Shown: positions 1-64,000 of the stretch, piece after piece
Numbering within the stretch: position 1 is the first letter of the stretch
Layout of the letters: each line of letters starts with the position of its first letter
Assembly (NCBI RefSeq): GCF_056712565.1
Contig: NZ_CM160072.1
Reading direction: 5' to 3' (one strand)
DNA: 64,000 nucleotides
Notes under the pieces: model-generated
Seen by the model: only the letters and a program-made list of their open reading frames with translations
The model's database searches: none
Told to the model about the DNA's origin: nothing
Made by a program: the position numbers and the translations under genes

Positions 1-209
1 ATCTGCAGGGTGAGGCGATGAGCCTGGCGGGTGCAGCCGTTCAGGGGATGCGTGGCGCAGATACGGGACTGAAAAATGGCATTACACAGACTGCTTTTGC
101 CGGTGCCGGATTTACCCATAATGCCAATCACGGGCTCGTAATGAATAACACCGTGGAGATGTTCAAGGATTTTCTGGCGAATTTCTTCAGGAAGAAACGT
201 CAGATATGA
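1..209 (+). CDS. 3' end of an ORF that begins left of the window; function unknown
   Basis: Frame is open from position 3 through the stop at 207-209; no recognisable motif. Confidence 0.2.
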   Translation, partial: LQGEAMSLAGAAVQGMRGADTGLKNGITQTAFAGAGFTHNANHGLVMNNTVEMFKDFLANFFRKKRQI

Positions 210-348
210 TTTCACTTGCGCGGAGAGGGAAGAATTGCTGAATGGCATACCGGTATCCTGTTGATTTCACTGAACCGGATCACACTAATCCGGTTTATCA
301 TTCAGGTAATATGGGTGTGAAAATTTTTCCATTGACGGGAAGAAGAGT

Positions 349-1572
349 ATGGCTAAAAACAAAGGTATCTGTCGGAATAAAAAATGCAGTAATCCTGTTT
401 CAGAATTTGATGAGGCAAATGCCTTAAGGTTATGCGATGATCATTATAAGCTATGGAAGCGAAATAAAGAGAATCGTCGGGTCAGGAATATTTGTCGTAT
501 AATTAGTAGATATGACAAAAGTCTGGACTGGGAGATATTTTATAGAGTAAGAGATGCTGCAAAAAATAAAACGGGAAAGAGAATTATTGAGGACGCAAAA
601 ATATTACACCAATGGCGTGCTTCAAAGCAAGTAAGAAAAAGTTTTCACAAGGGTGTGCTTCGGTCACGGGAATGGCTTAATACACAGGAGTTACTGAGCA
701 GAAAACATATATCTGTTACAGGTGAACTATTTAAATTTTACATAAAAGATATTATCAGATTATATTGCTATAAGTTTCTCTACAGCAGAGAATATCTTAA
801 TGAAAACGCATACAAAAAACGATATCAGAGAGATATTCACCCCAGAAAAGTTAATGTTCCGATACTGCAACTTGAAGTTGCATGGATAAATAATAATTGC
901 CGCTCAAGTGATTCAAGCACTGATATTATTATCCTTCCGAGGATGATAAGAAGAATGGTTGTATTTAATTATACGAAGATAAATAAACAATTAGAGAAAG
1001 TGTTGGGGGGGATAGCACGAAAACAAACCTCAGAAAGGAATAAAGGCGGTCTCTATACCAGAATAAAAAAAGAAAGTGACTTTCTTTCTATGGATAGATT
1101 TATGGTGGAAATAGAAAATATCATAAGACCTGAAAGGTTTCCTACATCAATTTATCCAGTCTTTTCACATTCATTTATTGAACGAGAGCTTCCGCTACTG
1201 AATCTTGCCCGATCACAGTATAAAAGAGCAATAAGTAAAAGAGTGGCGAATTCAATTTTTTATACTTTGCAAAAAACTAACGTGGCATTATGGCTATATC
1301 TTGAAATGTTTGCTCTGGTGGCATTCATTAAACTGTATACAGGAAAAGGTTTTGAATTCATAAAGAACATGTGTGTATTTATCGATTATGAGAAAGGGAT
1401 AATAAAATCCACACATGAAGAACTGCTGGGTGAAATTAAACGTAACATTCAAGTGAATTTGAAGGTGAATCCTGATAATTTTCCAGAGTTAATAGATATA
1501 TACAATTCATGCTTTAGTGAAAATATATTGTCATATGATATTCAGGATGGTAATTTTAAATGGCGCTCATGA
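349..1572 (+). CDS. Hypothetical protein, 407 aa, Lys/Arg/Ile-rich, in very AT-rich DNA (likely horizontally acquired orphan)
   Basis: Long uninterrupted ORF with strong low-GC codon bias unlike the core genes; no recognisable catalytic motif. Confidence 0.4.
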   Translation: MAKNKGICRNKKCSNPVSEFDEANALRLCDDHYKLWKRNKENRRVRNICRIISRYDKSLDWEIFYRVRDAAKNKTGKRIIEDAKILHQWRASKQVRKSFHKGVLRSREWLNTQELLSRKHISVTGELFKFYIKDIIRLYCYKFLYSREYLNENAYKKRYQRDIHPRKVNVPILQLEVAWINNNCRSSDSSTDIIILPRMIRRMVVFNYTKINKQLEKVLGGIARKQTSERNKGGLYTRIKKESDFLSMDRFMVEIENIIRPERFPTSIYPVFSHSFIERELPLLNLARSQYKRAISKRVANSIFYTLQKTNVALWLYLEMFALVAFIKLYTGKGFEFIKNMCVFIDYEKGIIKSTHEELLGEIKRNIQVNLKVNPDNFPELIDIYNSCFSENILSYDIQDGNFKWRS

Positions 1573-3024
1573 TGTGAAAATATTAATTTCACATTACATA
1601 TTAATTATCCACAAAAAACATATAATTAATTTCAATGAGTTACATATAAAAACGTTGATGATTATCCAGCTTAGTATGGTTATGCAATGTGATGCTTAAC
1701 GCTTACAGATAATAACACATTCATATGAGCTATATATCATAATATTCAATAATCATGATATGCTAATCTGATTATGGATAAAAATTACTGAATGACGCCA
1801 TATTATGATTGGCAGTGTTTCCTGTATACGATGACTTATCTCTCCCGCATCATATGGGGGTACGTTTCTTAGGAAAAGTGACGGGGTTACAGAAGCCAAT
1901 TACGATAGTTTGTTGTAGAGTTATCACGAGTTTTTGTTGTTCTGAAGACGGAATCAGAAAAATAATTCCAGAGTAAACATGTCTGTTTTTTGACCAGTAA
2001 AGATCCATGCTGGCCGTGAAAAACTGAAATCAACACTCAGTCTGCATGGATGTCTGAAGATATTGAGAATGTCGGGAATGGTACTATATACGTATTATAC
2101 AGACATATCTTCACTAAGTGTTATACACGCATTTTCATAAACAATTCTACAAGTGTTTTCATTAAGCATTGCTGTACACATTGTTTGATCTGATACACAT
2201 CCAGTTTAGTAAATCTTTACGTTAGCTAAAATCAGTTTAAAGCTGCTACAAAACAATTTTTCTTGTTTAAGTAATCAGGATGATATTCTATTTTTCTGAA
2301 GTTACGTTTAACCTTTTCTTAGTTTTTGTGTTTTTAGTCGTTAACCTGAGACAAGTGTCTTTATGTAAAAACGCAAATCCGGCTGAGATAACCTGGCGTG
2401 ATTTACTGTGTGCTTACGATGATTTTGTTAAATGGTTTTATGGATGATTTTGTAACGATGAGATTGATGAGATGATTAACTGGCCCTGGTGTTTTTTCTC
2501 AGCGCAAGACTCTTTTCAGGAAAAGCGTGATGATTGGTTCTGGTGTTTTGATTCAGATGAGGTTTACGTTATCGATGGTTAACCGTTTTTATGGAGCGTA
2601 GTTAAAAGTAACGTTTTCAGTATAAGAAAATCGATTCTGATGTTGGTGGTTTTTGTTCTTGGGGCGGGGGTGTCTGTAAACAGGTTTTAATCGCGCTGTT
2701 CGGCTCTGTGATTGAGTTGTGTGGTTAAGCTGTAGGTGTGGTGTTGCTGTTGATTTACAGCGCCAGAAAGCGTTCTGATTGCGTTTCTGACGTTTTGTTT
2801 GCGCGTTCTGTTGATCCGTTTCCCTTCAGGCTTTGTAGTTTTTAAAAAACATTTATGCCGTTGTTGTGTGTTTTACTCTGCGTGTAGGTTTATTTTTTCT
2901 TCGTGGGGGATTCATTCTGTTTTAATCAGGAGCCATTGGCGTTGCTCAATGGCGGGATGCCGTAAAGTTTTACCGCAGTGATTAATGATGTGAAGTCAAT
3001 CCAAATCAACGGAGATCTCTCATC

Positions 3025-3756
3025 ATGAATCAACCAATACACAATGCTTACTGGTTATCCCGTTTTGAAAGTATTCTCAACAGTGCCCTGGCGCAACACC
3101 GTGCCGTCTCGTTAATCCGGGTGGATTTACGTTTCCCTGAGTATATGCCTGCCACCATCATGGATACCGATTTAGATTCAGCGGTGATTTCTCGTTTTTT
3201 TGCATCCCTGAAAGCAAAAATTCAGGCTTACCAGCGACATAAACGACGTGCCAACAAGCGTGTGCGTGCAACCACTCTGCGTTATTTCTGGTGTCGGGAG
3301 TTTGGCAAGGAAAAAGGCAGGAAACATTATCACGTGATATTACTGCTCAACAAAGATACCTGGTGCTCGCCAGGGGATTTCACCGTTCCTTCTTCGCTGG
3401 CGACGCTGATCCAACTGGCATGGTGCAGTGCTCTGCATCTCGAGCCCTGGCAGGGTAATGGACTGGTTCATTTTTCCAGGCGGACGCCTTTCCGTAAACC
3501 GACATCATCTGATGCTCGCCCTTCTTCCGATGATACGCCTTTGTCGGGTGGATGTTCTGAAACCAGGAAGGCTTCAGACAAAAAGTCTGGTGGATCCGCT
3601 GTGCTCTGGGTCAAGCGTGGTGATGTGGAAGCGATGCAGAAAGCCCGGAACAGAGCCAGTTATCTCGTGAAATATGAGACGAAGCAGCATGACGGTTCCG
3701 GGCAACGTAATTATGGTTGCAGTCGTGGGGTAGGGCGTCTACTGGATGGCAGGTGA
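3025..3756 (+). CDS. YfjJ/YagK-family (inovirus Gp2-like) prophage protein
   Basis: 243 aa ORF; HYHVILLL-type block and overall resemblance to the YfjJ/YagK proteins of CP4-type cryptic prophages; adjacent AlpA-like gene. Confidence 0.5.
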   Translation: MNQPIHNAYWLSRFESILNSALAQHRAVSLIRVDLRFPEYMPATIMDTDLDSAVISRFFASLKAKIQAYQRHKRRANKRVRATTLRYFWCREFGKEKGRKHYHVILLLNKDTWCSPGDFTVPSSLATLIQLAWCSALHLEPWQGNGLVHFSRRTPFRKPTSSDARPSSDDTPLSGGCSETRKASDKKSGGSAVLWVKRGDVEAMQKARNRASYLVKYETKQHDGSGQRNYGCSRGVGRLLDGR

Positions 3757-3913
3757 GCCCTGTAAAACGGCATCCGGTACCAGAGTGTATGTCACGGTAA
3801 GGGCGTCAGCCAACGCCCTTAGATCGTTTTCTGCTAATAGCCCTGAAGTCATGAAACGGTATTTTTATCTGCTTCCGCTCCTGGAAACACTCCGTCGGTA
3901 AAAACTTACCGGG

Positions 3914-4678
3914 ATGATTAATGATGTGAACCGAAGTCAACGGAGATCATTCCCCCTGAACCTGCATCCAGTGTTCTTTCCCTTATCTTCCCGTTCTGCT
4001 TCGGTTCTTCACTTATTCCATCAACTCCATCCGCAAACCATAACACGTCAGCTTATTCACGGGCAGGACGCATTGTGGGCTGCGCATAACGGAGCATATC
4101 TTATGAATGCTATCCCTTATTTCGACTATAGCCTGGCCCCCTTCTGGCCATCTTATCAGAACAAAGTCGTCGGCGTCCTTGAGCGTGCGCTGCGTGAGCA
4201 GTCCGGCTCACGGATACGGCGGATCCTGCTTCGTCTGCCGTGTGAATATGACAATACCTTCAACAGCAGAACGACCTGGTTTGGTATGGATTTTATCGAA
4301 ACCGTCAGTGCGCTGATGAATGCAACCCCCGGACGTGATCTCTGCTGGCTCCTGACCCGTCATCCTGAAAAACCGGAATACCACGTGGTGCTGTGCGTCA
4401 GACAGGAGTATTTCGATGGCCCTGAATTGGACCGGTTGATACTGGATGCCTGGAGTAACGTACTGGGCTTCGCGTCACCGGGTGAAGCAAAGCAGTATCA
4501 GAAGCAGATCACCCGGGATGTGGTGCTGGACAGTCGTTCACCGGACTGTGAAAACATCCTCAAAGAGTTGATATGGGCGTTCAGTGATTTCGCCCGCGAT
4601 CGTCGTGGTGTGTGCGATCCGGAAGCCCGTTGCCTCGCCGGTAATCCCGGCTATCCCGGATCTGCAGGACCGTTCTGA
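3914..4678 (+). CDS. Second YfjJ/YagK-family paralog (true start may be the ATG near 4103)
   Basis: Parallel architecture to 3025..3756 including the EYHVVLCV block; the first ~60 codons of the ORF are a leader shared with the element upstream of the first copy. Confidence 0.45.
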   Translation: MINDVNRSQRRSFPLNLHPVFFPLSSRSASVLHLFHQLHPQTITRQLIHGQDALWAAHNGAYLMNAIPYFDYSLAPFWPSYQNKVVGVLERALREQSGSRIRRILLRLPCEYDNTFNSRTTWFGMDFIETVSALMNATPGRDLCWLLTRHPEKPEYHVVLCVRQEYFDGPELDRLILDAWSNVLGFASPGEAKQYQKQITRDVVLDSRSPDCENILKELIWAFSDFARDRRGVCDPEARCLAGNPGYPGSAGPF

Positions 4679-4746
4679 AAGCTCGGTTCAGCATCTTTCC
4701 CTGCATTCGCACAAACTTCATAAATCTCACAAAGGACATTCTGACC

Positions 4747-4980
4747 ATGTTGACCACAACAAGCCACGACAGCGTGTTACTGCGTGCCGACGATCCCCTG
4801 ATCGACATGAACTACATCACCAGTTTCACCGGTATGACCGATAAATGGTTTTACAAGCTGATCAGTGAAGGTCATTTCCCTAAACCCATCAAACTGGGGC
4901 GCAGCAGCCGCTGGTACAAAAGTGAAGTGGAGCAGTGGATGCAGCAGCGAATTGAGGAATCACGAGGAGCAGCAGCATGA
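4747..4980 (+). CDS. alpA: AlpA-family phage/island transcriptional regulator (small HTH protein)
   Basis: 77 aa; FPKPIKLGRSSRWYKSEVEQW matches the AlpA signature (FP.P.KLG...W...E...W). Confidence 0.6.
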   Translation: MLTTTSHDSVLLRADDPLIDMNYITSFTGMTDKWFYKLISEGHFPKPIKLGRSSRWYKSEVEQWMQQRIEESRGAAA

Positions 4981-5254
4981 AACGTGTTGCAATACCAGCG
5001 CCGGCATTGCGGAAATCAGCCCTGTCCCCGATGCTGGCGACACTCCCGCTCATCTTTCTGCTGACTCCTCTGGTCTGCCAACTGTTTGTCATCATTTCCT
5101 GACTGATTCGTCATTCCCTTCGTCCCGCCAGTCACTGGTGTTTGTATCGTACCGTCCGGTGTTGATGTGCGTTTTCCGTGTGTCTGCACCGGCTTAACAA
5201 AATTCAACAGGGTTTGAAAAGGAACATTTCGTGCAAATAACCGAAGCCTTAATT

Positions 5255-5590
5255 TCAGAGCCGGGAGACATCCGGCGTTTTGTTCAGCAGGCGCTGGAGT
5301 TCTTTAATCTGCTTCATGGCAGCAGCAAGTTCAGAGGCAGGAACGACCTGTTCTCCTGCGGCCACAGCAGTAAGACTTCCCTCCTGGTATTGCTTGCGCC
5401 AGAGAAATAACTGGCTGGCTGCCACACCGTGTTGCCGGGCAACAAGGGAGACCGTCATTCCCGGTTCAAAGCTCTGCTGAACAATAGCGATCTTTTCCTG
5501 TGTAGTACGCCGTCTGCGTTTCTCCGGTCCTAAGACATCAATCATCTGTTCTCCAATGACTGGTCTAAAAACTAGTATTAAGACTATCAC
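5255..5590 (-). mobile_element. IS66-family accessory protein TnpA (orfA) relic; rest of the IS is missing
   Basis: [44 protein letters not shown] matches the IS66 OrfA signature; no orfB/tnpC follows. Confidence 0.6.
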
Positions 5591-5728
5591 TTAAATAAGT
5601 GATATTGGTTGTCTGGAGATTCTGGGGGCTAGTCTAGTTTTAAAGCGCCCCCTGCCGTATCAGAACTGGGGAATGCTACAGGGTTTGACCTGTTCCTCGA
5701 GGATCGTAGCGGAGCTAGCCATGAAAAA

Positions 5729-6793
5729 ATGATCCAGGCCCGAAATCAGCTTCTTGCTGAAGCGGCGAAAAGTCCAGCGTTAAACATGGTTCGTCCTAAC
5801 GGCATGAACGATGAGCCTCAGTTCCAGATTCTGATTGATGACGAGAAAGTTCAGGCGTTTAAACTGAGCATGAGCGACGTCGACAACATAATGTCAGCAG
5901 CCTGGGGTTCGATGTATGTAAATGATTTTAACGATCGTGGACGGGTGAAAAAAGTCTATATTCAGGGCGAACCCGGCTCACGTATATCACCGCAGGATTT
6001 TGATAAATGGTATGTCCGTAACAGTGATGGCGACATGGTTTCCTTTGCCTCTTTTGCAACAGGCAAATGGATTTATGGCTCACCAAAACTGGAGCAATAT
6101 AATGGTATCTCTGCTGTCGAAATCCTGGGGGAACCGGCACCAGGATACAGTTCCGGGGATGCAATGAAAGCAATTGAGGATATTGCGGCAAGACTTCCCG
6201 AAGGTTTCCATATTTCCTGGACAGGTTTGTCTTTTGAGGAACGACTTTCAGGTTCTCAGGCTCCTGCACTATATGCACTTTCACTGTTGATCGTCTTTCT
6301 GTGTCTGGCTGCACTGTATGAAAGCTGGAGCATTCCTTTCTCGGTCATGCTGGTTGTTCCGCTTGGTGTCCTGGGGGCTGTCTGTGCTACTTTGTTGCGC
6401 GGCCTTGGTAACGATGTCTTTTTCCAGGTCGGTTTATTAACAACAATAGGGCTGTCTGCGAAAAATGCCATACTTATCGTGGAGTTTGCTCGTGAATTGC
6501 ATGAGAAAGAAGGACTAAGCATTAAAGAGGCTGCTGTTGAAGCGGCGAGAGTGAGGTTAAGACCGATAATTATGACTTCGCTGGCATTTGTAATGGGGGT
6601 TATCCCACTGGCTGTCTCGACTGGAGCAAGTTCCGGAAGTAAACATGCCATCGGTACTGGTGTGGTTGGAGGGATGATCACTGCTACGATACTGGCAATC
6701 TTTTATATTCCTCTCTTCTATATGTTAATTGCCGGGTTCTTCAGCCGCAGAAATAAGAAATCATCGGATAAGACTGAAGCTGAGCAATCATAA
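5729..6793 (+). pseudogene. C-terminal third of an RND multidrug efflux permease (AcrB/AcrF-like); 5' two-thirds absent
   Basis: ORF aligns to the last ~350 residues of AcrB ([19 protein letters not shown]..., [20 protein letters not shown]..., MTSLAF) with nothing coding for the N-terminal ~650 aa. Confidence 0.75.
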
Positions 6794-6892
6794 GCATGAG
6801 TAAATATTCAGGTGCAGTAAACAACATACTGCGCCTGAGTAAATGGCTGTTGGGTTGGTACTAAATGCCCCAGAGATATTTCCTGAAATAAG

Positions 6893-7264
6893 ATGTCAAT
6901 GGAGATTTCAACAGTGGTGCGGCACACAAAATTTGCAGCGGAAGAAACCCGCAAACAAATCCTGGATGTGGCAGAGTTCTGCTTTTGTGAGACGGGCTTT
7001 TCGAAGACGACACTGGAGATGATTGCGGCGCGCGCAGGTTGTACTCGGGGGGCCATATACTGGTATTTCAACGAAAAAAAAGATCTTCTGCGACAAGTCA
7101 TCGAGCGGGTACCACTATCATTATTTGATGAGCTTACAGCCATCAAAAATGGGAGAGTTTTTGAACCGGTTAAAGCGATGTATCGTTGCTTATCACGTAG
7201 CCTGATTAAATTACAATATAATGTACACTTACGGAATGTAATTTATATTGTGTTTTTTTTGTGA
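6893..7264 (+). pseudogene. TetR/AcrR-family regulator, N-terminal HTH retained, C-terminus degenerate
   Basis: TetR HTH signature (TTLEMIAARAGCTRGAIYWYFNEKKDLL); ORF is only 123 aa and ends in low-complexity sequence. Confidence 0.55.
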
Positions 7265-7535
7265 AGAATGTCCGGATGATATAAGAATAAATTTCTTACA
7301 AAAAATGGTGGATGTCAATAATTTTGTGAAATTACTATGTTATATTTTCGAAAAAGGTAAGTTATATAGAGAAATATGTTTGGAAATTCGTAGTGAGACT
7401 CTGGCGTTCCTGCTTTTTTCTTTGTTTACGGGGGGGGGCGAAGTTGCATTCTGCAACCTGATAATAAATCCCTTTTCAGAGAGGGTTGCATAGTACTGGA
7501 GTTGACCCAATCAACCTTCACAGGCATCGATAAAA

Positions 7536-7881
7536 ATGAACGCTACTATAAAAAACAGCTCTGATATCAATGAGTTTGCTAAATGGATTGATGAAAATCT
7601 TGAGGTAGAACTCTCAATAAATATTGAGGCAAAAAAAGCTGGATATTCAAAATGGTATTTACAGAGATTGTTTAAACATATCATTGGTATTTCTATTGGT
7701 AGGTATATTAATAAATGCAGCAGAAGAACTACGTTCTACTACTGAATCGGTCACGACTATCACTTTTAAATATCAGTTTGATTTTCAGCAGACATTTACA
7801 AGGGCATTTACTCGCCGCTTTGGTATAGCTCCTATTGCATACCGAAAACTCGCTAAGGAAGAAGTGAGATGGAATAGTTAG
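7536..7881 (+). pseudogene. MarA/RamA/SoxS-like small AraC-family activator, split by a frameshift
   Basis: Two overlapping ORFs (7536..7745, 7624..7881) carry the two halves of a MarA-type double HTH (AGYSKWYLQRLFK... / ...FDFQQTFTRAFTRRFGIAPIAYRK). Confidence 0.55.
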
Positions 7882-8183
7882 TTATGTAAGCGTTATTTAC
7901 TTAAGCGTGGATATATAAGAATGATATTATCAATATGTTGCTCATGAGTTTTTAATAGCATATAGGCTTGTTAACATAGCCCAGCAATATACTTTGCAGT
8001 GGGAGCAGGTATGCATACAGAACAGTGGGCGAGGACGAGCGTCCCTTTTCGAACAAGGTAGCAAAAGAGGAAGAAGAAAGACAAATACAACTGGGCCTGA
8101 AAGGGTAGTGTTTAAGCCCCCTTTCAGGGGGCCGTGTCAAAGCCGCCCGCTATGCAGATGGTTTTTTACTTTATCTGTTAAGC

Positions 8184-8219
8184 AAAAAAATGCCGCGATA
8201 AAGAAATTGTTACCGCGGC
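8184..8219 (-). terminator. Rho-independent terminator after the extended shell-protein gene
   Basis: On the minus strand GCCGCGG...CCGCGGC stem followed by a run of 7 T, ~20 nt past the stop at 8238. Confidence 0.5.
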
Positions 8220-8237
8220 AGCGTCATAGCAATTTAC

Positions 8238-8783
8238 TTATTTTTTCTTGCCGCTGGAACGAGGACCTTTCTTTGCTGCCTCCTGCGGTACATCAGATTT
8301 TGTAGGTTTAGTGTTTTCTATTGAGGGTTTAACTGGTTGATGCTGCTCCACGGACTTCAGCGTTTCATCAGTGACATCCATACAGGATGCGCTGATTGAC
8401 GTATCAAGGTTAACCACCGGGAATGTCTGTGAAGGCGCGTTTTCAGCCTGCAGTGTCGGTTGTGCAGCAGGCACTTCAGGTTGAGGTTCTGCGACGCCGG
8501 CGGTCACTTTAGAGTGAATAATCTGCTCGATATGCTGCGCGGTGCGGGCGATCACCTTATGGGCATACACCTCGCCAACCCGGCTTGCCGCGCTGATGGC
8601 TGCCGCTACCGCCGCGTTAATTGCGCCCACTTCCCCTTCCAGCTTCACGGTCACCATCCCGCCGCCTTTCGTCAATTCATAGCCTACCAGACTAACGTTA
8701 GCGGATTTCATTGCGGCATCGGCGGCTTCTACCGCCGCAGACATCCCGACGGTTTCGATTAAGCCTAAACTTTTCCCAGACAT
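8238..8783 (-). CDS. BMC-H microcompartment shell protein with a long Pro/Gln/Glu-rich C-terminal extension (PduK-like architecture)
   Basis: N-terminus MSGKSLGLIETVGMSAAVEAADAAMKSANVSLVGYE is a canonical BMC (PduA/EutM) domain; AGGAGA RBS before the ATG at 8783; ~90 aa tail follows. Confidence 0.8.
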   Translation of the reverse strand: MSGKSLGLIETVGMSAAVEAADAAMKSANVSLVGYELTKGGGMVTVKLEGEVGAINAAVAAAISAASRVGEVYAHKVIARTAQHIEQIIHSKVTAGVAEPQPEVPAAQPTLQAENAPSQTFPVVNLDTSISASCMDVTDETLKSVEQHQPVKPSIENTKPTKSDVPQEAAKKGPRSSGKKK

Positions 8784-8827
8784 AAATTTCTCCTGTAATA
8801 AATTCAACTGTGCTGCGCGTCGTCGGC

Positions 8828-9979
8828 TTAACGTCCAACGTCTTCGTATAATAGCGCCGCTTTGTCCGTAACTTCCCACGGAAAGCTGTCGCGACCAAAG
8901 TGACCATAGCAGGCTGTTTTACGATAGCGGGGGACCAGCAGATCAAGCGTAGTAATGATGCCGAACACGCTAAGATCGAAATGGCTGTTAACGCCTCTCA
9001 GCAACGCTTCAGATGACACTGTTTGTGTACCGAAGGTGTTAATCCTGACGGAAACAGGGCGGGGCAGGCCGATGGCCCATCCCAACTGGACTTCACAGCG
9101 TGAGGCAAGCCCAGCGGCGACGATGTTTTTCGCCACATAGCGAGCAGCGTAGGCGGCGGAACGATCGACTTTCGACGGATCTTTGCCTGAAAACGCGCCG
9201 CCGCCATGGCAAGCCGCGCCGCCATAGGTATCAACAATAATTTTACGCCCCGTTAGCCCGCAGTCACCCACCGGCCCGCCAATCACAAAACTGCCTGCAG
9301 GGTTCACCAGAAAGCGGGTTTGTGGTGTGAGCCAGTGCGAAGGCATCACAGGTTTAACAATTTCTTCGATGACCGCTTCCCGTAGCGCGTCCAGAGAAAC
9401 GTCAGGGCTGTGTTGGGTAGACACCACAACGGTATCTACTGAATGAACACGATTATCCTGATAGCGCAGGGTAACCTGGCTTTTGGCATCAGGGAGTAAA
9501 AATGGTAACCGTTGGGATTTACGCAACTGCGCCTGGCGCTCCATCAGACGATGGGCGTATACCAGCGTGGCGGGCATCAGTTCCGACGTTTCATCACAGG
9601 CGTAACCGAAGGTGATGCCCTGATCGCCCGCCCCCAGTTCTTCCATCGAGTGGCCGCGAATGCCTTCAGCAATATTGGCGGACTGTTTGCCAAGGATATT
9701 TAATACACAGCAGGTATTGCCATCAAACCCCAATCGCGAATGGTCGTAACCAATCTCTTTTATGGTGTTGCGGACAATCTTCTCAATATCCACGGCGGCA
9801 TGGGTAGATATTTCTCCGGCAACAATAGTGGCACCAGTTTTCACCAAGCATTCACAGGCAACCTTACCCCACGGGTCCTGTAGGAGTATCGCATCCAAAA
9901 TGGCATCAGAAATTTGGTCCGCCATTTTATCGGGATGCCCTTCGGCAACGGATTCGGAGGTAAACAGGTAATCGTTCAA
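8828..9979 (-). CDS. S-adenosylmethionine synthetase paralog (MetK-like), apparent TTG start
   Basis: Full-length collinear MetK signatures ([33 protein letters not shown]) but clearly diverged from housekeeping MetK and not in the metK genomic context. Confidence 0.85.
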
Positions 9980-9985
9980 AGCGAG

Positions 9986-10039
9986 CCCACTTGTTTGGGA
10001 AGTTTATTCCTATCTTAGGATAGGAACCTGACAAGTGGG
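9986..10039 (-). promoter_or_regulatory. Long hyphenated palindrome immediately 5' of the MetK-paralog start codon
   Basis: CCCACTTGT...ACAAGTGGG outer arms around a perfect inner inverted repeat TTCCTATC-TTAG-GATAGGAA; lies 7-60 nt upstream of the start. Confidence 0.35.
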
Positions 10040-10107
10040 CGTAAACTATCTTGCGGGCGTGTTGGACTATTTTGCTTTCATTATCGGGCCAATGCAAAAT
10101 CACGCCA

Positions 10108-11163
10108 TCACCGTGTAATTCCCGGGGACACGACTTTTCGATAATCAGAGGGGGTCATGCCAGTATCTTTTTTGAAGATGCGGCAAAAATAGTTTGAATC
10201 CTGGTATGCCAGTTCCAGCGCAATGGTATTTACTTGTAAGTCACTGAACCGCAATAACGATTTGGCGATAGTAATTTTACGCGTGGCAATATAGTTCGAA
10301 AACCCGAACCCGGTAATTTTCTTAAAGGTACGGCTCAAATAGCAGGCACTGACAAACGATTTTGCTGCCACGTCATCGAGCGTCAAGTTTCTGAGAATAT
10401 TTTTCTCAATATGGAATTTCGCTCGTTCGATAAAATCGATATTGCCTGTATAGCCTTTTAATGCGTAATCAAACAGCTCTTCGCTAATGGTCAGCAGGCT
10501 GATCATGATGCGGAAATAGCGGCTTTCCATCATGCCATACTGGTTGATGTCTTTGATCAGCGCGGCGACTTTACGGTTAGTCGGCATTAACTTTTCCCCT
10601 TTGGCGGTCATATACTGGCTAACTATTTCCAGAAAATCGATCACGTCTTTGCGCTTATCCTCTTCTATCATATCCACCGGACAGGCACCGTTGAGCGTGT
10701 CAAAAATAAAGTTGTGCCACTGGGTGTAATCGCAATCGTCTATCATGGCGAACACTTTCTGTTTTAGGGCGCGGGATTTTTCATTTTCTCCTTCGTCGAA
10801 TGCTAGGGTTTTTTTGATGGTGTCGGTCAAGATACATTTTTTCACTGGTTTGAGCAGATAATCATCCACTTTAAGGTTGTACATGCTGCGTACTATATCA
10901 AAGTCATCATTGGCCGTGATTACGATGATTTTAGTATCGCTGTTTTTTTTCTTCAGATATTCAATCACCTGTTTACCGTTCGGCAACGGAATATTAATGT
11001 CCACTAAGATCATATCGATTTGACTCAGTTGGTCAATTAAGTGAATCGCTTTTTTACCGGTTGAGGCTTCATGGATCGCAGCGTTTTCCACACACTGGGA
11101 GATAATCTGCCGCAGGGATTCTAATTCGATGGGCTCATCTTCAACGATAACAATGGTAAACAT
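10108..11163 (-). CDS. Two-component response regulator, receiver + AraC-type HTH output domain
   Basis: N-terminal receiver (IVEDEP..., DMILVDINIP, KIIVITAND) and C-terminal AraC HTH (SACYLSRTFKKITGFGFSNYIATRKI). Confidence 0.8.
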   Translation of the reverse strand: MFTIVIVEDEPIELESLRQIISQCVENAAIHEASTGKKAIHLIDQLSQIDMILVDINIPLPNGKQVIEYLKKKNSDTKIIVITANDDFDIVRSMYNLKVDDYLLKPVKKCILTDTIKKTLAFDEGENEKSRALKQKVFAMIDDCDYTQWHNFIFDTLNGACPVDMIEEDKRKDVIDFLEIVSQYMTAKGEKLMPTNRKVAALIKDINQYGMMESRYFRIMISLLTISEELFDYALKGYTGNIDFIERAKFHIEKNILRNLTLDDVAAKSFVSACYLSRTFKKITGFGFSNYIATRKITIAKSLLRFSDLQVNTIALELAYQDSNYFCRIFKKDTGMTPSDYRKVVSPGITR

Positions 11164-11179
11164 ATGTCCTTTTCCTGTA

Positions 11180-12442
11180 TCAGGCTTCCTGCATTGGGAA
11201 CCGAAGTTTAATGGTTGTACCCATCCTGGGTTTGTTAGGGCTCATTATTTCCAAGCCATAGCTCTCGCCAAATAACAACTTCAATCTATTTTTTATGTTG
11301 TTAATGCCAATACTGCCTTTTTGCAATTTTTGGTCGCCTGATAAAATGCGATTAATGGTATCTGGTGCGATGCCGTCGCCATTGTCAGTGACTTCAATAA
11401 TCACGTTCAGGCCATCGTCCGTGGCACGGATCAGCAGATGACTATTGCTATCCCTTGGCTCCACTACGTAGTTAAAGAAGTTTTCCACCAGCGGTTGCAG
11501 GATCAAAAACGGGCAGACTACATCCAGATATTTTTCCGGGATATCGCACAGGTAATCGAAACGGTCTCTCATACGCACTTTTTGGATCGACATATAGTTG
11601 TTGACGTAATTTATTTCATTACGCAGAGTAATCAGGCCGTGACTATTTTTACGTAACAAATAGCGCATCATGTCAGAGAAATCGTGCACCATTGTTTCGG
11701 TACGCTGCGCATCTTCAAGAAAAGCTAACCGGCCAATGGTATTTAATACGTTAAATAAAAAGTGTGGATTTATCTGATAAGAGAGCGCTTTAAATTCAGC
11801 TTCATGTAGTGAGCGTTCTATCTCTACACGTTTTCTTAACTCATTAGCCAGTGCAAGATCCTTTTTACGAAGTTCGCGTTGGATATTATTGGTGTGCGCT
11901 TGTTCGACCAGATAAGACGATACGTGTAGTAACGTCGAGGCAGTAGACTCAAAACGCTCATACGGCATGCGACGTGTATTCTGGTGCAAATTAATTAACC
12001 AAGGATTATCTTTCCAGACGTCATTATTATTCAGAATATAGGAAATGCTCTGTTCTTTCTCTTCTTCGACTTTTACCTGACCGGAAATAAAAGCACCGAG
12101 ATAATGATCGTTAATCATGATTGGGACAGCGAATTCGACAAAACCGCAGTGGCAGCGATAAACCACCGGTTTGCGAGCGTGCATCGCGGCACGGCCACCA
12201 GCGTTGTCGCTTTCATAACAGTGGTGCGCCAGTGTCGGGTTGAGACGCGAACGCATGCAGAAGTCTGAAAAACCGCTGGGCTTAGTGACCGGGATACCAT
12301 TCTCATCCACAACCACGAGCGCGATCATCATTGATTTTGAAAAGTTGTCCTGCAGGGTCTGAAGGCGTTTTACATCCAAAAACTCATTTAATTTGTATTT
12401 ATTCTTCATACTTTCAGCCTGCATTTTTAAAAACATAATCAT
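11180..12442 (-). CDS. Sensor histidine kinase with N-terminal PocR ligand-binding domain (LytS/YesM-type kinase core)
   Basis: PocR-like block (FSDFCMRSR...HHCYESD...[15 protein letters not shown]...GQV), then His-kinase region ([12 protein letters not shown]) and HATPase (DNGDGI...G.G). Confidence 0.8.
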
Positions 12443-12674
12443 ATATTTATAAATAATTTGTCGCGAAAAAATTGAAATGGATCACAGCAACAAAAACAGC
12501 TCCGGCTCTGAAAGTAATGCTTCGGTTATTTGCAAGGGATACTCCTTTTCAAACCTTGCTGAACCAGTGCAGATACACAGGGAAACGTATACCAGAACTG
12601 CCACAATACAAACGCCAGTTACTGGCGATACGAATGGAATGACGAGGCAGTCTGTCAGAAAGCCCCACATGAAC

Positions 12675-14515
12675 GATCACCACCTACATAGGAGGTGTTT
12701 TAAAATTGATCGAGTAGGAGGCGGGATCACTCCCGCCGTCCTCTCACACCACCGTACATGCGGCTCCGCATACGGCGGTTCATGTTAACACTGGAACTGC
12801 CTCTGCTGTTCCAGCAGTGATATCAGACCCTGCCTGCTGAACCACGCATTCTTTATCGCCTGATTCATATGGCTTGACTCTGAGTTCCACCATGGCCCGT
12901 GGTTGTTGTACGCTGAGATCATCGCCCTGTCCTTACTCAGTCCTGCTCTTTGCAGGTTCTTTGCCCGGGTTAGCGGTCTCTTCCACTGCCGCTACAACAA
13001 GCAACGCAGTTTCCGTTTGATCCAGCCATCCAGCTCCTCCAGCACTCCTCTGACCTCCGTCAGCCTGAAGTAGCTTATCCATCCACACAGCACTGGTGTC
13101 AGAGCATTGATTGTCGCTTTCACTGATTTGCTCCGGTTTCCCGTCGTCAGACTGTGGACTTTCTCCTTCAGCCTGTTCACGCTCGTCAGGGCTATCTTCA
13201 GCTTCGCCTGTTTGTGCCATGTCACACTGTACCCGAGGAACTTCCGATCCCACGGGCGCGCCACCGCGCTCTTCTTCTCATTCACCTTCAGTTTGTTCTC
13301 CACGAACGCCCTGATGTTCTTCAGCAGATGGTCGCCCGCTTTCCGGCTGCTTACGTAGATGTTGCAGTCGTCTGCGTAGCGGCAGAAGCTGTGTCCACGA
13401 CGCTCCAGTTCTTTATCCAGTTCATCCAGCAGGATGTTCGACAGTAACGGCGACAGTGGGCCGCCCTGCAGCATGCCCGCCTGCCGTTTCTCCCTTTGCC
13501 CGTCTTTAACCATTTCCGCTTTCAGGTAGCGGCGTATCAGTCACAGCACCCGCCTGTCCTTTATCGTTCTGGCCAGACGCGTCATCAGGAGTCTGTGATC
13601 CACCCGGTCGAAGAACTTCTCCAGATCCATATCCACCACCCACCGTTTGCCACCCCGTATGTAACGCTGTGCCTGTTGCACCGCCTGCTGGATAAGCCTG
13701 TCCACCACCGTCGGGATGCCTGAGGTTCTCACGCCGCCATCCGGCTTCGGGATATCCATCCGGCGTATTGTCCGCGGCTGGTAGTTTCCGTCAATCAATG
13801 CCTGCCTGACGCTGCGCCAGTTCTTCTTCAGCCACGGTTTCAACTCCGCCACGCTGAGGTTATCCACCCCCGCCGTGCCTTTGTTTTCCACCACGCGCTG
13901 ATAAGCCAGCATCAGGTTTTCTCTCGTTATCACCGCTTCCATCGTCAGCGGCACTTCCGCTTTCGTTTGCCCACCCGCCGCCGTGCTGATTTCAGCGCCA
14001 TCATGCAGCCCTGACGGATACTGTCCGTCTCCTCTGCCGCTGGTCGCAGTGGCCTGCGCTTGTGCTTCATTAATCATCATCGGGTTCGGATGTCCTAATC
14101 ACAGTTAATCATGTTCGGCCCTTCATGCTGCCGGTTTTGCAGCACTACTACGGCGTCGGCTGACTTCTGCCGCCCCATCCCGGCGCCTCACGGCGCCGGT
14201 AGCACACTGGCAGGGCGACAGATCTCCCGGGGTAATTCACGCGACTTTCCTGCTTATGCCTGTCGGCTTTACGTCACAGCGTTCCGTGTGAGTATCGGGC
14301 TTTGGTGATTAGTGCCACCTTACCCTGCTGCGCCGCCTTAACCGCTTCCTGTTCGTCAGGCCAGCATTTTGCATCCAGCTTCCTTCAGATTTCACCTCGC
14401 GATGAACACCCTTGCCTTCCGCTAACACTTCCCCTCACCGGGTGTGTGGAGGACTTTCACCTCTTAGTCGTTCTTCTGCCACCACAGTTGAAGAACAGCG
14501 CCAGTCACGGCGCAC
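12675..14515 (-). mobile_element. Group II intron (~1.8 kb) inserted just downstream of the microcompartment operon terminator; ends approximate
   Basis: Minus-strand GTGCG at 14515..14511 8-9 nt after the terminator T-tract; RT/maturase ORF inside; domain V-like hairpin at ~12745..12775 (CCGTATGCGG / CCGCATGTACGG with 2-nt bulge) and GNRA-capped helix after it. Confidence 0.65.
12784..14080 (-). pseudogene. Group II intron reverse transcriptase/maturase, disrupted by one frameshift (~13515-13540) and one in-frame TAG (12992-12994)
   Basis: RT blocks 0-2 in ORF 13541..14080 (AGVDNLSVAEL, IPKPDGGVRTSGIPTVVDRLIQQA, DMDLEKFFDRVDH); RT4-5 in ORF 12992..13513 (QGGPLSPLLSNILLD, FCRYADDCNIY); maturase tail continues in the same frame past the TAG (QWKRPLTRAKNL...LISLLEQQRQFQC). 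Confidence 0.7.
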
Positions 14516-14519
14516 ATAA

Positions 14520-14552
14520 CAAAAAGCCAGCAGGCAGACACTGCTGGCTTTT
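14520..14552 (-). terminator. Rho-independent terminator of the microcompartment structural operon
   Basis: GCCAGCAG-loop-CTGCTGGC stem followed by TTTTTGTT on the minus strand, 14 nt after the stop at 14566. Confidence 0.6.
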
Positions 14553-14565
14553 TGTTATGGCGGGA

Positions 14566-15471
14566 TTAAAACAGGGGAACCAAGGTAAATAATCCAATGG
14601 TCGCCAACAGATTAATCATCGTGGTCATAATGGTGATGACCATCGCCGGCGGGTCAATATGTGTATCGCCGTGGATCAGGAAGATACGCGACATCAGTTC
14701 ACCCAATATCGCGCAAATTATGCCAACGATAGCAGCCCAAATCAGGCTACCTGATGGCACCGCTACCAACGCGGCAGGCAGCGAAATATGATGTGACACC
14801 GGTACCTGAGTATTGAAATGCAGGAAAATCAGTGAGAACGCGGAAATACCAAACGCCAGCAGCGCGCCGTTGCCGCCAAACTTCAGGCCTAAAAAGCCTG
14901 CCATCAAGCCAATACCCAAGCCCAGCACGGAAAGCTGCGGAATGCGGCTATGGTAAGGTATCCAGCACTTATCCTGCGGCGGATAGCAGTGACGAATTCC
15001 CTGCTCCGGTTTTCCAAACAGGCCAGTTTTACCGAAAACCAGACGCGAGACCACGCCAGAAATCACCACGGTTAGTGCCACGGTATCGGTCCAAGCATTG
15101 CCGGACGGGAAGGCCGGAATCTGGTTCAACCCCCAGGCGATGATGTAACCAACCGCCCCAAAAACCCCGCCTACCAGCAGCACATCGTAAGCCGCCAGAC
15201 CGCTCAACCCGGCAGTGATATCACGCCCGGAACCCAGCTTGCCTTTCTTCGCTGCATACGCCGTCGCCGCAACCCCAGCGGCAAAGCCGCCGGTGTGCGG
15301 GCCAAACAGTCCAAACGGAAAAGTAATAAAGTCCGATGATGCTCCGGTAATAATTTGCACTACCGTCATGGCGATAACCAGAAGCCCAACGAATTCAAAC
15401 GCCGCCAGCGCGCCAACAGCCGCACCAAATATGCCGCCGCCGAAGGCAACTACAATATCTAAGCTATTCAT
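14566..15471 (-). CDS. Gly-rich polytopic membrane protein, last gene of the microcompartment operon; putative substrate/product facilitator of unknown family
   Basis: 301 aa with ~8 hydrophobic Gly/Ala-rich segments; no NPA (aquaporin) or obvious EutH/FocA signature. Confidence 0.5.
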   Translation of the reverse strand: MNSLDIVVAFGGGIFGAAVGALAAFEFVGLLVIAMTVVQIITGASSDFITFPFGLFGPHTGGFAAGVAATAYAAKKGKLGSGRDITAGLSGLAAYDVLLVGGVFGAVGYIIAWGLNQIPAFPSGNAWTDTVALTVVISGVVSRLVFGKTGLFGKPEQGIRHCYPPQDKCWIPYHSRIPQLSVLGLGIGLMAGFLGLKFGGNGALLAFGISAFSLIFLHFNTQVPVSHHISLPAALVAVPSGSLIWAAIVGIICAILGELMSRIFLIHGDTHIDPPAMVITIMTTMINLLATIGLFTLVPLF

Positions 15472-15607
15472 CTAGCTTACCTCTGTAATTAAATCAAATG
15501 ACAATATAAGTAATGCAGATTGCTCTATATTTTTAAAATTGAAATAGTATTCATGCGTAACAAATAAACAAGCGCAGCATTTTTTCGCACTCTTATTACA
15601 TCTTTTA

Positions 15608-16525
15608 TTAACCGCCGATATGGCAGTTAAAACCTAAGGATTCAACCATTGCTTTTAACTCTGCCATTTGGGCTTCTTCGATACTTTTTGTATCGCCCAT
15701 CGGATACTGGCGACCAAGCAGATTATATTTATTTTCACCGAAGCTGTGATAAGGCAATAAGTGAATGGTATCGACGTTCTGCATCAGGCGGGCGAACTCC
15801 GCAATATTATGGATTTCCTGCGAATTGTCATTCACTCCTGGGATCACAGGAATACGCACAACCACTTTGGTTAAAAAGGAGATGCGCAGCAGATTCTCCA
15901 GAATCACTCTGTTATTCACGCCGGTGTTGCGCTCATGGATTTCCGGATCGATGGCTTTAATATCGGTCAGAGCAAGATCGACATAGGGAAATATCTCATC
16001 AATCACCGCTTTGGTGGTGAAGCCGCTTGTTTCAATAGCGGTGTGCCAGCCTTTGGCTTTACAGGCTTTAAGCAGCTCGCGGGCAAATTCCGGCTGCGCC
16101 AGCGGTTCACCACCGGACAGGGTAATCCCGCCGCCTGAACGCCGGTATAAATTCTCTTCTTTTTCCAGTTCGCGCATCACTGCCGTTACCGACATACGCT
16201 TGCCCTTCATTTCCAGCGCACGGGTAGGGCAAATCTCAGTACATTTCCCACACTGAATACAGCGGTCGCGATTGATAAACCAGGCATTAGTAGTGGAAAG
16301 AGCCTGTTGTGGGCAAGCATCAATACATTTTCCACAGCGGATGCAATCATTCTTTTTAAATAATAACTCTGGGCTGTGACGTTGTGATTCAGGATTACTA
16401 CACCATTTGCAGGACAGCGGGCAGCCTTTAAAAAAAGGAATGGTTCGAATGCCTGGACCATCATGCAAAGAATAGCGTTGAATATTAAATATGACGCCTT
16501 CGGTTTCGTACTCAACTTTATTCAT
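15608..16525 (-). CDS. Glycyl-radical enzyme activating enzyme (radical SAM, with ferredoxin-like insert)
   Basis: GCPLSCKWCSNPE radical-SAM CxxxCxxC site near the N-terminus, plus two additional Cys clusters (CIRCGKCIDACP, CIQCGKCTEICP) typical of non-PFL activases. Confidence 0.85.
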   Translation of the reverse strand: MNKVEYETEGVIFNIQRYSLHDGPGIRTIPFFKGCPLSCKWCSNPESQRHSPELLFKKNDCIRCGKCIDACPQQALSTTNAWFINRDRCIQCGKCTEICPTRALEMKGKRMSVTAVMRELEKEENLYRRSGGGITLSGGEPLAQPEFARELLKACKAKGWHTAIETSGFTTKAVIDEIFPYVDLALTDIKAIDPEIHERNTGVNNRVILENLLRISFLTKVVVRIPVIPGVNDNSQEIHNIAEFARLMQNVDTIHLLPYHSFGENKYNLLGRQYPMGDTKSIEEAQMAELKAMVESLGFNCHIGG

Positions 16526-16633
16526 AACATCACTCTATATTTACCAGATGAATTACCTTTTCAGATAAAAGTAACAACCAGAAGTCGTGGAGAAAGTAAC
16601 GGGCTATATATTGATACATAGCCCGTCTGGTAT

Positions 16634-19186
16634 TTACGACAGTTGTTGCTCAGTACGGCTGATTATGTCGTCCTGAACTTCTTTCGCTAAAACTACCCAC
16701 TGGGCGCTATAGCCCGCAACGCGTACCACCAGATCCTGATGTTGCTCAGGATTTTTCTGGGCTTCGATCAAAGTGTTGCGGTCGATAACGTTAAATTGAA
16801 CGTGCATCCCTTTCTTATCGAAGTAGTGACGTATCAGGCCGCTGAAGTTGCGCAGACCGTTCTCGCCAGCCAAAGAAGACGGCAGGAATTTCTGATTATA
16901 GAGCGTACCGTTGGAGGCGATAAAGTGATCCAGTTTGGCAACTGAGTTGGCTGCGGCGGTTGGGCCAAGGGTGTCTTTACCCTGACGTGGAGATACGCCA
17001 TCCGCCAACGGCTCTTTCGCCAGACGGCCATCCGGCAGTGCGGCAACGTCTTTACCAAACAGCACGTTCGCAGACACCGGATAGATACCAGCCTGGAACT
17101 GGCCACCGCGCGGGTTGGTATATTTCTCAACTTCCTGGCAGTAGATCAGCGCACATTTACGCGCTACTAAATCCACGTCATCGATGTCGTTACCGAAGCA
17201 CGGTGTGTTTTCCAGAATACGACGGATCTCCTCGTGACGGGACATAGTGCCGGATTGCACCGGTGCTGCACTGCCGGAAGTCAGCTGGCGATAAACTTCG
17301 TTTTTAATCGCTGCCGGATCCAGCGCGCCATGCTGTTCAATGATGCGTTTCACCACATCGTAGATATCCTGCTCGTTGAGCGAGGATTTCGCCGCTGGAG
17401 TGTGCGGGTTCGCACCCACCGGATAACCGAAGTTGGCGTCCAGTGCGCTTTTCAGTTCGCTCAAAGACAGTTTACGATCTTCGAATACCTGTTTCTGGAT
17501 GGCATAGACGGAGTCGCCGGTATCGGCTACGCCGAATGCTTGCGGCCCAGTAAAGTTGTAAATCGCCCCGCCTTCCTGGAGAGATTTACCACGGCCGATA
17601 CAGTCGTCGACCAGTGCTGATAGGAACGGCAGCGGGCAGCGTTCGCCGTGGGCAATATCCACGCTGTTACAGGCTTCAACCAGTTGATGAACGAAGTGCG
17701 CCATCTGTTTCTGGAACGCGGTGTAGAAGTCCTCCATGCTGGTGAACTGAGTCAGTTCGCCAGTCACTGGGCCTAGCTGTTTATTGCCAACGCGACCGTT
17801 GTTCAGGGTGATTTCCAGCACTTTTGCAACGTTAAAGAACGCGGCGTCATGCCAGCCCTCGGTGCGATGCGGTGCCTGCGGCTCTACGCAGCCGATGATA
17901 CAGTAATCACGCGCATCACGCAGCGAAATGCCACGGTTCTGCAGCGCCGGGATGATTACTTCATCGTTGTACATTGCCGGAACGCCCAGGCCCATACGCA
18001 CCAGCTCGCAAGCGCGATACAGAAACTCATCCGGAGTACCCTGCCATACGCGGATTGAGAAGGATGGCTGCGGCAGACGCACATGGGCAGTCGCTTCCAT
18101 ACACATGTAGCTCAGATCGTTAGTTGCGTCGCGACCGTCTTCTGTCTGGCCGCCACAGCACAGGTTCTGGAACACTGCGTAACCGGCAAACGCCTGGGCA
18201 GAGACTTCGTCACGCGTTTTGTTAATGTCGTTAAGCTTGATCCAGCAGCAATCCACCAGTTCCTGCGCGAATTCACGCGAGATAGATTTGTCCGACTCCA
18301 GATACGGGTACATATACTGGTCGAAACGCCCCGGGGAGATAGAATGACCGCTGGATTCAATCTGTAACATGCTCTGAATAAACCAGAATGTCTGGCATGC
18401 TTCCCAGAATGTGGTAGCACCGTATTCCGGCACGCGAGTACAGTTTTGAGCAATCTGCTCCAGTTCGCGTTTACGGGTCGGATTGCTCTCCTGCTGCGCC
18501 AGACGGGATGCTTCTTCAGCGTAACGATGGGCGAAACGGATCGCTGCGTTATAACTGATCAGCACCGCATTATAGAACTGTTCTTTCTTTATATATCCTG
18601 GTTCAGTGCGATCTAATGATTCCAAGGCACGGCTAACTTCATTAATGATACCACGGAAACCAATTTTCAGCACTTTACCGTAGTCAACACTGACATGACC
18701 GACGCCCCCGAAGAAGTAGTTACCAACAGTGAATACACCGCTCGCCATACTCTCTTTAGTGCCTTCTGACATGTAAGATGCCGCCAGAGCACTGGTAGTT
18801 TTACCCGGCCAGTATTTAAATGCTTCATGAAGCTCCTGAGCAGTCTTTTTCGGGATAACAAACGGGTCGGCAATACGGTGTTCCATAGTCTCAAACTCTT
18901 TTTCCACCCAGTCGTAGGAGAACTCAGGGCAGATTTCAGTTGAGCGAGGATTAATAGTTACCGCTCCAACGATTAATTCGTCTGGGCGAATTGTTACCGG
19001 TAATTGGTTAAAGATTTTTTCCACCACTTTAGCACGACGCATAATCGCGGGCAGTTGTTCTGTTTCTTTATATGCTTCGGTTGCTAACACCGCGCGTTCT
19101 GATTCCACATACGGCTTCGCCGTCAGGATCATATTTCTCAGTCTTACAACACGGTCTGTCGGATTAGAAAAGCCTTTCTCTAACAT
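16634..19186 (-). CDS. Glycyl radical enzyme, 850 aa; most likely B12-independent 1,2-propanediol dehydratase (choline TMA-lyase not excluded)
   Basis: C-terminal glycine-radical motif RVAGYSA; active-site GCVEP loop; size and neighbours (activase, PduL, PduP-like, kinase, Fe-ADH, shell genes) fit the dehydratase/lyase class rather than PFL. Confidence 0.85.
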   Translation of the reverse strand: MLEKGFSNPTDRVVRLRNMILTAKPYVESERAVLATEAYKETEQLPAIMRRAKVVEKIFNQLPVTIRPDELIVGAVTINPRSTEICPEFSYDWVEKEFETMEHRIADPFVIPKKTAQELHEAFKYWPGKTTSALAASYMSEGTKESMASGVFTVGNYFFGGVGHVSVDYGKVLKIGFRGIINEVSRALESLDRTEPGYIKKEQFYNAVLISYNAAIRFAHRYAEEASRLAQQESNPTRKRELEQIAQNCTRVPEYGATTFWEACQTFWFIQSMLQIESSGHSISPGRFDQYMYPYLESDKSISREFAQELVDCCWIKLNDINKTRDEVSAQAFAGYAVFQNLCCGGQTEDGRDATNDLSYMCMEATAHVRLPQPSFSIRVWQGTPDEFLYRACELVRMGLGVPAMYNDEVIIPALQNRGISLRDARDYCIIGCVEPQAPHRTEGWHDAAFFNVAKVLEITLNNGRVGNKQLGPVTGELTQFTSMEDFYTAFQKQMAHFVHQLVEACNSVDIAHGERCPLPFLSALVDDCIGRGKSLQEGGAIYNFTGPQAFGVADTGDSVYAIQKQVFEDRKLSLSELKSALDANFGYPVGANPHTPAAKSSLNEQDIYDVVKRIIEQHGALDPAAIKNEVYRQLTSGSAAPVQSGTMSRHEEIRRILENTPCFGNDIDDVDLVARKCALIYCQEVEKYTNPRGGQFQAGIYPVSANVLFGKDVAALPDGRLAKEPLADGVSPRQGKDTLGPTAAANSVAKLDHFIASNGTLYNQKFLPSSLAGENGLRNFSGLIRHYFDKKGMHVQFNVIDRNTLIEAQKNPEQHQDLVVRVAGYSAQWVVLAKEVQDDIISRTEQQLS

Positions 19187-19234
19187 ATAAAACTCCCGAA
19201 TATATTTTGTTAACCTTGCGGAGATGCCAGGGTA

Positions 19235-19810
19235 TTAATGAATAATGCTAGTGCCCATTTGAGTAATAAAGTGACGTAATATTGCTGGATGCCCCATCCA
19301 GGTAGTCGCGGTTATTAAATTACCATCCACAATGGCTTCATCATCTGCGGCAGTGACCCACTGGCCACCCGCCATTTCCACTTCCGGTTTTACCGTAAAA
19401 TATCCCGTCAGTTTCCGGCCTTTTAATACCCCAGCAGCGGCCAGAATTTGTGGGCCATGACAAATTGCAGCAACAGGTAATGTTAAATTCATCGCGTAAT
19501 GCACGATATCCAATACTGACTTATTTAATCGCAAGTATTCCGATGAACGCCCACCAGAAATATAAACACCACTATATTCCTGTAACCTTATGTCATCAAA
19601 TGATGCAGTTAATCTAAAAAGATGTCCGGGTTTTTCGGTGTAGGTCTGATCACCTTCAAAATCATGAATCGCGGTTTTAATAAACTCGCCGGTACGTTTT
19701 CCCGGACACACTACATCCACTCTGAAACCTAACATGTTTAATGCCTGCCATGGCACCATGACTTCATAGTCTTCAGAGAAATCGCCTGTGATAAGTAATA
19801 TCTTCTTCAT
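19235..19810 (-). CDS. DJ-1/PfpI-family protein (class I glutamine amidotransferase-like fold)
   Basis: MKKILLITGDFSEDYE start and the conserved nucleophile elbow AICHGP; the ORF track start at 19945 is an upstream extension overlapping the preceding gene. Confidence 0.7.
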   Translation of the reverse strand: MKKILLITGDFSEDYEVMVPWQALNMLGFRVDVVCPGKRTGEFIKTAIHDFEGDQTYTEKPGHLFRLTASFDDIRLQEYSGVYISGGRSSEYLRLNKSVLDIVHYAMNLTLPVAAICHGPQILAAAGVLKGRKLTGYFTVKPEVEMAGGQWVTAADDEAIVDGNLITATTWMGHPAILRHFITQMGTSIIH

Positions 19811-19820
19811 AAGCGGACTC

Positions 19821-20120
19821 TCAAAACTGGTTATCGTCTTCCTCAATGATTCGCATGGCTTCATGCACCGCCGCGACTTCGCCAAAAATGGCCAATGTGG
19901 TGATATGCTGAGGGCAACTGCCAAAGATTTCTGATACCACCACATTGGCGCTTTTACTGGCTACGTCGGCATAAAAATAGAGATCCGGAACCGGCAGTAT
20001 TAACAAACCAATGGCGTCGATGCGAATCAAATCCAAACGCGAACGAAACTCCCCGGGCATACGCCGTTTCAACATAGCCAAAATATCCGGGGTCGGTGCG
20101 TTTATGATTCGTTTTTTCAT
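19821..20120 (-). CDS. Circularly permuted BMC-H shell protein (PduU/EutS-like)
   Basis: IDAIGLLILPVP...ADVASKSANVVV...LAIFGEVAAVHEAM parallels the PduU/EutS core (AIGILTITP...CDIATKSGAV...GAVVLTGDVSAVEYAL). Confidence 0.65.
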   Translation of the reverse strand: MKKRIINAPTPDILAMLKRRMPGEFRSRLDLIRIDAIGLLILPVPDLYFYADVASKSANVVVSEIFGSCPQHITTLAIFGEVAAVHEAMRIIEEDDNQF

Positions 20121-20143
20121 CTTTAAGTCACCCTTCGCGATAG

Positions 20144-21661
20144 TTAGCGAATATTCAGCGCTTCAACCATTACACAGCGACGACGGCGTGCAAACGAACG
20201 CGCTGACGTAAGTCCCTCGCCGGTCGGTCCGGCAATCGTAAAGGTGGCATGCCCTTCACCGCCCACCCCCAGCCCTGCATAAGAGGGACCATTTTTAACA
20301 AAGATGGTGGTCTGGATCAGGCGCGCCATTTTGGTCAGCTTTTCGACGTTGGTGGAGTGCATAACCGCGGTATGACGATTGCCGTGCTCCACTTTCACCG
20401 CCAGCTCAATGGCTTCATCAACATTGTCTACGCGCACCACCGGCAGGACCGGCATCATCAGCTCATGCACCACAAACGGATGTGTTTTCTCAGCCTCAAT
20501 TAAGATGACTTTGATATCGTCGCCAACCTGGATTCCCAGTTGTTGCAGGATATAGCGCGCATCTTTGCCGACAAAGGCGGTATTCGGCCCAGTGCCTTTT
20601 TCATTAAGCACCAACGATTGCAGTTGTTGACTTAACTTCTTATCGCACAACAGATAGGCACCGCTTTTCTTCATGCAGTGAATCAGATAGTCCGCTACCT
20701 GGTTCACAACAATCACCTCTTTTTCCGCCACGCACGGCAGGTTGTTGTCGAAGCTACAGCCCTTAATGATGTCGCGGGCTGCTTTTTCGATATCCGCCGT
20801 TTCATCTACCACAGCTGGCGGGTTACCTGCGCCTGCACCAATCGCTTTTTTACCTGATGACATCACGGTTTTCACGATGGCTGGACCGCCAGTCGCTACC
20901 AGCATGTTGATACGTGGGTCGTTGATCAGGACGTTGGTATTGTCGATGGACGGTTTGGTCACCGTTACCACCATGTTCGCCGGTGCGCCCAACTGGGCAA
21001 GCTTGTTGTTGATCAGCTCAACCGCGTACAGCGACACTTTGCGCGAGCGCGGATGTGGACTGAACACCACAGTGTTGCCTGCCGCCAGCATGCCTATGCT
21101 GTTGTTGATAATGGTTTCGGTCGGGTTAGTCGTTGGTGTAATCGAACCAATCACTCCGAACGCAGAGTATTCGATCAACGTTAAACCCCCGTCTCCGGAA
21201 ACCGCGCTGGTGGTCAGATCTTCGATACCTGGCGTTTTCAGCGCTGCGACGCGGTTTTTGATCAGTTTGTCCTCGTAATTCCCCATGCCGGTCTCTTCCA
21301 CCGCCATACGGGAAAGGGCACACAGCACATCTTCCTGCAGGAAGACATCGCGAATGCCATTGATAAACGAGGCGCGGTCTTGCATAGAACAGTGGCGATA
21401 CTGTACCTGTGCCAAGACGGCGGCGGAAATCGCCTCATCCATGGTATCGAATGCTCCAGTGCTAGCATTCGCTACCTTCGCTACCTGAGAGATCGCACTG
21501 GCGTCGCGCACGGAAGAGTGCTGCGCCAACGCCTTAGCGACAATTTCATCCAACCCGTCGACCCGCGCTGCTTCTGACGTGGCGGGAGCTTCATCCGGTG
21601 TTGCTTTGGTGAATTTGCTCAGGATGGTCGAGACAGCCTGAGCGATTTCAATATCATTCAT
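20144..21661 (-). CDS. CoA-acylating aldehyde dehydrogenase (PduP/EutE-like) with N-terminal extension (putative encapsulation peptide)
   Basis: Aldehyde-DH fold with catalytic Cys region (NNLPCVAEKEV) and GxGxxG-like dinucleotide site; ~40 aa N-terminal extension before the catalytic core. Confidence 0.8.
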   Translation of the reverse strand: MNDIEIAQAVSTILSKFTKATPDEAPATSEAARVDGLDEIVAKALAQHSSVRDASAISQVAKVANASTGAFDTMDEAISAAVLAQVQYRHCSMQDRASFINGIRDVFLQEDVLCALSRMAVEETGMGNYEDKLIKNRVAALKTPGIEDLTTSAVSGDGGLTLIEYSAFGVIGSITPTTNPTETIINNSIGMLAAGNTVVFSPHPRSRKVSLYAVELINNKLAQLGAPANMVVTVTKPSIDNTNVLINDPRINMLVATGGPAIVKTVMSSGKKAIGAGAGNPPAVVDETADIEKAARDIIKGCSFDNNLPCVAEKEVIVVNQVADYLIHCMKKSGAYLLCDKKLSQQLQSLVLNEKGTGPNTAFVGKDARYILQQLGIQVGDDIKVILIEAEKTHPFVVHELMMPVLPVVRVDNVDEAIELAVKVEHGNRHTAVMHSTNVEKLTKMARLIQTTIFVKNGPSYAGLGVGGEGHATFTIAGPTGEGLTSARSFARRRRCVMVEALNIR

Positions 21662-21721
21662 CTTTAAATTCCTTACTACTCTTCATCTACCGACCGCGCC
21701 GCGTGCATCGTCATCAGATGC

Positions 21722-22507
21722 TTAGATATATGGCGTCGTGGTGGATTTAATTTCCACCGGATCTAACGTGGAGAGCAGTTGTAGACCGACTTCACGCGCG
21801 GCAATCACCGCCTGACGTACTGCACCGGAATCACCGGAGAAGGTGAAGATCACTTCGTTACTAAAGCTGGTGCCTTGCGACGGGCTGGCATAACCCACCG
21901 GGTCAATCACGGCGGATTTCGCCGCAGCGTCGGCAATCACTAGGCCAATCGCCGCAGGCGAGGCACAGGTCATCCCGAAGGATTTACCAATCGGCGCACC
22001 CAGCGCTTTATTCAGCGCGTAGCTGGCACGAGCGGTGTACTGGAATTCAAGATGTCCGGCTGACGAGCCATAAACGTCACCCATGGTGCGTTCAATTTCA
22101 GACAGCGCCACTTCAACCGCACGCCTGACGTCGGAAACATCAGACGCACCAAAAATAATTAAGCAACCGTGTCCGCCACCTCCTTCGGTATCGCGGGCCA
22201 GCTCAATAGAAATAATTTCGCTGTTGGTTGCTTTAATCGCTTCGTCAGCCGCAAAAATTTGCGGGCCTGCGCCAGTACGTGCGCCAAGAATACCGATAGA
22301 GCGATATTTCTTGTCGATATTCATGACTTCATGCAATTGATTATCAACATTGGCAATCACTAGGCCGATAGTGTGGCCCAACGCAGTGCCGACAAATTCC
22401 GTAATACCGCAACCAGCGAAATTTGCTGCTGTTTTAGCTTCCGGTGAGATATCGGTTTGTTTATTCATTACGTCAGATATAATCTGCTCAACAAGATTAT
22501 CTCTCAT
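21722..22507 (-). CDS. BMC-T tandem-domain shell protein (PduB/EutL-like)
   Basis: 261 aa with two BMC-like repeats, Gly-rich loops (TEGGGGHGCLIIFGAS) reminiscent of PduB. Confidence 0.75.
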   Translation of the reverse strand: MRDNLVEQIISDVMNKQTDISPEAKTAANFAGCGITEFVGTALGHTIGLVIANVDNQLHEVMNIDKKYRSIGILGARTGAGPQIFAADEAIKATNSEIISIELARDTEGGGGHGCLIIFGASDVSDVRRAVEVALSEIERTMGDVYGSSAGHLEFQYTARASYALNKALGAPIGKSFGMTCASPAAIGLVIADAAAKSAVIDPVGYASPSQGTSFSNEVIFTFSGDSGAVRQAVIAAREVGLQLLSTLDPVEIKSTTTPYI

Positions 22508-22528
22508 GATCAGTATCCTTTATTGTTA

Positions 22529-22810
22529 TTAACCGATAGCCTTCGGTAGAATTTTTTCCACCTCAATGTGTGGGCGTGGAATAACATGTACGGAGACCAG
22601 TTCTCCCACTTTACTCGCAGCAGCGGAGCCCGCATCTGTCGCGGCTTTCACTGCGCCAACGTCGCCGCGAACCATCACAGTCACCAAGCCGGAGCCGATT
22701 TTTTCATAACCCACTAGGGTCACGTTGGCAGATTTCACCATGGTATCTGCAGCTTCAATTGCAGAAACCAGACCTTTCGTTTCAACCATTCCTAATGCTT
22801 CTTGTTGCAT
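22529..22810 (-). CDS. BMC-H shell protein (PduA/EutM-like), ~93 aa
   Basis: [57 protein letters not shown] is the canonical BMC hexamer sequence; ORF-track start at 22861 is an upstream extension. Confidence 0.85.
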
Positions 22811-23094
22811 AACGACCTCAATATTTCCGATAGAAAGAAAACGTGCACAGAGGAATAGCAATCTACGGATTCACCCATGTGCATTAATTATTTAATTATC
22901 ATAATGCTAAGGTTATTCAGACAAAATGTTTTGCGCGTCAGTGGGACTATCTTGCTTTTGCATTCCCGCAATTGACAATAAAATCCACCCGAGGTTTGTA
23001 ATAAAAGATCTGCGTTTAAATTTCCTTGCAAAATAGCCCCGCTCTGAATAGCAATCATAATTACTGTTAAAACTGTCGTATTTTTGCCAATTAG

Positions 23095-24291
23095 TTATGC
23101 CGTGCGGGCAATCTCCGCTGCATCTATAGCAATCATTTTTTCTTCATTGGTTGGGATGACCGCAATCTTCGTGGTGTCGGTTTTAGAAATCAGTCCGCTA
23201 CGTCCGCCGAACAGCTGCTGGTTACGTTCTTTATCCAGTTCCAATCCCAGCGCCTGAAGGCGTTGCACGGTAAGTTCTCGAATTAACGCCGAGTTTTCGC
23301 CAATTCCACCGGTGAAAATCAGCGCATCGAAGCGTTTAAGCGAGGTCACGTGGCCGCCGATATGTCGTGCGAGACGATGTACTAACACGTCGATGGCTAA
23401 CGCTGCCCGTTCGTGGCCCTCATCACGCGCCTGCTGAAGGGTGCGGCAATCGCTGGATAAGCCGGAAATCCCCATTAGGCCGGACTGGTTATTGAGCATT
23501 TTGTACAGCGTGTCGAACGTTTGACCTGTGCGTTTCGCCAGATATGCGACGACACCAAAATCAAGATCCCCGCAGCGCGTGCCCATTACCAGCCCTTCCA
23601 GCGGGGTCATACCCATTGAGGTGTCAATGCTCGTGCCGTTTTGCACCGCACATAGCGATGAACCGTTGCCCAAGTGGGCAATCACGATGCCATGATCCGC
23701 CGGGTCGAGATCTAGTGATGCAAGCGCCTCGGCGGCAATATAGCGGTGAGATGTTCCGTGAAAGCCGTAACGTCGCACCATATAATCTTGCTGGAACTCC
23801 AGCGGGATCGCATAGGTGTAAGCAGCCGGAGACAAGGTCTGGTGGAACGCAGTATCGAACACCGCAATATGCGGCAACGCGGGCAACAGAGCCCGAGCCG
23901 CTTCAATACCAATCAGGTTGGCAGGGTTATGCAAAGGGGCCAGCACCGACAGCGCGCGGACTTTTTCGATCACATCATCGGTAACCAGTACTGATCTTTT
24001 GAAGTCGCTGCCGCCATGAGCCACGCGGTGCCCAACGGCGTTGATGGCTTCCAACAGTTGCTGTTCGTCGAGCTTCGCGAAGAGCACTTTGAGCGCATGC
24101 TGATGGCTGGCGTCATCCAGCGCGACAGTGGATTTATGGCCGTCTCGGTCTTTAAACGTTATGACAGCATGATCAATACCCAGTCGTTCCGCTAGGCCCG
24201 ACAGCAACGGCTGATCTGCATCCTGAGGAATGACGGAGAATTTCATTGATGAGGAACCACAATTAATCACTAATACACAAGCTAAAGACAT
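23095..24291 (-). CDS. Acetate/propionate kinase (AckA/PduW/TdcD family)
   Basis: LVINCGSSSMKF N-terminus and downstream ASKHGxT-family blocks (GFHGTSHRY, HLGNGSS); ORF-track start at 24402 overlaps the upstream gene, true ATG at 24289-24291. Confidence 0.85.
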   Translation of the reverse strand: MSLACVLVINCGSSSMKFSVIPQDADQPLLSGLAERLGIDHAVITFKDRDGHKSTVALDDASHQHALKVLFAKLDEQQLLEAINAVGHRVAHGGSDFKRSVLVTDDVIEKVRALSVLAPLHNPANLIGIEAARALLPALPHIAVFDTAFHQTLSPAAYTYAIPLEFQQDYMVRRYGFHGTSHRYIAAEALASLDLDPADHGIVIAHLGNGSSLCAVQNGTSIDTSMGMTPLEGLVMGTRCGDLDFGVVAYLAKRTGQTFDTLYKMLNNQSGLMGISGLSSDCRTLQQARDEGHERAALAIDVLVHRLARHIGGHVTSLKRFDALIFTGGIGENSALIRELTVQRLQALGLELDKERNQQLFGGRSGLISKTDTTKIAVIPTNEEKMIAIDAAEIARTA

Positions 24292-24319
24292 GATGCCCCC
24301 TGAAATGGACTGCAAAAAA

Positions 24320-24817
24320 TTAACGGGTTGTTGTGAGGGGATAACGCAGAACGCTAAACTGCGCCATCGCCTGGCGGGCGATGAGCATATCTTCCTCAAC
24401 ACTGCCGCCGCTGATGCCGATGCCGCCTAGTAAGCGCCTGCCCGACCAGCAGGGAAAACCACCGCCGAAGCAGCAGATATCTTTTTCTTTCTCAAGGCCG
24501 TACAAATCACCACCCGGCTGTACCAGCGTTGCCAGTTCGTGAGTTGGCATTTTGAGAGCTACCGCGGTCCAGGCCTTTTGTGGTGCCAAGGTATGGCTGA
24601 CCAGCAGGGCGTTATCCATGCTGAAGAAAAAACGCTGCTGACCGCAGGCATCCACTAGGCTAAAAACGATCGATACATTGCTGGACTGTGCTATTTCCCG
24701 GACCAACTTTGCCAGCAGTTCACTGTCCTCCAGGCTCAGCGACATCCGGAGTTCCGGTAACTGCGTGGCAATAGCCTCGTTAATCCAGTTGTCGAGTGAA
24801 GCCTCATTCGCAGACAT
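24320..24817 (-). CDS. GlcG/DUF336 (PduO C-terminal-like, haem-binding family) protein
   Basis: 165 aa with the Gly-rich C-terminal block (GGGFP...GGIGISGGSVEEDMLIA) typical of DUF336/GlcG. Confidence 0.6.
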   Translation of the reverse strand: MSANEASLDNWINEAIATQLPELRMSLSLEDSELLAKLVREIAQSSNVSIVFSLVDACGQQRFFFSMDNALLVSHTLAPQKAWTAVALKMPTHELATLVQPGGDLYGLEKEKDICCFGGGFPCWSGRRLLGGIGISGGSVEEDMLIARQAMAQFSVLRYPLTTTR

Positions 24818-24844
24818 AAGTATTCCTCAGCGTACGCGCCGCTA

Positions 24845-25114
24845 TTAACCGTTAAGTTCGAGCGAGTCGACGATACCCACCACGGCAGCGTCAATCACCG
24901 AGTGATCTTTGTTGTTGCTCATACGCGCCGAACTGCCGGTGGTGATGATCACAATCTCTCCATTGCCCGCGCCGACAGTATCAACTGCCACCTGGGCATG
25001 AACAGTCGGCTGATAGTTTTCATCGAGCCGCGCCACTATCAGCAGTTTTGAGCCATTCAGCGAGGCGTGTTTGGTGGTGGAAACCAATGCGCCAGTAACT
25101 TTAGCGAGGTACAT
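24845..25114 (-). CDS. BMC-P vertex (pentamer) protein, EutN/PduN/CcmL family
   Basis: 89 aa; MYLAKVTGALVSTTKH...GSKLLIV...VAVDTVGAGNGEIV matches the EutN/CcmL fold. Confidence 0.8.
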   Translation of the reverse strand: MYLAKVTGALVSTTKHASLNGSKLLIVARLDENYQPTVHAQVAVDTVGAGNGEIVIITTGSSARMSNNKDHSVIDAAVVGIVDSLELNG

Positions 25115-25125
25115 ATTTCCTCCGG

Positions 25126-25830
25126 TTAACCATGGATAACAGTGAGATTACGCCGCTGGATTTCATCTCTGGCAGCAGGGGTAATCAGCGTGTCGCTCTC
25201 AATGCGCAGCACTGTGCCAATGGTCAGTAGGCGGATATCGCTCTGGGTGATTAAACGTTTTTTACCGGCTACTGTCAGGGTGGATTGGCTTCCTTGCACC
25301 GACTTGACATGGGCTGCACGTTTACCGAAAAGCGTAATGCCATAGCTCTCTAGGACCTGAGCGTAACCTTCCAGACAAGACAGCAGTGGCATCGGTAATT
25401 CGCTATCGACGCATTGTTGATGCAGCGTGGCGATAATCTGTTTACGGTGCTGTAACGTCTGAAATACAGTTTCACAGGCCAGATTATCGCGAATGCCCAG
25501 CGCAATTTTGCTCATGCTGTTGACAGAGAGCGCAGGCAGATAGAGCACCTCATAGTGAGGCGGCGATCTGTCAAATCCAGCACGAGAACCACGCTGAATT
25601 AGCGCATCCATGCAGACAGATTTCAGCGCCGACTGGCTGGCGCTGTGAGAAAAATTTACCCACAACTGATAACCCGCCAGCTCAAGCGCCTCAAGGCAGT
25701 TCAGCGTTTCCGGCAGCGAGGAGATATCCTCACCAGTCACCACTACGCAGACATTTTTCTGCGCGACGGATTGTGCCAACACTTCAGCGATGACCCGGTC
25801 CAGCAGTTGCGATAAGGTTTGATTGTCCAT
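25126..25830 (-). CDS. Microcompartment-associated protein of unknown function (possibly PduM-like or other accessory protein)
   Basis: ORF embedded between shell and EutJ-like genes with overlapping stop/start; no confident motif. Confidence 0.4.
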   Translation of the reverse strand: MDNQTLSQLLDRVIAEVLAQSVAQKNVCVVVTGEDISSLPETLNCLEALELAGYQLWVNFSHSASQSALKSVCMDALIQRGSRAGFDRSPPHYEVLYLPALSVNSMSKIALGIRDNLACETVFQTLQHRKQIIATLHQQCVDSELPMPLLSCLEGYAQVLESYGITLFGKRAAHVKSVQGSQSTLTVAGKKRLITQSDIRLLTIGTVLRIESDTLITPAARDEIQRRNLTVIHG

Positions 25831-25834
25831 TGAT

Positions 25835-26593
25835 TTACCCCTGGTCCGCATTCATGGCGATGCCTAATGGTGTGACCAATAGTGGCTCTGCCGAAGGAAT
25901 CACATTTTTACCGGTTTGTTTACTGAACACGTTGGCAAACTGGCTGAAGCTGCTCGCGCCACCTACCAAATAAATATTTTTTACCTGCTGGGTAGCGAAC
26001 CATCCCGACACCAAGCTGGCCATTTTCTGGGCCACCGGTAGCACCAGGGTAAAGACCTGCGCTTCCTGCCCGTTTTTTTTCATTTCTTCCGCCTCGGCAT
26101 AAGGCAAGCCCAGCGCGCCAGCGATCACCAACTTCATATGGCTTCCACCGGTGGGCTCATCGGCACTGAACGTCACTTTACCGCTTTTCAAAATGCTCAT
26201 GCCGGTGGTGCCTCCTCCGACATCCACCACCGCCCCGTTTTTAATATTCAGCGCGCTGGCAGCGGCTACCGGTTCATCTAGTACTTGGGTCACGATAAAA
26301 CCCGCCAACTCCACTACGTTGACGATCACTTTTGTGTTGCCTTCAGAGATCCCCGGTGGGACTGCGATCGCCGCGCGCTCCAGCGTGCAGCCCTGTTTCT
26401 GTTCAAGAATTTGTTTGAGACGTGCTACTACCCGGCTGGCGGTCAGGTAATCCACCACCACGCCGTCTTTCACCACATTGGAGGGATACATTACCCCTGC
26501 CACCGGCTGGTTATCTTCATCCAGCACCACGATTGCGATATTGGCGGTACCGAGATCCCCCCCACCTTCAACGCGCCGGAGTAGGGCCGACAT
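25835..26593 (-). CDS. EutJ-like actin-fold ATPase/chaperone
   Basis: GGDLGTANIAIVVLD... and VVDVGGGTTGMSI... match the phosphate-1/phosphate-2 motifs of the Hsp70/actin fold as in EutJ. Confidence 0.7.
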   Translation of the reverse strand: MSALLRRVEGGGDLGTANIAIVVLDEDNQPVAGVMYPSNVVKDGVVVDYLTASRVVARLKQILEQKQGCTLERAAIAVPPGISEGNTKVIVNVVELAGFIVTQVLDEPVAAASALNIKNGAVVDVGGGTTGMSILKSGKVTFSADEPTGGSHMKLVIAGALGLPYAEAEEMKKNGQEAQVFTLVLPVAQKMASLVSGWFATQQVKNIYLVGGASSFSQFANVFSKQTGKNVIPSAEPLLVTPLGIAMNADQG

Positions 26594-26647
26594 TCGCCGC
26601 TGTCAATCAGCGCGGCCAATTCGTGAAATCGGCAGTTTTCGGGGCTG

Positions 26648-27334
26648 TTAGCCATGGCGCGCAGCCTGTTTTATGCCGCGAACGGTATCGCCATTACGCA
26701 GACCGACGCCGTTAGCTTCTTCCATATCAATATGCAGTTCCAGCACTGCATCCGCCGTGACGCGTACCACTACATGGCTGAGCACACCACCGCGCGGACC
26801 GTTTGTTTGCACATCGATTTCCATTCCGTCATGCAGGCCGTGCAGTTCGGCTTCTTCGGGCGAGATATGGATATGGCGCCAGGCGACAATCATGCCGTTG
26901 TGTTTCACCACCCGCCCTTTCGGACCGATGATTTCAATGCCCGGCGAATCCAGCAGATCCCCCGACATGCGCACCGGAGCTTTAGTGCCCAGCGCAAAGC
27001 CGTCGGCCACAGAGATTTCCACCTGCGTGGCATTACGCAGTGGCCCTAACACGCGCACTTTGTTGAGCTCGCCTTTTGGCCCGCGCAGCGTCACCATCTC
27101 TTCGGCGGCATACTGACCGGGCTGTTTCAACGCTTTAGAACGGGTTAGCGTAGAGCCGTAGCCAAACAGAATGTCCATATCTTCACGGCACAGATGAACA
27201 TGGCGGTTGGACACGCCCACCGGAATATTCAGCGCGACAGGCGCGGCAGCAGGCGCTGCCGTTTTTTTACTGGTGGCAAGTTCCTGCAAAATTTGTTGGG
27301 TAATCCACTCGGCTTGTTGTTCGGTGTAATTCAT
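26648..27334 (-). CDS. pduL: Phosphate acyltransferase PduL (phosphotransacylase)
   Basis: Duplicated PduL/EutD-type motifs (GVSNRHVHL and AWRHIHISPEEA; GPKG/GPRGGV). Confidence 0.8.
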   Translation of the reverse strand: MNYTEQQAEWITQQILQELATSKKTAAPAAAPVALNIPVGVSNRHVHLCREDMDILFGYGSTLTRSKALKQPGQYAAEEMVTLRGPKGELNKVRVLGPLRNATQVEISVADGFALGTKAPVRMSGDLLDSPGIEIIGPKGRVVKHNGMIVAWRHIHISPEEAELHGLHDGMEIDVQTNGPRGGVLSHVVVRVTADAVLELHIDMEEANGVGLRNGDTVRGIKQAARHG

Positions 27335-27473
27335 AATGGGTACGACCTGATTATTGGGTTATCTTATGGGTAATGGGCGTCTAACGATCAGGATAGGGAG
27401 TAACGACGCCCGGTTTTTGTTTATCAGCAGGACTTTTTTGACTGCTTCACGGAGGCTGAACAAAGTTATCCAG

Positions 27474-28592
27474 CTAGCCGGTAATCAGGTCGATCAACCC
27501 TTCGACATCATGCGTCGTCACCTGCCGCGGGTTCGACGCGGTACAACCGTCGGCCAGCGTCGAATTCACCAGTGCGCTGCGCAACTCGATGATTTTTGCA
27601 CGGTCGATGCCCAGTTCGCTGAGAGTGACGGGGATGCAGAAATGGCGATTGATCTGGCGGATCTCCTGAGTCATCAGCGCGATGGCCTGCTCCGGTACCG
27701 CATGGTCAATGCCTATGATTTGCGCGCAACGGTGATAGCGATCGCGGGTTTCAGTGCTGGCCCGTTTGCTGTTGAAGTCGATGACAATCGGCAGCAGCAT
27801 GGCGTTAATTTTGCCATGAGGAATATGCAGCATCCCGCCGATGGCGTGTGCCATGCCGTGTACCAACCCCAGCCCGGCGGAGTTAAATGCCATGCCTGCC
27901 ATACAGGAGGCATTGTGCATGTGGGTGCGCGCCGCAATGTCTTTTTCGTCGTTAAACACCTGCGGCAGATAGCGCCAGGTCAACGCGATGGCTTTTTCCG
28001 CCAGCGCATCGCTAAAGTCATTTGAGCCAGTAGAGACAAAGGCTTCAATGGCATGGGTCAGCACGTCCATGCCGGTATCTACCGCGACATGACGCGGCGC
28101 GGTTAACACTAGGTTAGGATCGAGAATGGCGATTTCCGGCACCAGTTGCCCGGAGATCAACGGATATTTGCGGCCATTTTGCGGATCAGAGATGATCGCG
28201 TAGGACGTCACTTCAGAGCCGGATCCGCTGGTTGTGGGAATAGCAATGAGATCGATTTGATGATCTCCAAAATACTCTTCCAATGTGACTTTAATTCCTT
28301 TCGCAGCGTCCAGCGACGAGCCGCCGCCGAGGGCGATAATAACGTCGGGCTTAAAGGCTTTAAAACGCGCCGCGCCGGAAGTCAGAATATCAATATCTGG
28401 ATCCGGAGTAACCTCACCGAAAATGCATACCGATGCCTCAGGCATATGGCTTATTAAATAACGAGTTTTACCTGATGACATCATAAAATCATCGGTGACA
28501 ATACCGACTCGTTTATTATTAAATTGGCATAGAGAGGTTATTGCCTCTTCACCAAAATAAATTTTGGGGCACGAAAAATAATAGCGGGCCAT
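27474..28592 (-). CDS. Iron-containing alcohol dehydrogenase (PduQ/EutG-like), first gene of the operon
   Basis: Fe-ADH signatures GGGSSLDAAK and the metal-site His-rich region (HGMAHAIGGMLHIPHG). Confidence 0.85.
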   Translation of the reverse strand: MARYYFSCPKIYFGEEAITSLCQFNNKRVGIVTDDFMMSSGKTRYLISHMPEASVCIFGEVTPDPDIDILTSGAARFKAFKPDVIIALGGGSSLDAAKGIKVTLEEYFGDHQIDLIAIPTTSGSGSEVTSYAIISDPQNGRKYPLISGQLVPEIAILDPNLVLTAPRHVAVDTGMDVLTHAIEAFVSTGSNDFSDALAEKAIALTWRYLPQVFNDEKDIAARTHMHNASCMAGMAFNSAGLGLVHGMAHAIGGMLHIPHGKINAMLLPIVIDFNSKRASTETRDRYHRCAQIIGIDHAVPEQAIALMTQEIRQINRHFCIPVTLSELGIDRAKIIELRSALVNSTLADGCTASNPRQVTTHDVEGLIDLITG

Positions 28593-29040
28593 GTGTAACT
28601 ACCTTAATCATGGTAAACGACCAAATTTGATGTCGTTAACCTAACATGGCGATTTTTTTAATGGACTGAGGATGTTTGTGCAGGTGAAGGATTATTTTGC
28701 GGTATTGTTTTGCCTTGAGCAAAAAAGTCCTTTTCTAGGAAATACCTAAAATCTGATACAGTCAAACTCAATATTTATTGTCAGAGAATGAATAAAAGCG
28801 GGGTGTTTTTTTGCCACTGCACTGCTTCAGGAATGTATTCACCCCTCATAAAGGCTTCAATGACTCTCCGCCATGGCAAACATGCCATAGGGGGAGATTT
28901 TCAGATAATGATAATAATGTTCGCCCACATCCGATTGTAAATGGATCAGAAAAATGGCCGCGTATTGCCCTGCTGAATGTGGATTACGTCACCTGTTTTG
29001 AATTGCCTTTCTGCTTACCCGGACACCACAACTGATTGCT

Positions 29041-29442
29041 GTGCTGCGTGAAGAATGGGACATCAGCCAGAAAAATGTGGTGTTCAACGATAAACGCTTT
29101 GGCTGCGTGTACAGCCTGAAGGCCAGTCTTTCCAGTGTGCCGGATACATACCGGTATCATCTGTCTCACCGTATTCGTCGCGTGGTTGGGAATGAAAACA
29201 CATCATTGCCATATCAGCAGGTTGCCCGGGAAGTGAAAGCGCCCCGTGAACGGCTGAAGTATGCGCTGGAGGCGGGGTTACTGGTGACCGCACTGGACGG
29301 CCTGTTCTGGTCTGGCAGTCAGCGTATTGCGGCTGATGTCCTGAGACTAAGACAGAGCGGAATGCCGGTGGTGACAACGACCGTGGAGGTGCACGATAAC
29401 CTGACGGGAACAACCCGCAAAATACCGGCATACCATCTCTGA
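29041..29442 (+). CDS. Hypothetical protein; possibly the 3' part of a frameshifted gene beginning in ORF 28811..29035
   Basis: ORF only; no motif recognised. Confidence 0.25.
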   Translation: MLREEWDISQKNVVFNDKRFGCVYSLKASLSSVPDTYRYHLSHRIRRVVGNENTSLPYQQVAREVKAPRERLKYALEAGLLVTALDGLFWSGSQRIAADVLRLRQSGMPVVTTTVEVHDNLTGTTRKIPAYHL

Positions 29443-29537
29443 TACAACCATCAGGGGGAATATTGCTCTGGCAGCAGCAGTACGACATTCTTTATACTTT
29501 ATCCCCGTGCCTGAAAACATGTGCTAAGGAAACGGGA

Positions 29538-29771
29538 ATGGCAAGGTCCGATTACGATATTATCAATCTGTCTCTGGAACATGAACTGAATGAGTGGCTG
29601 GCAGAGAGAGGTTATGCCGGACTGGCGTATAACCGGAACCGGGTGGTAGAGGTGGTTACCCGCAAATTGCAGGACAGCTTTTATATCAACGTTTCCTGGG
29701 ATGCGCTGAACACGGCATACAATGAACACCCGGAGTGGTTTTCAGGGTTTGTCTCCGGGGATGAGAATTAA
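29538..29771 (+). CDS. Small hypothetical protein
   Basis: ORF only. Confidence 0.2.
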   Translation: MARSDYDIINLSLEHELNEWLAERGYAGLAYNRNRVVEVVTRKLQDSFYINVSWDALNTAYNEHPEWFSGFVSGDEN

Positions 29772-30607
29772 TAAGTGGATTATGCTGCCATCAGGCAGTG
29801 TGATTGCCGGCAGGGATTTCGTTTTATTCTGTTTCTTCCCGGGGGTCGGGTTTGAATTTTCCCAGAAAGTTGTACATCGGTCGCATACAGGGATGCGGAT
29901 AACCCTCCCGCATAAAAACCACTCGGGTTTCTTCGACGCTGGTTACGGTGGCCAGTGCTCCATGATCGTCTTTGTATCGCTGATTGACTTTCGGTAATGG
30001 AACATCTTCTGACATAAATTTTAGTACGGTAACAGTTAACTAAATTTTCATGTGGTAGCACTGAATCAGGAGACTGCGTTTCCTGATGTGCGCTGTTAAT
30101 TTTCTGTTTTTACGAAACATTTTCCCCTTCTTCCTGTGTATTTTATTGCGCTCCTCTTTTCATGTCCTTCCCATATCCTGAAACTCACTTAAATGCTGTT
30201 GAATCGTCACGCATTGCAATTTTCAATGACTGAAATCAAAAATTGCTATTTTTTAAGCTAACCAACTGTATTAAAAGCATTCAGTGGAATAATTTTCTGC
30301 ACTTTTCCATTAATTATGGTTATAAATTTTGTAATGTGCTGTTTTTGCGATATTAGTCAGAATAAAGAACTGTTCATTTGTATTATATTGATCGATAAAT
30401 CTGCCATATTGCTGTAGTTCAGATCATTATTCTATAATGATCAAAATTAAGTCAGCTAAAAATTGGCAGATTTATTACTCAGCATTCTGGTACCGGTTGA
30501 TGTGGGTAAATACCGGAAAGGCGGTAGCGTGCCATTGCAAAAAATGGTGGGAGGTATCGTCAGGAGGCTGGTAATTGTTGGTATGGCATGAATAAAAGGT
30601 TTTTCGT

Positions 30608-31045
30608 TTGACTGGAAAATTATGTTGCAGGAACGTGAGGGCTGAGGAACAAAGCGTATTCCGGCGCTGTCCGTCCTTGCTGTCACTGACACTGATGTCT
30701 GCTTTATTATCGCCTTTATCTCTTCAGGCAGCGGATGTCCGGCGTAGCGGAGATGAAGCATTTATCATTCAGCAGCAGCGTCAGGAAGCCCTTGAGCAAC
30801 AACTGATGCCTTCAGCCCCTGATGTTCGCCTTTCTGCACCTGGCTCTTTTGCACGTAAGATTAATTTTCCTGTTGAAACGCCCTGTTTTCAGATTAAACA
30901 GACGGAACTGGAGGGGGCTGATGCGTTACCACACTGGCTGCCTTTACAAAAAATCGCCAACGGGGCGGTCGGGCACTGTCTGGGGGCGAAAGGAATTAAT
31001 CTGCTGATGAGTACATTGCAGAACCGTCTGGTCGATCATGGTTAA
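30608..31045 (+). pseudogene. N-terminal fragment of a two-partner-secretion outer-membrane transporter (TpsB/ShlB/CdiB-like)
   Basis: Signal-peptide-like start then POTRA-region resemblance ([16 protein letters not shown]...[12 protein letters not shown]); only 145 of the expected ~550 aa. Confidence 0.4.
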
Positions 31046-31116
31046 CCCTTTCCGGTCAGCAGATAACGCGACTGACAGAATTACCCCCGGCATATAACCT
31101 GCAGCGCAGTGCGCAG

Positions 31117-31515
31117 TTGCTGCAGCAACTGATGGTACTTTTCCCCGACAATCCCCATGTTCAGGAAATGGTGGATAACTGGCAGAAGAGCGTAAGGAGT
31201 CGTGCGCTCCCGGAAGAGGCGATGACGGGCTGGAATGAAGGCATGACCCGCTTACAGCAGCTGGCTGAACGCCTGAACCGTCTGGATGAACAGCGGGGAA
31301 AATACATGACGGTCAGTGAACTGAGAACGGAGGTGTTTGGCATCATGCAGGCCTTTAACCGGCATATCCCGGCGGAAGAGCAGTTACGTCGCTATGATGA
31401 AGCCCGTAACCAGAATGGCAGTGAACAGCAGCAAAAACAGGCTGAAATGGCACTGAATCAGCTGATTAATCGTTATCAGGTGGAACACGCTGGCAAACCG
31501 GAGAGGCAGCCATGA
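31117..31515 (+). CDS. Hypothetical protein or gene fragment
   Basis: ORF only; Gln/Glu/Arg-rich. Confidence 0.2.
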   Translation: MLQQLMVLFPDNPHVQEMVDNWQKSVRSRALPEEAMTGWNEGMTRLQQLAERLNRLDEQRGKYMTVSELRTEVFGIMQAFNRHIPAEEQLRRYDEARNQNGSEQQQKQAEMALNQLINRYQVEHAGKPERQP

Positions 31516-31753
31516 TGGCTGATAAAACATGGTAATGGAAAATAAACCCAAAAGAATGCGCACACCATGGGCAATCGAAGATATTCGCTACCTTGAAACG
31601 CATTATGGCGTGAAAAAAAACGCGAAATAGCGGCATATTGCCATGGGAGGGGATATGTCTGTCAGGCTGACTTGTTTTTCTCTTAAATAGCCTTTATTTA
31701 AATTAGCCTTGGTATGAAATTAGAATCTATTAATTTTTATCAAAGGAGATTGT

Positions 31754-33190
31754 GTGACAATAGCAAGAGATTCTGTTAGTGGTGAAATTGTTCATGGTCA
31801 TGATCTTCGGGAAATGGATGATCTTTATATACGAACAACCACTTTTGAATGCCCGTATGACAAATGTAGGATACCCGCTACTCCATGTAGCTTCAAAGAA
31901 ATAAATTTAAATCAATCATACTTTCGATATAAAGAGACTCATAGGCCGGGATGTAATATTCATGATCCTAAGAGTAAAAATAAGTGTAACTCAAAGAATA
32001 ATAAAAAGCATAATTCACCACCGGCATTAGCTATATCTCTTCTGAAACTTGATGTGTCTGAAAGAAATTACGACTCTTCTGGCAGAAGAATTATCAAACA
32101 GACGCGAAATGATGAAAAAGATTTGGGAGGTAAAGTACACCCTGTGTCATCTTCAAGCATCAAACCGGTAGTAGACTACTACATTAATGGAGATAATCTC
32201 TATGAACCATTATCAATTCCCCCTTATGGAGTTAGAACTTATAAAGATACTTTTCAACTAATCATCTATAAAGAAGGAATTAGATATAATAAGCCAGCAA
32301 TTTATTTTGGTAAAATTCAATCTAATATACGGCTGGAGATAAATTCGAATAGATATTACCTTACTTTTTTAGCCAGAAAGAAAGGTACCAAACAAGCATA
32401 TAAACTTGAAATTGATGCTTCAGAATGGGATGAAAGTAAAAAGAGTTTTTTCTGTAGTGAGTATGAAAAACAAAGAGCAGAAGCAAATAAGTATTATAAT
32501 GGACTAAAAGACAAGCGCAAAGCAACCAAATATCTTAATATTTTCTTTTTTGGTTTTCCTGATGAGTGCGATAGTTTTTTATTTAAGACTAGTTGTTTTA
32601 AATTGATTTATATCGTTTTCTTAGATGATTTTGATGTGACTTATAATGACAAAAACTACAGCATAGAAAAAGAACAGCTAATTAGAGATGAAATTAACAA
32701 AGAACATTTGACAGATCATCAAAATAGAATAAACCTTGCTGAGGTTGCTGAGGTTGCTGAGGTTGCTGAGGTTGCTGAGGTTGCTGAGGTTGCTGAGGTT
32801 GCTGAGGTTGCTGAGGTTGCTGAGGTTGCTGAGGTTGCTGAGGTTGCTGAGGTTGCTGAGGTTGCTGAGGTTGCTGAGGTTGCTGAGGTTGCTGAGGTTG
32901 CTGAGGTTGCTGAGGTTGCTGAGGTTGCTGAGGTTGCTGAGGTTGCTGAGGTTGCTGAGGTTGCTGAGGTTGCTGAGGTTGCTGAGGTTGCTGAGGTTGC
33001 TGAGGTTGCTGAGGTTGCTGAGGTTGCTGAGGTTGCTGAGGTTGCTGAGGTTGCTGAGGTTGCTGAGGTTGCTGAGGTTGCTGAGGTTGCTGAGGTTGCT
33101 GATTTTGACAAGAGCGAATTTAACCCTTCGGATTCTGATAGGAAAATATGGACTGGGATAAGAAAGCTTATTTCATTCTTTAAAAAATAG
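31754..33190 (+). CDS. Hypothetical AT-rich protein with a Cys/His-containing N-terminal region and a C-terminal (Ala-Glu-Val)x40 tract
   Basis: GTG start preceded by AAAGGAGA; 478 aa ORF; the in-frame 9-bp repeat encodes AEV 40 times. Confidence 0.6.
   Translation: MTIARDSVSGEIVHGHDLREMDDLYIRTTTFECPYDKCRIPATPCSFKEINLNQSYFRYKETHRPGCNIHDPKSKNKCNSKNNKKHNSPPALAISLLKLDVSERNYDSSGRRIIKQTRNDEKDLGGKVHPVSSSSIKPVVDYYINGDNLYEPLSIPPYGVRTYKDTFQLIIYKEGIRYNKPAIYFGKIQSNIRLEINSNRYYLTFLARKKGTKQAYKLEIDASEWDESKKSFFCSEYEKQRAEANKYYNGLKDKRKATKYLNIFFFGFPDECDSFLFKTSCFKLIYIVFLDDFDVTYNDKNYSIEKEQLIRDEINKEHLTDHQNRINLAEVAEVAEVAEVAEVAEVAEVAEVAEVAEVAEVAEVAEVAEVAEVAEVAEVAEVAEVAEVAEVAEVAEVAEVAEVAEVAEVAEVAEVAEVAEVAEVAEVAEVAEVAEVAEVAEVAEVAEVADFDKSEFNPSDSDRKIWTGIRKLISFFKK
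32738..33097 (+). repeat. Perfect tandem repeat, 40 copies of GCTGAGGTT (360 bp)
   Basis: Read directly: unit starts at 32738 and repeats without a single mismatch to 33097, then a partial GCT. Confidence 0.95.
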
Positions 33191-33221
33191 ATCTATAGCA
33201 GTCATCATATTGGATTATTGG

Positions 33222-33257
33222 TGAAGTGGTACACTGAATTTGCCCACCTGAACAGAG
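33222..33257 (+). mobile_element. Solo IS911/IS3-family terminal inverted repeat (IS scar)
   Basis: TGAAGTGGTACACTGAATTTGCCCACCTGAACAGAG differs at only ~2 positions from the terminal repeat of the intact IS911 at 41881..41914. Confidence 0.5.
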
Positions 33258-33321
33258 TTGGTTTTATCAAACTTGTAGTTTACTCAATGACGTAAAAATT
33301 GGTGATGTAAAGGATATAAAA

Positions 33322-35106
33322 ATGTGGTCAGACAAAGAGTCATCAGAAGACTACCTAAATTTTGGTGAAGTATCTCAGTTAGCCGTGGATGTACTTACCA
33401 CGAAAGATATGTTACCAGTATCTATCGGAATTTTTGGAAACTGGGGGGCAGGTAAATCCTCTCTGTTAAAACTGATAGAGCAAAAACTTGAGCAAGACGA
33501 CAAAGATTGGATTGTTATCAATTTTGACTCTTGGCTCTATCAGGGGTACGACGACACCCGTGCCGCACTTCTTGAAGTCATCGCTACAGAATTGACAAAA
33601 GCTGCTGAAGGTAATTCAGCCCTTATATCAAAAACTAAGAGACTCCTTAGTCGAGTTGATGGTTTTAGAGCTATGGGATTACTAGCTGAGGGTACAGCTT
33701 TAATGGCAGGATTACCTACTGGCGGTTTGCTTTCTAGGGGGATTGGTGCATTAAGAAATATCACCGATGGCATCCAGAGCCAGGAAGAGTATGAGGCTTT
33801 AGGCAATATAGCTAAAGAAGGTAAAGAAACTGCTTGTGGTTTGATTAAACCACAAACAAAAAAAAGCCCCCCTCAGCAGATTGATGCCTTTCGTAAGGAA
33901 TATGGGGAAATTCTAGAAGAACTTGGAAAGCCACTCATTGTGGTAATAGATAACCTAGACCGCTGTCTCCCTGCCAATGCTATCCATACACTTGAAGCTA
34001 TCAGGCTATTCCTTTTCTTGACTAATACAGCCTTTATTATTGCAGCAGATGAGGACATGATTCGCTCTTCTGTGGCTGATTACTTCAAAGGGGCATCACA
34101 GCGCCATCAAATAGATTATCTGGATAAGCTAATCCAGGTTCCTATTCGGGTGCCTAAGGCTGGGGTCCGTGAGATCCGTTCGTATCTGTTCATGCTTTAT
34201 GCCATTGAACATGGCTTAGAAGGCGAAAAAATAACTATGCTCCGTGAGGGCTTAGAGAAGGCGTTACAGCAATCCTGGAAAGATGAACCAATCTCACGTC
34301 AGGAGGCCTTAAAAATGACTGGTGAAGCGGATGATAGCAACCTCGCGCTGGCGTTTGCGCGTGCTGACCGTATTGCTCCCATTTTAGCCAACTCTCCAAT
34401 TATTCATGGTAATCCCAGGATCGTTAAACGCTTGTTGAATGTTGTGAAAATGCGATCTCAAATTGCGAAGCGACGAGCAATGCCTTTGGATGAAGCAATT
34501 ATTACTAAGCTAGTAATTTTTGAACGCTGTGTTGGAGTGGATGGCACCGCTGATTTATATCATCTCGTGGATATTGAACAAGGTGTTCCCCAGATACTTA
34601 AACAGCTTGACGATAATGGCGGTCAAATACCTACTGATGCACCAAAGACATGGACTGATAGTCCAACGACTAAATCTTTCATCAGTCAATGGGCCCAACT
34701 TGAACCTCGTCTTGGTGGGATTGACTTAAGGGCCGCCATATATCTGTCCCGAGAAACTATGCCAATAGGTGCATATGTGGTTGGTTTATCGCCATCTGGA
34801 CGGGAAGTACTAAATGCACTAATTGAATTGAAAAACACTAGTTCTCCTACAGCAGAAAACCTTTTGAAAGCACTTCCTCGTGAGGAGCAAATACCTGTAA
34901 TGGAAGGTTTAATTAACCAGTTACGGCAGGTATCAGATTGGGATCGTAAGCCCAGAGGCTTTTCCGGTGCATGTCTGTTGGCCCGCTACTCAACAGATGC
35001 AGCCAGCATATTAATTCGTTATCTACAGGAATTACAGTTGGGGATGAAACGACCAGCGTGGATGACTGCAGCATTAAAAGATGAACAATGGAATAAGGAC
35101 GCTTAA
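33322..35106 (+). CDS. qatA: KAP-family P-loop NTPase (QatA-like)
   Basis: Walker A GNWGAGKSS followed by the KAP-characteristic INFDSWLY block; 594 aa. Confidence 0.8.
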   Translation: MWSDKESSEDYLNFGEVSQLAVDVLTTKDMLPVSIGIFGNWGAGKSSLLKLIEQKLEQDDKDWIVINFDSWLYQGYDDTRAALLEVIATELTKAAEGNSALISKTKRLLSRVDGFRAMGLLAEGTALMAGLPTGGLLSRGIGALRNITDGIQSQEEYEALGNIAKEGKETACGLIKPQTKKSPPQQIDAFRKEYGEILEELGKPLIVVIDNLDRCLPANAIHTLEAIRLFLFLTNTAFIIAADEDMIRSSVADYFKGASQRHQIDYLDKLIQVPIRVPKAGVREIRSYLFMLYAIEHGLEGEKITMLREGLEKALQQSWKDEPISRQEALKMTGEADDSNLALAFARADRIAPILANSPIIHGNPRIVKRLLNVVKMRSQIAKRRAMPLDEAIITKLVIFERCVGVDGTADLYHLVDIEQGVPQILKQLDDNGGQIPTDAPKTWTDSPTTKSFISQWAQLEPRLGGIDLRAAIYLSRETMPIGAYVVGLSPSGREVLNALIELKNTSSPTAENLLKALPREEQIPVMEGLINQLRQVSDWDRKPRGFSGACLLARYSTDAASILIRYLQELQLGMKRPAWMTAALKDEQWNKDA

Positions 35107-35858
35107 TGGGAACATCACAATCAAGTAAAGGTCCAGGAGGTGGCTCTCCGCTGGTTCCACCATGGGCTGATGATCAGCCACAGCAACCGTTACCCTCGCC
35201 GCAAGAAAGGAGGTTTGCGCCATTTCGAGAATCGTTGGGAAATGCGGTATCAAATGGAAATCGAGCAGATTTCAGAAAAGCCATAGGGCACTACGCGCGA
35301 AAAGCCTCCGGAGGGAGCAGTAACGCTGCTCGGCGATTAGGGAGTGTCACGCAAGCTGGGGCCGAATTATTTGGGGCTTTAGTGGGAATGCCTTCGGCTC
35401 CCGGAGAACCAAGCATCGATTTGGGCAGTTTGGCAGGCCTTCCATGCGAAATAGCAATATCAACTATTGCTCAAGCTTTAACATCACAGGATGGTGACTC
35501 AGAAAAGATCTGTGCGGCCATGAACCATGCTTTAGTGGAGGCTCTTGATGGCGTAGAAATTTTCGATCCTCAAAAAATAACTGATGGTGTGATTGTTGAC
35601 ACAATGATTGGTTATCTAGCGGAAAGTATTTTCCTTCAGATGGTAATGGATTCTAATAGGGCATGGAACAAAGCAGATACACCTTCAAAGGCAATTCATG
35701 CAGAAATTGAACTCCGGGAATTGATTAAAGTTGTTGTTGATAAACATATGGCACCAAAACTTGCCGGTAACATAAGATCGTTCACACGAAACCAAATGGT
35801 AAAAATTGAACGTCAGGCCATTATTGAGGCCTGGCAAGAATGGGAGGCATACCAGTGA
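35106..35858 (+). CDS. qatB: Protein of unknown function (QatB-like position), Gly/Pro-rich N-terminus
   Basis: Start overlaps the qatA stop (TAATG); no motif recognised; call rests on operon position. Confidence 0.55.
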   Translation: MGTSQSSKGPGGGSPLVPPWADDQPQQPLPSPQERRFAPFRESLGNAVSNGNRADFRKAIGHYARKASGGSSNAARRLGSVTQAGAELFGALVGMPSAPGEPSIDLGSLAGLPCEIAISTIAQALTSQDGDSEKICAAMNHALVEALDGVEIFDPQKITDGVIVDTMIGYLAESIFLQMVMDSNRAWNKADTPSKAIHAEIELRELIKVVVDKHMAPKLAGNIRSFTRNQMVKIERQAIIEAWQEWEAYQ

Positions 35859-37159
35859 CACAATTAGTTTTCCATCATAAACATCACCATTTGCCGCCAG
35901 CAAGTGAGAAAGTGTTACCTGTTCAGCTATATGGATTAAGTGGTCAGAGGCGCGGAGATATATCTGTTATCGGGAATCCTGCGATTGATCGGATCAGACG
36001 TTTGGGAGTACAGCTTCCAGCTAAGGTCATGGATTTTCTGAGTGTTGCATTAGCAGTAACTGCAGCAGATACTTTCGTTCAGCGTGAAAGTTCCGAGGAT
36101 GGTTGGACCCGCCAATTGTCGTTACGACTCCCCCTTCATGAACCATCCAGATGGATTAGTCTAAAGAAAGAACTTGAGAGTGCTTTGCATTTTCTTAGTG
36201 GAGACATCTGGGATTTCGAATTTTGTGACGATGGTTATGCACCGCCAGAGCCTTATAGCCAGCATTCAAGGCATCGTCTGATTAAGCTAAAAGGGCTTGA
36301 CTGTGTCAGCTTATTTTCAGGAGGTCTGGATTCAGCTATTGGTGCAATAGATCTTCTGGCTGCAGGGCGCGCTCCACTTTTGGTTAGTCATGCTTATAAG
36401 GGGGACAAGTCTCGTCAAGATCAGATCGCTGAAAAATTAAGTGGCCAATTTTCGCGCTTTGAGATTAATGCTGACCCACACATTTATCAAGGCGTGACTG
36501 ATATTACGATGCGAACTCGTAGCCTCAATTTTCTTGCCTTTGCGGCCGTAGGTGCTTGTGCCGTACAAGAGATATCTCAACAAGAAAAGATTGATTTGTT
36601 CGTACCTGAAAATGGATTTATCTCATTAAATGCACCACTTACTCCACGGCGGATAGGTTCGCTGAGCACACGAACAACACATCCACATTTTATTACGAGC
36701 ATACAAAAGATCTTTGATGCGCTCGGTATTTCTTGTCAAATAATCAATCCATATCAGTTTAAGACAAAAGGAAAAATGATCTCCGAATGTTCAAATAAGC
36801 AGCTCTTATCTAAAATTGTGGAAAGTACAGTATCCTGCAGTCATTGGAAACGAATGGGGCAGCAATGTGGGGTATGTATACCGTGTATCATTCGACGAGC
36901 ATCACTTCATGCAGGGGGAATTAGTAGAGATGTTGAATATATTTTCCAGTCCTTAGCTAAAGTAATGAATGAAATAGATCGCAGGGACGACCTGATCGCC
37001 CTTAGGATTGCGATCACGCAGAAATCGACTTTGAAAATAGGTACATGGATTGCCAAAAGTGGCCCTTTGCCTACGGCAGAATTTGATAATTTCAAGCAAG
37101 TATTTAAGGATGGCCTAGATGAGGTTGAAAGCTATTTACTGAGTGAGAACATAGTATGA
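35840..37159 (+). CDS. qatC: QueC-like PP-loop ATPase (QatC-like)
   Basis: PP-loop SGGLDS (LFSGGLDSAIGAIDLL) in a 439 aa protein larger than housekeeping QueC; overlaps both neighbours. Confidence 0.8.
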   Translation: MGGIPVTQLVFHHKHHHLPPASEKVLPVQLYGLSGQRRGDISVIGNPAIDRIRRLGVQLPAKVMDFLSVALAVTAADTFVQRESSEDGWTRQLSLRLPLHEPSRWISLKKELESALHFLSGDIWDFEFCDDGYAPPEPYSQHSRHRLIKLKGLDCVSLFSGGLDSAIGAIDLLAAGRAPLLVSHAYKGDKSRQDQIAEKLSGQFSRFEINADPHIYQGVTDITMRTRSLNFLAFAAVGACAVQEISQQEKIDLFVPENGFISLNAPLTPRRIGSLSTRTTHPHFITSIQKIFDALGISCQIINPYQFKTKGKMISECSNKQLLSKIVESTVSCSHWKRMGQQCGVCIPCIIRRASLHAGGISRDVEYIFQSLAKVMNEIDRRDDLIALRIAITQKSTLKIGTWIAKSGPLPTAEFDNFKQVFKDGLDEVESYLLSENIV

Positions 37160-37881
37160 GCATCGATATGCACTGTCATCTAGACTTATATCCTCGGCCA
37201 GACCTCGTGGCTGAAGAAAGTAAGCGTCGAGGGACTTATATTCTGTCGGTGACAACAACACCTAAAGCATGGCATGGTACTTCTTTATTGGCTAAAGAAA
37301 GTCAACGAATCCGAACTGCTCTTGGGCTACATCCTCAAATCGCGCATCAAAGATCGCATGAGTTAGACCTGTTTGATTCATTGCTTTCGGAAACTAAGTA
37401 TGTAGGGGAAATAGGGCTTGATGGTGGACAGGGATTTAAAGAACATTGGGATATTCAATTGAAAGTGTTCCGACACATTCTCAACAGTGTAAATCGGGCT
37501 GGTGGCAAGATTATGACTATCCATAGTCGGGGAAGTGCATCAGCGGTGCTTGATGAGATTGAAAATATCGATGGGGTGGCAATATTGCATTGGTTCACTG
37601 GAACACCTAAGCAGCTTGAAAGGGCAATTGATTTAGGATGCTGGTTCTCAGTGGGGCCTGCTATGCTCGATACAATAAAGGGTAAGGCCTTAGTTTTGAA
37701 AATACCCAAATCACGCATTCTTACAGAAACAGATGGGCCATTTGCTAAGTTTCGTAATGACCCACTAATGCCATGGGATAGTGGGATTGCAGAGAAACAG
37801 TTAGCCGCATTATGGGGGATTAGTCAGATGGAGGTTAATGCTCAGCTAGTTGATAATTTTAAGGTATTATGTACATCATAA
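37156..37881 (+). CDS. qatD: TatD-family metal-dependent nuclease (QatD-like)
   Basis: N-terminal HCHLD motif and downstream His/Asp/Glu pattern of the TatD TIM-barrel hydrolase; ATGA overlap with qatC. Confidence 0.85.
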   Translation: MSIDMHCHLDLYPRPDLVAEESKRRGTYILSVTTTPKAWHGTSLLAKESQRIRTALGLHPQIAHQRSHELDLFDSLLSETKYVGEIGLDGGQGFKEHWDIQLKVFRHILNSVNRAGGKIMTIHSRGSASAVLDEIENIDGVAILHWFTGTPKQLERAIDLGCWFSVGPAMLDTIKGKALVLKIPKSRILTETDGPFAKFRNDPLMPWDSGIAEKQLAALWGISQMEVNAQLVDNFKVLCTS

Positions 37882-38433
37882 GAATGAAAAACTTAGATAT
37901 GCATTTACAGTTCAATTCATTTTTCGTCATCAGTTAATTACACATAAAATTAAAAGTAAGAATATATCTACCCTGTGAATGAGTAAGGCGGATTTATATA
38001 GTTTGTAATTAGTTTAAATGTAAGCAGTTCGTCAGAGTGCGTATTCCGCTCTATTCGATCACGGATTGGCCGTTATGACCCGATCTCGATGGAAGTTATT
38101 GGGTGATCCCCTTCCATGAAAATATGCACCGAAGCTCCCGCAGAGGTTTCCGTGGGCGAAGGCATGATTCTGTCCGAGAGCCGGATGTGTTAGAAGCGCA
38201 TGTCCGCTTCGATGAGCGGGGTGTGGAAACAGGATTTATGGTCAGGACAGTAAGGCACCGCCAATCGAAAGAGGCGGCAACAGATATGCCTGACCTGTAA
38301 AATTACCGCGCCACATCTTGACTCTACCCGTTTTCCAAGCGCCCCCCCTTATAGAACGTACACTGGATGGTGATACCGGCTATACATCGCATATTTGACA
38401 GTCAGCTTGCTGAATTTTTCATTGGCTGCAGCA

Positions 38434-39009
38434 TCAGGGCGTTTTCCAGATGACAGCTATAGTAAAAATGATCGCCAGACTGGCGAGAAAGCAGAGCGAA
38501 AGCGGGATTTTGTCCTTCAGTGTCAGGTTCAGCTCTTCTTCAACCCATGCTTTTTCAAATTCACAGTAAAATTTATAATGTGCGTACCAGTTACTTCCGA
38601 AGATCTGTTTGCTGATGACCGTGCCGTAAAACCGGGACATGATAGCGTCGATGGATTGTTGTGTACGCTGATAGTCAAAGTTTGCATCGCTTTTTACGTT
38701 GCGGTAGATGACTTCAAGTTCATTAAAAATTTTGGTCTGCTCAATCCCCGCACTTTCATAACTCTGCTTTTCCGAGTCATAAAACTGAATGTACATTGTA
38801 GCAACACCAAATATAATTAATATCGCGGAAATGACGTTTGTGGCCAGCTCAGGAATAAAAAGGGCGAACACACCGACAGCAAGAGAAATAAAGCTAATCC
38901 AACCGGATGCCTTACAAATCAGATCATAGGTGGCAAAGTTTTTCTTAGCGCCAAATCCAACGTTATAACCATGTCGGGCGATTAATTTCAGCATCTCTGA
39001 TTGCGTCAT
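38434..39009 (-). CDS. SLATT-like two-transmembrane effector protein
   Basis: 191 aa with two central hydrophobic helices (WISFISLAVGVFALFIPELATNVISAILIIFGVATMYI) and a C-terminal hydrophobic segment; 8 nt downstream of the SMODS gene. Confidence 0.6.
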   Translation of the reverse strand: MTQSEMLKLIARHGYNVGFGAKKNFATYDLICKASGWISFISLAVGVFALFIPELATNVISAILIIFGVATMYIQFYDSEKQSYESAGIEQTKIFNELEVIYRNVKSDANFDYQRTQQSIDAIMSRFYGTVISKQIFGSNWYAHYKFYCEFEKAWVEEELNLTLKDKIPLSLCFLASLAIIFTIAVIWKTP

Positions 39010-39016
39010 AAAAACC

Positions 39017-40345
39017 TCAGCTTATGGGAACTTCAATCTGGGCCCGGGCAACCACAACCTCATTTTTTATCACATAGCATTCTACCATGTGATCTCCGCG
39101 GAAGTCGGTAGTTTCTTTCTTCGTACAGTAGCCGCCGTCCGAAACGATTTGTCCCCGGATCATATTTCTTCTGCGTGCTTCGTCACCCACGTTCAGTACC
39201 TTCCACATAACGGTGTAGGGTTCCTCTGCCTCCATTTCTGTCAAGTCTGCCCGGAAAAGGAGAGATTTTCGAGCGGAGAGGCGGAATCTTCTGATAAGCA
39301 TCTCCCTCAGGCTTCTGGGAGGGAAACCATCCTGGGTTACGGTACAGTCAAGGTTGAGTGAGTACCTGATATCCACCGGATATTTATCCTCTATAAACTC
39401 TTCGGTATCGGTCCAGGGAACAGCATCTGCCGCATGCGATTCCAGACCAAGACGGGCTTCCATAATACCCACTTTACGTCTGGGGAAGGCTCGTCCGAAC
39501 ACTTTGCGCCAGCGGTCATTTTCACTGGCAGCCCCCTCAGCGTCTAAGGCATCACAACATAATTCATACGCGTGTTTCGCTGCCCGGCCAAACCAGGGAG
39601 ATTTAACACGTACATGCTGATTACTGCCTAACGCGAGATACCTTTCCTTTCTCTCCTCATTTGACAGATATTCAAAAAAGTCTCTGGCGAGGGCTCCCAG
39701 GCTGCCATTTCCGGTATTGTCATAATCTGATGTTGATGAAAGAAAGCGATACGCTAGTGTGTCTATCAGTAAGCCACCCATATTGACGCCATGCAGGTTC
39801 TTCCAGGCTCTGATCATTTTACACAGCTTGCGCAGATTATTGGATTTATCTCGCGAAAATGCGGTCATGGCCGCCTTTTCGTGAAGAGGTTTTGTAATGC
39901 GCCATGCTCCTCCATTATAGCTTTCAGGGAATTTAAAGCTGTCATCATCCTGTCTGAATACAGGTTGAACCTCGACATAAAAGTTTTTAAAGATGATCTG
40001 AACAACCAGTCTGTCCTTTTTCACAGTCTGGTCAGGATATTCTTCCGCCAGAATGTTTCTGACATCTGTAAGCAATGCAGACTGACCATTATCCTTACGG
40101 TTATAATATTCATACTGATTGGGGGGCATAATATAAAGCATATCCAGATCGGATATGCCTTTTATTGCGGTATGTCTGCCTACTGACCCCACTTTCAAGC
40201 GGTTTGCTACCCGGGAACTCGTTCCTCTGAACGCAAGATTTAATGACTTGGTTATTTTTCGATAGTGATAGCTGATCTTTTTTGCCTGTTTGAGGTCAAG
40301 ATTCAAATTTTCAAGAAATTCGCTGAACAATTCCCTGTGGCTCAT
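39017..40345 (-). CDS. SMODS-type (cGAS/DncV-like superfamily) nucleotidyltransferase with C-terminal sensor-like domain
   Basis: Pol-beta NTase motif GS-x10-DLD (GSVGRHTAIKGISDLDMLYI) in a 442 aa protein. Confidence 0.75.
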   Translation of the reverse strand: MSHRELFSEFLENLNLDLKQAKKISYHYRKITKSLNLAFRGTSSRVANRLKVGSVGRHTAIKGISDLDMLYIMPPNQYEYYNRKDNGQSALLTDVRNILAEEYPDQTVKKDRLVVQIIFKNFYVEVQPVFRQDDDSFKFPESYNGGAWRITKPLHEKAAMTAFSRDKSNNLRKLCKMIRAWKNLHGVNMGGLLIDTLAYRFLSSTSDYDNTGNGSLGALARDFFEYLSNEERKERYLALGSNQHVRVKSPWFGRAAKHAYELCCDALDAEGAASENDRWRKVFGRAFPRRKVGIMEARLGLESHAADAVPWTDTEEFIEDKYPVDIRYSLNLDCTVTQDGFPPRSLREMLIRRFRLSARKSLLFRADLTEMEAEEPYTVMWKVLNVGDEARRRNMIRGQIVSDGGYCTKKETTDFRGDHMVECYVIKNEVVVARAQIEVPIS

Positions 40346-40479
40346 GGTGTTTCCTTTGGCATGTGAAACATTAGCTTACATTATCATTACACCTTATAAA
40401 AACCAAGATCTTGGGAGGTGAGCGTTCTGCATGGCTTTATGACTTAAACGTAAGCGTTAACGGAGTGCCGTATTGACGC

Positions 40480-40665
40480 TTATTTATTGGTGAGTACTAC
40501 GTTCCATGGCAGGAGTTCGTCAACTCGGTTGGAAGGCCATTCCGGCAGTACGCTCAGGATATGGCTCAGATACGCTTCCGGATCGATATCGTTCAGTCGG
40601 CAGGTGCCGATCAGCCCGTACAACAGTGCTCCTCGCTCGCCGCCGTGATCGCTGCCGAAGAACAT
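40480..40665 (-). mobile_element. IS66-family transposase (TnpC) C-terminal relic
   Basis: YLSHILSVLPEWPSNRVDELLPWN is the conserved IS66 transposase C-terminus; only ~60 codons present. Confidence 0.6.
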
Positions 40666-40685
40666 AATGAATCGCCACGGATAAT

Positions 40686-41498
40686 CTAGACACTTCCGAG
40701 CCGTTGATAATACTGGTTTTCATATTCTGTCGGTGACATCTGTTCGCTAGAACCATGCCGACGCTTACTGTTATAAAACATTTCGATGTAATCAAAAATA
40801 TCACTGCGGGCTTCTTCCCGCATTCCGTAGATCTTTTTCTTTATCCGTTCACGTTTCAACAACTGGAAAAAACTTTCTGCAACCGCATTATCATGGCAGT
40901 TACCGCGACGGCTCATGCTACCCTCCAGGCCGTGTGATTTCAGGAACGACTGCCACTCATGGCTTGTGTACTGACTGCCCTGATCCGAATGAACCAGCAC
41001 CTGTTTTTCGGGATTACGCCGCCATACAGCCATCAGCAGTGCGTTCAGGACAATGTCCTTTGTCATCCGGGATTGCATGGACCAGCCGATAATTTTGCGT
41101 GAGAACAGATCAACAACAACGGCAAGATACAGCCAGCCTTCGTGGGTCCTGATGTAGGTTATGTCCGTTACCCAACGCTCATCAGGAGCATCCGGATTGA
41201 ACTGTCGCTGGAGCCTGTTGGGTGACATGATACTGGCCTCGCCTTTACGTGCCCGCGGGCTTCGGTATCCGACCTGAGCCTTTATTCCGACACGTTTCAT
41301 CAGTCTCCAGACTCTGTTTACTCCGCACTGTTGCCCGCTGTCACGCAGATCCAGATGGATTTTGCGATAACCATAGACGCATCCCGATTCCAGCCAGAAC
41401 TGTTTAATCTGTCCTGTCAGTCTCAGGTCTGCCTGATGGCGTTGTGAATGCGGCTGCTGAAGCCAGGCGTAAAAACCACTGGGATGAACATCCAGCAC
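40686..41498 (-). CDS. IS911 OrfB (DDE integrase/transposase catalytic subunit)
   Basis: IS3-family rve domain with DDE context (WVTDITYIRTHEGWLYLAVVVDLFSRKIIGW ... HSDQGSQYTS ... CHDNAVAESFF). Confidence 0.85.
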   Translation of the reverse strand: MLDVHPSGFYAWLQQPHSQRHQADLRLTGQIKQFWLESGCVYGYRKIHLDLRDSGQQCGVNRVWRLMKRVGIKAQVGYRSPRARKGEASIMSPNRLQRQFNPDAPDERWVTDITYIRTHEGWLYLAVVVDLFSRKIIGWSMQSRMTKDIVLNALLMAVWRRNPEKQVLVHSDQGSQYTSHEWQSFLKSHGLEGSMSRRGNCHDNAVAESFFQLLKRERIKKKIYGMREEARSDIFDYIEMFYNSKRRHGSSEQMSPTEYENQYYQRLGSV

Positions 41499-41554
41499 CC
41501 GACAGAGCAGGCGAACAGGCCAGCAACAGGTGTTGTCACGGATAAAGGCGTACC

Positions 41555-41842
41555 TCAGTCGGACAGCTTTGCGAAGTACGCCGCCTTTTTTAATATTTCA
41601 TTCTCCATTTCAATGCGTTGTAGCTTTTTCCTCAGCTTACGTATTTCGATTTGTTCTGGTGTTATCGGAGAGGCTTTTGGTGTTTTGCCCTGACGCTCAT
41701 CACGCAGTTGTTTGACCCATCTTGTCATTGTGGAAAGGCCAACATCCATAGCTTTGGCGGCATCTGCCACCGTGTATTTCTGGTCAACAACCAGTTGAGC
41801 GGATTCGCGTTTAAACTCTGCGCTAAAATTTCTTTTTTTCAT
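41555..41842 (-). CDS. IS911 OrfA (HTH transposase subunit)
   Basis: [46 protein letters not shown]. Confidence 0.85.
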
Positions 41843-41911
41843 TGGAGCACCTGTGTTGTTCTGAGGTGAGCATATCACCTCTGTTCAGGTGGCCAAATTC
41901 AGTGTGCCACT

Positions 41912-42289
41912 TCAAGCCGGGAGCGGCGTCAGCCAGTCTCCCTTTACCCGCGCTTTTTCGGAAAGCCCACCCCAATGTTTTTCTCCTACACCCCAGCCGG
42001 TCAGCAGGACCTTATCCCCGGTCTGATATTCAGGATGTGAGCTGGCGGACACTGTACCGGCAAAATCAATGCCTGGCACCATTGGAAAGTGCCGGACGAT
42101 AGGCCCGCGGCCCGTAATAGCCAGTGCGTCTTTGTAGTTGATAGATGAACAGTCGACATTGACCTCCACATCCCCCTGTGGCAGCTCGCTTTCAGCGATT
42201 TCAGCAATTTGGGCACTGTGGCGACCATACATCTTACTGATTAATAAGGATTTAAACATTTTTTTCTCGTCTTTCTGGTTTGATGTCAT
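41912..42289 (-). pseudogene. N-terminal ~115 codons of a YhdH/AcuI-like zinc-independent MDR oxidoreductase, truncated exactly at the IS911 end
   Basis: [42 protein letters not shown]...[26 protein letters not shown] matches the YhdH N-terminus; reading frame runs into the IS911 terminal repeat. Confidence 0.65.
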
Positions 42290-42862
42290 TGAGCTATAAA
42301 GTAGTCAATAAACAATATTGACCGATCGTCTAATAATCAACGCTGATATCCCAGTGTTTGTCAGAAAACAAGAATTGCTTTTCTTTTCATCAGGTTAAAT
42401 CTATCTTTTTTGATTTATATCAAACCAGATTCGGTCTTCAATTATATAGGCATCAATGTTAGCGGTCCTACAAGATACGCAGTCGATGCTTCAGGGCGTA
42501 CTGATGAAATAAAACAAGTAGGCTGAGATTAGTTGGTCTGCTCATCGCTCACAGCGGACCTTCAGCTTCGTTAGCCAAGCGCTGACATAGTTACCGATGT
42601 AGCGTGTTAATCTGTCGGGAGCATAGCCGAAATCACTTAACCCATTAGACTTCACCTAAAACTGCAAAAATTACCGTCTTTGTCACACTCACCGAGTTTA
42701 ATCAAACTAACACTGTACATAGTGCGAACAAGAGCCAACCAGAAAGACTGTTCAGCATCAACAGTGAAGTTTTTCCCCGCTACTTCCCCGCAATTCTTCC
42801 GCAGTTTTCCCACTAGAGAGTTCGACACATCCCTTGCATACCAACGCTTTGATTCAAATCTC

Positions 42863-43627
42863 GGTAGTGCATCCAATTAGTAGAATATGTGTTTTTCGAT
42901 AAATGCTCCGATCACTTTTTCGTGGATCTCAACTGAGCGTGAGAAGCAGATTGTTTACGAGCCAACCGCTTAATGTGGGTGCGTAGCGTCAGATTATTAC
43001 GCTCAATGCGTTGGGTGAATATTTTGCCGGTCAGATGCTTATTCTTCGGCACCACCCGGCCATAGCTGTCCCAGTCATCGCTGGTGAGCATGCCGATGTT
43101 GAAGGGTGTAAGCAGTGCCAGTAGCTCCCGGCACGTTTGATCGGTTCGGGGACCAAAAGTGTAGGCCAGTACACCGCCTGTTTTGGTGTTGTACGCGTAC
43201 CAGAGCCAGTGTAGCCGGGCTTTACTGCCAACGTAGCTCCATTGCTCATCAAGCTCGCAGATAAGCGCCACATCAGCATGGGCAACAGGCGAAGAAGTTA
43301 TTTGCGTTGGTGCGAGTTTTTTAAAGTCCGGATGATGGTGTTAATACCAATTTTCAGTGTCCTGGCGGTATCGCGAACCCCGGCACCATTAAAGGCCATT
43401 TCAGTGATCATCTCTTTCATACCCGGCTTACGTGCTTGATAAGTATAAGTGAGCTGAAACACACGGTGGCAGTCACGGCAGCGAAATCTGTCACGGCCTT
43501 TAGGGTTCTGACCATGGCGGTAAACCTGAGCTGACTGACAACGGGGACAATGAATATTAACGCTGGCCATGAGATAACCTCAAAAGCCCGTATTATACAT
43601 CAGATTCAACCAATTAGAGGCATCACC
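42863..43627 (-). mobile_element. Diverged IS1-family element (InsA 43298..43570, InsB 42912..43271)
   Basis: InsA-like zinc-finger protein (CPRCQS...CRDCHRVF) and InsB-like ORF; IS1-like terminal repeats GGTGATGCC.../...GGTAGTGCATCC. Confidence 0.8.
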
Positions 43628-43822
43628 CTTTCCTACATTCGTAGGACTTTGATTACATATAGCAAGGGTTAATTCTTATATACATAGAATAAATTAGGAA
43701 TATAATGAATTTTATCGTGACGACCTTATTTATAATTAATTTATATTGTCAGAGAAATTAGTGTCCACAACATGAAGCCTTACAAAGAGATTCTATGATT
43801 TAAAAAAAATAAGAGCCAGCTT

Positions 43823-45292
43823 ATGCATATCGATTCGACTGAAAAAAATAATAAACAAAAGTTGGGCTTGCTTGCGCTAACATCCATTGTCGTGAGCTCG
43901 ATGATCGGCAGCGGCGTTGACGGACTCCCCCAGAATATGGCGGAGAATTCTGCCGTGGGCCCGGTGGCGATAGCATGGATAGTCTGTGGTATCGGCATGT
44001 TTTTCATCTCCAGAACTTTTATCGTGCTGTCAAACATTAGACCTGATCTCCAGTCAGGAGTTTATATGTATGCCCGGGAAGGGTTCGGCCGATTTACGGC
44101 ATTTAACGTCGCCTGGGGCTACTGGCTGATGACTATATTCAGCAACGTCGCCTTTGCCATTATGGTGATGGATACGCTGAATTATTTCTTACCAGGTGAT
44201 TTCAAGGGAGGGAACAATATTCCTTCCGTTATCGGTGCCTCTTTGCTGATATGGGGATTCAACTTTTTAGTCCTCTCCGGTACCCGCATTGCCGGGTCGA
44301 TTAACATCGTCGGCACGCTGGCCAAACTGATCCCGCTGGTGGCCTTTATTATTATTCTCATGCTGTTTATGAAGTACACCACGTTCGCAGATAACGTCTG
44401 GGGGCACAGCGCGAGTAAGGCCAGTCAGGACCTAGGCTCTATTTTCTCACAGGTAACTTCACCGCTTAGCGTGGCACTCTGGAGCTTCATCGGCGTTGAG
44501 GGGGCTGTCGCTCTTTCCGGTCGGGCCAAAAATAAACGCGACGTGGGTAAAGCCACATTCATTGGCTTCGTTGTATCACTGATTATCTGTCTGCTGGTCT
44601 CCATCCTGCCGTTTGGCGTGCTGACTCAACATGAGCTCAGCGCAATTCCAACCCCATCCACCGCCGGTATTCTGAAGATTGTTGTCGGTGAATGGGGGAA
44701 GATTATGATTATCTTGGGGGTGCTGATTTCGGTGCTTACCAGCTGGCTGGCGTGGACCATCATCTGCGCCGAACTGCCTATGGTGGCCGCGCAGAACGGC
44801 ACATTCCCGAAACCGTTCAGCAAAAAAAATGTGAAGGGTTCGGCCTCGGTTTCGCTTTATATAAGCAGTGCGTTTATGCAAATCGTCGTACTTCTGGTCT
44901 ACTTTTCTAACGATGCCTGGCTTGCAATGCTGGCTATCTCTACCCTGACCGTTTTACCTGCGTATTTAATGACCACGGCATACCTGTTTAAACTATGTAT
45001 TAGCGGCGAGTATGCCAGCTATACCACGAATCACAGCCGCAGCGCCGCGCTGGTCAGCAGTATTATCGGCTTTGTATTCTGCCTGTTTATGTTCTACGCC
45101 AGTGAAATCAAATATCTGGCGATGGTTCCGGTGCTGCTTACGCTGGGCGTGCCCCTGTTTATCTGGGCAAGAAAAAAAGACGATCGCGCAGATAAAATAT
45201 TTACGCTACGCGAACTGGCATTTTTTATTTTACTGCTGGTCCTCGACATCATTGTTTTTATTCTACTGCATTATAAAACGATACATTTTTAG
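43823..45292 (+). CDS. APC-superfamily basic amino acid/polyamine antiporter (ArcD/PotE/CadB-like), copy 1
   Basis: 489 aa, 12-13 TM profile, conserved N-terminal block (LGLLALTSIVVSSMIGSGV) shared with copy 2. Confidence 0.75.
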   Translation: MHIDSTEKNNKQKLGLLALTSIVVSSMIGSGVDGLPQNMAENSAVGPVAIAWIVCGIGMFFISRTFIVLSNIRPDLQSGVYMYAREGFGRFTAFNVAWGYWLMTIFSNVAFAIMVMDTLNYFLPGDFKGGNNIPSVIGASLLIWGFNFLVLSGTRIAGSINIVGTLAKLIPLVAFIIILMLFMKYTTFADNVWGHSASKASQDLGSIFSQVTSPLSVALWSFIGVEGAVALSGRAKNKRDVGKATFIGFVVSLIICLLVSILPFGVLTQHELSAIPTPSTAGILKIVVGEWGKIMIILGVLISVLTSWLAWTIICAELPMVAAQNGTFPKPFSKKNVKGSASVSLYISSAFMQIVVLLVYFSNDAWLAMLAISTLTVLPAYLMTTAYLFKLCISGEYASYTTNHSRSAALVSSIIGFVFCLFMFYASEIKYLAMVPVLLTLGVPLFIWARKKDDRADKIFTLRELAFFILLLVLDIIVFILLHYKTIHF

Positions 45293-45396
45293 TCCAGATT
45301 AATTCACAGCAAGTTAAGGTGACGATAATGTCTGTTTCTTGGGCATGACATCCTCACAGTTAAATACTATCTGAACAGTAACCGTGGAGACACCTA

Positions 45397-47766
45397 ATGA
45401 AATTTAACCACAATCTTTTATTTATTTCCTCACAATATCTTGATGGCGACAACCCTTCGCAGCAGGTACTGGAAGAGCTTCAAACCGAACTCGCGGAACG
45501 CGGTTTTAAAATTCATATCACGCACCAGATCTCTGATGGATTAAAAATCATCGAAAAAAGCCCCCAATACAGCGGGATTGGTTTTTACTGGGAGCCAGAC
45601 AATCCGACCTTTGCAGAAGAGCTACAGCACTTTATCAGCATATTCCGCAAAAGAAATGCCACGACGCCGCTGATAATTTTCTCAGAACAGAATATTACCG
45701 ATCGTATCCCACTCGACGTCTTAAAAGAGGTCAGCGAATATGTTTATCTGTTCTCTGAATCCGCAGCCTTCACTGCCAATCGACTGTACTCCTTAGTCCA
45801 CCGCTATGCGGATAAGCTTCTTCCTCCCTACTTTAAAACCCTTAAGGACTTTACCGAGGACGGTGACTATTACTGGGACTGCCCGGGGCATATGGGGGGA
45901 ATGGCCTATCTGAAACATCCTGTTGGCATTGAGTTCATTAACTTCTTTGGCGAAAACATGATGCGCGCTGATATTGGCGTGGCTACCGCGGAGATGGGGG
46001 ATTATCTGATCCACGCCGGACCGCCTAAAAAATCGGAAGAAATTGCGGCCCGACTGTTTGGCTCTGATTGGACCTTCTACGGTGTTTCCGGCTCATCGGG
46101 GTCGAACCGTATTGTGGCCCAGGCTGCGGTTGGCGCAGATGAAATTGCCATTATTGACCGAAATTGCCACAAGTCACTTAATCATGGCCTGACCTTGTCT
46201 CAGGCAAGGCCGGTTTACCTGAAACCTACCCGCAACGCGTGGGGGCTGATTGGGCCTATCCCGACCGGGCGCCTGAAGAAGGCCAGTATTGATGCGCTGG
46301 TGGCAAACAGCCGACTGGCATCTGGTGCGGTCAGCCAGTCCCCGTCCTACGCCGTGGTAACCAACTGCACCTATGATGGCTTCTGTTATAACGTGAACGA
46401 TGTAGTCAGACACCTGGGTGAAAGCGCACCGCGCATCCATTTTGATGAAGCATGGTATGCCTATGCGCGTTTCCATCCGCTATACCAGAGTCGCTATGCA
46501 ATGGACGCGGAGGAAACGCCAAATCGTCCAACCCTATTCGCCGTACAGTCCACCCATAAAATGCTGCCCTCACTCTCCATGGCCTCAATGATTCATGTGA
46601 AGAAAAGCGATCGCGCGCCGCTTAATTTCGATGACTTTAACGATGCCTTTATGATGCACGGCACGACCTCACCCTACTACCCGATCATTGCATCAATTGA
46701 TGTGGCAGTAAGCATGATGGAGGGTGAATCCGGTTATTCGCTTGTGCAGGAGTCAATTGAAGAAGCGATTGCCTTCCGTAAAGCCGTGGTCAGCGTCAAG
46801 CGCCAGCTCCAGGAGCAGGAAGGTGGTGACGCCTGGTTCTTCGATGTGCTTCAGCCAACCGAAGTGCAGGACAGCGATTCTGGGCAGCGATACAGTTTTG
46901 AAGAGGCACCCGTATCGCTGCTGAGCCACAGCGCCGACTGCTGGTCGCTGCGCTCCGGTGAGCGCTGGCACGGTTTTGCCGATGATGATCTGGTCGAAAC
47001 CAACAGTATGCTCGATCCAGTAAAAGTGACCCTGACTTGTCCAGGGATCGGCCCGAAGGGAGAATACCAGAAAAACGGTATTCCGGGATATTTGCTGACC
47101 CGTTTTCTCGATGACCGTCGCATTGAAATTGCCCGTACTGGTGACTACACCGTGCTGATCCTGTTCTCCGTCGGCATCACCAAAGGCAAATGGGGAACTC
47201 TGATTGAAAGCCTGCTGGCCTTTAAAAAGCATTACGACAATGACGATCTGGCCACAGATGCTATCCCGTCGCTGAAAGCGCATTCTCCACACTACGACAC
47301 GCTAACCCTCAAGGAGCTATGTCAGATAATGCATGAAAAAATGGATGAGCTGGAGCTGATGTCGCATATCAACGACGCGGTAAACACCGATCCGGAACCA
47401 GTTATGACCCCGGCAGAAGCCTATCAGAAAGTCGTACGCTACAAAACCGAGCATATCCGGCTGGATGATTTTAGCGGCAGAATTGCCGCCAGCATGCTCG
47501 TCCCATATCCCCCAGGCATTCCTGTACTGATGCCGGGCGAACGGATGCCGCAAGGTAACAAGGGCATTATTGGCTATCTGCGCGCCCTGCAGGAATTCGA
47601 TAAGCAATTCCCAGGTTTTGAACATGAGATCCAGGGCGTTAACGTCGATGAAAACGGGGACTTCTGGGTCAGAGCGATTGTGGAAGAAGAACGCGATGGG
47701 CAGTCGCTACCCGGCCACATAACCTTTAAACGCCAGGTCTCTGGTATTAAAAAGGGCCGCCAGTAG
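45397..47766 (+). CDS. Fold-I PLP-dependent Orn/Lys/Arg decarboxylase (inducible AdiA/SpeF/CadA type), substrate unassigned
   Basis: 789 aa; collinear with AdiA-type decarboxylases (YWDCPGHMGG, DRNCHKS, STHKML PLP-lysine region, PYPPGIPVLMPGE). Confidence 0.8.
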   Translation: MKFNHNLLFISSQYLDGDNPSQQVLEELQTELAERGFKIHITHQISDGLKIIEKSPQYSGIGFYWEPDNPTFAEELQHFISIFRKRNATTPLIIFSEQNITDRIPLDVLKEVSEYVYLFSESAAFTANRLYSLVHRYADKLLPPYFKTLKDFTEDGDYYWDCPGHMGGMAYLKHPVGIEFINFFGENMMRADIGVATAEMGDYLIHAGPPKKSEEIAARLFGSDWTFYGVSGSSGSNRIVAQAAVGADEIAIIDRNCHKSLNHGLTLSQARPVYLKPTRNAWGLIGPIPTGRLKKASIDALVANSRLASGAVSQSPSYAVVTNCTYDGFCYNVNDVVRHLGESAPRIHFDEAWYAYARFHPLYQSRYAMDAEETPNRPTLFAVQSTHKMLPSLSMASMIHVKKSDRAPLNFDDFNDAFMMHGTTSPYYPIIASIDVAVSMMEGESGYSLVQESIEEAIAFRKAVVSVKRQLQEQEGGDAWFFDVLQPTEVQDSDSGQRYSFEEAPVSLLSHSADCWSLRSGERWHGFADDDLVETNSMLDPVKVTLTCPGIGPKGEYQKNGIPGYLLTRFLDDRRIEIARTGDYTVLILFSVGITKGKWGTLIESLLAFKKHYDNDDLATDAIPSLKAHSPHYDTLTLKELCQIMHEKMDELELMSHINDAVNTDPEPVMTPAEAYQKVVRYKTEHIRLDDFSGRIAASMLVPYPPGIPVLMPGERMPQGNKGIIGYLRALQEFDKQFPGFEHEIQGVNVDENGDFWVRAIVEEERDGQSLPGHITFKRQVSGIKKGRQ

Positions 47767-47840
47767 GCGGGGGAAAGAACAATACCGTCGGATCGCCTGC
47801 AATCCGACGGCAATATTATAGAATAGCTGAGGGAAACGTT

Positions 47841-49340
47841 ATGGCAGAGCAATCTTCAGATGTAAAAAATAGTGACAATAGCGCCGGAGGACATAAGCTG
47901 GGGCTTATATCCCTCATCGCTATTGTCGTTAGCTCCATGCTGGGAGGCGGCGTTTTCAGTCTGCCGCAAAACACGGCGGCCTCTTCTGCACTAGGGCCAG
48001 TAATCATTGCATGGATTATTGCCGGGATCGGTATTTATTTTATCGCAAACTCCTTTCGCGTACTATCAGATCTGCGCCCGGACCTTCAGGCTGGAGTGTA
48101 TATGTATGCCCAGGAAGGTTTTGGTTCCTTTATTGGCTTTAACGTCGCCTGGGGCTACTGGCTGATGACCGCATTTGGCAACGTTGCCTTTGCGGTAATT
48201 TTAATGGATGCTTTTAATCAGTTTATGCCGGGGGTTTTTACGGATGGTAATAATCTGAACTCCATTATCTGCGGCTCAGTGCTGATCTGGGGCTATAATT
48301 TTCTTGTTCTGTCCGGGACGAAAGTGGCCGGATTTGTTAACACCTTGGGAACCATCGCCAAGCTCGTCCCTCTGATCCTATTCGTATTACTGCTGGGTGT
48401 GCTGATCGATTATTCGGACCTGTTTAAAAACTTTTGGGGAGAATCACCCGCGATCCTCAGTGGCAACGGAAATGACGCCGCACCAGTATCGCTGCTGTCT
48501 CAGATTCTGGCACCGATGACCGTAACGCTCTGGGCCTTTATTGGCGTCGAGGGAGCGGTTGTTCTATCCGGACGTGCCAAAAATAAACAGGACGTAGGGA
48601 AAGCCACACTGATCGGCTTTCTGCTGGCGCTAATTATTTATATGTTAATGTCCATTCTGCCGTTCGGTGTAATGCCTCAGGCAGAACTAGCGCAGGTCAG
48701 TAACCCCTCTACCGCAGGCGTGCTCGCCCACGTTGTCGGTCAGTGGGGCGACTGGCTGATGAGCGCGGGGCTGATTATTTCTGTTCTGGCCGGCTGGCTT
48801 GCCTGGACCATGCTATGCGCTGAAATACCGATGGTCGCAGGACAGAAAGGCGCTTTCCCGCGCGCGTTTGCCCGAACGAACAGTAAACAGGCGGCCAATG
48901 TGTCACTGTGGGTTAGTAGCTTTGTGATGCAGGCGGCCATGTTACTTGTTTATTTTTCAAATAATGCTTGGACCACCATGTATAATATCAGTGCGCTGAT
49001 GGTTGTTCCGGCCTATATTACCACCACGCTGTATCTGACCAGTATTTGCAGAAACGGAAAATATGATCAGTATGCAAAAAAAGGCCGCAGGCTGGCTTTG
49101 TCCAGCGGTGTTTTAGGCTCGCTATTCTGTCTGTTTATTCTTTACGCCAGCCAGATTGAGTATGTTGCATTAATTCCTATCCTGTTGACCTGTGGTCTGC
49201 CGGTCTTTATCTGGTCAAGAAAAGAAAAAAATGATGGTCAGCCGATATTTACCAAAAAAGAGCTGATTTATCTGATTATGCTGTTGCTGTGCGATATTAT
49301 CGTCGTTGCCCTGTTTATTGGTGGATATTTAAAGGTATAA
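47841..49340 (+). CDS. APC-superfamily antiporter, copy 2 (paralog of 43823..45292)
   Basis: 499 aa, collinear with copy 1 along the whole length. Confidence 0.75.
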   Translation: MAEQSSDVKNSDNSAGGHKLGLISLIAIVVSSMLGGGVFSLPQNTAASSALGPVIIAWIIAGIGIYFIANSFRVLSDLRPDLQAGVYMYAQEGFGSFIGFNVAWGYWLMTAFGNVAFAVILMDAFNQFMPGVFTDGNNLNSIICGSVLIWGYNFLVLSGTKVAGFVNTLGTIAKLVPLILFVLLLGVLIDYSDLFKNFWGESPAILSGNGNDAAPVSLLSQILAPMTVTLWAFIGVEGAVVLSGRAKNKQDVGKATLIGFLLALIIYMLMSILPFGVMPQAELAQVSNPSTAGVLAHVVGQWGDWLMSAGLIISVLAGWLAWTMLCAEIPMVAGQKGAFPRAFARTNSKQAANVSLWVSSFVMQAAMLLVYFSNNAWTTMYNISALMVVPAYITTTLYLTSICRNGKYDQYAKKGRRLALSSGVLGSLFCLFILYASQIEYVALIPILLTCGLPVFIWSRKEKNDGQPIFTKKELIYLIMLLLCDIIVVALFIGGYLKV

Positions 49341-49427
49341 GTCCGAGTTAAATCTTTACTGGGCTAGTAATGCCGCCTTTTAAACAAGAAGGGCGGCAAT
49401 CTTACTGAAATTAGTATGCTGCAAATC

Positions 49428-50195
49428 GGTAATGCTGCCAACTTACTGATTTAGTGTATGATGGTGATTTTAAGGTGCTTGCGTGGCTTCCATTTCCATC
49501 AGATGTCCTTCCTGCTCCGCTACTGAAGGCGTGGTGCGTAACGGCAAAAGCACTGCCGGACATCAGCGCTATCTCTGCTCTCATTGCCGTAAAACATGGC
49601 AACTGCAGTTCACTTACACCGCTTCTCAACCCGGTACGCACCAGAAAATCATTGATATGGCCATGAATGGCGTTGGATGCCGGGCAACTGCCCGCATTAT
49701 GGGCGTTGGCCTCAACACGATTTTACGTCACTTAAAAAACTCAGGCCGCAGTCGGTAACCTCGCGCATACAGCCGGGCAGTGACGTCATCGTCTGCGCGG
49801 AAATGGGCGAACAGTGGGGCTATGTCGGGGCTAAATCGCGCCAGCGCTGGCTGTTTTACGCGTATGACAGGCTCCGGAAGACGGTTGTTGCGCACGTATT
49901 CGGTGAACGCACTATGGCGACGCTGGGGCGTCTTATGAGCCTGCTGTCACCCTTTGACGTGGTGATATGGATGACGGATGGCTGGCCGCTGTATGAATCC
50001 CGCCTGAAGGGAAAGCTGCACGTAATCAGCAAGCGATATACGCAGCGAATTGAGCGGCATAACCTGAATCTGAGGCAGCACCTGGCACGGCTGGGACGGA
50101 AGTCGCTGTCGTTCTCAAAATCGGTGGAGCTGCATGACAAAGTCATCGGGCATTATCTGAACATAAAACACTATCAATAAGTTGGAGTCATTACC
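49428..50195 (+). mobile_element. IS1, complete 768 bp copy (insA 49483..49758, insB 49677..50180)
   Basis: Canonical InsA ([21 protein letters not shown]...) and InsB; terminal repeats GGTAATGCTGCCAACTTACTGAT... and ...GTTGGAGTCATTACC. Confidence 0.9.
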
Positions 50196-50646
50196 GACAT
50201 TGTCAAGATGAACAGCATGCATTGTAACAGTCTGCAGTTTATGTTCTCCGTGGATAATTATTCTTATTTCATGGTGATTTTTGTTATATTTTAAAATGCA
50301 TATCTCACCATTTAGTTTTTTATATCACAAAAACATAGTGATGCAATCATACACACCTGCCTCTATCGTACAGAGAAAACGGGCAATTATTTGTATTATT
50401 CCTTCATAACGACTTCAGTATACAGGATGACCGCAACCACGCTCCTTCTCCTGCCCGGGCGAAGTGCCTGGTTCAGACAATTACATTAACTGGCTGAAAT
50501 TTTCGACGCGGTACAAGCCTCCCTGCTTTGAAAGGTGGCCTGGCGCTGCAATTTTTTACTTTTGTTTTTGTATCCGGAAAAACACATCTGCAAGAATCAT
50601 TATTCTCTTGCCTGAAGCTATCCAGCATCCTCAGATATTTCGCACT

Positions 50647-51198
50647 TTATGAGCTGGCATCAGAAAAATGTGCCAGTAATTTTTTATTAATGACTTCAAA
50701 CAGTTCCTGTTCATCATGAGTCAGATAATCCCAGATTTCTTTCAGATACATGCTTTGTGCAAGAGTGAGCCTCTGAATAAAAAACATACCTTCAGATGTC
50801 AGACTGATTTTTTTAGCACGGCGATCCTCCCTGCTATCCGTCCTTTTTACATATCCGGCTTTTTCTAAAAAATCTGTAATGCGGGTAATATTAGTTCTGG
50901 TAAACTGAAGTTTCTGGCTTATCTCTGAAGGTGACAGACAATGGTTCTCCGCTGCGAATAATGTGGTGAGAACCATATATGCTGAGTGATTTATTCCATA
51001 CGCCCCCAGAAATTCAGATATATTATCCTGCATTCTTTTATTTGTGCGAATACAGAGCTGCATCAACAAATGTTCCCGAAAGGGATATGCGGGGTCTTTG
51101 TTTTTTTGGTGTCTGATTATTTTTTCTAATGTGTCTGTGTTATTCATTTCATTATTCTCCATATTACTGAAACACACTGTCTGTGTACAAGCGCGCAT
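50647..51198 (-). CDS. MarR-family transcriptional regulator, PapX/SfaX/FocX-like (probable start at the MENNEMNN ATG near 51162)
   Basis: Winged-helix MarR core (LSPSEISQKLQFTRTNITRITDFLEKAGYVKR...DRRAKKISLT); resemblance to fimbrial-operon-associated PapX-type regulators is from memory. Confidence 0.55.
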   Translation of the reverse strand: MRACTQTVCFSNMENNEMNNTDTLEKIIRHQKNKDPAYPFREHLLMQLCIRTNKRMQDNISEFLGAYGINHSAYMVLTTLFAAENHCLSPSEISQKLQFTRTNITRITDFLEKAGYVKRTDSREDRRAKKISLTSEGMFFIQRLTLAQSMYLKEIWDYLTHDEQELFEVINKKLLAHFSDASS

Positions 51199-51364
51199 CA
51201 GTCATCCGGTAAACATCGACTTTCCACTACAATTTATTCCTACCTGATTTCTGTATGACAGAGTAGTCCCGACAGGCAGACGGATAAATTCCCGCAGGTA
51301 AAAGAACATAAATGCTGGCTGCTGACAAGTCTGTGAAAAAGGATTATTGTAGTGGTTCACAAAA

Positions 51365-52171
51365 TCAGGACACCGGAATAACCTGTTTCCACTTTTCTTC
51401 ATGTAAGCAAGGCGGTAAACCATCGTTGTTCGTGTGAGGTCGATAAACGTTGTAATAACCATTAATCCACTGGTTTATATCACGTACCGCATGGATAAAA
51501 TCACCATAACCACCTTTCGGAAGCCATTCATTTTTAAGGCTGCGAAAGACTCTTTCCATCGGCGAATTATCCAGGCCATTCCCTCTGCAACTCATACTTT
51601 GCATTACCCCATAACGCCAGAGTAACTTTCTGTATTTATTGCTTTTATACTGAACACCTTGATCTGAATGAAACAGCAGACGGCCATCACGTGATCGTGT
51701 TTCCAGTGCATTACGCAAAGCCCTACACACCAACTCAGCATCAGCGGTTAATGAGAGGGCTGAACCGGTAATCCGCCGTGAATATAAATCAACAACGAGC
51801 GCGAGCTAACACCATTTGTCATGCAGGCGAATAAAACTGATGTCGCCGCACCAGACGCGGTCTGGTGCGGCGGGGTGAAATTGCCGGTTCAGTAAATTTG
51901 GCAATGGCGGACTTTTGTCTTCGTTGACCCGGTAGTGATGTTTAACCATCTGTCGACTTGTCAGCCCGCATTCCCGCATCAGTCGTCGTGCCAGCCACCG
52001 GCCTGCATCAACGCTACTCTGGCGCAACATCTGACTGATTGCACGGCTACCGGCTGCGCCACGACTGAGAGCATGGAAAGCCCTCACCCGACTTCGTAAG
52101 TCAATTCTTTGCACATTAACAGGACGCGTCACCTGCGCGTAATAAACGCTACGGTTAGGTAATGACTCCAA
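51365..52171 (-). pseudogene. IS3-family transposase OrfB relic, frameshifted and truncated by the adjacent IS1
   Basis: Two ORFs (51806..52171 HTH region; 51365..51733 rve C-terminus [10 protein letters not shown]...) in different frames; upstream ORF abuts the IS1 end. Confidence 0.65.
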
Positions 52172-52925
52172 CTTATTGATAGTGTTTTATGTTCAGATAA
52201 TGCCCGATGACTTTGTCATGCAGCTCCACCGATTTTGAGAACGACAGCGACTTCCGTCCCAGCCGTGCCAGGTGCTGCCTCAGATTCAGGTTATGCCGCT
52301 CAATTCGCTGCGTATATCGCTTGCTGATTACGTGCAGCTTTCCCTTCAGGCGGGATTCATACAGCGGCCAGCCATCCGTCATCCATATCACCACGTCAAA
52401 GGGTGACAGCAGGCTCATAAGACGCCCCAGCGTCGCCATAGTGCGTTCACCGAATACGTGCGCAACAACCGTCTTCCGGAGCCTGTCATACGCGTAAAAC
52501 AGCCAGCGCTGGCGCGATTTAGCCCCGACATAGCCCCACTGTTCGCCCATTTCCGCGCAGACGATGACGTCACTGCCCGGCTGTATGCGCGAGGTTACCG
52601 ACTGCGGCCTGAGTTTTTTAAGTGACGTAAAATCGTGTTGAGGCCAACGCCCATAATGCGGGCAGTTGCCCGGCATCCAACGCCATTCATGGCCATATCA
52701 ATGATTTTCTGGTGCGTACCGGGTTGAGAAGCGGTGTAAGTGAACTGCAGTTGCCATGTTTTACGGCAATGAGAGCAGAGATAGCGCTGATGTCCGGCAG
52801 TGCTTTTGCCGTTACGCACCACGCCTTCAGTAGCGGAGCAGGAAGGACATCTGATGGAAATGGAAGCCACGCAAGCACCTTAAAATCACCATCATACACT
52901 AAATCAGTAAGTTGGCAGCATCACC
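52157..52925 (-). mobile_element. IS1, second canonical copy, inverted relative to 49428..50195 (insA 52595..52870, insB 52173..52676)
   Basis: InsA/InsB proteins identical to the first copy; ends read to within ~2 bp. Confidence 0.9.
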
Positions 52926-53399
52926 CAATCTGCTGACAGACGAAGATAATGAACCCGTTATGGTTTTTAACGGAGAGAGGAATGTACTGGCAGACAGTCT
53001 GAAACCACAGCCTCTGATTCTTCCGGTCAAGGGAAAATAAGCGTAATGTTCATCACCAGATTATGTACGATGAGTTTTCCACTGTTTATAGCAATTATCT
53101 TGCTAATAACCAGACAGGAGTAACCAGACCAACCGAAAACACCGGGAAGGTGATTACCCGCTGGCAGAGGAAATCCGGTTTTTTTTGATGTCAGCCATAA
53201 CGTGTTTGACAATAAAGCATCATGAAAGGGTGTTAATGAGTCCATGGGATAATTCATAAAAATAATTTACTGTGTTATCCTTTTCAAAAGAAATATTCAG
53301 AAGATAACCCCTGGCTGACAACCAGGGGAAGGGAGCATTAACAGTGTTATTATTGGTGAATAAATTATTACTTGTGTGCAGGATACACTAATGCAATAT

Positions 53400-54473
53400 C
53401 TACTGATACTGTATGCCAGTATGTTTCATGCCTGCCGCTGAAAACGGCAATATCCAGGGCCAGACATATTCACCATTCATATTTCTGCATTTCTGTACAA
53501 TTTTCTCAGAAAGCGTCTCATCAATTCTTTCACGCAACTTCTCCTGCTGTCTTAAAATACTTTCGCATATTTCGAAATCATCTTCCTGCATCAGCATTTC
53601 GGCGCATTTAATGATTTCTGCCCGTTCATGCAGCACAGAGGAATGATTATAGAGCCAGTTTACAAACAGCAATGCTTCCGGATATTGCCCCCATAACGGG
53701 TGGTATGTGGCATAATAATCTTCGGCAGTATCCGGACCGCCTGAAAAGTTATGCCATACAGCAAGTGGAAATGGATGCAGATTTCCGCACAGTATTTCTG
53801 CGATGTAAGTATTTGCCGCAAAGCCGCGACGAAATGCAGTTGCAGCTTTTACCAGTTCCCCATTAAGAAAATGCAGAAGGCCGAGTTCATACCAGTAAGG
53901 TGAAAATTCATCTGCATGTTCCTGCAGTATATGGCGTGCCTGTTCATGAGCGCCAGTGCGTAACAGTTCCGGTCCCAGTAGCCAGCGTGCACCATGATTA
54001 TCTTCGGGATTGTAATCCAGTATTTTTTCAATGAGCATGATGGCATCCTGATGACGCCGTAAATGTGCATTTGCCAGGATTGCCGCATAGAGGGCACGAA
54101 GAAAAGGTCGGTTGTCAGGATGTATCCAGATGATTCTGCCACTGAAACCTTCAGGGATAAGACGATTGCCAACTGCCAGCCCTTTAAGGGCAGCATTCAG
54201 CGCCTTACGCGGGGCATTCTGCTCCAGAAATACGTATGCCAAGTGAGCGTGTACATCAATAAAGTCATTCTCCTGTCGGGCAAGGCGCCTGAGTTTGTTG
54301 ATGTAACTTGTTTCGCTGATTTCATCCGCATCGTATGCATCAATCAGTTCTTCAAACTCATCCAGCAACGAGCCAAACCAGGTTTCCGGAAATATGAAAC
54401 AGCCCTGGTTATCGTTCACTTCAAAGCGTAATTTGCCAGTCATATTCTGAACCTGTAAAAAAGGATGGACCAT
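53400..54473 (-). CDS. Hypothetical island protein, 357 aa
   Basis: ORF only; helical repeat-like composition, no catalytic motif recognised. Confidence 0.4.
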   Translation of the reverse strand: MVHPFLQVQNMTGKLRFEVNDNQGCFIFPETWFGSLLDEFEELIDAYDADEISETSYINKLRRLARQENDFIDVHAHLAYVFLEQNAPRKALNAALKGLAVGNRLIPEGFSGRIIWIHPDNRPFLRALYAAILANAHLRRHQDAIMLIEKILDYNPEDNHGARWLLGPELLRTGAHEQARHILQEHADEFSPYWYELGLLHFLNGELVKAATAFRRGFAANTYIAEILCGNLHPFPLAVWHNFSGGPDTAEDYYATYHPLWGQYPEALLFVNWLYNHSSVLHERAEIIKCAEMLMQEDDFEICESILRQQEKLRERIDETLSEKIVQKCRNMNGEYVWPWILPFSAAGMKHTGIQYQ

Positions 54474-54698
54474 AACCTGCAGGCTATAAAAATTGTGATG
54501 CCTGGCATCGGTGTCCTTTTATTGTCCGGGATTAACGTTGCCCATGATAATACAGTGAATTCTGTTCTGTGGTAAGACGTTGAGTTATTGAATGAGAACC
54601 TCAGCCTGGCTGATGGTTCCGCCGGCATAAAAAAGAAATTGATTGAGGCGGGTGCTCTTCCCCTTAAGAGGAAGAGCATGTGTGTAAATGGCGTTCAG

Positions 54699-55964
54699 TC
54701 ACCTTTTCAGTGGATTGTTAACTTTTGCATATTCAAACGGACTGATACACTCCTCCCTGTTTGCATCCAGAAAATCTGCCCACCATTGCAGCATAAGCCG
54801 ACGTTCTTCCAGATGTTCTGCTTTATGAATATACGCGGCACGTACTCCGTTGCGCTCCTGATGACTCATCTGACGTTCAACCGCATCTCTTGACCATAAG
54901 CCGGATTCAATCAATGCACTGCACGCCATCGCCCGGAATCCATGGCCACAGACTTCCTTGGTTGTGTCATACCCCATCACTCTGAGGGCCTTATTTACGG
55001 TATTTTCACTGATTGGTTTACGTGGGTCGTGTGCTCCCGTAAAGATCAGACCATTTTCACCTGCCCATGTCTGAAGTTCTGCCAGTATGGCTACAGCCTG
55101 TTGGCTGAGTGGCACAAGATGTGGTGTTCGCATCTTGGAGCCCCGGTATGAAAATTTTACGCCTGGCAGAGGTTCGCGTTCGGCTGGAATAGTCCACATG
55201 GCATTGTCAATATCAATTTCAGACCAGCGGGCATATCTGAGTTCACTGGAACGAATAAAAACCAGTAAATTCAGCATAACTGCCAGTCGGGTGACAGGCT
55301 GGCCTTTATAACCGTCAATACGCGACAGAAGTTCAGGCAGGCGTGAAAGATCCAGAGCAGGGCGATGCTGGCGTTTTACCGTGGTCAATGCACCAGCCAT
55401 ATCCAGAGCCGGGTTATATCTGATGATGCCAGACTGTACGGCATAACGCATTACAGCAGATATTCTTTGCTGCAGACGACTGGCGATTTCATAAATTTGT
55501 TTAACTTCTGCAGCACGAACAGGGATAAGCAGATCCGGGGTACTGAGTGTTGTGATATCCCGGTTGCCGATAAAGGGGAAAACGTGAGTCTCGAGGCTTT
55601 TGAGTACTTTATCGCTGTGTGATTGTGCCCATTGTTTATTACTGGCATGCCAGCGTCGTGCAATATGTTCAAAAGAGAGCTGTAAATCAGGGACTACTTT
55701 TTTAGCTCTTTTCTGTTCGCAAGGGTCAACCCCCTCCGAAATCAGTTTTCGGGCCTCATCCCGTTTTGTACGAGCTTCGGAGAGAGAAACTTCCGGATAC
55801 ACACCAAGTGCCAGGGTTTTCTCCTTACCCAGAATACGATAACGGAGACGCCAGTAACGGGAACCATTAGGATGTACCAGCAGGAACATGCCAGCCCCGT
55901 CAGTGAGTTTATAAGCCTTGTCAGTGGGCTTTGCAGCCCGGATTTTTGCGTCAGTCAGTGCCAT
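54699..55964 (-). CDS. int: P4-type tyrosine integrase (site-specific recombinase), adjacent to tRNA-Phe
   Basis: 421 aa; N-terminal MALTDAKIRAAKPTDKAYKLTDGAGMFLLVHPNGSRYWRLRYR arm-binding signature and C-terminal catalytic region (HGFRAMACS... with R/H/Y pattern). Confidence 0.85.
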   Translation of the reverse strand: MALTDAKIRAAKPTDKAYKLTDGAGMFLLVHPNGSRYWRLRYRILGKEKTLALGVYPEVSLSEARTKRDEARKLISEGVDPCEQKRAKKVVPDLQLSFEHIARRWHASNKQWAQSHSDKVLKSLETHVFPFIGNRDITTLSTPDLLIPVRAAEVKQIYEIASRLQQRISAVMRYAVQSGIIRYNPALDMAGALTTVKRQHRPALDLSRLPELLSRIDGYKGQPVTRLAVMLNLLVFIRSSELRYARWSEIDIDNAMWTIPAEREPLPGVKFSYRGSKMRTPHLVPLSQQAVAILAELQTWAGENGLIFTGAHDPRKPISENTVNKALRVMGYDTTKEVCGHGFRAMACSALIESGLWSRDAVERQMSHQERNGVRAAYIHKAEHLEERRLMLQWWADFLDANREECISPFEYAKVNNPLKR

Positions 55965-56161
55965 AGTTCAGCCTTCTGAATGCGTTAAAGAGGGTACAAA
56001 TTCTGTCGAACTGGGGTATACCCGCAATTATACCCACACAATGGGGTTGATGTGGGGGGAATCTGGTTGAGTTCGGTAGAATTGATTTGGAGGCAGAACG
56101 CTTAAATTGTGGCGTTCTGAAACGAAAAACGGACCTCCGTGGAGGTCCGTTGATATGAACT

Positions 56162-56237
56162 TGGTGCCCGGACTCGGAATCGAACCAAGGACACGGGGAT
56201 TTTCAATCCCCTGCTCTACCGACTGAGCTATCCGGGC
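56162..56237 (-). tRNA. pheU: tRNA-Phe (anticodon GAA)
   Basis: Reverse complement reads GCCCGGATAGCTCAGTCGGTAGAGCAGGGGATTGAAAATCCCCGTGTCCTTGGTTCGATTCCGAGTCCGGGCACCA; pheU rather than pheV inferred from the yjdC-dsbD-cutA-dcuA-aspA flank. Confidence 0.95.
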
Positions 56238-56343
56238 AACGGGGCGCATTAAACCGTAATCTGCACATCTCGTCAACCTAATTTCAGTAAAAGCGATTCA
56301 ACTGCTTAAGATTGCGGCAAATCGCTTCTTTTCTGTGTTTCTG

Positions 56344-56943
56344 TCAGGTCAGTGCACCACCCTGACGGCAGCGGGCGAAGCGCAGGATATCTTCCGCCAG
56401 CCGATGTGCGGTGTCGACATCCGCCTGGCTACGATTCACCAGCATTCGGCTTAAACAGCCTTCCAGCACCAGTTCCATCTGCTTTGCTACCATCGCCGGA
56501 TCGTCAACTTCCAGCGTGGTTAACAGTTCGTGGGTGAAATCGTAGGCCGCGCTTTTTTGCTGATCGGCCAGTTGATGAATAGGGTGGCCAGGATCGGGGT
56601 AAAACGTACAGGCAGCGATAAACAGACAGCCCGGATAGCGGTTGTTTTTAACGCACTCCGATAACGCCTGATAACGTGCCAGCAACTTTTGTTCGGCGGT
56701 TTGCGTTTCGTCCAGCATCAGCTGACGACGCCAGACATCTATCTGTTGGCTAAGATAACGCAGCGCATCGTAGAGGATTGCCTCTTTGTCTGGCCAGAAG
56801 CGGCGTAGCTCGTCCAGTGGATAATCCACACGTTCAGCAACCATCTCCAGCGTGGTGTTGGCAATCCCTTGTAATTCTAATAATTTCAGGGCTTCTCCCA
56901 GTACATCTTCACGTTGCACGCTATTTTCCTCCGTCTTTCCCAC
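56344..56943 (-). CDS. yjdC: TetR-family regulator YjdC (true start may be an internal GTG)
   Basis: Recognised core protein; HTH block [28 protein letters not shown]. Confidence 0.8.
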
Positions 56944-56955
56944 TGCAAGTGTCGT

Positions 56956-58653
56956 TCACGGTTGGCGATCGCGCAAATGTGCGCTGAAGGTTTCAGCATC
57001 CATAAAGCCCGTGACGCGTGCTTGTGGATGCTCCTGGCCTTGTCCGTCAAAAAAGAGAATTGTCGGTAGGCCAAGGACATTAAGATGCTTTAACAGCGCC
57101 ACATCTTGTGCGTCGTTGGCAGTGACGTTGGCCTGAAGTAAGACCGTATCTGCTAACGCTTTTTGCACCTGCGGGTCGCTGAAGGTGTATTTCTCAAACT
57201 CTTTACAGGCGACGCACCAGTCGGCATAGAGATCTAACATCACTGGTTTGCCTTTGGCTTCAACGAGCGCCTGATTTAACTCATCTACTGTTTTGATTTG
57301 TGTAAAGTTGAGATGCGTCTGAGTTTGCGCGGTATGTGTTTCACCAAATGCCCAATCCTGAAGTGGGCGCACGCTAACCAATGCCGCTGCCAGCAGGATT
57401 ATTTGCACCACGCGCATCCAGCCGCGTTTGGCCTGTAGGCTGGTGATAAAGGCCCAGCCAAAGAATGCGACACCAAGCGCCGACCACAAGCGTAATCCCC
57501 ATATATCACCAATCACTCGCTCCAGCAGGAAGACCGGCAGTGCGAGGATCACAAAACCAAACGCGGTTTTGACTTGTTCCATCCACGGGCCGCTTTTCGG
57601 CAGCAAGCGGTTACCAAAGACGGTAATTAGCATCAGCGGCAGGCCCATGCCCAGCGCATAAAGATAAAGCGTGCCGCCGCCCAGCCACATGTTCCCGCTT
57701 TGGGCGATATACAGCAGAATCGCGCTAAGCGGTGCAGTGGTGCATGGTGAACAGATCAGTCCGGCAATCGCCCCCATAATAAACACACCGCCAGGTGAGC
57801 CGCCCTGTTGGCGATTGCTCATCAGCGTGAGACGTGTTTGCAGCGAAGAGGGGAGTTGCAGAGTAAACAAGCCAAACATTGACATCGCCAGCAAGGTAAA
57901 GACGATGGCGAGGCCAATGAGCACGTATGGGTGCTGTAGCGCCGCCTGGAACTGTAACCCTGCGGCGGCAACCACCAGACCCAGCGCCGTGTAAGTCAGC
58001 GCCATCCCCTGCACATAAATAAAGGTCAGCAACAATGCTCTGGCAGTGGAAAGCCGCTGTTTACCGCCCAGCACGATGCCAGAAATCAGTGGGTACATTG
58101 GCAGCACGCATGGCGTAAAGGCGATACCAATACCGATCAACAACGCCCAGAGCGCGGAAAAGGGCAATTGCGCGGTGGGCTGCTCTTGCTGCGGAACAGA
58201 CACAGGCTGTGACGCTTCGTTGTTAGCGACCACTTCGCTTAACGGAACGGTTTTGGTTTCTGGCGGATAACAGAAACCGGCATCAGCACAGCCCTGGTAG
58301 GTGACAGTTAACGTTGCTCCCGCACTCGCCTGGTTGATGGTTACGGGAAGCGTCAGCCGATCGCGGTAAATCTCGCTTTTGCCGTAAAACTCATCTTCAT
58401 GCCAGACGCCTTGCGGCAGCTGCACGTCAGCAATTTTCGCGTGTTCCGGCGTAATGCGGATCTGTTTACGGTAGAGGTAGTAACCGTCTTTGATCTGCCA
58501 GGTCAGATTCAGATCATGTTGATTTTGCTGAAAATCAAAAGCAAAGGCTTGATCCGCGGGGACAAATTGTGAACGTCCCGGCGCGTCGAATAATCCGGCA
58601 AAAACGGAAGTGCTGCAAAGTAGCAGGATCAGCGTAAAGATGCGTTGAGCCAT
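56956..58653 (-). CDS. dsbD: Thiol:disulfide interchange protein DsbD
   Basis: [19 protein letters not shown] signal then multi-TM core and C-terminal thioredoxin-like domain with CVAC; ORF-track start at 58734 is an upstream extension. Confidence 0.9.
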
Positions 58654-58967
58654 GAGAGGTAATCTGTGTCTCCGTGTGTAACAGGTAAAACCAGAAGTTC
58701 CGGGGTTTGATATGGATGATGAGACTTCAGGCATTCCAGCAGCGCCTGCTGGTGAGATACGGTAGTTTTTAAAATCATCTGCACTTCGTATTCTTGCTCC
58801 AGCTTACCTTCCCAGTAATAGAGAGAGGTAGCGCCGGGGATCAAGGTCGCGCAGGCCGCCAGTTTTTCCGCCAGCACTTTGGCGGCTAAATCCTGGGCTG
58901 TCGCTTCATCCGGTGCCGTACATAGCACCACGACAGACGTGGTATTCGAACTTTTTTCATCAAGCAT
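58629..58967 (-). CDS. cutA: Divalent-cation tolerance protein CutA
   Basis: [54 protein letters not shown] recognised as CutA. Confidence 0.9.
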
Positions 58968-59082
58968 AAACACCTCGCAAGAACAGATGGAACCGCAAGA
59001 GAGAGGTCACTATACAACGGACGGGGAAAGGATGTTAGTCGGCGGGAAAGAAAGCGGGGCGTGAACGCCCCGCGATGGGTCA

Positions 59083-60384
59083 TTACAGCATGAAGCTACC
59101 CAGCACGAAGCCGAAGCAAACGGCCAGGGCAACGCCCAGAGTACCCGGGATGAAGAACGGATGGTTGAAGACGAATTTACCGATACGGGTAGTACCCGTG
59201 TCATCCATCTGTACCGCAGCAACCAGTGTCGGGTAGGTCGGCAGAATGAACAGACCAGACACCGCAGCGAAAGAAGCAACAGCGGTCAGCGGAGAAACGT
59301 TCAGTGCCAGAGCCATCGGCATCAGTGCTTTTGCGGTTGCAGCCTGAGAGTACAGCAGAGCAGAAGCAAAGAAGAAGATGACGGCCAGCAGCCACGGATG
59401 ACCCTGAATCACTTCACCAGCGGTATCTTTGATCCAGTCGATGTTGTTGGAAACGAAAGTATCGCCCAGCCACGCAACACCCAGGATACAAATACAGGCG
59501 CTCATACCTGCTTTGAAGGTGCTGGAGTTGAGAATGTTGTCGGTATCGACTTTACAGATAACGGTGGTCAGAGTTGCAACGCTGAGCATGATGATCAGGA
59601 TTGCGTTGGTGGTGTTCATCAGCGGTTTTTCAACCAGACCCATGCTTGGGCTGTTGATGATTGCATAGATAACCACGCCAACTACGCCCAGCAGGAACAG
59701 CCAGACGGACGTTTTTGCACCGGATTTGATTTCAATCTGCTTTTCACCGCGCAGTTCAACCAGGCCCTCTTCCAGACGCTTGCGATAAATCGGATCGTCA
59801 GAGAGTTTGGAGTTGAACAGCATAGTGACCAGGAAGGACATCACCAGAACCGCCAGCAGGGTGGACGGGATGACCACGGAGAGCAGATGGAGGTAGCTGA
59901 TGCCATGACCTTCCATTACGGAAGACATGTAAACCACTGCCGCTGAGATTGGCGATGCGGTGATCGCAATCTGCGCGGATACCACTGCAGTAGACAGCGG
60001 ACGGCAAGGTTTAACGCCTTGTTCCTTCGCAACTTCAGCGATAACTGGCAGTGTCGCCAGAGAGATGTTGCCAGTACCAGCAAAGATTGTCAGGAAATAG
60101 GTCACGATCGGTGCGAGGATCGTGATGTATTTCGGGTTACGGCGCAGCAGCTTTTCTGTCTGATGAACCAGATAGTCCAGACCGCCAGCAACCTGCATGG
60201 CAGAAATAGCGGCGATAACCGCCATGATAATGGAAATGACATCGAACGGGATGTTACCGGGTTTAACGCCAATAGCGGCAAGAACCAGCACCCCCAATCC
60301 GCCTGCAAAACCAATACCTATTCCCCCCAATCTGGCGCCCAAGAAGATCGCCAGCAAAACTATGATGAGTTCTACAACTAGCAT
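59083..60384 (-). CDS. dcuA: Anaerobic C4-dicarboxylate transporter DcuA
   Basis: 433 aa polytopic protein recognised as DcuA. Confidence 0.9.
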   Translation of the reverse strand: MLVVELIIVLLAIFLGARLGGIGIGFAGGLGVLVLAAIGVKPGNIPFDVISIIMAVIAAISAMQVAGGLDYLVHQTEKLLRRNPKYITILAPIVTYFLTIFAGTGNISLATLPVIAEVAKEQGVKPCRPLSTAVVSAQIAITASPISAAVVYMSSVMEGHGISYLHLLSVVIPSTLLAVLVMSFLVTMLFNSKLSDDPIYRKRLEEGLVELRGEKQIEIKSGAKTSVWLFLLGVVGVVIYAIINSPSMGLVEKPLMNTTNAILIIMLSVATLTTVICKVDTDNILNSSTFKAGMSACICILGVAWLGDTFVSNNIDWIKDTAGEVIQGHPWLLAVIFFFASALLYSQAATAKALMPMALALNVSPLTAVASFAAVSGLFILPTYPTLVAAVQMDDTGTTRIGKFVFNHPFFIPGTLGVALAVCFGFVLGSFML

Positions 60385-60501
60385 ATTAGCCTTCCTTGTT
60401 TTTTAACAAGTTGATATTAAATCGTTATTTTTAAGTTACTACTCACAAGAAAAAAGGCACGCCATCTGACGTGCCTTCTTTATTTGTACTACCCTGTACG
60501 A

Positions 60502-61938
60502 TTACTGTTCGCTTTCATCAGTATAGCGTTTTGCTTTGTAAGCCGGGTGCATCAGATTCTGTACGGAGAAAATATCGTCAAGTTCCGCTTCAGTCAACAG
60601 ACCGCGTTCCAGAACGACTTCACGTACACTCTTACCGGTTTCGGCACAGATTTTACCCACGATGTCACCGTTGTGGTGACCGATGAACGGGTTCAGGTAA
60701 GTAACGATACCGATAGAGTTGTAAACGTAACCTTCGCACACTTCTTTGTTAGCAGTGATGCCGTTAATGCATTTTTCCAGCAGGTTGTAGCAAGCGTTGG
60801 TCAGAATGTGAACGGATTCGAACATGGCCTGGCCAATGACTGGCTCCATAACGTTCAACTGCAGCTGACCTGCTTCTGCTGCCATGGTAACAGTGGTGTC
60901 GTTACCGATGACTTTGAAGCATACCTGGTTAACCACTTCCGGAACAACCGGGTTTACTTTAGCTGGCATGATGGAAGAGCCTGCCTGCAGTTCCGGCAGG
61001 TTGATCTCGTTCAGGCCGGCACGTGGACCAGAAGAGAGCAAGCGCAGGTCGTTACAGATTTTGGACATCTTCACAGCCAGGCGTTTCAGCGCGCCGTGAA
61101 CCATAACATAAGCGCCGCAGTCGGAGGTCGCTTCGATCAGGTCTTCAGCCGGTACGCATGGGAAGCCAGTGACTTCAGCCAGTTTTTTCACTGCCAGCGG
61201 AGAGTACTCTTTCGGCGTGTTCAGACCAGTACCGATTGCTGTTGCGCCAAGGTTAACTTCCAGCAGCAGTTCAGCGGTACGTTGGATATTTTTCACTTCT
61301 TCTTTCAGCAAGATGCTGAAGGCGCGGAATTCCTGACCGAGGGTCATCGGTACTGCGTCCTGCAGCTGGGTACGACCCATTTTCAGGATGTCCTGGAATT
61401 CGACAGCTTTACGTTCAAAGCCTTCACGCAGTTGGTTAATCGCATCTACCAGTTTAATCAGGGAAGAGTAAACTGCGATACGGAAACCGGTCGGGTAGGC
61501 GTCGTTAGTGGACTGACATTTGTTAACATGGTCGTTCGGGTTCAGGTACTGATATTCACCTTTCTGGTGACCCATCAGTTCCAGACCGATATTGGCCAGC
61601 ACTTCGTTGGTGTTCATGTTTACGGAAGTACCTGCGCCGCCCTGGTAGACGTCTACCGGGAACTGATCCATGCATTTTCCGTTGTTCAGGACTTCATCAC
61701 ATGCGGCAATGATGGCATTCGCTACACTTTTAGGAATGGTTTGCAGCTCTTTGTTTGCCATAGCTGCGGCTTTTTTAACCATTACCATACCGCGAACAAA
61801 TTCAGGAATATCACTGATTTTGTTGTTGCTGATATAGAAGTTTTCAATCGCTCTCAGAGTGTGAACACCATAGTAGGCATCAGCTGGAACTTCCCTGGTA
61901 CCCAACAGATCTTCTTCGATACGAATGTTGTTTGACAT
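60502..61938 (-). CDS. aspA: Aspartate ammonia-lyase AspA
   Basis: [30 protein letters not shown]... and fumarase/aspartase signature [15 protein letters not shown]; true start is the internal ATG, not the ORF-track start at 61983. Confidence 0.9.
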
Positions 61939-62274
61939 GTGAACCTTCTTTTTCAAGCTGCCAATGATTTGCTTTAAACACACAGAATATATGTGGTTTC
62001 GAATGTTTTTCGGCCGACGATTATCCCCTGCATCGACCGAATACCCGAGATCATATGCTGCTTGAGGATTTCTACCGTAACCTGGATCACTTTAAGTGTC
62101 GGTTTTTACCCCTTAATTATTAATTTGTGAAATGGATCACCGCTTTGGGATTACTACCAAAAATAGTTGCGCAAACATCTTGAAATTTTGCTAATGACCA
62201 CAATATAAGCTAAACGCGATTCGCAACCCATTCAGGTAGCCGGGTTTAACCGGCTGCTATTACAGGAGAAACCT

Positions 62275-62751
62275 TTGCGCTGGTTACCTTTTATTGCCAT
62301 TTTCCTTTATGTCTATATTGAGATTTCAATCTTTATTCAGGTTGCTCATGTATTGGGGGTATTGCTGACCCTCGTGCTGGTTATATTCACGTCAGTTATC
62401 GGTATGTCACTGGTACGCAACCAGGGCTTTAAGAATTTCGTGCTGATGCAGCAAAAAATGGCGGCGGGTGAAAACCCAGCGGCGGAGATGATTAAAAGTG
62501 TTTCGCTGATCATTGCCGGTTTGCTGCTTTTATTACCGGGCTTTTTCACCGACTTCCTCGGTCTTCTGCTTTTATTGCCGCCGGTGCAAAAGCATCTGAC
62601 AGTGAAGTTGATGCCTCATCTGCGTTTTTCCCGTATGCCAGGCGGCGGTTTTAGCGCCGGGACCGGTAGCGGTAATACTTTTGATGGTGAGTACCAGCGA
62701 AAGGATGATGACCGCGACCGCCTTGATCATAAAGACGATCGCCAGGATTAA
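62275..62751 (+). CDS. fxsA: FxsA (F exclusion of phage T7 suppressor) inner-membrane protein
   Basis: MRWLPFIAIFLYVYIEISIFIQVAHVLGVLLTLVLVIF... with acidic tail, recognised as FxsA. Confidence 0.85.
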   Translation: MRWLPFIAIFLYVYIEISIFIQVAHVLGVLLTLVLVIFTSVIGMSLVRNQGFKNFVLMQQKMAAGENPAAEMIKSVSLIIAGLLLLLPGFFTDFLGLLLLLPPVQKHLTVKLMPHLRFSRMPGGGFSAGTGSGNTFDGEYQRKDDDRDRLDHKDDRQD

Positions 62752-62766
62752 TGTCGAAACGCCGGA

Positions 62767-64000
62767 TTATGTGGTTATGCCATTTCCCGGCGTTTTTCGT
62801 TTTGGCAGAAACAGCCATAACCCCGCCAGCATGATCAGCGCGTAGAGACTTTTCCAGCCGACCATTGCCAGTAACAGAACGCATAATAGCCCGCCAACCA
62901 CTGCCAGTAGTCGATAACGTCCTTGCAATAATTTACAGCCTGCCAGCATGCATAACAGATAAATCATAATAAAGATGCCATTGGCATAAATAATAAGAGC
63001 GTCCAGATTGATCTCTAAAGCATGAATCACCAACGTGCTCACCACGCAGCAGCCGAGCACCGCATTGAGGGCATTATTCGGAATATGGCGAGAAGAGAGG
63101 CGTGCCAGGTAGTGGTCAGGATTATGTTGCGCCTGCGACCAGACCAGGCGGGCGAAGCTCTGTATATAAATGTTGAGACTGGCAAAGCAGGCCAGATAGC
63201 CAATTACGCAGGCAATCCATAACGCTCCTACACCGAACAACTGCACTACAATTTTGGGAAGCGATGCTGCCGCCGCCATTTGTTCACCATAGGCGTCGAA
63301 GTGTAAGACGACTACCGTACAGCCCCAATAGACTAATCCTGCCAGCAGCAGGCCAATCATCAAAGCACGAGGAAAATCACGCTCTGGATTTTTAAATTCC
63401 GAGGCAAGATGGGCAAATGCTTCCAGACCGACAAAACACCAGAACATCACTGATAACGCAGCGAATAACCCGGTAAGTTCGATATTTCCTGGCGCAGGGA
63501 AGGGGATATTCGCAGGTTTGATATCGCCCGCCCACCAGATAGCGACAATCAGTGCGACGATAAGTCCGGCAATAACTGTTTGTAGATTAGCACTGGAACT
63601 GGCACCGCGAGTACCGATATACCACACCAGCGCCAGCGTACCGAGTTCTGCCAACAACAGTTGCTCGCTATGCCAGCCAAACATTGCCTGGCCGAATCCG
63701 GCAGCAATTTGTAGCGCGGCAGGCAAACCCACGGGAATGACCGATAAAAACAACCAGCCGGTGACTCGCTCAAGCCGCGAACCAAACGCCATACCGACGA
63801 AGTGTGCGACGCCGCCTGCGCTGGGATAGTGGCGACCCAGAATCGCAAACACAATCGCAATCGGGAACACTAAGATAATCAAAACGGGCCACGCCCACAG
63901 GCTGTTATTGCCTGCTACTAGCGCAGCTAACGCAGGAACGGCAAACACGCCAGTGCCTAATAATGACGTCGATAGCAGGCCGATGCCCTGGGCCAGCCCC
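62767..64000 (-). CDS. yjeH: L-methionine/branched-chain amino acid exporter YjeH, 5' end beyond the window
   Basis: APC-type transporter recognised as YjeH; the ORF remains open to the window edge. Confidence 0.8.
   Translation of the reverse strand, partial: GLAQGIGLLSTSLLGTGVFAVPALAALVAGNNSLWAWPVLIILVFPIAIVFAILGRHYPSAGGVAHFVGMAFGSRLERVTGWLFLSVIPVGLPAALQIAAGFGQAMFGWHSEQLLLAELGTLALVWYIGTRGASSSANLQTVIAGLIVALIVAIWWAGDIKPANIPFPAPGNIELTGLFAALSVMFWCFVGLEAFAHLASEFKNPERDFPRALMIGLLLAGLVYWGCTVVVLHFDAYGEQMAAAASLPKIVVQLFGVGALWIACVIGYLACFASLNIYIQSFARLVWSQAQHNPDHYLARLSSRHIPNNALNAVLGCCVVSTLVIHALEINLDALIIYANGIFIMIYLLCMLAGCKLLQGRYRLLAVVGGLLCVLLLAMVGWKSLYALIMLAGLWLFLPKRKTPGNGITT

Follow-up and report, generated by a model that had tools for sequence, protein, structure and literature searches.

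A putatively HNH-derived allelic gene and a GT-skewed non-coding element in the backbone of a CP4-type island of Escherichia coli

The window, the whole 64,000-nt stretch of DNA analyzed here, is of E. coli B2 origin, and the segment under study is 100% identical to APEC O1 and ATCC 11775. The segment sits in a CP4-type island located between cadC and the grp locus. Annotation of the integrase/AlpA type agrees with the integrase-associated island proposed in the initial annotation. The island copy is degraded; in RefSeq, the identical segment of APEC O1 is annotated with only a fragment of the integrase, adjoining cadC. The CP4-type backbone neighbors are present, namely a YfjP-like GTPase, DUF932, antirestriction, RadC, CbeA/CbtA, a Gp2-family protein, AlpA, and integrase. 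The GTPase gene is the first of a leftward backbone operon that continues with WYL, DUF905, DUF932, antirestriction, RadC/JAB, and CbeA/CbtA. Islands of the CP4-6/CP4-57 type are bounded by a P4-type integrase at one end and by Gp2-orf-AlpA at the other. Eight further E. coli genomes and some 100 metagenomic loci share this backbone gene order. The comparative locus set comes from a metagenome pattern scan; a Gp2-based scan of genome contigs returned two loci only, and a pattern scan of viral contigs returned none. Islands related to that of the window carry defense cargo nearby, and some encode a ProQ/FinO-family RNA-binding protein near AlpA. Table 1 lists the features of the locus.

Table 1. 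Positions of genes and other features, numbered from the first base of the window
Feature	Position	Strand	Basis
YfjP-like GTPase gene, 5' part	1–248	−	RefSeq annotation of identical APEC O1 segment; same neighbor in all related loci
Divergent intergenic region between GTPase gene and 407-aa gene	249–348		Sequence; homology breakpoint at 323
Allelic cassette (407-aa gene and its own 3' flank)	324–1958	+	blastn against loci with other alleles
407-aa protein gene (ATG start)	349–1572	+	ORF; RefSeq hypothetical protein WP_001107219
Allele-specific AT-rich 3' flank, 31.6% GC	1573–1958		Promoter/terminator scan; allele comparison
Conserved ORF-free GT-skewed element, linked to downstream Gp2-family gene	1959–3024	+	Alignments; ~1.07 kb
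Inverted repeat CATGC...GCATG, the only consensus helix of the element	2006–2048		Alignment fold; alifold window z ~ −5
Replaceable inner segment, edges approximate	2563–2849		Locus comparison
Nearly invariant 5' leader of Gp2 gene	2961–3024	+	44 nt at least 95% conserved in 60 variants
Inovirus Gp2/YagK_YfjJ_C family protein, similar to HUH rolling-circle Rep	3025–3756	+	Pfam, PHROG
Degenerate Gp2-family paralog	3914–4678	+	Weak YagK_YfjJ_C match, E = 0.26; duplicated leader; annotation
AlpA-family regulator, marking the island end distal to the integrase	4747–4980	+	Annotation

The 407-aa gene has a GC content of 33.5%, compared with 47.8% across the window, and its protein matches no family in Pfam (E <= 1), NCBIfam, or PADLOC. 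Both the AT-richness and the want of a recognizable domain noted in the initial annotation therefore stand. The best PHROGs hit has an E value of only 0.08, and PADLOC-DB 2.0 contains no family matching this protein or the two downstream proteins at E <= 1. The gene is not the orphan it was taken for. It occurs in 975 of 5,426 complete E. coli genomes at 90–100% identity, and has homologs in Citrobacter and Klebsiella with 33–37% identity; a profile search retrieved 43 representative clusters. Fifteen of 16 alleles are intact and dN/dS is about 0.27, indicating purifying selection. The gene thus encodes a real, selected protein of an uncharacterized family. Relatives also occupy island backbones, beside AlpA, DUF932, or the GTPase, and some hold core positions directly after AlpA. 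A tblastn search of plasmids and phages with the protein gave no match. YfjH of K-12 was considered as a relative and rejected on comparison. The name 'reverse transcriptase', carried by one Klebsiella homolog in a single UniRef entry, was also discarded: every other source calls that homolog hypothetical, and none of 34 family members has an RVT match in Pfam. Searched by accession and by family names, the literature yielded no functional study of the 407-aa family or of the GT-rich element.

Family alignments place a CCCH zinc-finger-like motif at the N terminus of the 407-aa protein, formed by C8, C13, C29, and H32. The motif is followed by a long helical region, a putative beta-beta-alpha unit (residues 175–219), and a C-terminal helical domain closed by a YNSxFS motif. 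The AlphaFold2 model has a pLDDT of 84 and a pTM of 0.72. Remote comparison, proposed with the initial annotation, yielded family homologs and a degenerate HNH motif, but no structural relative of the full-length model in the PDB or among viral structures. Family profiles searched against PDB sequences found nothing, and Pfam searches with the N-terminal zinc-finger fragments gave chance-level matches only.

The beta-beta-alpha unit corresponds to an HNH nuclease motif carried by distant relatives. The His is invariant only in the 14 distant relatives, and both Asn columns are invariant in distant relatives. In the 407-aa protein, W179, D192, and R201 take the places of the His and the two Asn residues. 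Across its clade the His column holds W, F, Y, or K, and the Asp and Arg persist at the Asn columns. At these very positions the 407-aa clade differs from HNH (beta-beta-alpha-metal) endonucleases, for example the Cas9 HNH domain, PacI, and PDB 4h9d, in having Trp, Phe, or Tyr in place of His, Asp in place of the first Asn, and Arg in place of the metal-binding Asn. All similarity scores to these enzymes are below significance. Pfam HNH_4 and HNH_5 match at only 0.0045–0.024, each in two of 34 family members, and a central-domain profile of the distant relatives retrieves from the PDB only 4h9d (HNH), at E = 0.57. No structural relative was found for the remainder of the 400-aa protein. As judged from these residues, the 407-aa protein is an uncharacterized, putative zinc-finger protein derived from a DNA-cutting enzyme that is now predicted to be disabled. 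We infer that it may bind DNA in an allele-specific manner without catalysis, serving island biology through regulation or through recognition of the island's own DNA.

The 407-aa gene and its 3' flank make up an allelic cassette, and no other stretch is replaced as a whole from island to island. In blastn comparisons of APEC O1 with loci carrying 376-aa and 316/320-aa alleles, the sequences are 94–96% identical up to position 323, unalignable from 324 to about 1958, and 80–88% identical from about 1959 onward. The shared bases 249–323, common to islands with other alleles at that 94–96% identity, include a palindrome, CCGGAT-N7-ATCCGG, at 275–293 in the intergenic region. At least three deeply diverged alleles of one family, of 407, 376, and 316/320 aa, occupy the slot. 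The allele gene is always divergent from the YfjP-like GTPase gene, and the order is GTPase (−), the 407-, 376-, or 316/320-aa allele (+), an optional 176-aa ORF, and Gp2 (+). Alignment of the alleles with hhalign gives probabilities of 96.8% (E = 3e-10) and 95.1% (E = 3e-8), so the alleles are homologous. P0039, found by profile search at E = 5.8e-9, is 32% identical to the 376-aa allele.

The ORF-free stretch behind the 407-aa gene was initially described as a single gap of about 1.45 kb. It consists instead of the allele-specific flank and a separately conserved element. The flank diverges faster than the gene, with 71–72% identity where the gene is about 90% identical. The only sigma-70-like matches of the gap lie at 1553–1766. 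A terminator-like hairpin at 1842–1860, followed by a T-run, is not kept in divergent alleles and was rejected as a conserved feature. The gap contains one perfect DnaA box, at 1605–1613, and two near boxes; these vary between alleles, and an origin based on them was likewise rejected.

The element begins at the motif AAATAATTCCAGAGTAAA, located at 1960. It is found in 1,877 of 5,426 E. coli genomes (~35% of complete genomes), in up to seven copies per genome, and holds a fixed position ahead of the Gp2(HUH-Rep-like)-orf-AlpA genes; RefSeq almost never annotates it. Among 103 loci with both edges, its length is 1,006–1,166 nt in 67, 1,826–1,979 nt in 32, and 826–838 nt in four. About 1 kb is thus kept in 99 of the 103 loci, among variants down to 77% identity, and only four deletions of about 200 nt are seen. 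Searched against phage records, the gap DNA has no match; against plasmids, it matches only four records. In Citrobacter, AlpA comes right after the 407-aa homolog and the long element is missing, which speaks against a functional tie between the two modules.

The GT-richness reported initially is borne out. The segment 2201–3000 has 64% G+T, the highest of any 800-nt segment in the 64-kb window (z = 4.3); one other stretch, which is coding and lies at 32.4 kb, equals it. The + strand contains 16 copies of GTTTT and the − strand four, and the G/C ratio is 1.7–3.1 in 2373–2972. The skew does not reach into the Gp2 gene. Mean pairwise identity is 86% for the element and 91% for 4-fold sites of the adjacent Gp2 gene. 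The element therefore diverges about as fast as synonymous sites, yet retains its length and strand skew. Its variants differ by many small indels, a microsatellite, and the swappable inner segment, and short degenerate direct repeats together with ATACAC/ACTAAGT-type repeats of variable copy number lie at about 2085–2200; no strong repeats were found. In about one-third of the loci, the inner segment is exchanged for about 1.2 kb containing a 176-aa ORF on the − strand (WP_000778605), which has a weak NikA-like RHH match (E = 0.011). The short form of the inner segment holds most of the invariant blocks of 10–13 nt; several blocks of this size are at least 95% conserved.

The leader at the downstream end of the element contains, in order, a palindrome (CCGTAA-N4-TTACCG), TGATTAATGATGTG, and a Shine-Dalgarno sequence (GGAG). 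A second copy of the leader, located at 3897–3945 and with a self-match of 75% identity, precedes the paralogous ORF; the RefSeq call for this degenerate paralog is 4103–4678. The Gp2-family protein itself matches PF11726 at 3e-36 and PF23343 (REP_ORF2-G2P) at 3e-10, as well as PHROG families of replication initiation.

Several tests address what the element could encode. The longest ORF in 1573–3024 on either strand is 60 aa, in line with the ORF-free description. No ORF is shared between variants, and the 3-base periodicity of substitutions that is present in the Gp2 gene (p < 0.001) is absent from the element (p = 0.42). Small ORFs at 2280–2447 and 2799–2981 and a − strand ORF across the left edge were rejected, since their frames are broken by indels in the variants and show no periodicity. 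The element does not code for protein, and the earlier suggestion of a decayed gene is not supported.

A structured RNA, also suggested at first, fares no better. The proposed Rfam scan, run on positions 1–5300 at E <= 1, finds no family in 1573–3024; its sole match, PhotoRC-I at 3448–3515 inside the Gp2 gene, scores 19.9 bits against a gathering score of 45 and is at chance level. Consensus folds of 60 variants have energies between −0.6 and −5.6 kcal/mol for each 80-nt stretch, and compensatory pairs are almost absent. Single-sequence folding compared with shuffles gives z = +1.05 for the + strand and −1.5 for the − strand. The best helix has five pairs and no compensatory changes in 36 variants. 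The element is no catalogued or structurally conserved RNA. Moreover, 1955–3024 contains no sigma-70-like promoter site, and 1959–3024 contains no pair of promoter-like and terminator-like signals.

With a probability of roughly 50%, the locus represents two adjacent, independent backbone modules of a CP4-6/CP4-57-type island, namely an HNH-derived allelic protein cassette and an untranslated leader or spacer. The 407-aa gene would then be part of the backbone rather than cargo, transcribed divergently from the GTPase/antirestriction operon. Our best guess for the element is a putative C-poor untranslated leader or regulatory spacer, a long cis-acting stretch for the Gp2-orf-AlpA excision/replication operon. 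As the element has no sigma-70-like site, transcription probably starts upstream or needs an activator. By composition only, the + strand RNA, C-poor and G-rich, would be a poor Rho substrate and could thus cross 1 kb untranslated, the − strand RNA, C-rich and G-poor, would be a good Rho substrate, and the AT-rich DNA would be a plausible H-NS target. A regulatory or silenced promoter region is the most plausible candidate role for the gap.

The alternative that survives best, though unlikely, is that the gap is an essentially non-functional, old or decayed spacer in a silenced island, of which only the last ~60 nt, comprising operator and ribosome-binding site, are functional. The lower identity of the element relative to the 4-fold sites of Gp2 means that most of its sequence could be neutral, and divergence slightly above that of synonymous sites is what a spacer would show. 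So are the small indels, the microsatellite, the swappable inner segment, the even faster evolution of the flank 1573–1958, and the failure to find RNA structure, ORF, or promoter signals. Recent shared ancestry of E. coli islands and recombination among them would then account for the apparent conservation. However, bacteria are usually biased toward deletion, and the retention of ~1 kb in 99 of 103 loci runs counter to that bias. The skew is also the most extreme in the window, and the 10–13-nt blocks conserved at 95% or more do not fit a decayed spacer.

It is decidedly unlikely that the element serves the neighboring Gp2-like HUH protein as a cis-acting origin, and perhaps as a packaging or transfer region. 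In that case, Gp2 would nick the + strand in the element once the island had excised, replication or transfer of the island would take place in single-stranded form, and the G+T excess would be the mark of a strand that is frequently unpaired. The position directly upstream of a REP_ORF2-G2P/replication-initiator-like gene, the constant association with that gene, the strong strand skew, and the variable-copy repeats are consistent with an origin, as are crude polarized counts on the + strand (C>T 0.61 and G>A 0.48 per site). Alternative inserts or neighbors encode RHH proteins with weak NikA-like or RepB-RCR-regulator-like matches, but all of these fall below threshold. An origin is also at odds with the lack of conserved long hairpins or iterons, the only consensus helix being 5 bp. 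The DnaA boxes are not conserved, similarity to phage records is absent and to plasmids almost so, the element evolves at about the neutral rate, and the skew stops short of the Gp2 gene.

The initial annotation viewed the 407-aa gene as orphan cargo that might hide an abortive-infection or toxin function. A role in abortive infection, as a toxin, or in anti-defense, with allelic diversity arising from an arms race with phages or mobile elements, is improbable. It would account for very divergent alleles lying between flanks of 94–96% and 80–88% identity, and it gains from the adjoining antirestriction/RadC/toxin-antitoxin backbone, from abpAB and rnlAB in the equivalent CP4-57 interval of K-12, and from the defense cargo of related islands. 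Against it, the gene occupies a fixed backbone slot, no PADLOC model matches, and the alleles are homologous rather than unrelated cargo, with relatives in core positions right after AlpA. Purifying selection (dN/dS ~0.27) and the disabled nuclease motif of the 407-aa clade also speak against it.

A more speculative idea, with a small chance of being correct, combines the two modules. The hypervariable zinc-finger/HNH-derived gene and the GT-rich element would together constitute an identity module of an island replicated or packaged as single-stranded DNA. If so, the Gp2-like HUH protein would nick the element, which would serve as origin and packaging region, and the 407-, 376-, and 316/320-aa alleles, each with its own flank, would be determinants of specificity or incompatibility. 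With such alleles, as many as seven related islands could share one genome, or self could be told from rival elements. Finally, the gap might encode a non-coding RNA, whether long or small, that is structured or serves as a protein sponge. The length of the ORF-free stretch, its strong strand bias, and the ProQ/FinO-family protein near AlpA in some related islands would suit this reading, but it is very improbable given the empty Rfam scan, the weak and uncompensated folds, the unexceptional folding z scores, and the missing promoter/terminator pair.

CP4-type islands rank with the most common accessory elements in E. coli, and their cargo includes virulence, defense, and toxin-antitoxin genes. 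The two-module reading adds two handles, an undescribed HNH-descended protein family and an untranslated element of defined extent (1 kb) whose operator-like leader is duplicated. Both make the control of CP4-type excision and replication directly testable, and neither changes current views.

In filamentous Ff phages, an intergenic region with origins and packaging signal lies immediately upstream of gene II, and an origin in the element would be analogous to it. Like this region, the element is long, non-coding, and T-rich on one strand, and a gpII-like HUH gene follows it directly. Unlike the Ff region, it is chromosomal and about twice as long, and has no phage sequence similarity and no conserved hairpin array.

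The closest comparison is with the CP4-6 and CP4-57 islands, whose backbone genes and gene order are the same as those around the 407-aa gene and the element. In these islands, as here, the Gp2-family gene and AlpA lie at the end opposite the toxin-antitoxin end. The K-12 copies of CP4-57 and CP4-6 contain neither a 407-aa family gene nor the 1-kb element, and K-12 yagJ is preceded by IS1C and unrelated DNA. The yfjJ-yfjP interval of CP4-57 holds abpAB, yfjM, and rnlAB, with all modules in one direction, unlike in the island of the window.

Islands inserted at tmRNA in Pseudomonas are moved by jumbo-phage transduction (bioRxiv 10.1101/2024.08.29.610337). They differ from the island of the window in genus and insertion site, and no long leader or zinc-finger/HNH-like gene is described for them (bioRxiv 10.1101/2024.08.29.610337). 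Nevertheless, they also contain RadC and variable defense cargo, and, as in the island of the window, one end has an integrase and at the opposite end an inovirus Gp2-like gene immediately precedes AlpA (bioRxiv 10.1101/2024.08.29.610337).

The beginning of the window contains two separable modules of an island backbone, a cassette (324-1958) that includes the 407-aa gene and an element (1959-3024). The gap downstream of the gene is accordingly two things: its first 386 nt (1573-1958) are part of the cassette, and the remaining ~1,066 nt are the separate element. The compositional description in the initial annotation holds. The ORF encodes 407 aa and has 33.5% GC versus 47.8% for the window, and the gap (1573-3024) contains no ORF longer than 60 aa on either strand. 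No 800-nt window in the 64 kb is more extreme than segment 2201-3000, at 64% G+T. GTTTT occurs 16 times on the + strand versus 4 on the - strand, and the G/C ratio of the GT-rich stretch rises to 1.7-3.1. A second stretch with an extreme excess of G over C and of G+T (G/C up to 2.6) lies at 31754-35106. That excess falls in a 478-aa ORF (31754-33190) lacking a Pfam domain, directly upstream of a KAP-family P-loop NTPase gene (33322-35106).

Over its first 5.2 kb, the window shares 100% identity with E. coli APEC O1, ATCC 11775 and a large number of further B2/ExPEC chromosomes. The APEC O1 locus is flanked by cadC on one side and the grp microcompartment genes on the other. The surrounding gene set is a CP4-6/CP4-57-type island backbone. 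To the right of AlpA, 5255-7900 is degraded island DNA with a transposase fragment, an N-terminally truncated RND efflux permease, and TetR and AraC genes that are both split. The APEC O1 annotation also places fragments of a group II intron reverse transcriptase/maturase within the grp locus (~12990-14080). A perfect palindrome, CCGGAT-N7-ATCCGG (275-293), is located in the divergent promoter region of the GTPase and 407-aa genes, within the part conserved across alleles.

Features of the locus and of related loci (L-numbers), with positions in the window unless a locus is named
Feature	Position	Strand	Source or remark
Tyrosine recombinase fragment	left end, adjoining cadC	-	APEC O1 annotation
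WYL, DUF905, DUF932, antirestriction, JAB/RadC, DUF987, YeeU/CbtA and DUF4942 genes	leftward, beyond the GTPase gene	-	APEC O1 annotation
YfjP-like GTPase gene	ends at 248	-	APEC O1 annotation
407-aa ORF, then 1,452 nt unannotated	rightward	+	APEC O1 annotation
'Inovirus Gp2 family' gene	3025-3756	+	APEC O1 annotation
Hypothetical gene	between Gp2-family gene and AlpA	+	APEC O1 annotation
AlpA-type regulator, then IS debris	4747-4980	+	APEC O1 annotation
176-aa ORF WP_000778605	L002 5163-5693, L010 4736-5266	-	absent from window
Convergent 262-284-aa gene	L004 2689-3477, L009 2310-3164	-	islands with the 316/320-aa allele

The element extends from the motif AAATAATTCCAGAGTAAA to the Gp2 start codon (~1,066 nt) and is present downstream of all three alleles of the cassette gene, which encode 407-, 376- and 316/320-aa proteins. 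It occurs in 1,877 E. coli genomes, at up to 7 copies per genome and 73-100% identity, and annotations of it are very rare. Another 117 loci came from a pattern scan of metagenomes. Among 103 loci with both edges, the element measures 1,006-1,166 nt in 67, 826-838 nt in 4, and 1,826-1,979 nt in 32. In the long form, found in about a third of related loci, ~287 nt (around 2563-2849) are swapped for ~1.2 kb carrying the 176-aa ORF, which has a sub-threshold NikA-like RHH match. This segment is freely combined with either the 407- or the 376-aa allele; two partial loci pair it with the 316-aa allele's RHH partner. In L009, a (GATGGT)n microsatellite of ~45 nt inside the element (aligned to window ~2645) is expanded in one lineage, indicating that length change is tolerated at that point. 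A contig labelled 'MAG: Bacillota bacterium' (JAEYLX010000008.1), in all likelihood a binning contaminant, has the E. coli island segment, with ~88% identity to the window in the element and 86% in the Gp2 gene.

The element is not the decayed gene once suggested. No ORF is shared across its variants, and 60 distinct sequences display no 3-base substitution periodicity (p = 0.42), whereas the Gp2 gene of the same set of loci does (74 distinct sequences, p < 0.001). At 86%, its mean pairwise identity falls short of that at 4-fold sites in the neighbouring Gp2 gene (91%). Most positions look nearly neutral, and conservation of ≥95% is confined to the final 44 nt and a small number of blocks of 10-13 nt. 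This substitution rate suits the idea that the element is mostly junk, an unlikely one given that ~1 kb is kept in 99 of the 103 loci. An origin or packaging region for Gp2 would fit the position and skew, but is distinctly unlikely: the element lacks any conserved hairpin, iteron or DnaA box, contains no strong repeats, whether direct or inverted, and shows no phage DNA similarity. The sole perfect DnaA box in the 64 kb (TTATCCACA, 1605-1613) is in the AT-rich cassette flank; two further boxes (1773 and 2720) each have one mismatch. The perfect box is treated as a chance match, as its sixth position varies among alleles and it is not conserved.

A leader of ~55 nt occurs twice, before the Gp2 gene (2961-3014, in the conserved end of the element) and before its degenerate paralogue (3897-3945). 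Each copy has the palindrome C(C/G)GTAA-N4-TTACCG, then TGATTAATGATGTG and TCAACGGAGATC. In the Gp2 copy, the palindrome reads CCGTAA-N4-TTACCG and a ribosome-binding site comes after TGATTAATGATGTG; the other copy has CTG at the position equivalent to the ATG. The duplication points to a shared operator or leader for the two genes.

Homology between islands stops sharply at window 323 and returns at ~1959, and 324-1958 is therefore a cassette exchanged as a unit. Its 3' flank (31.6% GC) diverges faster than the 407-aa gene (71-72% versus ~90% identity). Other islands have the 376-aa protein in this slot, again divergent from the GTPase gene, or else the 316/320-aa protein together with a convergent RHH protein. 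That convergent 262-284-aa gene gives a weak C-terminal match to RHH/RepB-RCR regulators and has no counterpart downstream of the 407-aa allele. The three proteins are barely related by pairwise BLAST, but profile comparison relates them (96.8% probability, E = 3e-10; 95.1%, E = 3e-8), and the 376-aa type is 32% identical to one of the 43 clusters that a profile search of 1.8 billion representatives linked to the 407-aa protein. By these comparisons, the cassette carries deeply diverged alleles of one family. The 407-aa gene is no orphan: among 5,426 complete E. coli genomes, 975 carry it at 90-100% identity, and Citrobacter and Klebsiella have homologues (33-37%). Of 16 alleles, 15 are intact, and the median dN/dS is ~0.27. 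The gene is real, selected and allelic, and it is not cargo.

As the initial annotation stated, the 407-aa protein has no recognizable domain: Pfam, NCBIfam and PADLOC gave no match, and PHROG none that is meaningful. The AlphaFold2 model (pLDDT 84, pTM 0.72) is mainly helical with a beta-beta-alpha unit at 175-219. C8, C13, C29 and H32 are invariant across the close family and form a CCCH zinc-finger-like motif; SREWxNTQEL, SREYL, LxLEV, IRRMV and YNSxFS are also kept. Exactly at the beta-beta-alpha unit, 14 distant members share LE.CH.YPNS.GG.N...N.IIAP..INR, whose spacing is that of an HNH nuclease. Independent checks agree in direction and are all weak: Pfam HNH_4/HNH_5 match two family members each (E 0.0045-0.024), and PDB 4h9d, an 'HNH endonuclease', matches at E = 0.57 in an alignment that pairs His, Pro, Gly-Gly and both Asn. 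The 407-aa clade has Trp, Phe, Tyr or Lys in place of His (W179 here), and D192 and R201 at the positions of the two Asn, so the protein is not classed with the HNH nucleases; it has the look of a disabled derivative. The distant relatives whose motif is intact likewise belong to island backbones, where they immediately follow AlpA or precede DUF932 or the GTPase gene. A close Citrobacter homologue has AlpA ~320 nt downstream with no long gap between. A defence, toxin or anti-defence role, including the abortive infection proposed initially, accords with the allelic diversity and is improbable, as PADLOC, allele homology and the disabled motif lend it no support.

A structured or other non-coding RNA in the element is scarcely credible: Rfam gave no match, on neither strand does the single sequence fold better than shuffles, 1930-2067 was the only stretch flagged in an alifold scan (its consensus helix has 5 pairs and 0 compensatory changes), and a finer consensus-fold scan reached only -0.6 to -5.6 kcal/mol. 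The element is non-coding, keeps its length, lacks conserved RNA structure, and has a physical link to the Gp2-orf-AlpA genes. We favor a model in which it serves as a long leader or regulatory spacer of the excision/replication operon, and in which the 407-aa protein, a zinc-dependent factor without catalytic activity, binds DNA with a specificity that varies by allele. No sigma-70-like site is found on either strand of 1955-3024, so transcription through the element would come from upstream or depend on an activator; the gap's only such matches, and a terminator-like hairpin, are in the cassette flank. An untranslated RNA of 1 kb is normally exposed to Rho. The + strand RNA would be C-poor and G-rich, and as such a poor substrate for Rho, and RNA of the other strand would be C-rich and G-poor; through this asymmetry, the skew could make the element passable in one direction only. 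H-NS could plausibly target the AT-rich DNA. Crude polarized counts on the + strand give a weak signal (C>T 0.61 versus G>A 0.48 per site), in the direction expected if that strand were more often single-stranded through transcription or rolling-circle replication.

Literature searches on these parts found no functional study, and neither the protein family nor the element has been described. Both modules are common, unannotated backbone parts of a known island type, and nothing about them is strongly surprising. Pseudomonas tmRNA islands are alike in design to this island: the integrase lies at one end, a Gp2-like gene with AlpA lies at the opposite end, and they contain RadC and defence cargo (bioRxiv 10.1101/2024.08.29.610337).

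Follow-up and report, generated by a model that had tools for sequence, protein, structure and literature searches.

A conserved dyad and box before two YagK/YfjJ-family genes of an Escherichia coli CP4-like island: a probable promoter-proximal site joined to a folded mRNA leader

Both members of a pair of YagK/YfjJ-family genes in a CP4-like island of E. coli ATCC 11775 are preceded by the same two-part element, composed of an AT-rich dyad (GTA-N6-TAC) and, about 10 nt downstream, a box, TGATTAATGATGTGAA, which is followed by a Shine-Dalgarno (SD)-like sequence, TCAACGGAGATC. The repeat is real, with a similarity far beyond chance, and it is a shared, selected regulatory element of both genes. 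Most likely, the element acts both as a DNA site close to the promoter and as a folded mRNA leader by which the ribosome landing site is covered, and on balance we favor the view that the copies are two instances of a standard 5' control region of YagK/YfjJ genes, with a DNA layer and an RNA layer. Among the core genes of CP4-like islands in E. coli that are uncharacterised, those for YagK/YfjJ (inovirus Gp2-like) proteins are some of the commonest, and the same holds for integrase/AlpA islands of other Gammaproteobacteria. Features of the locus are listed below by their positions in the window, that is, the whole 64-kb stretch of the ATCC 11775 chromosome that was analysed.

2209..2220, plus strand: third AT-rich dyad, GTAAATCTTTAC, without box 2, located 5' of gene 1 where ORFs are scarce
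2960-2975, plus strand: extended palindrome of dyad 1, CCGTAAAGTTTTACCG
2962..2973, plus strand: dyad 1, GTAAAGTTTTAC (GTA-N6-TAC), proposed promoter -10/transcription-start region or operator
2978..3028, plus strand: 16-codon upstream ORF (uORF), VINDVKSIQINGDLSS and stop, opening with GTG, with a further GTG inside it at 2990 and lacking its own SD
2979..2994, plus strand: box 2 (the box), copy 1, TGATTAATGATGTGAA, exact 16-mer repeat and 5' arm of the predicted start-codon-occluding stem
3006..3017, plus strand: conserved 12-mer TCAACGGAGATC, copy 1, containing the gene 1 SD
3011-3014, plus strand: gene 1 SD, GGAG, 10 nt 5' of the ATG
3017..3032, plus strand: 3' arm of the stem, CTCTCATCATGAATCA, matching box 2 in inverted orientation with 3 mismatches; the start codon of gene 1 (3025-3027) lies within it
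3025..3756, plus strand: gene 1, inovirus Gp2/YagK-YfjJ family, 243 aa (PGAP WP_001075472.1)
3798..3831, plus strand: terminator-like hairpin and T-rich tail 3' of gene 1, dividing the two transcription units
3896-3911, plus strand: extended palindrome of dyad 2, CGGTAAAAACTTACCG
3898..3909, plus strand: dyad 2, GTAAAAACTTAC, retained in all 7 copy 2 alleles although both flanks are divergent
3908..4118, plus strand: long structured leader from dyad 2 to gene 2 (predicted fold)
3915..3930, plus strand: box 2, copy 2, TGATTAATGATGTGAA, with predicted pairing to two downstream spacer segments
3937..3948, plus strand: second copy of TCAACGGAGATC, SD-like, with no start codon after it (CTG at 3956 where copy 1 has ATG)
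about 4065-4102, plus strand: local hairpin pairing the gene 2 SD (GGAG, 4091-4094), part of the 3908-4118 leader
4103..4678, plus strand: gene 2 (PGAP start), hypothetical protein, 191 aa, very divergent YagK/YfjJ paralog
4747..4980, plus strand: AlpA-like HTH gene (Pfam PF05930 at 2e-10), probably co-transcribed with gene 2

The 16-mer TGATTAATGATGTGAA has 2 exact occurrences in the 64 kb (2979-2994 and 3915-3930), with 0.69 matches expected for a search allowing up to 3 mismatches, and TCAACGGAGATC recurs exactly at 3006-3017 and 3937-3948. Alignment of 2962-3017 with 3898-3948 gave 43 identities and one 5-nt indel; the local alignment score of the two copies was 46, compared with 20.2 +/- 2.4 (maximum 30) for 200 shuffles. 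An earlier note made from the sequence had reported a repeat at 2980-3015 and 3914-3950, had suggested that it was a regulatory site common to both genes, and had proposed this alignment of the upstream regions. The repeat is present, longer than described and with coordinates 1-2 nt off, and a shared element before both genes is borne out by the significance of the repeat together with its conservation in related islands. A likeness limited to a few bases was the alternative that the note had named, and it was set aside because related islands well outside E. coli also carry the element in conserved form. Some of the near-identity of copies 1 and 2 could come from gene conversion.

Both genes had also been called YfjJ-like, which holds for gene 1 directly and for gene 2 by an indirect route. 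Gene 1 matched Pfam YagK_YfjJ_C (PF11726) at 3e-36, above the gathering score (125.4 bits vs a cutoff of 25.8), as well as PF23343 at 3.3e-10, and the alignment revealed HUH-like motifs, HYHV and YLVK, in its protein. The direct match of gene 2 to PF11726 was weak (12.5 bits, E = 0.14), direct comparison of the two proteins gave a BLASTP E of 0.03, and the hhalign probability for gene 2 was 6%. However, P0197 and P0203, both PF11726 members, are full-length relatives of gene 2 (P0197: 35% identity, E = 3.6e-14, itself matching PF11726 at 1.4e-10), and by this transitive sequence link gene 2 is judged to be a very divergent YfjJ paralog. Tandem paralog pairs were found in other loci. The AF2 model of gene 2 (pLDDT 46) was too poor for a fold search, a PDB profile search with the YagK/YfjJ family returned no match, and no functional study was found in the literature on YfjJ, YagK and inovirus Gp2. 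The AlpA-like protein of the window has 77 aa and belongs to PF05930.

Within E. coli, the 70-nt copy 1 leader was found in 1882 of 5426 genomes, nearly always at 95% identity or more, so that this leader alone is carried by about a third of complete E. coli genomes. Its mean pairwise identity (0.98) equals that of the CDS, whereas identity falls to 0.57-0.75 over 2845-2934. The copy 2 block is identical across alleles despite differing flanks, with the upstream gene and the downstream spacer diverged or replaced; allele differences in the spacer at 3955-4080 are indels that are not multiples of three. A search of distant loci with the exact 16-mer core yielded matches in E. coli-type loci only, and conservation across genera was seen only once leaders had been aligned at the start codon.

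When aligned in this way, leaders of homologs from other genera with 30-40% protein identity could be matched to copy 1, and as judged from these sequences a directional dyad+box module precedes YagK/YfjJ homologs and neighboring alpA-like genes in many Gammaproteobacteria. An HMM was made from the E. coli copies, and a covariance model from leaders outside E. coli only; each detected the other's leaders, exactly at gene starts, and in the window the covariance model matched 2962-3027 with 24.9 bits. In other genera, GTA-N6-TAC was enriched at -53..-63 relative to the starts of yfjJ homologs, with a second enrichment just upstream of alpA, which there has a dyad+box leader of its own. AT-rich dyads were accompanied by a box in 44 of 89 cases on the gene strand vs 4 of 89 on the opposite strand. 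Only three AT-rich GTA-N6-TAC sites exist in the 64-kb window, all within 1.7 kb at this locus, and the third dyad (2209-2220) has homologous sites in loci L077 and L081. The 12-mer TCAACGGAGATC aligns with the SD sequences ACCGGAG and ACTGGAG of the other genera, and a gene 2-like paralog in another genus (L091) carries a compact dyad+box immediately 5' of its ATG. Viral contigs contributed only 5 loci. Rfam covariance models found nothing relevant in the window region and eight related loci, the sole match being PhotoRC-I inside gene 1 (19.9 bits vs a gathering score of 45), judged to be chance; neither a paper nor an Rfam family describing the dyad+box element was found.

The box is complementary to what lies downstream of it. 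At copy 1, 11 of 12 positions of the box pair with 3021-3032, the start codon region of gene 1, in both the MFE and the centroid fold; this fold has z = -2.8 to -2.9, the start codon is predicted to be buried, and the probability that -14..+3 is unpaired is 0.21 vs 0.49 in shuffles. The copy 1 cognate duplex (-19.6 kcal/mol) is the best among 42 non-redundant leaders, for which duplexes of the leader with its cognate translation initiation region (TIR) averaged -10.1 kcal/mol vs -7.4 for non-cognate ones (0 of 5000 permutations), and reversed and shuffled control boxes reached -8.1 (P = 0.014) and -7.7 (P = 0.001), respectively. Leaders had a mean z of -1.7, and 77% had an initiation region less accessible than in their own shuffles. 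In other genera, the equivalent segment pairs with SD or AUG, and compensatory changes are present. The anti-SD stem is 87% paired, compared with at most 51% when slid, and 0 of 500 shuffles were as good; RNAalifold independently predicts it, 4 of its pairs are changed on both sides in a formal count of 7 sequences, and its G-U pairs occur on the sense strand only. Box flank and cognate initiation region read UGAUU/AAUCA in E. coli and UCUAGA/UCUAGA in Providencia, and covarying pairs (CCGGU/ACCGG vs CCAGU/ACUGG) were seen in Hafnia-Kosakonia-Tatumella leaders (L007-L012). The same anti-SD logic, with 3 compensatory pairs, is found in alpA leaders; the covariation sets are small, at 7 and 6 sequences. 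Complementarity to SD or AUG with a fold beyond chance, and compensatory pairing in relatives, are what a TIR-occluding leader calls for, and both were found. No single conserved structure results, since the partner of the box differs by lineage (AUG, SD or spacer), and in the E. coli allele L006 two changes in the outer part of the copy 1 stem lack compensation. Sequence conservation of the box (consensus wATGnnrTGAr) is above what pairing alone needs, and therefore a protein may read it.

At copy 2, the predicted partners lie in the spacer: in the RNAalifold structure of 7 alleles, UGAUG (3922-3926) pairs with CAUCA (4019-4023), and GAACCG (3928-3933) pairs with CGGUUC (4002-4007). In these helices 98.6% of cells are paired vs at most 50% when slid, a figure to be read with the fact that the structure was derived from the same sequences on which it is scored, and the helices are invariant and thus carry no covariation signal. 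In a spacer that otherwise diverges, hardly any run apart from the partner segments is invariant (Fisher P = 3.5e-5). The whole leader (3908-4118) folds with an MFE of -64.6 kcal/mol and z = -4.6 (0 of 200 shuffles), and the gene 2 SD hairpin is retained in both allele classes via one-sided changes. A direct pairing of the copy 2 box with the gene 2 TIR was rejected as marginal (-14.2 kcal/mol, a value that 5% of shuffles reach).

From these data we infer a mechanism with two layers. In the DNA layer, the AT-rich dyad would mark the head of each transcription unit (gene 1; gene 2 with alpA). It would be the -10/transcription-start region of a promoter that is weak and probably needs a factor, or an operator bound by a dimeric regulator of the island, or both; with a dyad at each unit, the two are proposed to be switched together. 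In the RNA layer, the box, located about 10 nt past the dyad and hence at the putative 5' end of the mRNA leader, would pair with a downstream segment, namely the start codon region of gene 1 at copy 1 and the SD in other genera. At copy 2, its partners would be the two conserved segments of the long leader, whose 3' end separately may sequester the gene 2 SD. As long as the structure stays closed, little of a nuclease-like protein that could do harm is predicted to be translated. A sigma-70 scan of 2930-2980 and 3870-3915 found no promoter at either copy: the dyads contain only weak TAnnnT, no convincing -35 lies upstream, and the putative -10 TA is absent in some genera (L007, L012). Around both copies, the minus strand showed nothing resembling a promoter in a consensus scan, a method that cannot exclude one. 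A Fur box and CRP, IHF, sigma-28 and sigma-54 sites were also compared by eye with the box or dyad, and all were dropped as a poor fit.

The earlier note had also described a 16-codon uORF before gene 1 and a fusion of the second copy to gene 2, from which it had suggested a shared leader peptide or translational coupling. The uORF (2978-3028) is real, with a TGA that overlaps the gene 1 ATG as ATGA, and it is intact in the E. coli alleles that were read. An ATG at 3914 is indeed in frame with gene 2 over 63 codons, but this fusion is an accident of the present allele, because the annotated start is 4103, the copy 2 frame of allele L002 meets a stop at codon 7, and spacer indels of lengths not divisible by three separate the alleles; the stop and these indels were also grounds for rejecting copy 2 as an N-terminal extension of gene 2. 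With the PGAP start at 4103, copy 2 ends about 155 nt before the real start of gene 2. A shared leader peptide fails: the frame shifts at the 5-nt indel, because of which TCAACGGAGATC is read I-N-G-D in copy 1 and S-Q-R-R in copy 2, and other genera have no conserved peptide. Coupling, in which uORF translation would melt the stem and bring ribosomes to the start of gene 1, perhaps regardless of which peptide is made, is conceivable at copy 1 only, and we consider it rather unlikely there. The uORF crosses the 5' arm of the predicted stem that contains the gene 1 ATG, and a translating ribosome would open it; in several other lineages, a start codon within the box opens an ORF of about 10 codons that ends at +4 (L036, L038, L052, L068) or at most 2 nt from the start (L010, L053, L054); and allele L006 gains an in-frame ATG within the uORF. 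However, no SD precedes GTG 2978, ATG 2985/2988 or GTG 2990, nor the uORF starts of other genera, where marine leaders have an anti-SD-like CUCC just 5' of the upstream AUG. In Providencia and Yersinia types, the upstream ATG opens a mini-ORF of 1-2 codons that ends about 25-30 nt before the start, and in some other lineages it is in frame with the gene as an extension. Moreover, the ATGA overlap is automatic when the second codon begins with A, and copy 2 has no such arrangement.

A purely DNA-level site, with dyad and box as a bipartite operator or activator for an island protein (AlpA-like HTH, YfjJ) and the RNA complementarity incidental, would account for the dyad symmetry, the conserved GTA/TAC ends one helical turn apart with an AT-rich center, the fixed dyad-to-box spacing of about 10 nt, the excess conservation of the box, and the occurrence of the module in many genera before both yfjJ and alpA, which are unrelated genes. 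We regard it as unlikely, since it leaves unexplained that box flanks covary with the cognate initiation region in E. coli, Providencia and Hafnia-Kosakonia-Tatumella, that G-U pairs are restricted to the sense strand, and that the 3' arm always lies at SD or AUG. As for AlpA, no such dyad lies upstream of K-12 intA, its known target, the Pseudomonas aeruginosa AlpA element (GGGACG-N5-GGTA) belongs to another protein of larger size and has a motif and spacing unlike those here, and the PICI AlpA literature gives no binding site. That SD or start codon is always in the 3' arm, at a proper distance from the ORF, is needless for an origin, and it also weighs against the highly improbable proposal that hairpin and box are the cis nick site of the adjacent Gp2-like HUH protein, as in a rolling-circle origin beside rep. 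The family does have HUH-like (HYHV) and YxxK-like motifs and matches Pfam REP_ORF2-G2P, there is one element copy per paralog, and the box lies in or adjoining a stem-loop; yet alpA, which is not a Rep, has the same module upstream, the pairing partner shifts across lineages, no nicking activity for the family appears in the literature found, and the PDB profile search gave no solved relative. Copy 2 by itself could be a non-functional relic, in which only recent ancestry preserves the 5' end left from duplication or conversion of a gene 1-type leader, as might be read from copies that are 84% alike over 51 aligned nt before proteins matching at a BLASTP E of 0.03, from the CTG at the ATG-homologous position, from the similarity of the L077 copy 2 tail, TCATCCTGAACC, to TCATCATGAATC of copy 1, and from the distance of copy 2 to the real start. 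This is very unlikely given that the block is invariant where its surroundings diverged or were replaced, that the spacer partner segments are conserved, and that the gene 2-like paralog of L091 has its compact dyad+box directly before the ATG.

Genomes can be searched with the dyad+box module for the points where island transcription units begin; dyad, box and partner are a concrete mutable target for island silencing and induction; and the module hints that the Gp2-like protein must stay at a very low level. A wider reading, which we hold to be decidedly unlikely, is a dedicated regulon of core genes (the yfjJ paralogs, alpA and the third site) in a very widespread class of gammaproteobacterial integrase/AlpA islands. 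In this reading, one factor, encoded by the island or by a helper, would act at the dyad, and an RNA switch at the 5' terminus would control translation of an HUH nuclease along with that of the excision regulator; in a stronger version, the stem-loop would also be a Gp2-like nick site. In either version, if true, it would give the first functional handle on the YfjJ/YagK family and on island induction.

As a mechanism class, a leader masking the ribosome binding site is already known and ordinary. The AlpA element of P. aeruginosa and the loading sites of Q-type antiterminators are likewise short in-promoter elements common to the operons of an alpA-containing module, but that AlpA is larger and Q-like whereas the present one is the 77-aa PF05930 protein, and neither motif nor spacing matches the element here. 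For the paralogous gene yagK of K-12, RNAP-SELEX revealed an H-NS-bound promoter, TTTAGA-16-TATAAT (Shimada et al. 2014, PMC3946193). This promoter coincides with a GGTAwTATA motif of yagK that is the positional equivalent of the dyad, and the leader is long, about 190 nt, like the one between copy 2 and gene 2. Unlike yagK, the window dyads have no canonical -35/-10; the K-12 yagK and yfjJ leaders in turn differ in having neither box 2 nor the exact dyad, only the GGTAwTATA -10-like motif. As in the leaders of plasmid R1 repA (tap, CopA/CopT) and IncB/IncI-alpha repY-repZ, the regulated gene is replication-initiator-like, the initiation region is predicted to be buried in leader structure and, at copy 1, a short ORF upstream terminates where the main one begins. 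In contrast to those systems, no antisense promoter or RNA was found here by consensus scan, the uORF has neither an SD nor a conserved peptide, and its arrangement is missing at copy 2 and in many genera. In the fold-back of IS10/IS50 transposase mRNA and in 5'-UTR hairpins that occlude the ribosome binding site, an upstream mRNA segment likewise pairs with the SD/AUG of a gene for a DNA-processing enzyme, and in IS10/IS50 a mobile-element function is likewise held low. The occluding arm of IS10 is present in read-through transcripts only, whereas here it is apparently part of the native mRNA leader, some 10 nt past the putative transcription start, and, unlike in IS10/IS50, it is coupled to a conserved DNA dyad.

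Positions 2600-5200 match the E. coli ATCC 11775 chromosome at 100% identity and lie within a CP4-like island, adjoining GTPase, WYL, DUF905 and DUF932 genes. Its features were as follows.

3025-3756: gene 1, PGAP inovirus Gp2 family protein (Pfam YagK_YfjJ_C, 3e-36; REP_ORF2-G2P, 3.3e-10)
3798-3821: terminator-like hairpin, 3' of gene 1
4103-4678: gene 2, PGAP hypothetical protein
4747-4980: AlpA-family HTH regulator (Pfam, 2e-10)

Upstream of gene 1, an ORF-poor stretch of 1.45 kb (1573-3024) follows a 407-aa gene; it is AT-rich at first, has TG-rich short repeats thereafter (2400-2760), and holds an AT-rich dyad (2209) and short ORFs (2280-2582) resembling pseudogene fragments. In other E. 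coli islands (L002, L004), yfjJ likewise has a long gap of this kind before it. Gene 1 residues ~150-190 carry an insertion of ~35-40 aa in E. coli (FSRRTPFRKP...SDKKSGG), which homologs of other genera do not have, and frameshifts in this region lead to 214-aa products in many E. coli alleles. A 41-aa hydrophobic ORF (4977-5102; hypothetical protein WP_000831909.1 in PGAP), with an ATGA overlap with the alpA stop, could encode a small membrane protein, or else be an artefact. Transposase fragments cut the island short immediately past alpA, and behind them come an RND efflux permease pseudogene truncated at its N-terminus and split TetR and AraC genes (5230-6800 in all); this end has no integrase.

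The earlier note had reported a sequence repeated upstream of both genes, and this was borne out: within the 64 kb there are exactly two occurrences each of TGATTAATGATGTGAA (16-mer) and TCAACGGAGATC (12-mer), and 2962-3017 (copy 1) aligns with 3898-3948 (copy 2) at a local score of 46 (shuffles, 20.2 +/- 2.4). The 16-codon uORF before gene 1 (2978-3028), with its ATGA overlap with the main start, is also present. As for the described fusion of copy 2 to gene 2, the ATG at 3914 is indeed in frame in the window allele, but the fusion is accidental; the spacer at 3955-4080 differs among alleles by indels of 11-14 nt, and PGAP starts gene 2 at 4103, with its own SD upstream. The conserved blocks differ in spacing by a 5-nt indel, so that the reading frame of the 12-mer is not the same in copy 1 as in copy 2 and conservation is at the nucleotide level; with this shift, and a stop at codon 7 of the copy 2 frame in allele L002, the suggestion of a shared leader peptide did not hold. 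Short inverted repeats lie 5' of copy 1 (2932-2953, GCCATTG...CAATGGC) and of copy 2 (3873-3886, TTCC-N6-GGAA, arms kept and loop variable across alleles).

The 70-nt copy 1 leader was found in 1882 of 5426 complete E. coli genomes, nearly always at an identity of at least 95%, and in eight alleles its conservation equals that of the CDS (0.98), compared with only 0.57-0.75 for the 90-180 nt upstream. The copy 2 block (~3877-3953) is invariant in seven alleles, although in some the gene upstream is another YagK variant and the spacer downstream takes either of two unalignable forms. When leaders from 70 loci with YfjJ homologs of other species were aligned at the start codon, homologs at only 30-40% protein identity had a common layout: GTA-(T-rich)-TAC (the dyad), ~10 nt, a box of ATGnTATGAA or GATGTGAA, 8-14 nt, SD, 9-10 nt and ATG. 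This layout occurs in Hafnia, Kosakonia, Tatumella, Siccibacter, Rosenbergiella, Entomohabitans, Providencia/Proteus, Yersinia, Pectobacterium, Erwinia and Rheinheimera. An HMM built from the E. coli copies matched leaders of other genera weakly, positioned exactly at gene starts, and a covariance model built from non-E. coli leaders alone matched window 2962-3027 (24.9 bits) and copy 2 variants. Thus, the element is conserved past E. coli, and the lack of conservation in related islands on which the earlier proposal could have failed was not what we found.

The box most likely works at the RNA level, in a predicted stem that hides the initiation region. In the predicted fold of copy 1 (z = -2.8), UGAUUAAUGAUG pairs 11/12 with CAUCAUGAAUCA around the gene 1 start codon, and the probability of an unpaired initiation region is 0.21, versus 0.49 in shuffles. 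Other lineages build an equivalent pairing from different sequences, as listed.

Providencia, Proteus: UCUAGAUAUGA with UCAUGUCUAGA, located at the start (z as low as -6)
Hafnia-Kosakonia-Tatumella leader group (L007-L012): CUCCGGU with the SD ACCGGAG
Tatumella and Rosenbergiella: CUCCAGU/ACUGGAG and CUUCAGU/ACUGGAG
Rheinheimera: CCAAUG/CAUUGG
Marine lineages: CCUAUGA/UCAUAGGA

The stems of seven sequences showed 87% pairing, including four pairs in which both sides had changed; none of 500 shuffles reached this, and pairing was at most 51% once the partners were slid. RNAalifold independently predicted the same stem. Across 42 non-redundant leaders, the upstream segment paired with its own initiation region at -10.1 kcal/mol versus -7.4 for non-cognate regions (0/5000 permutations), and cognate pairing surpassed that of reversed (P = 0.014) and dinucleotide-shuffled boxes (P = 0.001); the E. 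coli type ranked first, and the G-U pairs are on the sense strand.

GTA-N6-TAC is enriched at -53 to -63 relative to yfjJ starts, with a third peak at ~-400 and a second 600-700 nt downstream, immediately 5' of the alpA-like gene found behind yfjJ in many genera. Over all loci, the box follows an AT-rich dyad in 44/89 cases on the gene strand versus 4/89 on the other, and the 64-kb window has only three such dyads (2209, 2962, 3898). The K-12 paralog yagK has its promoter at a GGTAwTATA position corresponding to the dyad (TTTAGA-16-TATAAT, from RNAP genomic SELEX, H-NS-bound; PMC3946193); the window's own dyads fail a sigma-70 consensus scan. From these positions, the directionality of the box and the yagK promoter, we infer that the dyad is a -10/start region or an overlapping operator. 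The alpA leaders obey the same pairing rule as the yfjJ leaders: the segment after the dyad (UAUCCUCUGA) is predicted to pair with the alpA SD (CAGAGGGAG), the two enclosing a long hairpin with three compensatory pairs. A leader of ~100 nt is conserved before the alpA-like genes that lie 3' of yfjJ homologs in six genera (L007:1323-1425, L008:3617-3720, L009:3616-3722, L010:3632-3735, L011:3614-3722, L012:3616-3718), with the long hairpin GGAGUACCGG...CCGGACUCC and an outer stem of CCUCU with the alpA SD. A ProQ/FinO-family gene lies just past alpA in related E. coli islands (L003:5952-6296, L081:4463-4939) and is absent from the window; such an RNA chaperone beside structured leaders might be relevant.

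Both genes had been called YfjJ-like, which the Pfam match confirms for gene 1, whereas gene 2 gave no significant direct match (BLASTP E = 0.03, Pfam E = 0.14, hhalign probability 6%, AF2 pLDDT 46). An exhaustive search returned two full-length relatives of gene 2, P0197 (35% identity, E = 3.6e-14) and P0203, the latter preceded in tandem by another YfjJ gene and an alpA gene. Because both are PF11726 members, gene 2 appears to be a very divergent YagK/YfjJ paralog. Such tandem pairs recur elsewhere. Another enterobacterial lineage has tandem divergent paralogs beside alpA (L091:1828-3088 and L013; 208 aa then 195 aa, 46 nt apart), and the arrangement of genes 1 and 2 is therefore old.

The copy 2 box has no start codon available as a pairing partner, and the gene 2 leader (3908-4118, 211 nt) has a strong predicted structure (z = -4.6). 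In the seven-allele consensus, the box is predicted to pair as UGAUG with CAUCA (4019-4023) and GAACCG with CGGUUC (4002-4007). These partner segments are almost the sole invariant runs in the spacer (10/11 invariant columns versus 37/140 in its divergent remainder, P = 3.5e-5); the helices have no compensatory changes in the seven alleles, and covariation carries no signal at copy 2. The gene 2 SD lies in a separate predicted local hairpin, kept despite one-sided changes. Since a gene 2-like paralog of another genus (L091) has a compact dyad and box directly 5' of its ATG, copy 2 is plausibly the original gene 2 leader, since displaced by ~150 nt. That it is a relic is very improbable, being contradicted by its conservation across alleles.

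Translational coupling of the uORF to gene 1 is possible for copy 1 only. A start codon within the box, with a frame ending at or beside the main ATG, occurs in several other lineages too; however, no uORF has an SD, outcomes are heterogeneous across lineages, and the ATGA is an automatic consequence of the second codon. A purely DNA operator made of dyad and box is unlikely, as it leaves the lineage-specific complementarity unexplained and does not account for a 3' arm that is always the SD or AUG. The stem-loop as a putative HUH nick site of the Gp2-like protein is attractive because the YagK/YfjJ family has HYHV and YxxK-like motifs, although the same module upstream of alpA would be unexplained.

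No Rfam family matches the element, and we found no paper on the function or leader of the YagK/YfjJ family. The leader element is previously undescribed, and its mechanism class is ordinary; added interest comes from an RNA leader coupled to a conserved dyad shared among the core genes of genomic islands of a very common type. The closest known systems to this dyad and box leader include plasmid rep genes, with their structured leaders, and the fold-back inhibition of transposases.

Follow-up and report, generated by a model that had tools for sequence, protein, structure and literature searches.

RND pumps of Escherichia coli are usually tallied at six, or at seven when EefABC is included (PMC12817139). 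The seventh system, eefRABCD, was recently reported from phylogroups B2, D, E, F and G; it lies between fabI and sapF, includes the outer-membrane factor gene eefC and the MFS pump gene eefD, encodes an EefB that is ~57% identical to AcrB and MexB, and occurs in extra-intestinal pathogenic lineages, having been lost elsewhere by deletion or IS activity (PMC12817139). Local control by dedicated regulators is also well described: RamR represses ramA and TetC represses tetD, with AcrR/acrAB as a further paradigm, and in rarA-oqxAB-oqxR of Klebsiella, which is also plasmid-borne, an accessory RND pump with an adjacent AraC-type activator is mobile between replicons (PMC7355843).

We analyzed a stretch of 64,000 nucleotides from contig NZ_CM160072.1 (RefSeq assembly GCF_056712565.1), hereafter called the window. 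A preliminary description of this DNA had proposed a decayed efflux-regulation module at 5729-7881, made up of an RND pump tail, a TetR fragment and a MarA-like activator. This proposal was borne out: all three pieces were found on the + strand, close to where they had been placed and far beyond chance. The real limits of the module are wider, from 5645 to ~8050, and include a spacer and the start of an SLC13 permease gene. Judging from the alignments, positions 5645-8050 are very probably what is left, as a non-functional 2.4-kb scar, of an efflux cassette that was acquired horizontally and is carried on a pheU island. The scar is a product of ordinary gene decay, a pseudogene relic of a multidrug efflux operon that resembled MexAB and had regulators of its own, and the island that hosts it is a genomic island of pathogenic E. 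coli.

The ancestral cassette has five genes, a divergent tetR1 and the series mfp-rnd-tetR2-marA-like, followed by an SLC13 permease gene and a two-component pair. The cassette was whole in 4 of 5,426 complete E. coli genomes (0.07%) and also in Citrobacter koseri, and the scar was carried by ~530 genomes, about 10% of the complete E. coli genomes. Carriers of an intact copy include E. coli STO_Bone1B (NZ_CP054169.1) and C. koseri CP136832.1. A comparison with acrEF-envR, oqxAB and ramRA had been suggested at the outset, and we carried it out on the intact orthologues. Every curated NCBIfam cut-off for acrEF-envR, oqxAB, ramRA, MexAB, MarA, SoxS, Rob and AcrD was missed, which identifies the cassette as a distinct system and rejects these identities. 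The intact pump scored 1512 against the AcrB equivalog NF011706 (cut-off 2150) and 1441 against AcrD NF007842 (1854). With the OqxAB models NF000037 and NF000272, OqxB gave 800 against a cut-off of 2200 and OqxA gave 147 against 835. The intact adaptor reached 489 with MexA NF033834 (cut-off 750). Intact TetR2 scored 80 with AcrR NF007949 (cut-off 271) and 62 with EnvR NF007430 (274), and TetR1 scored 51 with AcrR (271). For the intact activator, the scores were 123 with RamA NF012144 (cut-off 180), 92 with MarA NF012198 (250), 120 with SoxS NF007584 (174) and 136 with Rob NF012228 (380).

The closest likeness of the pump is to MexAB-OprM of Pseudomonas aeruginosa. MexB was the best solved relative of the intact pump (1587 bits, vs. 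~1400 for AcrB), and MexA was the top NCBIfam match of the cassette adaptor. The tail in the window had been described as AcrB-like; it does belong to the RND HAE-1 family, but it is nearer to MexB (70% identity over MexB residues 667-1039) than to AcrB (62%). The cassettes of Escherichia and Citrobacter differ from MexAB-OprM in having no oprM-like gene and in using TetR and MarA-like regulators, whereas MexR is a MarR-type regulator. A gene of the OEP family was absent from the E. coli and C. koseri cassettes and present only in the Enterobacter-type variant. Because the Escherichia and Citrobacter cassettes lack an outer-membrane factor, as acrAB does, the use of TolC is expected. The cassette also resembles acrR|acrAB in its divergent TetR-family gene directly upstream of mfp-rnd, and AcrR was the top NCBIfam match of TetR2. 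In contrast, neither acrAB nor acrEF has a second, co-directional TetR gene and a MarA-like activator gene downstream of the pump.

In its regulatory half, the cassette recalls RamR-RamA, Tn10 TetC-TetD and marRAB, in which a repressor gene stands beside a gene for an activator of ~110-125 aa with two helix-turn-helix motifs. The best solved relatives of the intact activator were RamA (E = 1.3e-29, the top match), Rob, SoxS and MarA, and one source labels it "Tn10 TetD protein." As in marR-marA, the tetR2 and MarA-like genes are co-directional and overlapping, but a TetR-type repressor takes the place of the MarR-type one. The pair differs from all three systems in being attached to its own RND pump, and in the window both genes are broken. 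A dedicated AraC-type activator beside the pump is shared with rarA-oqxAB-oqxR, as is plasmid carriage in the Enterobacter-type cassette, whereas oqx has a GntR-type repressor and its genes are arranged in a different order. Both the cassette and eefRABCD are accessory RND operons with a TetR regulator. Identity with eefRABCD was excluded by location and gene content: the scar lies on a pheU island beside the glycyl-radical propanediol (grp) locus rather than between fabI and sapF, and its cassette has tetR2 and marA-like instead of eefC and eefD. Furthermore, ~57% identity to MexB for EefB compares with 70% for the scar tail (each against MexB, not the tail against EefB), and eefRABCD is intact and conserved, in contrast to the scarred and only rarely intact cassette.

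Edges of the scar and the truncated pump

The intact locus L004 was used as the reference to map the lesions at base level. On the left, the scar is bordered by an IS2-like (IS3 family) remnant on the - strand at 5286..5636, which retains its left inverted-repeat terminus together with a 5' portion of orfA. It was 94.9-98.6% identical to records of "IS3-like element IS2 family transposase" (Megablast; matches ending at 5636-5641), ORF 5255-5590 matched Pfam HTH_Tnp_1 (E = 1.3e-19), and PGAP annotated it as "transposase, incomplete, missing C-terminus." The outer end of the element (5636) is the cut point of the efflux operon and abuts pump codon 663. In the alignment with L004, the first pump-homologous base is separated from the IS end by gttttaaa, a stretch of eight bases (5637..5644). 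Missing to the left of this junction are tetR1, mfp and two thirds of rnd.

What survives of rnd is the 3' third of an HAE-1 permease pseudogene (5645..6793, + strand), comprising residues 663-1044 of 1044 and the stop codon, or the last 37% of the permease. In a tblastn comparison with the intact L004 pump, homology ran from 5645 to 6790, that is, over 382 codons, with 95.3% amino-acid identity. The remaining part had first been put at ~350 codons, a figure counted from an ATG at 5729 that is not a genuine start codon. The tail matched Pfam ACR_tran (PF00873; E = 2e-126) at model positions 686-1020 of 1021 and spans the last part of the second periplasmic loop as well as TM7-12, including the TM10/TM11 motifs; TM1-6 and the first loop are deleted. 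A full-length HAE-1 permease has ~1040 aa, 12 TM, both loops and the TM4 proton-relay aspartates, whereas the window holds residues 663-1044 only. Membership of the HAE-1 RND family is clear, the intact orthologue scoring 1679 bits with TIGR00915 against a cut-off of 940. Since both the start codon and its own promoter are absent, the tail is a pseudogene, and PGAP describes it as [quoted passage not shown]

Just 3' of the pump stop codon, a repeat search found an imperfect inverted repeat (6805..6841, + strand) with the arms TATTCAGGTGCAGTA and TACTGCGCCTGAGTA. The arms are 87% complementary in the window, 100% in L004 and 92% in C. koseri, where there are changes in the arms on both sides. 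In Enterobacter and Brenneria, this position is occupied by unrelated sequence, in which short inverted repeats were seen by eye in the alignment. The repeat may form an RNA hairpin or serve as an operator ahead of tetR2. In L004, inverted repeats at 5832-5855 and 10161-10200 are candidate operators for TetR1 and TetR2 in the tetR1-mfp and rnd-tetR2 intergenic regions.

On the right, the MarA-like gene is followed by the ancestral spacer that separates it from the SLC13 permease gene (7882..8011, + strand; ~90% identity to L004 11255-11383) and, as aligned with L004, by the first ~13 codons of the SLC13/DASS permease gene (8012..8050, + strand). The corresponding L004 gene matched TIGR00785 (DASS family) with E = 4.8e-73. 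The grp locus begins where the SLC13 homology ends. A promoter and terminator scan of 5200-8400 gave no more sites than were found in shuffled sequence, so the scan is uninformative on expression, and an Rfam search returned zero matches within the scar.

The same-strand order of pump, TetR and MarA-like genes noted earlier is real. Because the intact version in L004 has the identical rnd-tetR-marA-like order, this co-directional order is native to the cassette and reflects no rearrangement. The reported departure from the divergent acrR-acrAB arrangement applies to the second TetR gene; the cassette also has a divergent one, tetR1, which disappeared here when the operon lost its 5' part. The preliminary description had offered two readings, the scar of a larger locus or a distinct efflux system once borne on an island, and both are true, in view of the intact cassette and the pheU island. 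The window is part of the pheU (tRNA-Phe) island and contains both the tRNA-Phe gene and an integrase gene. In C. koseri, the intact copy is likewise island-borne, at the same tRNA-Phe (pheU) and with an integrase present. C. koseri, Brenneria and Enterobacter bugandensis all keep the gene order of the cassette, with RND identities of 96.6%, 83% and 83.6%, respectively; the E. bugandensis version has a third TetR and an outer-membrane factor, and its activator is Rob-like.

Broken regulators and alternative explanations

Alignment to intact alleles showed that tetR2, a TetR/AcrR-family regulator gene, is present at full length (6893..7564, + strand) but frameshifted twice. The TetR gene had been described as truncated; its N-terminal ORF is indeed real (6893-7264, 123 aa; TetR_N, PF00440, E = 2e-14), but the coding DNA continues to 7564. 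Intact orthologues have 221-223 aa. The first frameshift, a +1 shift that ends TetR2 at codon 123, lies in a T8 run (7253..7260, + strand) that is T7 in intact alleles. The second lies in a G9 run (7430..7438, + strand) that replaces the ancestral 10-nt GGGGGTGGTG; two T-to-G changes turned this motif into a homopolymer, which then varied in length. The combination of TetR_N with an in-frame C-terminal ligand/dimerisation domain (~200 aa), which characterizes TetR/AcrR regulators, is found in the intact alleles but not in the window.

The MarA-like gene, which encoded a small AraC-family activator of the MarA/SoxS/RamA type and ancestrally had 119 aa, is split (7536..7881, + strand). It overlaps the 3' end of tetR2; in L004, the two co-directional genes overlap by 23 nt. 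Its remains form ORFs of 69 and 85 aa in two frames, both with matches to HTH_AraC/HTH_18, and by tblastn, residues 1-58 mapped to 7536-7709 and residues 63-119 to 7708-7878. A frameshift at ~7624-7745 had been suspected. The gene is split into two frames, but the cause is a 14-bp deletion at 7706..7707 (+ strand; ATCAGAGATAGCAG in the intact allele), not a single-base slip, with the loss of four codons and a shift of frame. The deletion falls in the stretch linking the two helix-turn-helix motifs of MarA-type proteins. A MarA/SoxS/Rob/RamA activator is a single polypeptide of ~105-130 aa with two helix-turn-helix motifs and a linker helix, and the window encodes none. The intact 119-aa protein has the two motifs, and its residues 11-109 align to RamA, Rob, SoxS and MarA.

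Comparison with the intact locus showed how the cassette decayed. An IS2-like insertion and an adjacent deletion removed tetR1, mfp and rnd codons 1-662, the grp locus replaced everything past SLC13 codon ~13, and the 14-bp deletion split the MarA-like gene. Homopolymer slippage, probably later, broke tetR2, by expansion of T7 to T8 and in the newly formed G run, now G9. The same pump truncation point was seen in the matches listed and is implied for about 530 genomes; a separate IS3-family truncation was present in four genomes of the intact allele type. Lineages have added lesions of their own: in ESY002, a nonsense codon interrupts the RND tail and W17 of the MarA-like gene has become a stop, SCU-204 has an inserted A at 7228, and CFT073 has a G11 run. 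Among the polymorphic codons within the remnant clade, 4 were synonymous, 12 non-synonymous and 2 nonsense; these substitutions look neutral, their ratio being close to the 3.2:1 expected without selection. Between the remnant and intact alleles, pN/pS was 0.11, which indicates that this divergence accrued while the gene was under selection. The remnant therefore has the marks of a pseudogene, namely disabling lesions relative to an intact orthologue, additional lineage-specific lesions and a neutral substitution pattern, and it is predicted to build neither a pump nor an intact regulator and to drift neutrally. PGAP, independently, classifies the pump as a pseudogene and still calls the short regulator pieces as genes.

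These gene calls are one of several observations that fit a remnant with some residual function, in which an orphan TetR2 would be phase-variable through slippage at the poly-G and poly-T runs, or the helix-turn-helix fragments would serve in the mar/sox/rob network as partial or dominant-negative regulators. We consider this improbable. Some lineages, ESY002 and MS 21-1 among them, keep TetR2 as a full-length ORF, and the two T-to-G substitutions did create a mutable G8-G11 run in B2 strains. Searches of complete genomes with exact 89- to 92-mers counted 88 genomes with G8, 74 with G9, 8 with G10, 9 with G11 and 310 with the ancestral GGGGGTGGTG. The ~310 ancestral genomes are compatible with an intact TetR2, the count having scored that site alone. 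Yet only 8 of the 179 genomes with a pure G run carry the in-frame G10, and the single G10 genome inspected, APEC O1, carries the T8 frameshift as well. Moreover, tetR2 has accumulated 7 non-synonymous changes vs. 1 synonymous change within the remnant clade, so constraint was not seen, and what TetR2 presumably controlled, the pump and the overlapped MarA-like gene, is defunct in all remnant genomes. A phase-variable switch at the G run is thus unsupported, in-frame alleles being rare and the ORF showing no constraint. In some lineages, the MarA-like frame has been restored: MS 21-1 and SCU-204 have lost 1 nt upstream of the 14-bp deletion, which gives an ORF of 114 aa, but its 25 out-of-frame residues garble the protein at the expected first helix-turn-helix. 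This loss could be a hint of selection or a chance event at an A run. Two independent frame-restoring deletions, which would have been a sign of selection, were considered and rejected: a single C-to-A change is all that separates the ESY002 allele from that of MS 21-1, and one deletion with one substitution therefore accounts for these alleles equally well.

Still less credible is the view that the regulators are truly intact and that the frameshifts are sequencing or assembly errors, chiefly at homopolymer runs. Two of the three regulator lesions do lie in homopolymers (T8 and G9), which are classic error sites, and the length of the G run varies from G8 to G11 between assemblies, but allele counts across complete genomes effectively rule this view out. 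The exact T8 90-mer was present in 116 complete E. coli genomes, and G9 recurs in the 74 genomes counted above, many of them independently sequenced. At least 17 of the records listed were 100% identical to the window allele over 3.1 kb, and several complete genomes of E. coli B2 that were obtained independently, among them the ST95 strains ATCC 11775 and S88, showed full identity. The IS truncation and the 14-bp deletion lie outside homopolymers, and correcting both runs would leave the pump and the MarA-like gene broken. The deletion was found in all 518 complete genomes carrying that part of the remnant, the alignment being broken there only by genomes of the intact type; because it is common to all of them, the MarA-like lesion is not a sequencing error. 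Finally, that the fragments are decayed acrEF-envR, oqxAB-rarA/oqxR, ramRA-acrAB or eefRABCD has a negligible probability, for they share with these systems the general family resemblance of an RND pump, a TetR protein and a small AraC-type activator whose best solved relative is RamA, but the missed equivalog cut-offs, the greater nearness of the pump to MexB and the different location and content of eefRABCD all speak against it.

The ancestral cassette and its significance

The working of the intact cassette can be proposed from its protein families. The MFP and RND proteins would form a drug/proton antiporter of the MexAB/AcrAB type, and TolC would be borrowed in Escherichia and Citrobacter, whose cassettes do not include a gene for an outer-membrane factor. 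TetR1 would be the local repressor at the pump promoter, as AcrR is for acrAB. TetR2 would repress the overlapping, co-transcribed MarA-like activator until released by a ligand, as in RamR/RamA, TetC/TetD and marRA, and the activator would then raise expression of the pump and probably of the mar/sox/rob regulon too. It is possible, and we suggest it only tentatively, that the ancestral cassette is a working, so far undescribed eighth Escherichia RND system that moves on pheU islands and confers multidrug tolerance in one step. Our literature search, whose coverage was incomplete, found no description of the cassette and an orthologous group in which no characterised member was found. As far as this search shows, Escherichia once had, and rare strains still have, an undescribed efflux system. 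No close plasmid copies of the cassette were found. The best plasmid match of TetR2, at 42% identity, belongs to the related Enterobacter-type cassette, which is flanked by copies of IS903B and IS5 and carried by a conjugative IncFIB plasmid. Since a related version is found on such a plasmid, the cassette may be worth examining as a mobile resistance determinant.

For the window, the scar matters little, being dead DNA whose pump is already flagged as a pseudogene in RefSeq; the mildly interesting part is the uncharacterised ancestral cassette. The scar is a clean natural case of stepwise decay by IS truncation, microdeletion, homopolymer creation and slippage. It can be used as a marker of B2 lineages, and annotation of its pieces as TetR or AraC regulators should be avoided. 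Beyond the usual tally, it adds another pump, scarred in ~10% of complete E. coli genomes and whole in 4 of 5,426, with the uncommon arrangement of one pump with two TetR repressors and a MarA-type activator. If the cassette is indeed an eighth system, its built-in, TetR-repressed activator could switch on the mar/sox/rob regulon of the host (acrAB, tolC, micF) along with its own pump, so that acquisition could give multidrug tolerance in one step. The cassette would then be moving between Enterobacterales on pheU islands, and the scar in ~10% of E. coli genomes would record repeated gain and loss of the module.

Structure and lesions of the efflux remnant

The decayed efflux module was confirmed by an ORF listing and Pfam searches, which placed three co-directional pieces on the + strand: the C-terminus of an RND permease (5729–6793; ACR_tran, E = 2e-126, model positions 686–1020 of 1021), an N-terminal TetR ORF (6893–7264; TetR_N, E = 2e-14), and two overlapping ORFs of the AraC-type helix-turn-helix family (7536–7745 and 7624–7881). 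A transposase orfA fragment (5255–5590, − strand) lies directly upstream of the RND tail. The RefSeq features coincide exactly with these pieces: the pump is annotated as a pseudogene with a missing N-terminus, and the regulators as one TetR protein of 123 aa and two short AraC/helix-turn-helix proteins. In the same annotation, the scar is flanked by CP4-type island genes on one side and by the glycyl-radical propanediol microcompartment (grp) locus on the other. Many complete Escherichia coli B2 genomes, including ATCC 11775 and S88, are 100% identical to the window across 3.1 kb.

At the left edge, the left end of an IS2-like element finishes at 5636, and after eight bases pump homology begins at 5645, corresponding to residue 663. 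This break point was common to the matches listed and is implied for ∼530 genomes, so the truncation was a single event. The preliminary description had estimated the pump remnant at ∼350 codons; only the C-terminal part is indeed present, but 382 codons survive, and they are 95.3% identical to the intact protein. The TetR gene, described as truncated, in fact retains all of its coding DNA (tetR2, 6893–7564), and an extra T (T8 at 7253–7260 vs. T7 in the intact alleles) stops translation at codon 123. In the same gene, the ancestral GGGGGTGGTG was converted by two T-to-G substitutions in B2 strains into a pure G run, which is G9 in the window (7430–7438). The MarA-like gene is broken, as had been noted, but the lesion is the loss of 14 bp between 7706 and 7707; four codons are missing, and the two helix-turn-helix motifs are thrown into different frames. 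On the right, the spacer and the opening ∼13 codons of an SLC13 gene (8012 to ∼8050) are still homologous to the ancestral locus, and grp-locus sequence begins there.

Sequencing error as the source of these lesions was ruled out by counting the complete genomes that hold each run allele with its exact flanking sequence: T8 occurred in 116, and G8, G9, G10, and G11 in 88, 74, 8, and 9, respectively, with 310 carrying the ancestral GGGGGTGGTG. The 14-bp-deleted allele was found at unchanged length in 518 genomes, and the alignment was broken there only by intact-type genomes. The remnant is nonfunctional: the start codon, the adaptor gene, the first half of the pump, and an intact regulator are all absent.

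The intact cassette and its relatives

The interpretation of the module as a decayed locus was supported, with corrections, by an intact ancestor and the lesion map. A match was obtained in 538 E. coli genomes, among which the allele of strain PRO_A-1374-6M-A_ESBL (locus L004) is 92% identical and complete. It consists of a divergent tetR1 (210 aa), the adaptor gene mfp (374 aa according to PGAP; 385 aa as the longest ORF), rnd (1044 aa), tetR2 (221 aa), and a marA-like gene (119 aa) that overlaps tetR2 by 23 nt, followed by genes for an SLC13/DASS permease, a histidine kinase, and a response regulator. The whole cassette was present in only 4 of 5,426 complete genomes; in four further genomes of this allele type, tetR1, mfp, and 60 rnd codons were lost to a separate IS3-family truncation. 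In a single genome, E. coli EC24 (NZ_CM169477.1), only the pump tail and ∼150 nt are left, and this scar has been rearranged further, because its neighbours are sialic-acid (nan) genes and, on the opposite side, a TerB-domain pseudogene.

The intact pump scored highest against MexB structures (1587 bits; AcrB, ∼1400), the tail in the window shares 70% identity with MexB and 62% with AcrB, and MexA was the best curated model for the adaptor. None of the equivalog cut-offs for MexA, AcrA, AcrB, AcrD, OqxA, OqxB, AcrR, EnvR, RamA, MarA, SoxS, or Rob was reached; the nearest solved relatives of the activator are RamA, Rob, SoxS, and MarA. The eefRABCD system was rejected as the source of the scar, based on its location between fabI and sapF, its gene content (with an outer-membrane factor and an MFS pump), and the identity of EefB to MexB and AcrB of only ∼57% (PMC12817139). 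The ancestor is an uncharacterised representative of a familiar type of system.

Relatives of TetR2 are few: 90–100% identical in E. coli, 80% in Citrobacter koseri, ∼48–53% in Samsonia, Pectobacterium, and Brenneria, and ∼42% in Klebsiella michiganensis, Enterobacter, and Kosakonia. All five genes occur in C. koseri (RND 96.6%, MFP 93.9%, TetR1 93.8%, TetR2 80%, and activator 78% identical), and the Brenneria version is without the activator. In that of Enterobacter bugandensis, the activator is Rob-like and bears a GyrI-like domain, and an outer-membrane factor and a third TetR are also present. The same-strand order, which had been contrasted with divergent acrR-acrAB and attributed either to a rearranged larger locus or to a different, once island-borne efflux system, is real, but because it is conserved across these relatives, it is native to the cassette.

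By analogy with the AcrR/acrAB, RamR/RamA, and TetC/TetD paradigms (PMC7355843), the intact cassette would encode a TolC-dependent tripartite drug/proton antiporter. TetR1 would be a local repressor acting at the divergent promoter region, where a 9-nt inverted repeat lies between tetR1 and mfp (L004 5832–5855), and in a second module TetR2 would repress the overlapping MarA-type activator. Another inverted repeat follows the pump stop codon; its arms match perfectly in the intact allele and have degraded in the window, and it could be an RNA hairpin or an operator. Other genera have unrelated sequence at this position, with short inverted repeats read by eye.

Ongoing decay and selection

Additional lesions, which differ between sister lineages, indicate that decay is still under way. 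In ESY002, a nonsense codon interrupts the pump tail and W17 of the marA-like gene has become a stop; in SCU-204, an A is inserted at 7228 alongside T8 and G8; and CFT073 combines T7 and G11, giving a 189-aa TetR2. A full-length TetR2 of 223 aa is retained in MS 21-1 and ESY002. MS 21-1 and SCU-204 have lost one more base at the A run (7630–7637), upstream of the 14-bp deletion. The run, C+A7, was compared between the window and loci L012, L013, and L003; the loss may have happened once, together with a C-to-A substitution, or twice separately. With 15 nt missing in all, the marA-like gene regains its frame and yields a 114-aa ORF with 25 garbled (out-of-frame) residues, which PGAP calls as a gene.

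Polymorphic codons within the remnant clade (synonymous/non-synonymous/nonsense) numbered 2/2/1 in the pump tail, 1/7/0 in tetR2, and 1/3/1 in the marA-like gene, and the totals (4/12/2) are near the ratio of ∼3.2:1 (non-synonymous to synonymous sites) that an absence of selection would predict. The divergence of the pump tail from the intact allele accrued under constraint, because pN/pS was 0.11 (pN = 0.021, pS = 0.20). The remnant, intact E. coli, and C. koseri alleles are roughly equidistant at synonymous sites (pS = 0.20–0.21), which fits repeated acquisition of a mobile cassette. The run at 7430–7438 is a natural record of homopolymer creation, then slippage, in neutral DNA.

Island and plasmid context

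The window is a pheU island, with tRNA-Phe at 56162–56237; the boundary (54699–56237, − strand) includes an adjoining tyrosine integrase, beyond which lies dicD(yjdC)-dsbD-cutA-dcuA-aspA. In C. koseri, the intact cassette is <5 kb from an integrase and tRNA-Phe, beside the same dsbD-cutA-dcuA genes. Since both are on islands at tRNA-Phe, the cassette is island cargo in the two species.

Elsewhere in the window, a decayed group II intron (12709–14406, − strand; Rfam RF00029, RF01998, and RF02001) lies between grpP and grpO, its reverse-transcriptase ORF in two halves (12992–13513 and 13541–14080) that RefSeq annotates as separate reverse-transcriptase proteins. A Qat anti-phage system (KAP NTPase, QatB, QatC, and QatD) and an adjoining pair of SLATT-domain and nucleotide-binding-domain genes (∼33322–37881, + strand; 38434–40345, − strand; RefSeq, identical S88 sequence) together resemble a small defence cluster within this island. 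An Orn/Lys/Arg-family decarboxylase gene between two basic amino acid/polyamine antiporter genes (43823–49340, + strand) may be an IS-mobilised acid-resistance-type module, because IS1 copies bracket it. A 407-aa ORF (349–1572, + strand), labeled only as a hypothetical protein in RefSeq, lies in a block of 30–34% GC, much lower than elsewhere on the island.

No close copy of the cassette was found among the PLSDB plasmids. The Enterobacter-type cassette occurs on a conjugative IncFIB plasmid of K. pneumoniae from wastewater (NZ_CP055107.1, 21759–36340), where seven genes (divergent tetR, then mfp-rnd-tetR-Rob-like-OMF-tetR) lie between IS903B and IS5 transposase genes in a layout identical to that of the E. 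bugandensis chromosomal locus. The plasmid locus may represent an RND cluster that has been mobilised and that differs from tmexCD-toprJ and oqxAB. The scar itself is an ordinary pseudogene of low interest; its ancestral pump is worth noting, since tallies of Escherichia RND pumps currently omit it and one of its relatives is plasmid-borne.

What the first reader, a model, noticed from the sequence alone, without database searches (positions are those of the whole stretch)
8238..9979. Divergent SAM-synthetase paralog and an extended shell protein placed after the regulators of the microcompartment locus
A full-length MetK-like gene with intact catalytic motifs, but clearly different from housekeeping MetK and using an apparent TTG start, sits between the two-component genes and an extra BMC-H gene with a ~90 aa Pro/Gln-rich tail. 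The GRE activase consumes S-adenosylmethionine each time it installs the glycyl radical, so a dedicated, possibly compartment-linked SAM supply is an attractive but untested idea. Both genes lie outside the main structural operon, beyond the terminator and intron, implying separate transcriptional control.
Basis: partly seen in the sequence, partly recalled or inferred. Interest (0 to 1): 0.6.

Follow-up and report, generated by a model that had tools for sequence, protein, structure and literature searches.

The report
Known grpR/grpS genes of E. coli
These two genes are grpR, a second and divergent S-adenosylmethionine synthetase, and grpS, a shell protein with a long floppy tail; both are already named accessory genes of the glycyl-radical propanediol microcompartment locus of pathogenic E. 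coli, so the finding is real but not new.

Summary
Window 8828-9979 (-) is a full-length MetK-type SAM synthetase with a TTG start. It is 64% identical to E. coli MetK, with no gaps and every checked active-site residue intact. Window 8238-8783 (-) is a BMC-H shell protein with an 89-residue tail predicted to be disordered.

The window is 100% identical to E. coli B2-type chromosomes. RefSeq already annotates these genes there as grpR (methionine adenosyltransferase) and grpS (shell hexamer) of the grpA-grpS locus. The SAM-supply idea was published in 2014 for GRM3 loci.

What this analysis adds:
- GrpR belongs to a monophyletic clade under strong purifying selection.
- It always sits in a four-gene grpP-grpQ-grpR-grpS module, seen in 8 genera.
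- It has no extension that could serve as an encapsulation peptide.
- A conserved two-part direct repeat lies upstream of grpR and grpH. This suggests grpRS has its own promoter dependent on GrpQ.
- The GrpS tail carries conserved short motifs.

Verdict: already known, low interest. GrpR's enzyme activity and physiological role remain untested.

The parts
8828..9979 (-). grpR: methionine adenosyltransferase (SAM synthetase) paralog, 383 aa, TTG start
   Evidence: ORF. TIGR01034 at 588 bits against a cutoff of 309. 64% identical to K-12 MetK with no gaps. Active-site residues and signature motifs intact. RefSeq WP_001001005.1, 'propanediol utilization system methionine adenosyltransferase GrpR'.
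8238..8783 (-). grpS: BMC-H shell protein, 181 aa. BMC domain is about residues 1-92 (nt 8508-8783); disordered tail is residues 93-181 (nt 8241-8507).
   Evidence: PF00936 at residues 5-80. PDB matches cover only residues 1-105. AF2 gives the domain pLDDT about 90 and the tail 37-54 with no secondary structure. Tail motifs IPVVN, SC[ML]D and a basic C-terminus are conserved over 100 orthologs. RefSeq WP_000015571.1, GrpS.
8191..8220 (-). Intrinsic-terminator-like hairpin plus T-run directly after grpS; likely the end of the transcription unit
   Evidence: Best-scoring terminator-like site in the scan: 11 pairs followed by TTTTTTT. Sequence.
10043..10075 (-). Two-part direct repeat GCAAAATAGTCC-N9-GCAAGATAGTTT (12-mers 21 bp apart) in the grpQ-grpR spacer; putative GrpQ operator
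   Evidence: Conserved at the orthologous place in 8 of 8 genera. The pattern occurs only twice in the 64-kb window, against 0.19 expected.
10012..10017 (-). TAAGAT, a -10-like hexamer starting 36-37 nt after the start of the proximal repeat. This is an inferred promoter element of grpR.
   Evidence: CTAAGAT or CTAAAAT is conserved in the aligned spacers. The promoter assignment is inference, not shown.
10108..12442 (-). grpP (11180-12442, PocR-domain histidine kinase) and grpQ (10108-11163, response regulator with AraC-type HTH). These are the first two genes of the conserved P-Q-R-S module.
   Evidence: Family matches. RefSeq names. The module is contiguous in 7 of 7 other genera.
14516..14553 (-). 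Intrinsic terminator after grpO (AGCCAGCAG-7 nt-CTGCTGGCT followed by TTTTT); end of the main grpA-grpO operon
   Evidence: Sequence. Sub-threshold Rfam Thr_leader hits at this position reflect the hairpin.
12709..14515 (-). Group II intron inserted right after the grpO terminator. Its 5' end is GTGCG at 14515. Its reverse transcriptase/maturase is split into two ORFs (13541-14080 and 12992-13513).
   Evidence: Rfam RF02001 (139.7 bits), RF01998 and RF00029. TIGR04416 fragments. The same insertion is present in 447 E. coli genomes.
22923..22955 (-). Second copy of the two-part repeat (GCAAGATAGTCC-N9-GCAAAACATTTT), in the grpG-grpH spacer
   Evidence: Conserved upstream of the grpH ortholog in 6 of 6 loci that reach it.
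28689..28730 (-). Single copies of the same 12-mer upstream of grpA: GCAAAATAATCC at 28689-28700 (-) and GCAAAAAAGTCC at 28719-28730 (+)
   Evidence: GCAAAANANTCC gives 3 hits in the window against 0.24 expected. All three are upstream of grpR or grpA.

Best explanation
These are grpR and grpS, the last two genes of the known grp (glycyl radical propanediol, GRM3-type) microcompartment locus of E. coli phylogroup-B2-like strains.

GrpR is a functional SAM synthetase (ATP + L-methionine -> SAM + PPi + Pi). It belongs to an old paralog lineage that is distinct from housekeeping MetK and travels with this locus. Its most likely role is to raise SAM supply when the locus is induced. The radical-SAM activase GrpN consumes one SAM each time it installs the glycyl radical on the diol dehydratase GrpM. 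GrpR most likely works in the cytosol, because it has no encapsulation peptide.

GrpS is a minor hexameric shell protein. Its tiling residues are canonical. Its disordered C-terminal tail should project from the concave face, which faces the cytosol.

The two genes are co-transcribed as the distal part of a conserved grpP-grpQ-grpR-grpS module that is separate from the grpA-grpO operon. They probably have their own activator-dependent promoter in the grpQ-grpR spacer, controlled by the same regulator (GrpQ) as the structural genes.

Shown here: the genes' identity, intact motifs, the second metK, clade structure, synteny, purifying selection, the conserved repeat, and the predicted disorder of the tail. 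Inferred: enzyme activity, the SAM-supply role, cytosolic location, GrpQ binding to the repeat, and the orientation of the tail.
For: Identity: the region is 100% identical to E. coli ATCC 11775, S88 and APEC O1, where it is annotated grpP/Q/R/S.

MAT membership: TIGR01034 at 588 bits. The three MAT Pfam domains are present in all homologs. 64% identical to MetK with no gaps. 17 of 17 functional residues and both signature motifs are intact. The closest solved structures are E. coli MetK entries.

Second copy: metK is annotated at 895440-896594 of the same genome, and a metK-like match occurs in 5425 of 5426 genomes.

Distinct lineage: the GrpR clade is monophyletic in 100% of 40 neighbour-joining bootstraps. 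Members are 69-91% identical to E. coli GrpR but only 59-66% identical to E. coli MetK.

Selection: dN/dS is 0.059 between E. coli and Atlantibacter, similar to grpP and grpQ.

Linkage: the P-Q-R-S genes are contiguous beside glycyl radical enzyme, activase and shell genes in Vibrio, Raoultella, Rahnella, Superficieibacter, Enterobacter, Pectobacterium and Atlantibacter.

Regulation: the conserved two-part repeat lies upstream of grpR and grpH. Published data show grpR expression depends on GrpPQ with 1,2-propanediol under anaerobiosis (PMC11724981).

The SAM-supply rationale was published for GRM3 loci (PMC4207490).

GrpS: BMC domain. K26, R80 and the GGG pore loop are invariant or nearly so. 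The tail is predicted to be disordered.
Against: No biochemical or genetic result available to me shows that GrpR makes SAM or is needed.

From memory of the abstract of Lundin et al. 2020 (J Bacteriol 202:e00017-20), which is not held in the library: only 8 of the 19 grp genes were required for 1,2-propanediol fermentation. I infer, but did not verify, that grpR and grpS were not among them.

A glycyl radical is catalytic and long-lived, so SAM demand for activation should be small compared with the cellular pool. That weakens a simple 'demand' rationale.

grpR has a weak start (TTG, with GTG or TTG in 6 of 8 genera) and a poor Shine-Dalgarno sequence, which suggests low expression.

The published grpR qRT-PCR used a grpP/grpQ deletion located directly upstream, so polar effects are not excluded.

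The GrpQ footprint reported on fimS resembles the repeat only loosely.
Confidence: 0.75

Rival explanations
1. GrpR is packaged inside, or docked on, the microcompartment and delivers SAM locally. One route would be tethering by the GrpS tail encoded by the neighbouring gene.
For: grpR and grpS are adjacent in 8 of 8 genera. The GrpS tail carries conserved short motifs (IPVVN, SC[ML]D, basic end) with no assigned partner. Its dN/dS of 0.295 shows that it is not free of constraint.
Against: GrpR has no N- or C-terminal extension or insertion relative to MetK in E. coli. The short C-terminal extensions in other genera are not conserved. In an AF2 model of GrpR-linker-GrpS tail, the tail stayed at pLDDT 26-33 with no structure. 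That is a weak negative, because the model was a monomer with only 8 paired rows.
Confidence: 0.1
2. GrpR is a redundant copy whose value lies in its regulation, not in compartment function. It would provide MAT expression that escapes normal metK control during anaerobic growth on 1,2-propanediol, or it would have altered kinetics or feedback.
For: All catalytic residues are unchanged. Eight positions differ in a fixed way from housekeeping MetK: T44C, V107I, L122I, M123T, T228A, Y301W, P338V and A357C. The gating-loop sequence also differs. grpR has its own conserved upstream repeat and a weak start codon.
Against: This overlaps heavily with the best explanation and differs mainly in emphasis. 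No kinetic data exist. The strict linkage to glycyl radical enzyme loci argues that the benefit is tied to the activase.
Confidence: 0.12
3. grpR/grpS are decaying hitchhiker genes with no current function in E. coli.
For: They are apparently dispensable for 1,2-propanediol fermentation (recalled from Lundin 2020 and not verified). The start codon is weak. The E. coli locus is rearranged and carries a degenerate intron.
Against: dN/dS is 0.059 for grpR and 0.045 for the GrpS domain. The ORFs are intact and at least 99% identical in 535 E. coli genomes. The genes are conserved in 8 genera with all active-site residues intact.
Confidence: 0.03

Closest known systems
GrpR / GrpS of the E. coli CFT073 grp locus (Lundin et al. 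2020, J Bacteriol 202:e00017-20; RefSeq WP_001001005.1 and WP_000015571.1)
   Same: These are the same genes. The DNA is 100% identical to annotated grpP-grpQ-grpR-grpS in many B2 strains. CFT073 c4548 is GrpS.
   Different: Nothing differs. The window is simply another copy of this locus.
SAM synthetase as an ancillary gene of GRM3 microcompartment loci (Axen, Erbilgin, Kerfeld 2014, PMC4207490)
   Same: A MetK homolog is encoded beside the glycyl radical enzyme, activase, PocR two-component pair, DJ-1/PfpI peptidase, EutJ, flavoprotein and DUF336. The proposed role is to make SAM for the activase.
   Different: That paper made a gene-content statement only. The clade structure, the fixed P-Q-R-S module, the lack of an encapsulation peptide and the upstream repeat come from this analysis.
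Housekeeping E. coli MetK (WP_001062128.1; PDB 1RG9, 1FUG, 7LL3)
   Same: Same fold family, length and active-site residues, with a gapless alignment.
   Different: Only 64% identical. GrpR forms a separate clade, has eight fixed substitutions and five additional cysteines, and differs in genomic context and presumably in regulation.
Extended BMC-H proteins PduK and EutK
   Same: A canonical BMC-H domain followed by a C-terminal extension.
   Different: The EutK tail is a folded helix-turn-helix domain (from my own knowledge). PduK carries a tetracysteine motif (Ferlez 2019). The GrpS tail has no Pfam domain, is predicted to be disordered, and has a single conserved Cys within SC[ML]D.

Membership tests
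Methionine adenosyltransferase (MetK/MAT; TIGR01034; PF00438+PF02772+PF02773) | Full-length match above the curated family cutoff, with the three-domain architecture | tested here: met
   588.3 bits against a cutoff of 309.4, covering residues 5-377 of 383. The three MAT Pfam domains are recorded for the 99%-identical cluster and all homologs.
Methionine adenosyltransferase (MetK/MAT; TIGR01034; PF00438+PF02772+PF02773) | Signature motifs GAGDQG...GY and G[GA]G[ASC]FS.K[DE], plus the catalytic and binding residues known from E. coli MetK (H14, D16, K165, D238, R244, K245, K265, K269, D271 and others in literature numbering) | tested here: met
   Both motifs are present, and 17 of 17 checked residues are identical to K-12 MetK. 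The residue list comes from my own knowledge of the E. coli MetK literature.
Methionine adenosyltransferase (MetK/MAT; TIGR01034; PF00438+PF02772+PF02773) | Catalyses SAM formation from ATP and methionine | not testable with these tools
   This needs an enzyme assay or complementation of a metK mutant.
GrpR: SAM synthetase linked to a GRM3/Grp locus | Encoded within a locus holding a glycyl radical diol dehydratase, its activase and BMC shell genes | tested here: met
   GrpM, GrpN, GrpI (PduB-like), GrpH, GrpE and the rest lie in window 8238-28592.
GrpR: SAM synthetase linked to a GRM3/Grp locus | Orthologous to other locus-linked copies rather than to housekeeping MetK | tested here: met
   The clade is monophyletic with 100% bootstrap. 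All 7 sampled non-E. coli members sit in P-Q-R-S modules. I did not test whether the GRM3-linked MetKs of Alphaproteobacteria or Firmicutes belong to the same clade.
BMC-H shell protein (PF00936) | A single, non-permuted BMC domain with the conserved edge lysine and arginine and a pore loop | tested here: met
   PF00936 at E = 1e-22 over residues 5-80. PduA, CcmK and CsoS1 structures match residues 1-105. K26, R80, G40 and G42 are invariant in 56 orthologs. The AF2 domain has pLDDT about 90.
BMC-H shell protein (PF00936) | Assembles into hexamers and is incorporated in the shell | not testable with these tools
   This needs purified microcompartments or a structure.
Encapsulation-peptide-bearing microcompartment cargo | A terminal extension (or insertion) of about 15-20 residues forming an amphipathic helix, set off by a linker and absent from non-compartment homologs | tested here: not met
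   GrpR residues 1-382 align to MetK residues 1-382 without gaps. The C-terminal extensions of 8-14 residues in some genera are not conserved.
PduK/EutK-type extended BMC-H | A C-terminal extension carrying a folded DNA-binding domain (EutK) or a multi-cysteine Fe-S motif (PduK) | tested here: not met
   The tail has no Pfam domain, no PDB match, pLDDT of 37-54 with no secondary structure, and a single conserved Cys.

The most novel reading that the evidence does not exclude
The GrpS tail is a cytosol-facing docking arm rather than a passive spacer. Its conserved IPVVN and SC[ML]D motifs and its basic C-terminus would recruit a partner to one class of shell tile. The partner could be GrpR, the activase's reduction system, the GrpO/MIP channel or the membrane. 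The invariably adjacent grpR-grpS pair would then form a shell-associated SAM or cofactor delivery station. The single conserved cysteine per chain, six per hexamer, could also bind a metal or an Fe-S cluster.
Probability: 0.08. Interest if true: 0.6.

Novelty: already known. Interest (0 to 1): 0.2.

Why it matters
How glycyl-radical microcompartments obtain SAM and reducing power for activation, and how they dispose of the by-products, is still open. No one has shown what a locus-encoded MAT adds when the cell already has MetK. The locus also matters clinically, because GrpPQ affects virulence in uropathogenic E. coli (PMC11724981).

As a genome-scan finding, though, this is a re-discovery of annotated, named genes and of a hypothesis published in 2014. 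The modest new leads from this analysis are:
- the conserved putative GrpQ operator upstream of grpR and grpH;
- the fixed P-Q-R-S module;
- the GrpS tail motifs;
- the clade-specific substitutions in GrpR.

Tried and rejected
1. The genome-contig scan with GrpR was swamped by housekeeping MetKs. Only 2 of 80 loci were GrpR-type, and the rest served as an outgroup. I therefore could not test whether the GRM3-linked MetKs of Alphaproteobacteria or Firmicutes share the GrpR clade.

2. The first tree script timed out. I repeated it with 37 sequences and 40 bootstraps. The position of the GrpR clade among proteobacterial MetKs is unresolved, with 47.5% support.

3. Lundin 2020 and Zarzycki 2015 are not held in the library. 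Statements about deletion phenotypes rest on my memory of the abstract and are marked as such.

4. I first suspected loss of a catalytic arginine (GGAACHGGG in GrpR against GGMARHGGG in MetK). Counting residues showed that the catalytic R244/K245 lies in GLTGRK, which is intact. The R257C position is variable within the clade.

5. Rfam found no riboswitch or leader in the grpQ-grpR spacer. It found only the intron and sub-threshold Thr_leader hits on the grpO terminator.

6. The 8-bp palindrome TTCCTATC/GATAGGAA upstream of the TTG is specific to E. coli. Only its CTAAGAT core is conserved.

7. The published GrpQ footprint on fimS does not align convincingly with the repeat.

8. The AF2 fusion test for docking of the GrpS tail on GrpR was negative.

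9. The generic sigma-70 scan found no promoter in the spacer. That is expected for an activator-dependent promoter with a poor -35 element.
Full report
**1. What is there**

ORF listing and translation show two adjacent minus-strand genes.

- The first is a 383-aa ORF at 8828-9979 that begins with TTG.
- The second is a BMC-domain ORF ending at 8238. Its best start is the ATG at 8783, which follows an AGGAG ribosome-binding site and gives 181 aa.

The first protein scores 588 bits against NCBIfam TIGR01034 (metK), whose cutoff is 309. The second matches only BMC-H families.

The neighbouring genes, all on the minus strand, are:

| Gene | Window coordinates | Product |
|---|---|---|
| grpQ | 10108-11163 | Response regulator with AraC-type HTH |
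| grpP | 11180-12442 | PocR-domain histidine kinase |
| (intron ORFs) | 12992-14080 | Two fragments of a group II intron reverse transcriptase/maturase |
| grpO | 14566-15471 | Permease |
| grpN | 15608-16525 | Glycyl-radical activase |
| grpM | 16634-19186 | Glycyl radical enzyme |

Beyond these lie a DJ-1/PfpI protein, an aldehyde dehydrogenase, a PduB-like shell protein, propionate kinase, EutJ and others.

**2. Identity of the locus**

Megablast of 8000-12500 gives 100% identity to the chromosomes of E. coli ATCC 11775, S88, APEC O1 and many others. In all, 543 of 5426 complete genomes match, 535 of them at 99% or more.

RefSeq annotates the four genes as follows:
- grpP: propanediol utilization sensor histidine kinase.
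- grpQ: response regulator.
- grpR: 'propanediol utilization system methionine adenosyltransferase GrpR'.
- grpS: 'propanediol utilization system shell hexameric protein GrpS'.

The annotated region shows the whole grpA-grpS cluster, with the same TTG start for grpR and the same ATG start for grpS.

The locus was named and genetically dissected in CFT073 by Lundin et al. 2020. That paper is cited in PMC11724981 and PMC13210347 but is not itself held in the library.

Axen et al. 2014 listed S-adenosylmethionine synthetase among the conserved ancillary genes of GRM3 loci. [quoted passage not shown]

**3.

(a) *Divergent but intact.* GrpR and K-12 MetK align over 382 residues with 64% identity and no gaps. 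Seventeen residues known from E. coli MetK structure and enzymology are all identical, as are both MAT signature motifs. The substrate-gating loop differs in sequence.

(b) *TTG start.* An in-frame TAA lies 27 nt upstream with no other start codon in between (sequence). The alignment to MetK begins at residue 1. Orthologs start at the same position, with these start codons:

| Start codon | Genera |
|---|---|
| TTG | E. coli, Rahnella, Atlantibacter |
| GTG | Raoultella, Superficieibacter, Enterobacter |
| ATG | Vibrio, Pectobacterium |

A weak start codon is thus a recurrent feature.

(c) *Second metK.* A sensitive blastn search with grpR finds two places in ATCC 11775 and a metK-like match of about 65% identity in 5425 of 5426 genomes. 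In ATCC 11775 the housekeeping metK is annotated at 895440-896594, between galP and yqgD/speA. Its protein accession, WP_001062128.1, is the same as K-12 MetK.

(d) *Tail.* The tail is 89 residues, with Pro the commonest residue at 12%. It is really a mixed P/A/S/K/V/T/E/Q low-complexity segment.

(e) *Terminator and intron.* The sequence after the grpO stop codon has three features.
- It forms a 9-bp GC-rich hairpin followed by TTTTT (14516-14553).
- The group II intron 5' consensus GTGCG begins at 14515.
- Rfam finds intron domains at 14118-14406 and the D5/D6 region at 12709-12780.

**4. Evolution of GrpR**

The 120 best database homologs are all 70-99% identical to GrpR. They come from Enterobacterales (Atlantibacter, Leclercia, Silvania, Buttiauxella, Pectobacterium, Brenneria, Rahnella, Raoultella, Klebsiella, Enterobacter) and from Vibrio. 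Every one is therefore closer to GrpR than E. coli's own MetK is.

A neighbour-joining tree used 16 such proteins and 21 housekeeping MetKs, including K-12 MetK. The GrpR group is monophyletic in 100% of 40 bootstraps and sits on a long stem. Its placement among the housekeeping sequences is unresolved.

| Comparison | Identity |
|---|---|
| GrpR-clade members vs E. coli GrpR | 69-91% |
| GrpR-clade members vs E. coli MetK | 59-66% |
| Housekeeping MetKs of other Gammaproteobacteria and of cyanobacteria vs E. coli MetK | 70-77% |

Eight positions differ in a fixed way between the two groups: T44C, V107I, L122I, M123T, T228A, Y301W, P338V and A357C. E. coli GrpR has nine cysteines where K-12 MetK has four. 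Within the clade, C44 and C357 are fixed or nearly so, C128 is found in 13 of 16 members and C257 in 10 of 16.

Between E. coli and Atlantibacter, dN/dS for grpR is 0.059, compared with 0.035 for grpP and 0.05 for grpQ. GrpR is therefore an old paralog maintained by selection, not a recent duplicate or a decaying copy.

**5. Synteny**

I examined seven other genera: Vibrio EJY3, Raoultella, Rahnella, Superficieibacter, an Enterobacter MAG, Pectobacterium and Atlantibacter. In every one, the histidine kinase, response regulator, MetK and extended BMC-H genes are contiguous and in that order.

In six of the seven, the block converges on the main operon, tail to tail with the channel gene. In Vibrio it lies upstream of the main operon. 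Only in E. coli is it co-directional and downstream, separated from the main operon by the terminator and intron.

P-Q-R-S is therefore an independent transcription module, and the E. coli arrangement is derived.

**6. A conserved cis element**

Aligning the grpQ-grpR spacers revealed two 12-mers 21 bp apart. In E. coli they read GCAAAATAGTCC-N9-GCAAGATAGTTT, at 10043-10075.

- A relaxed two-part pattern hits the 64-kb window exactly twice: here and in the grpG-grpH spacer at 22923-22955. About 0.19 hits are expected by chance.
- It hits the orthologous positions in 8 of 8 loci for grpR and in 6 of 6 loci for grpH.
- Single copies of GCAAAANANTCC occur only upstream of grpR and upstream of grpA, where there are two copies. 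That is 3 hits against 0.24 expected.
- A conserved CTAAGAT/CTAAAAT starts 36-37 nt after the start of the proximal repeat.
- If that hexamer is the -10 element, the repeats centre near -43 and -64. This is the usual geometry for AraC-family activators; that statement rests on my knowledge of the family and is an inference here.

I therefore propose that grpRS has its own GrpQ-dependent promoter.

This fits the report that grpR mRNA falls in a grpP/grpQ mutant with 1,2-propanediol under anaerobiosis (PMC11724981). That deletion lies directly upstream of grpR, however, so polar effects cannot be excluded. The GrpQ footprint published for fimS resembles the repeat only loosely.

**7. GrpS**

- The BMC domain is canonical. 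PDB matches to PduA, CcmK, CsoS1 and EutM cover residues 1-105 only.
- Pfam finds one BMC domain.
- K26, R80 and the GGG pore loop are invariant or nearly so in 56 orthologs.
- AF2 with that alignment gives pLDDT of about 90 for the domain. Residues 90-181 score 37-54 and have no secondary structure.

All orthologs carry a tail of variable length, with a median of 86 residues, rich in P, A and E. Embedded in it are three conserved elements:
- IPVVN, conserved at 81-92% per position.
- SC[ML]D, with the Cys at 93%.
- A basic C-terminus, with net charge of +3 or more in 97% of orthologs.

dN/dS is 0.045 for the domain and 0.295 for the tail.

In solved shells the BMC-H termini lie on the concave face, which faces the cytosol. 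This is from my knowledge of the 2017 HO-shell structure. The tail therefore probably projects outward, which is an inference.

**8. Encapsulation**

GrpR has no extension or insertion relative to MetK. The short C-terminal extensions seen in some genera are not conserved.

I modelled GrpR joined by a linker to the GrpS tail, using 8 paired rows plus 31 rows covering only the MetK part. The tail stayed at pLDDT 26-33. This is only a weak negative, but nothing supports a compartment-resident or shell-tethered GrpR.

**9. Verdict**

Both the genes and the SAM-supply hypothesis are already known.

The best-supported mechanism has two parts.
- GrpR is a cytosolic MAT induced through GrpQ. It tops up SAM for the activase GrpN.
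- GrpS is a minor shell tile with a disordered, outward-facing tail.

Both sit in a conserved regulatory and accessory module. GrpR's activity, whether it is needed, and the function of the GrpS tail all remain experimentally open.

Noticed in passing
window 12709-14553 (-): The group II intron starts (GTGCG at 14515) immediately after the grpO terminator hairpin. As far as I recall, this is the insertion habit described for bacterial class C introns; I did not test the intron's class. Its reverse transcriptase/maturase is split into two ORFs (13541-14080 and 12992-13513). The window copy is about 93 bp shorter than intact ltrA-bearing copies elsewhere in E. coli (1806 against 1899 bp, hit H28). 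The same insertion is present in 447 genomes, and a few strains carry a further deleted version.
   Followed up: partly
window 8238-12442 compared with L003-L006, L070, L086, L087: The grpP-Q-R-S block is co-directional with the main operon only in E. coli. In 6 of 7 other genera it converges on the main operon, and in Vibrio it lies upstream. This implies an inversion or re-insertion in the E. coli lineage, next to the intron.
   Followed up: partly
window 10043-10075, 22923-22955, 28689-28730: A conserved two-part 12-mer direct repeat with 21-bp phasing lies upstream of grpR and grpH, with three phased copies upstream of grpH in several genera. Single copies lie upstream of grpA. It is a candidate GrpQ operator that I did not find described in the papers I could read.
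   Followed up: yes
window 8241-8507 (GrpS residues 93-181): The tail, predicted to be disordered, contains conserved short motifs across about 100 orthologs: IPVVN, SC[ML]D with a 93%-conserved Cys, and a basic C-terminus. No partner is known.
   Followed up: partly
window 8828-9979 (GrpR): The GrpR clade has eight fixed substitutions relative to housekeeping MetK. It also has extra cysteines: C44 in 15 of 16 members, C357 in all 16, C128 in 13 of 16 and C257 in 10 of 16. Their meaning is unknown.
   Followed up: partly
window 14566-15471 (grpO) compared with L003-L005, L086: E. coli, Atlantibacter and Superficieibacter carry a 301-aa GrpO permease (PF25928 DUF7973 in Atlantibacter) at the position where Raoultella, Rahnella, Pectobacterium and Vibrio carry a MIP-family channel. 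This looks like a non-homologous replacement of the presumed substrate channel.
   Followed up: no
window 5648-7881 (+): Downstream of grpS lie gene remnants: an N-terminally truncated RND efflux permease (5648-6793 in RefSeq; ORF 5729-6793), a TetR-family gene (6893-7264) and two short AraC/HTH fragments (7536-7881). Further left are island genes, including an inovirus Gp2-family protein (3025-3756). This marks the edge of a mosaic genomic island beside cadCBA.
   Followed up: no
database proteins P0122, P0124, P0002: Annotation variants exist. CFT073 c4548 is GrpS called from the upstream GTG (213 aa). One E. coli record has a 299-aa ORF with a MetK C-terminal domain fused to a BMC domain. 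Some grpR calls are 424 aa long because a 1-nt difference (CCC to CC, near 9994-9996) joins an upstream frame.
   Followed up: no
window 14457-14598: The sub-threshold Rfam Thr_leader hits on both strands (37 and 27 bits against a gathering score of 55) are simply the bidirectional grpO terminator hairpin, not a leader.
   Followed up: yes
window 10108-12442 compared with 8238-9979: grpP and grpQ have 43% G+C, whereas grpR and grpS have 53% and most structural genes have 51-54%. GC3 values are similar across all of them. The module is therefore compositionally uneven.
   Followed up: no
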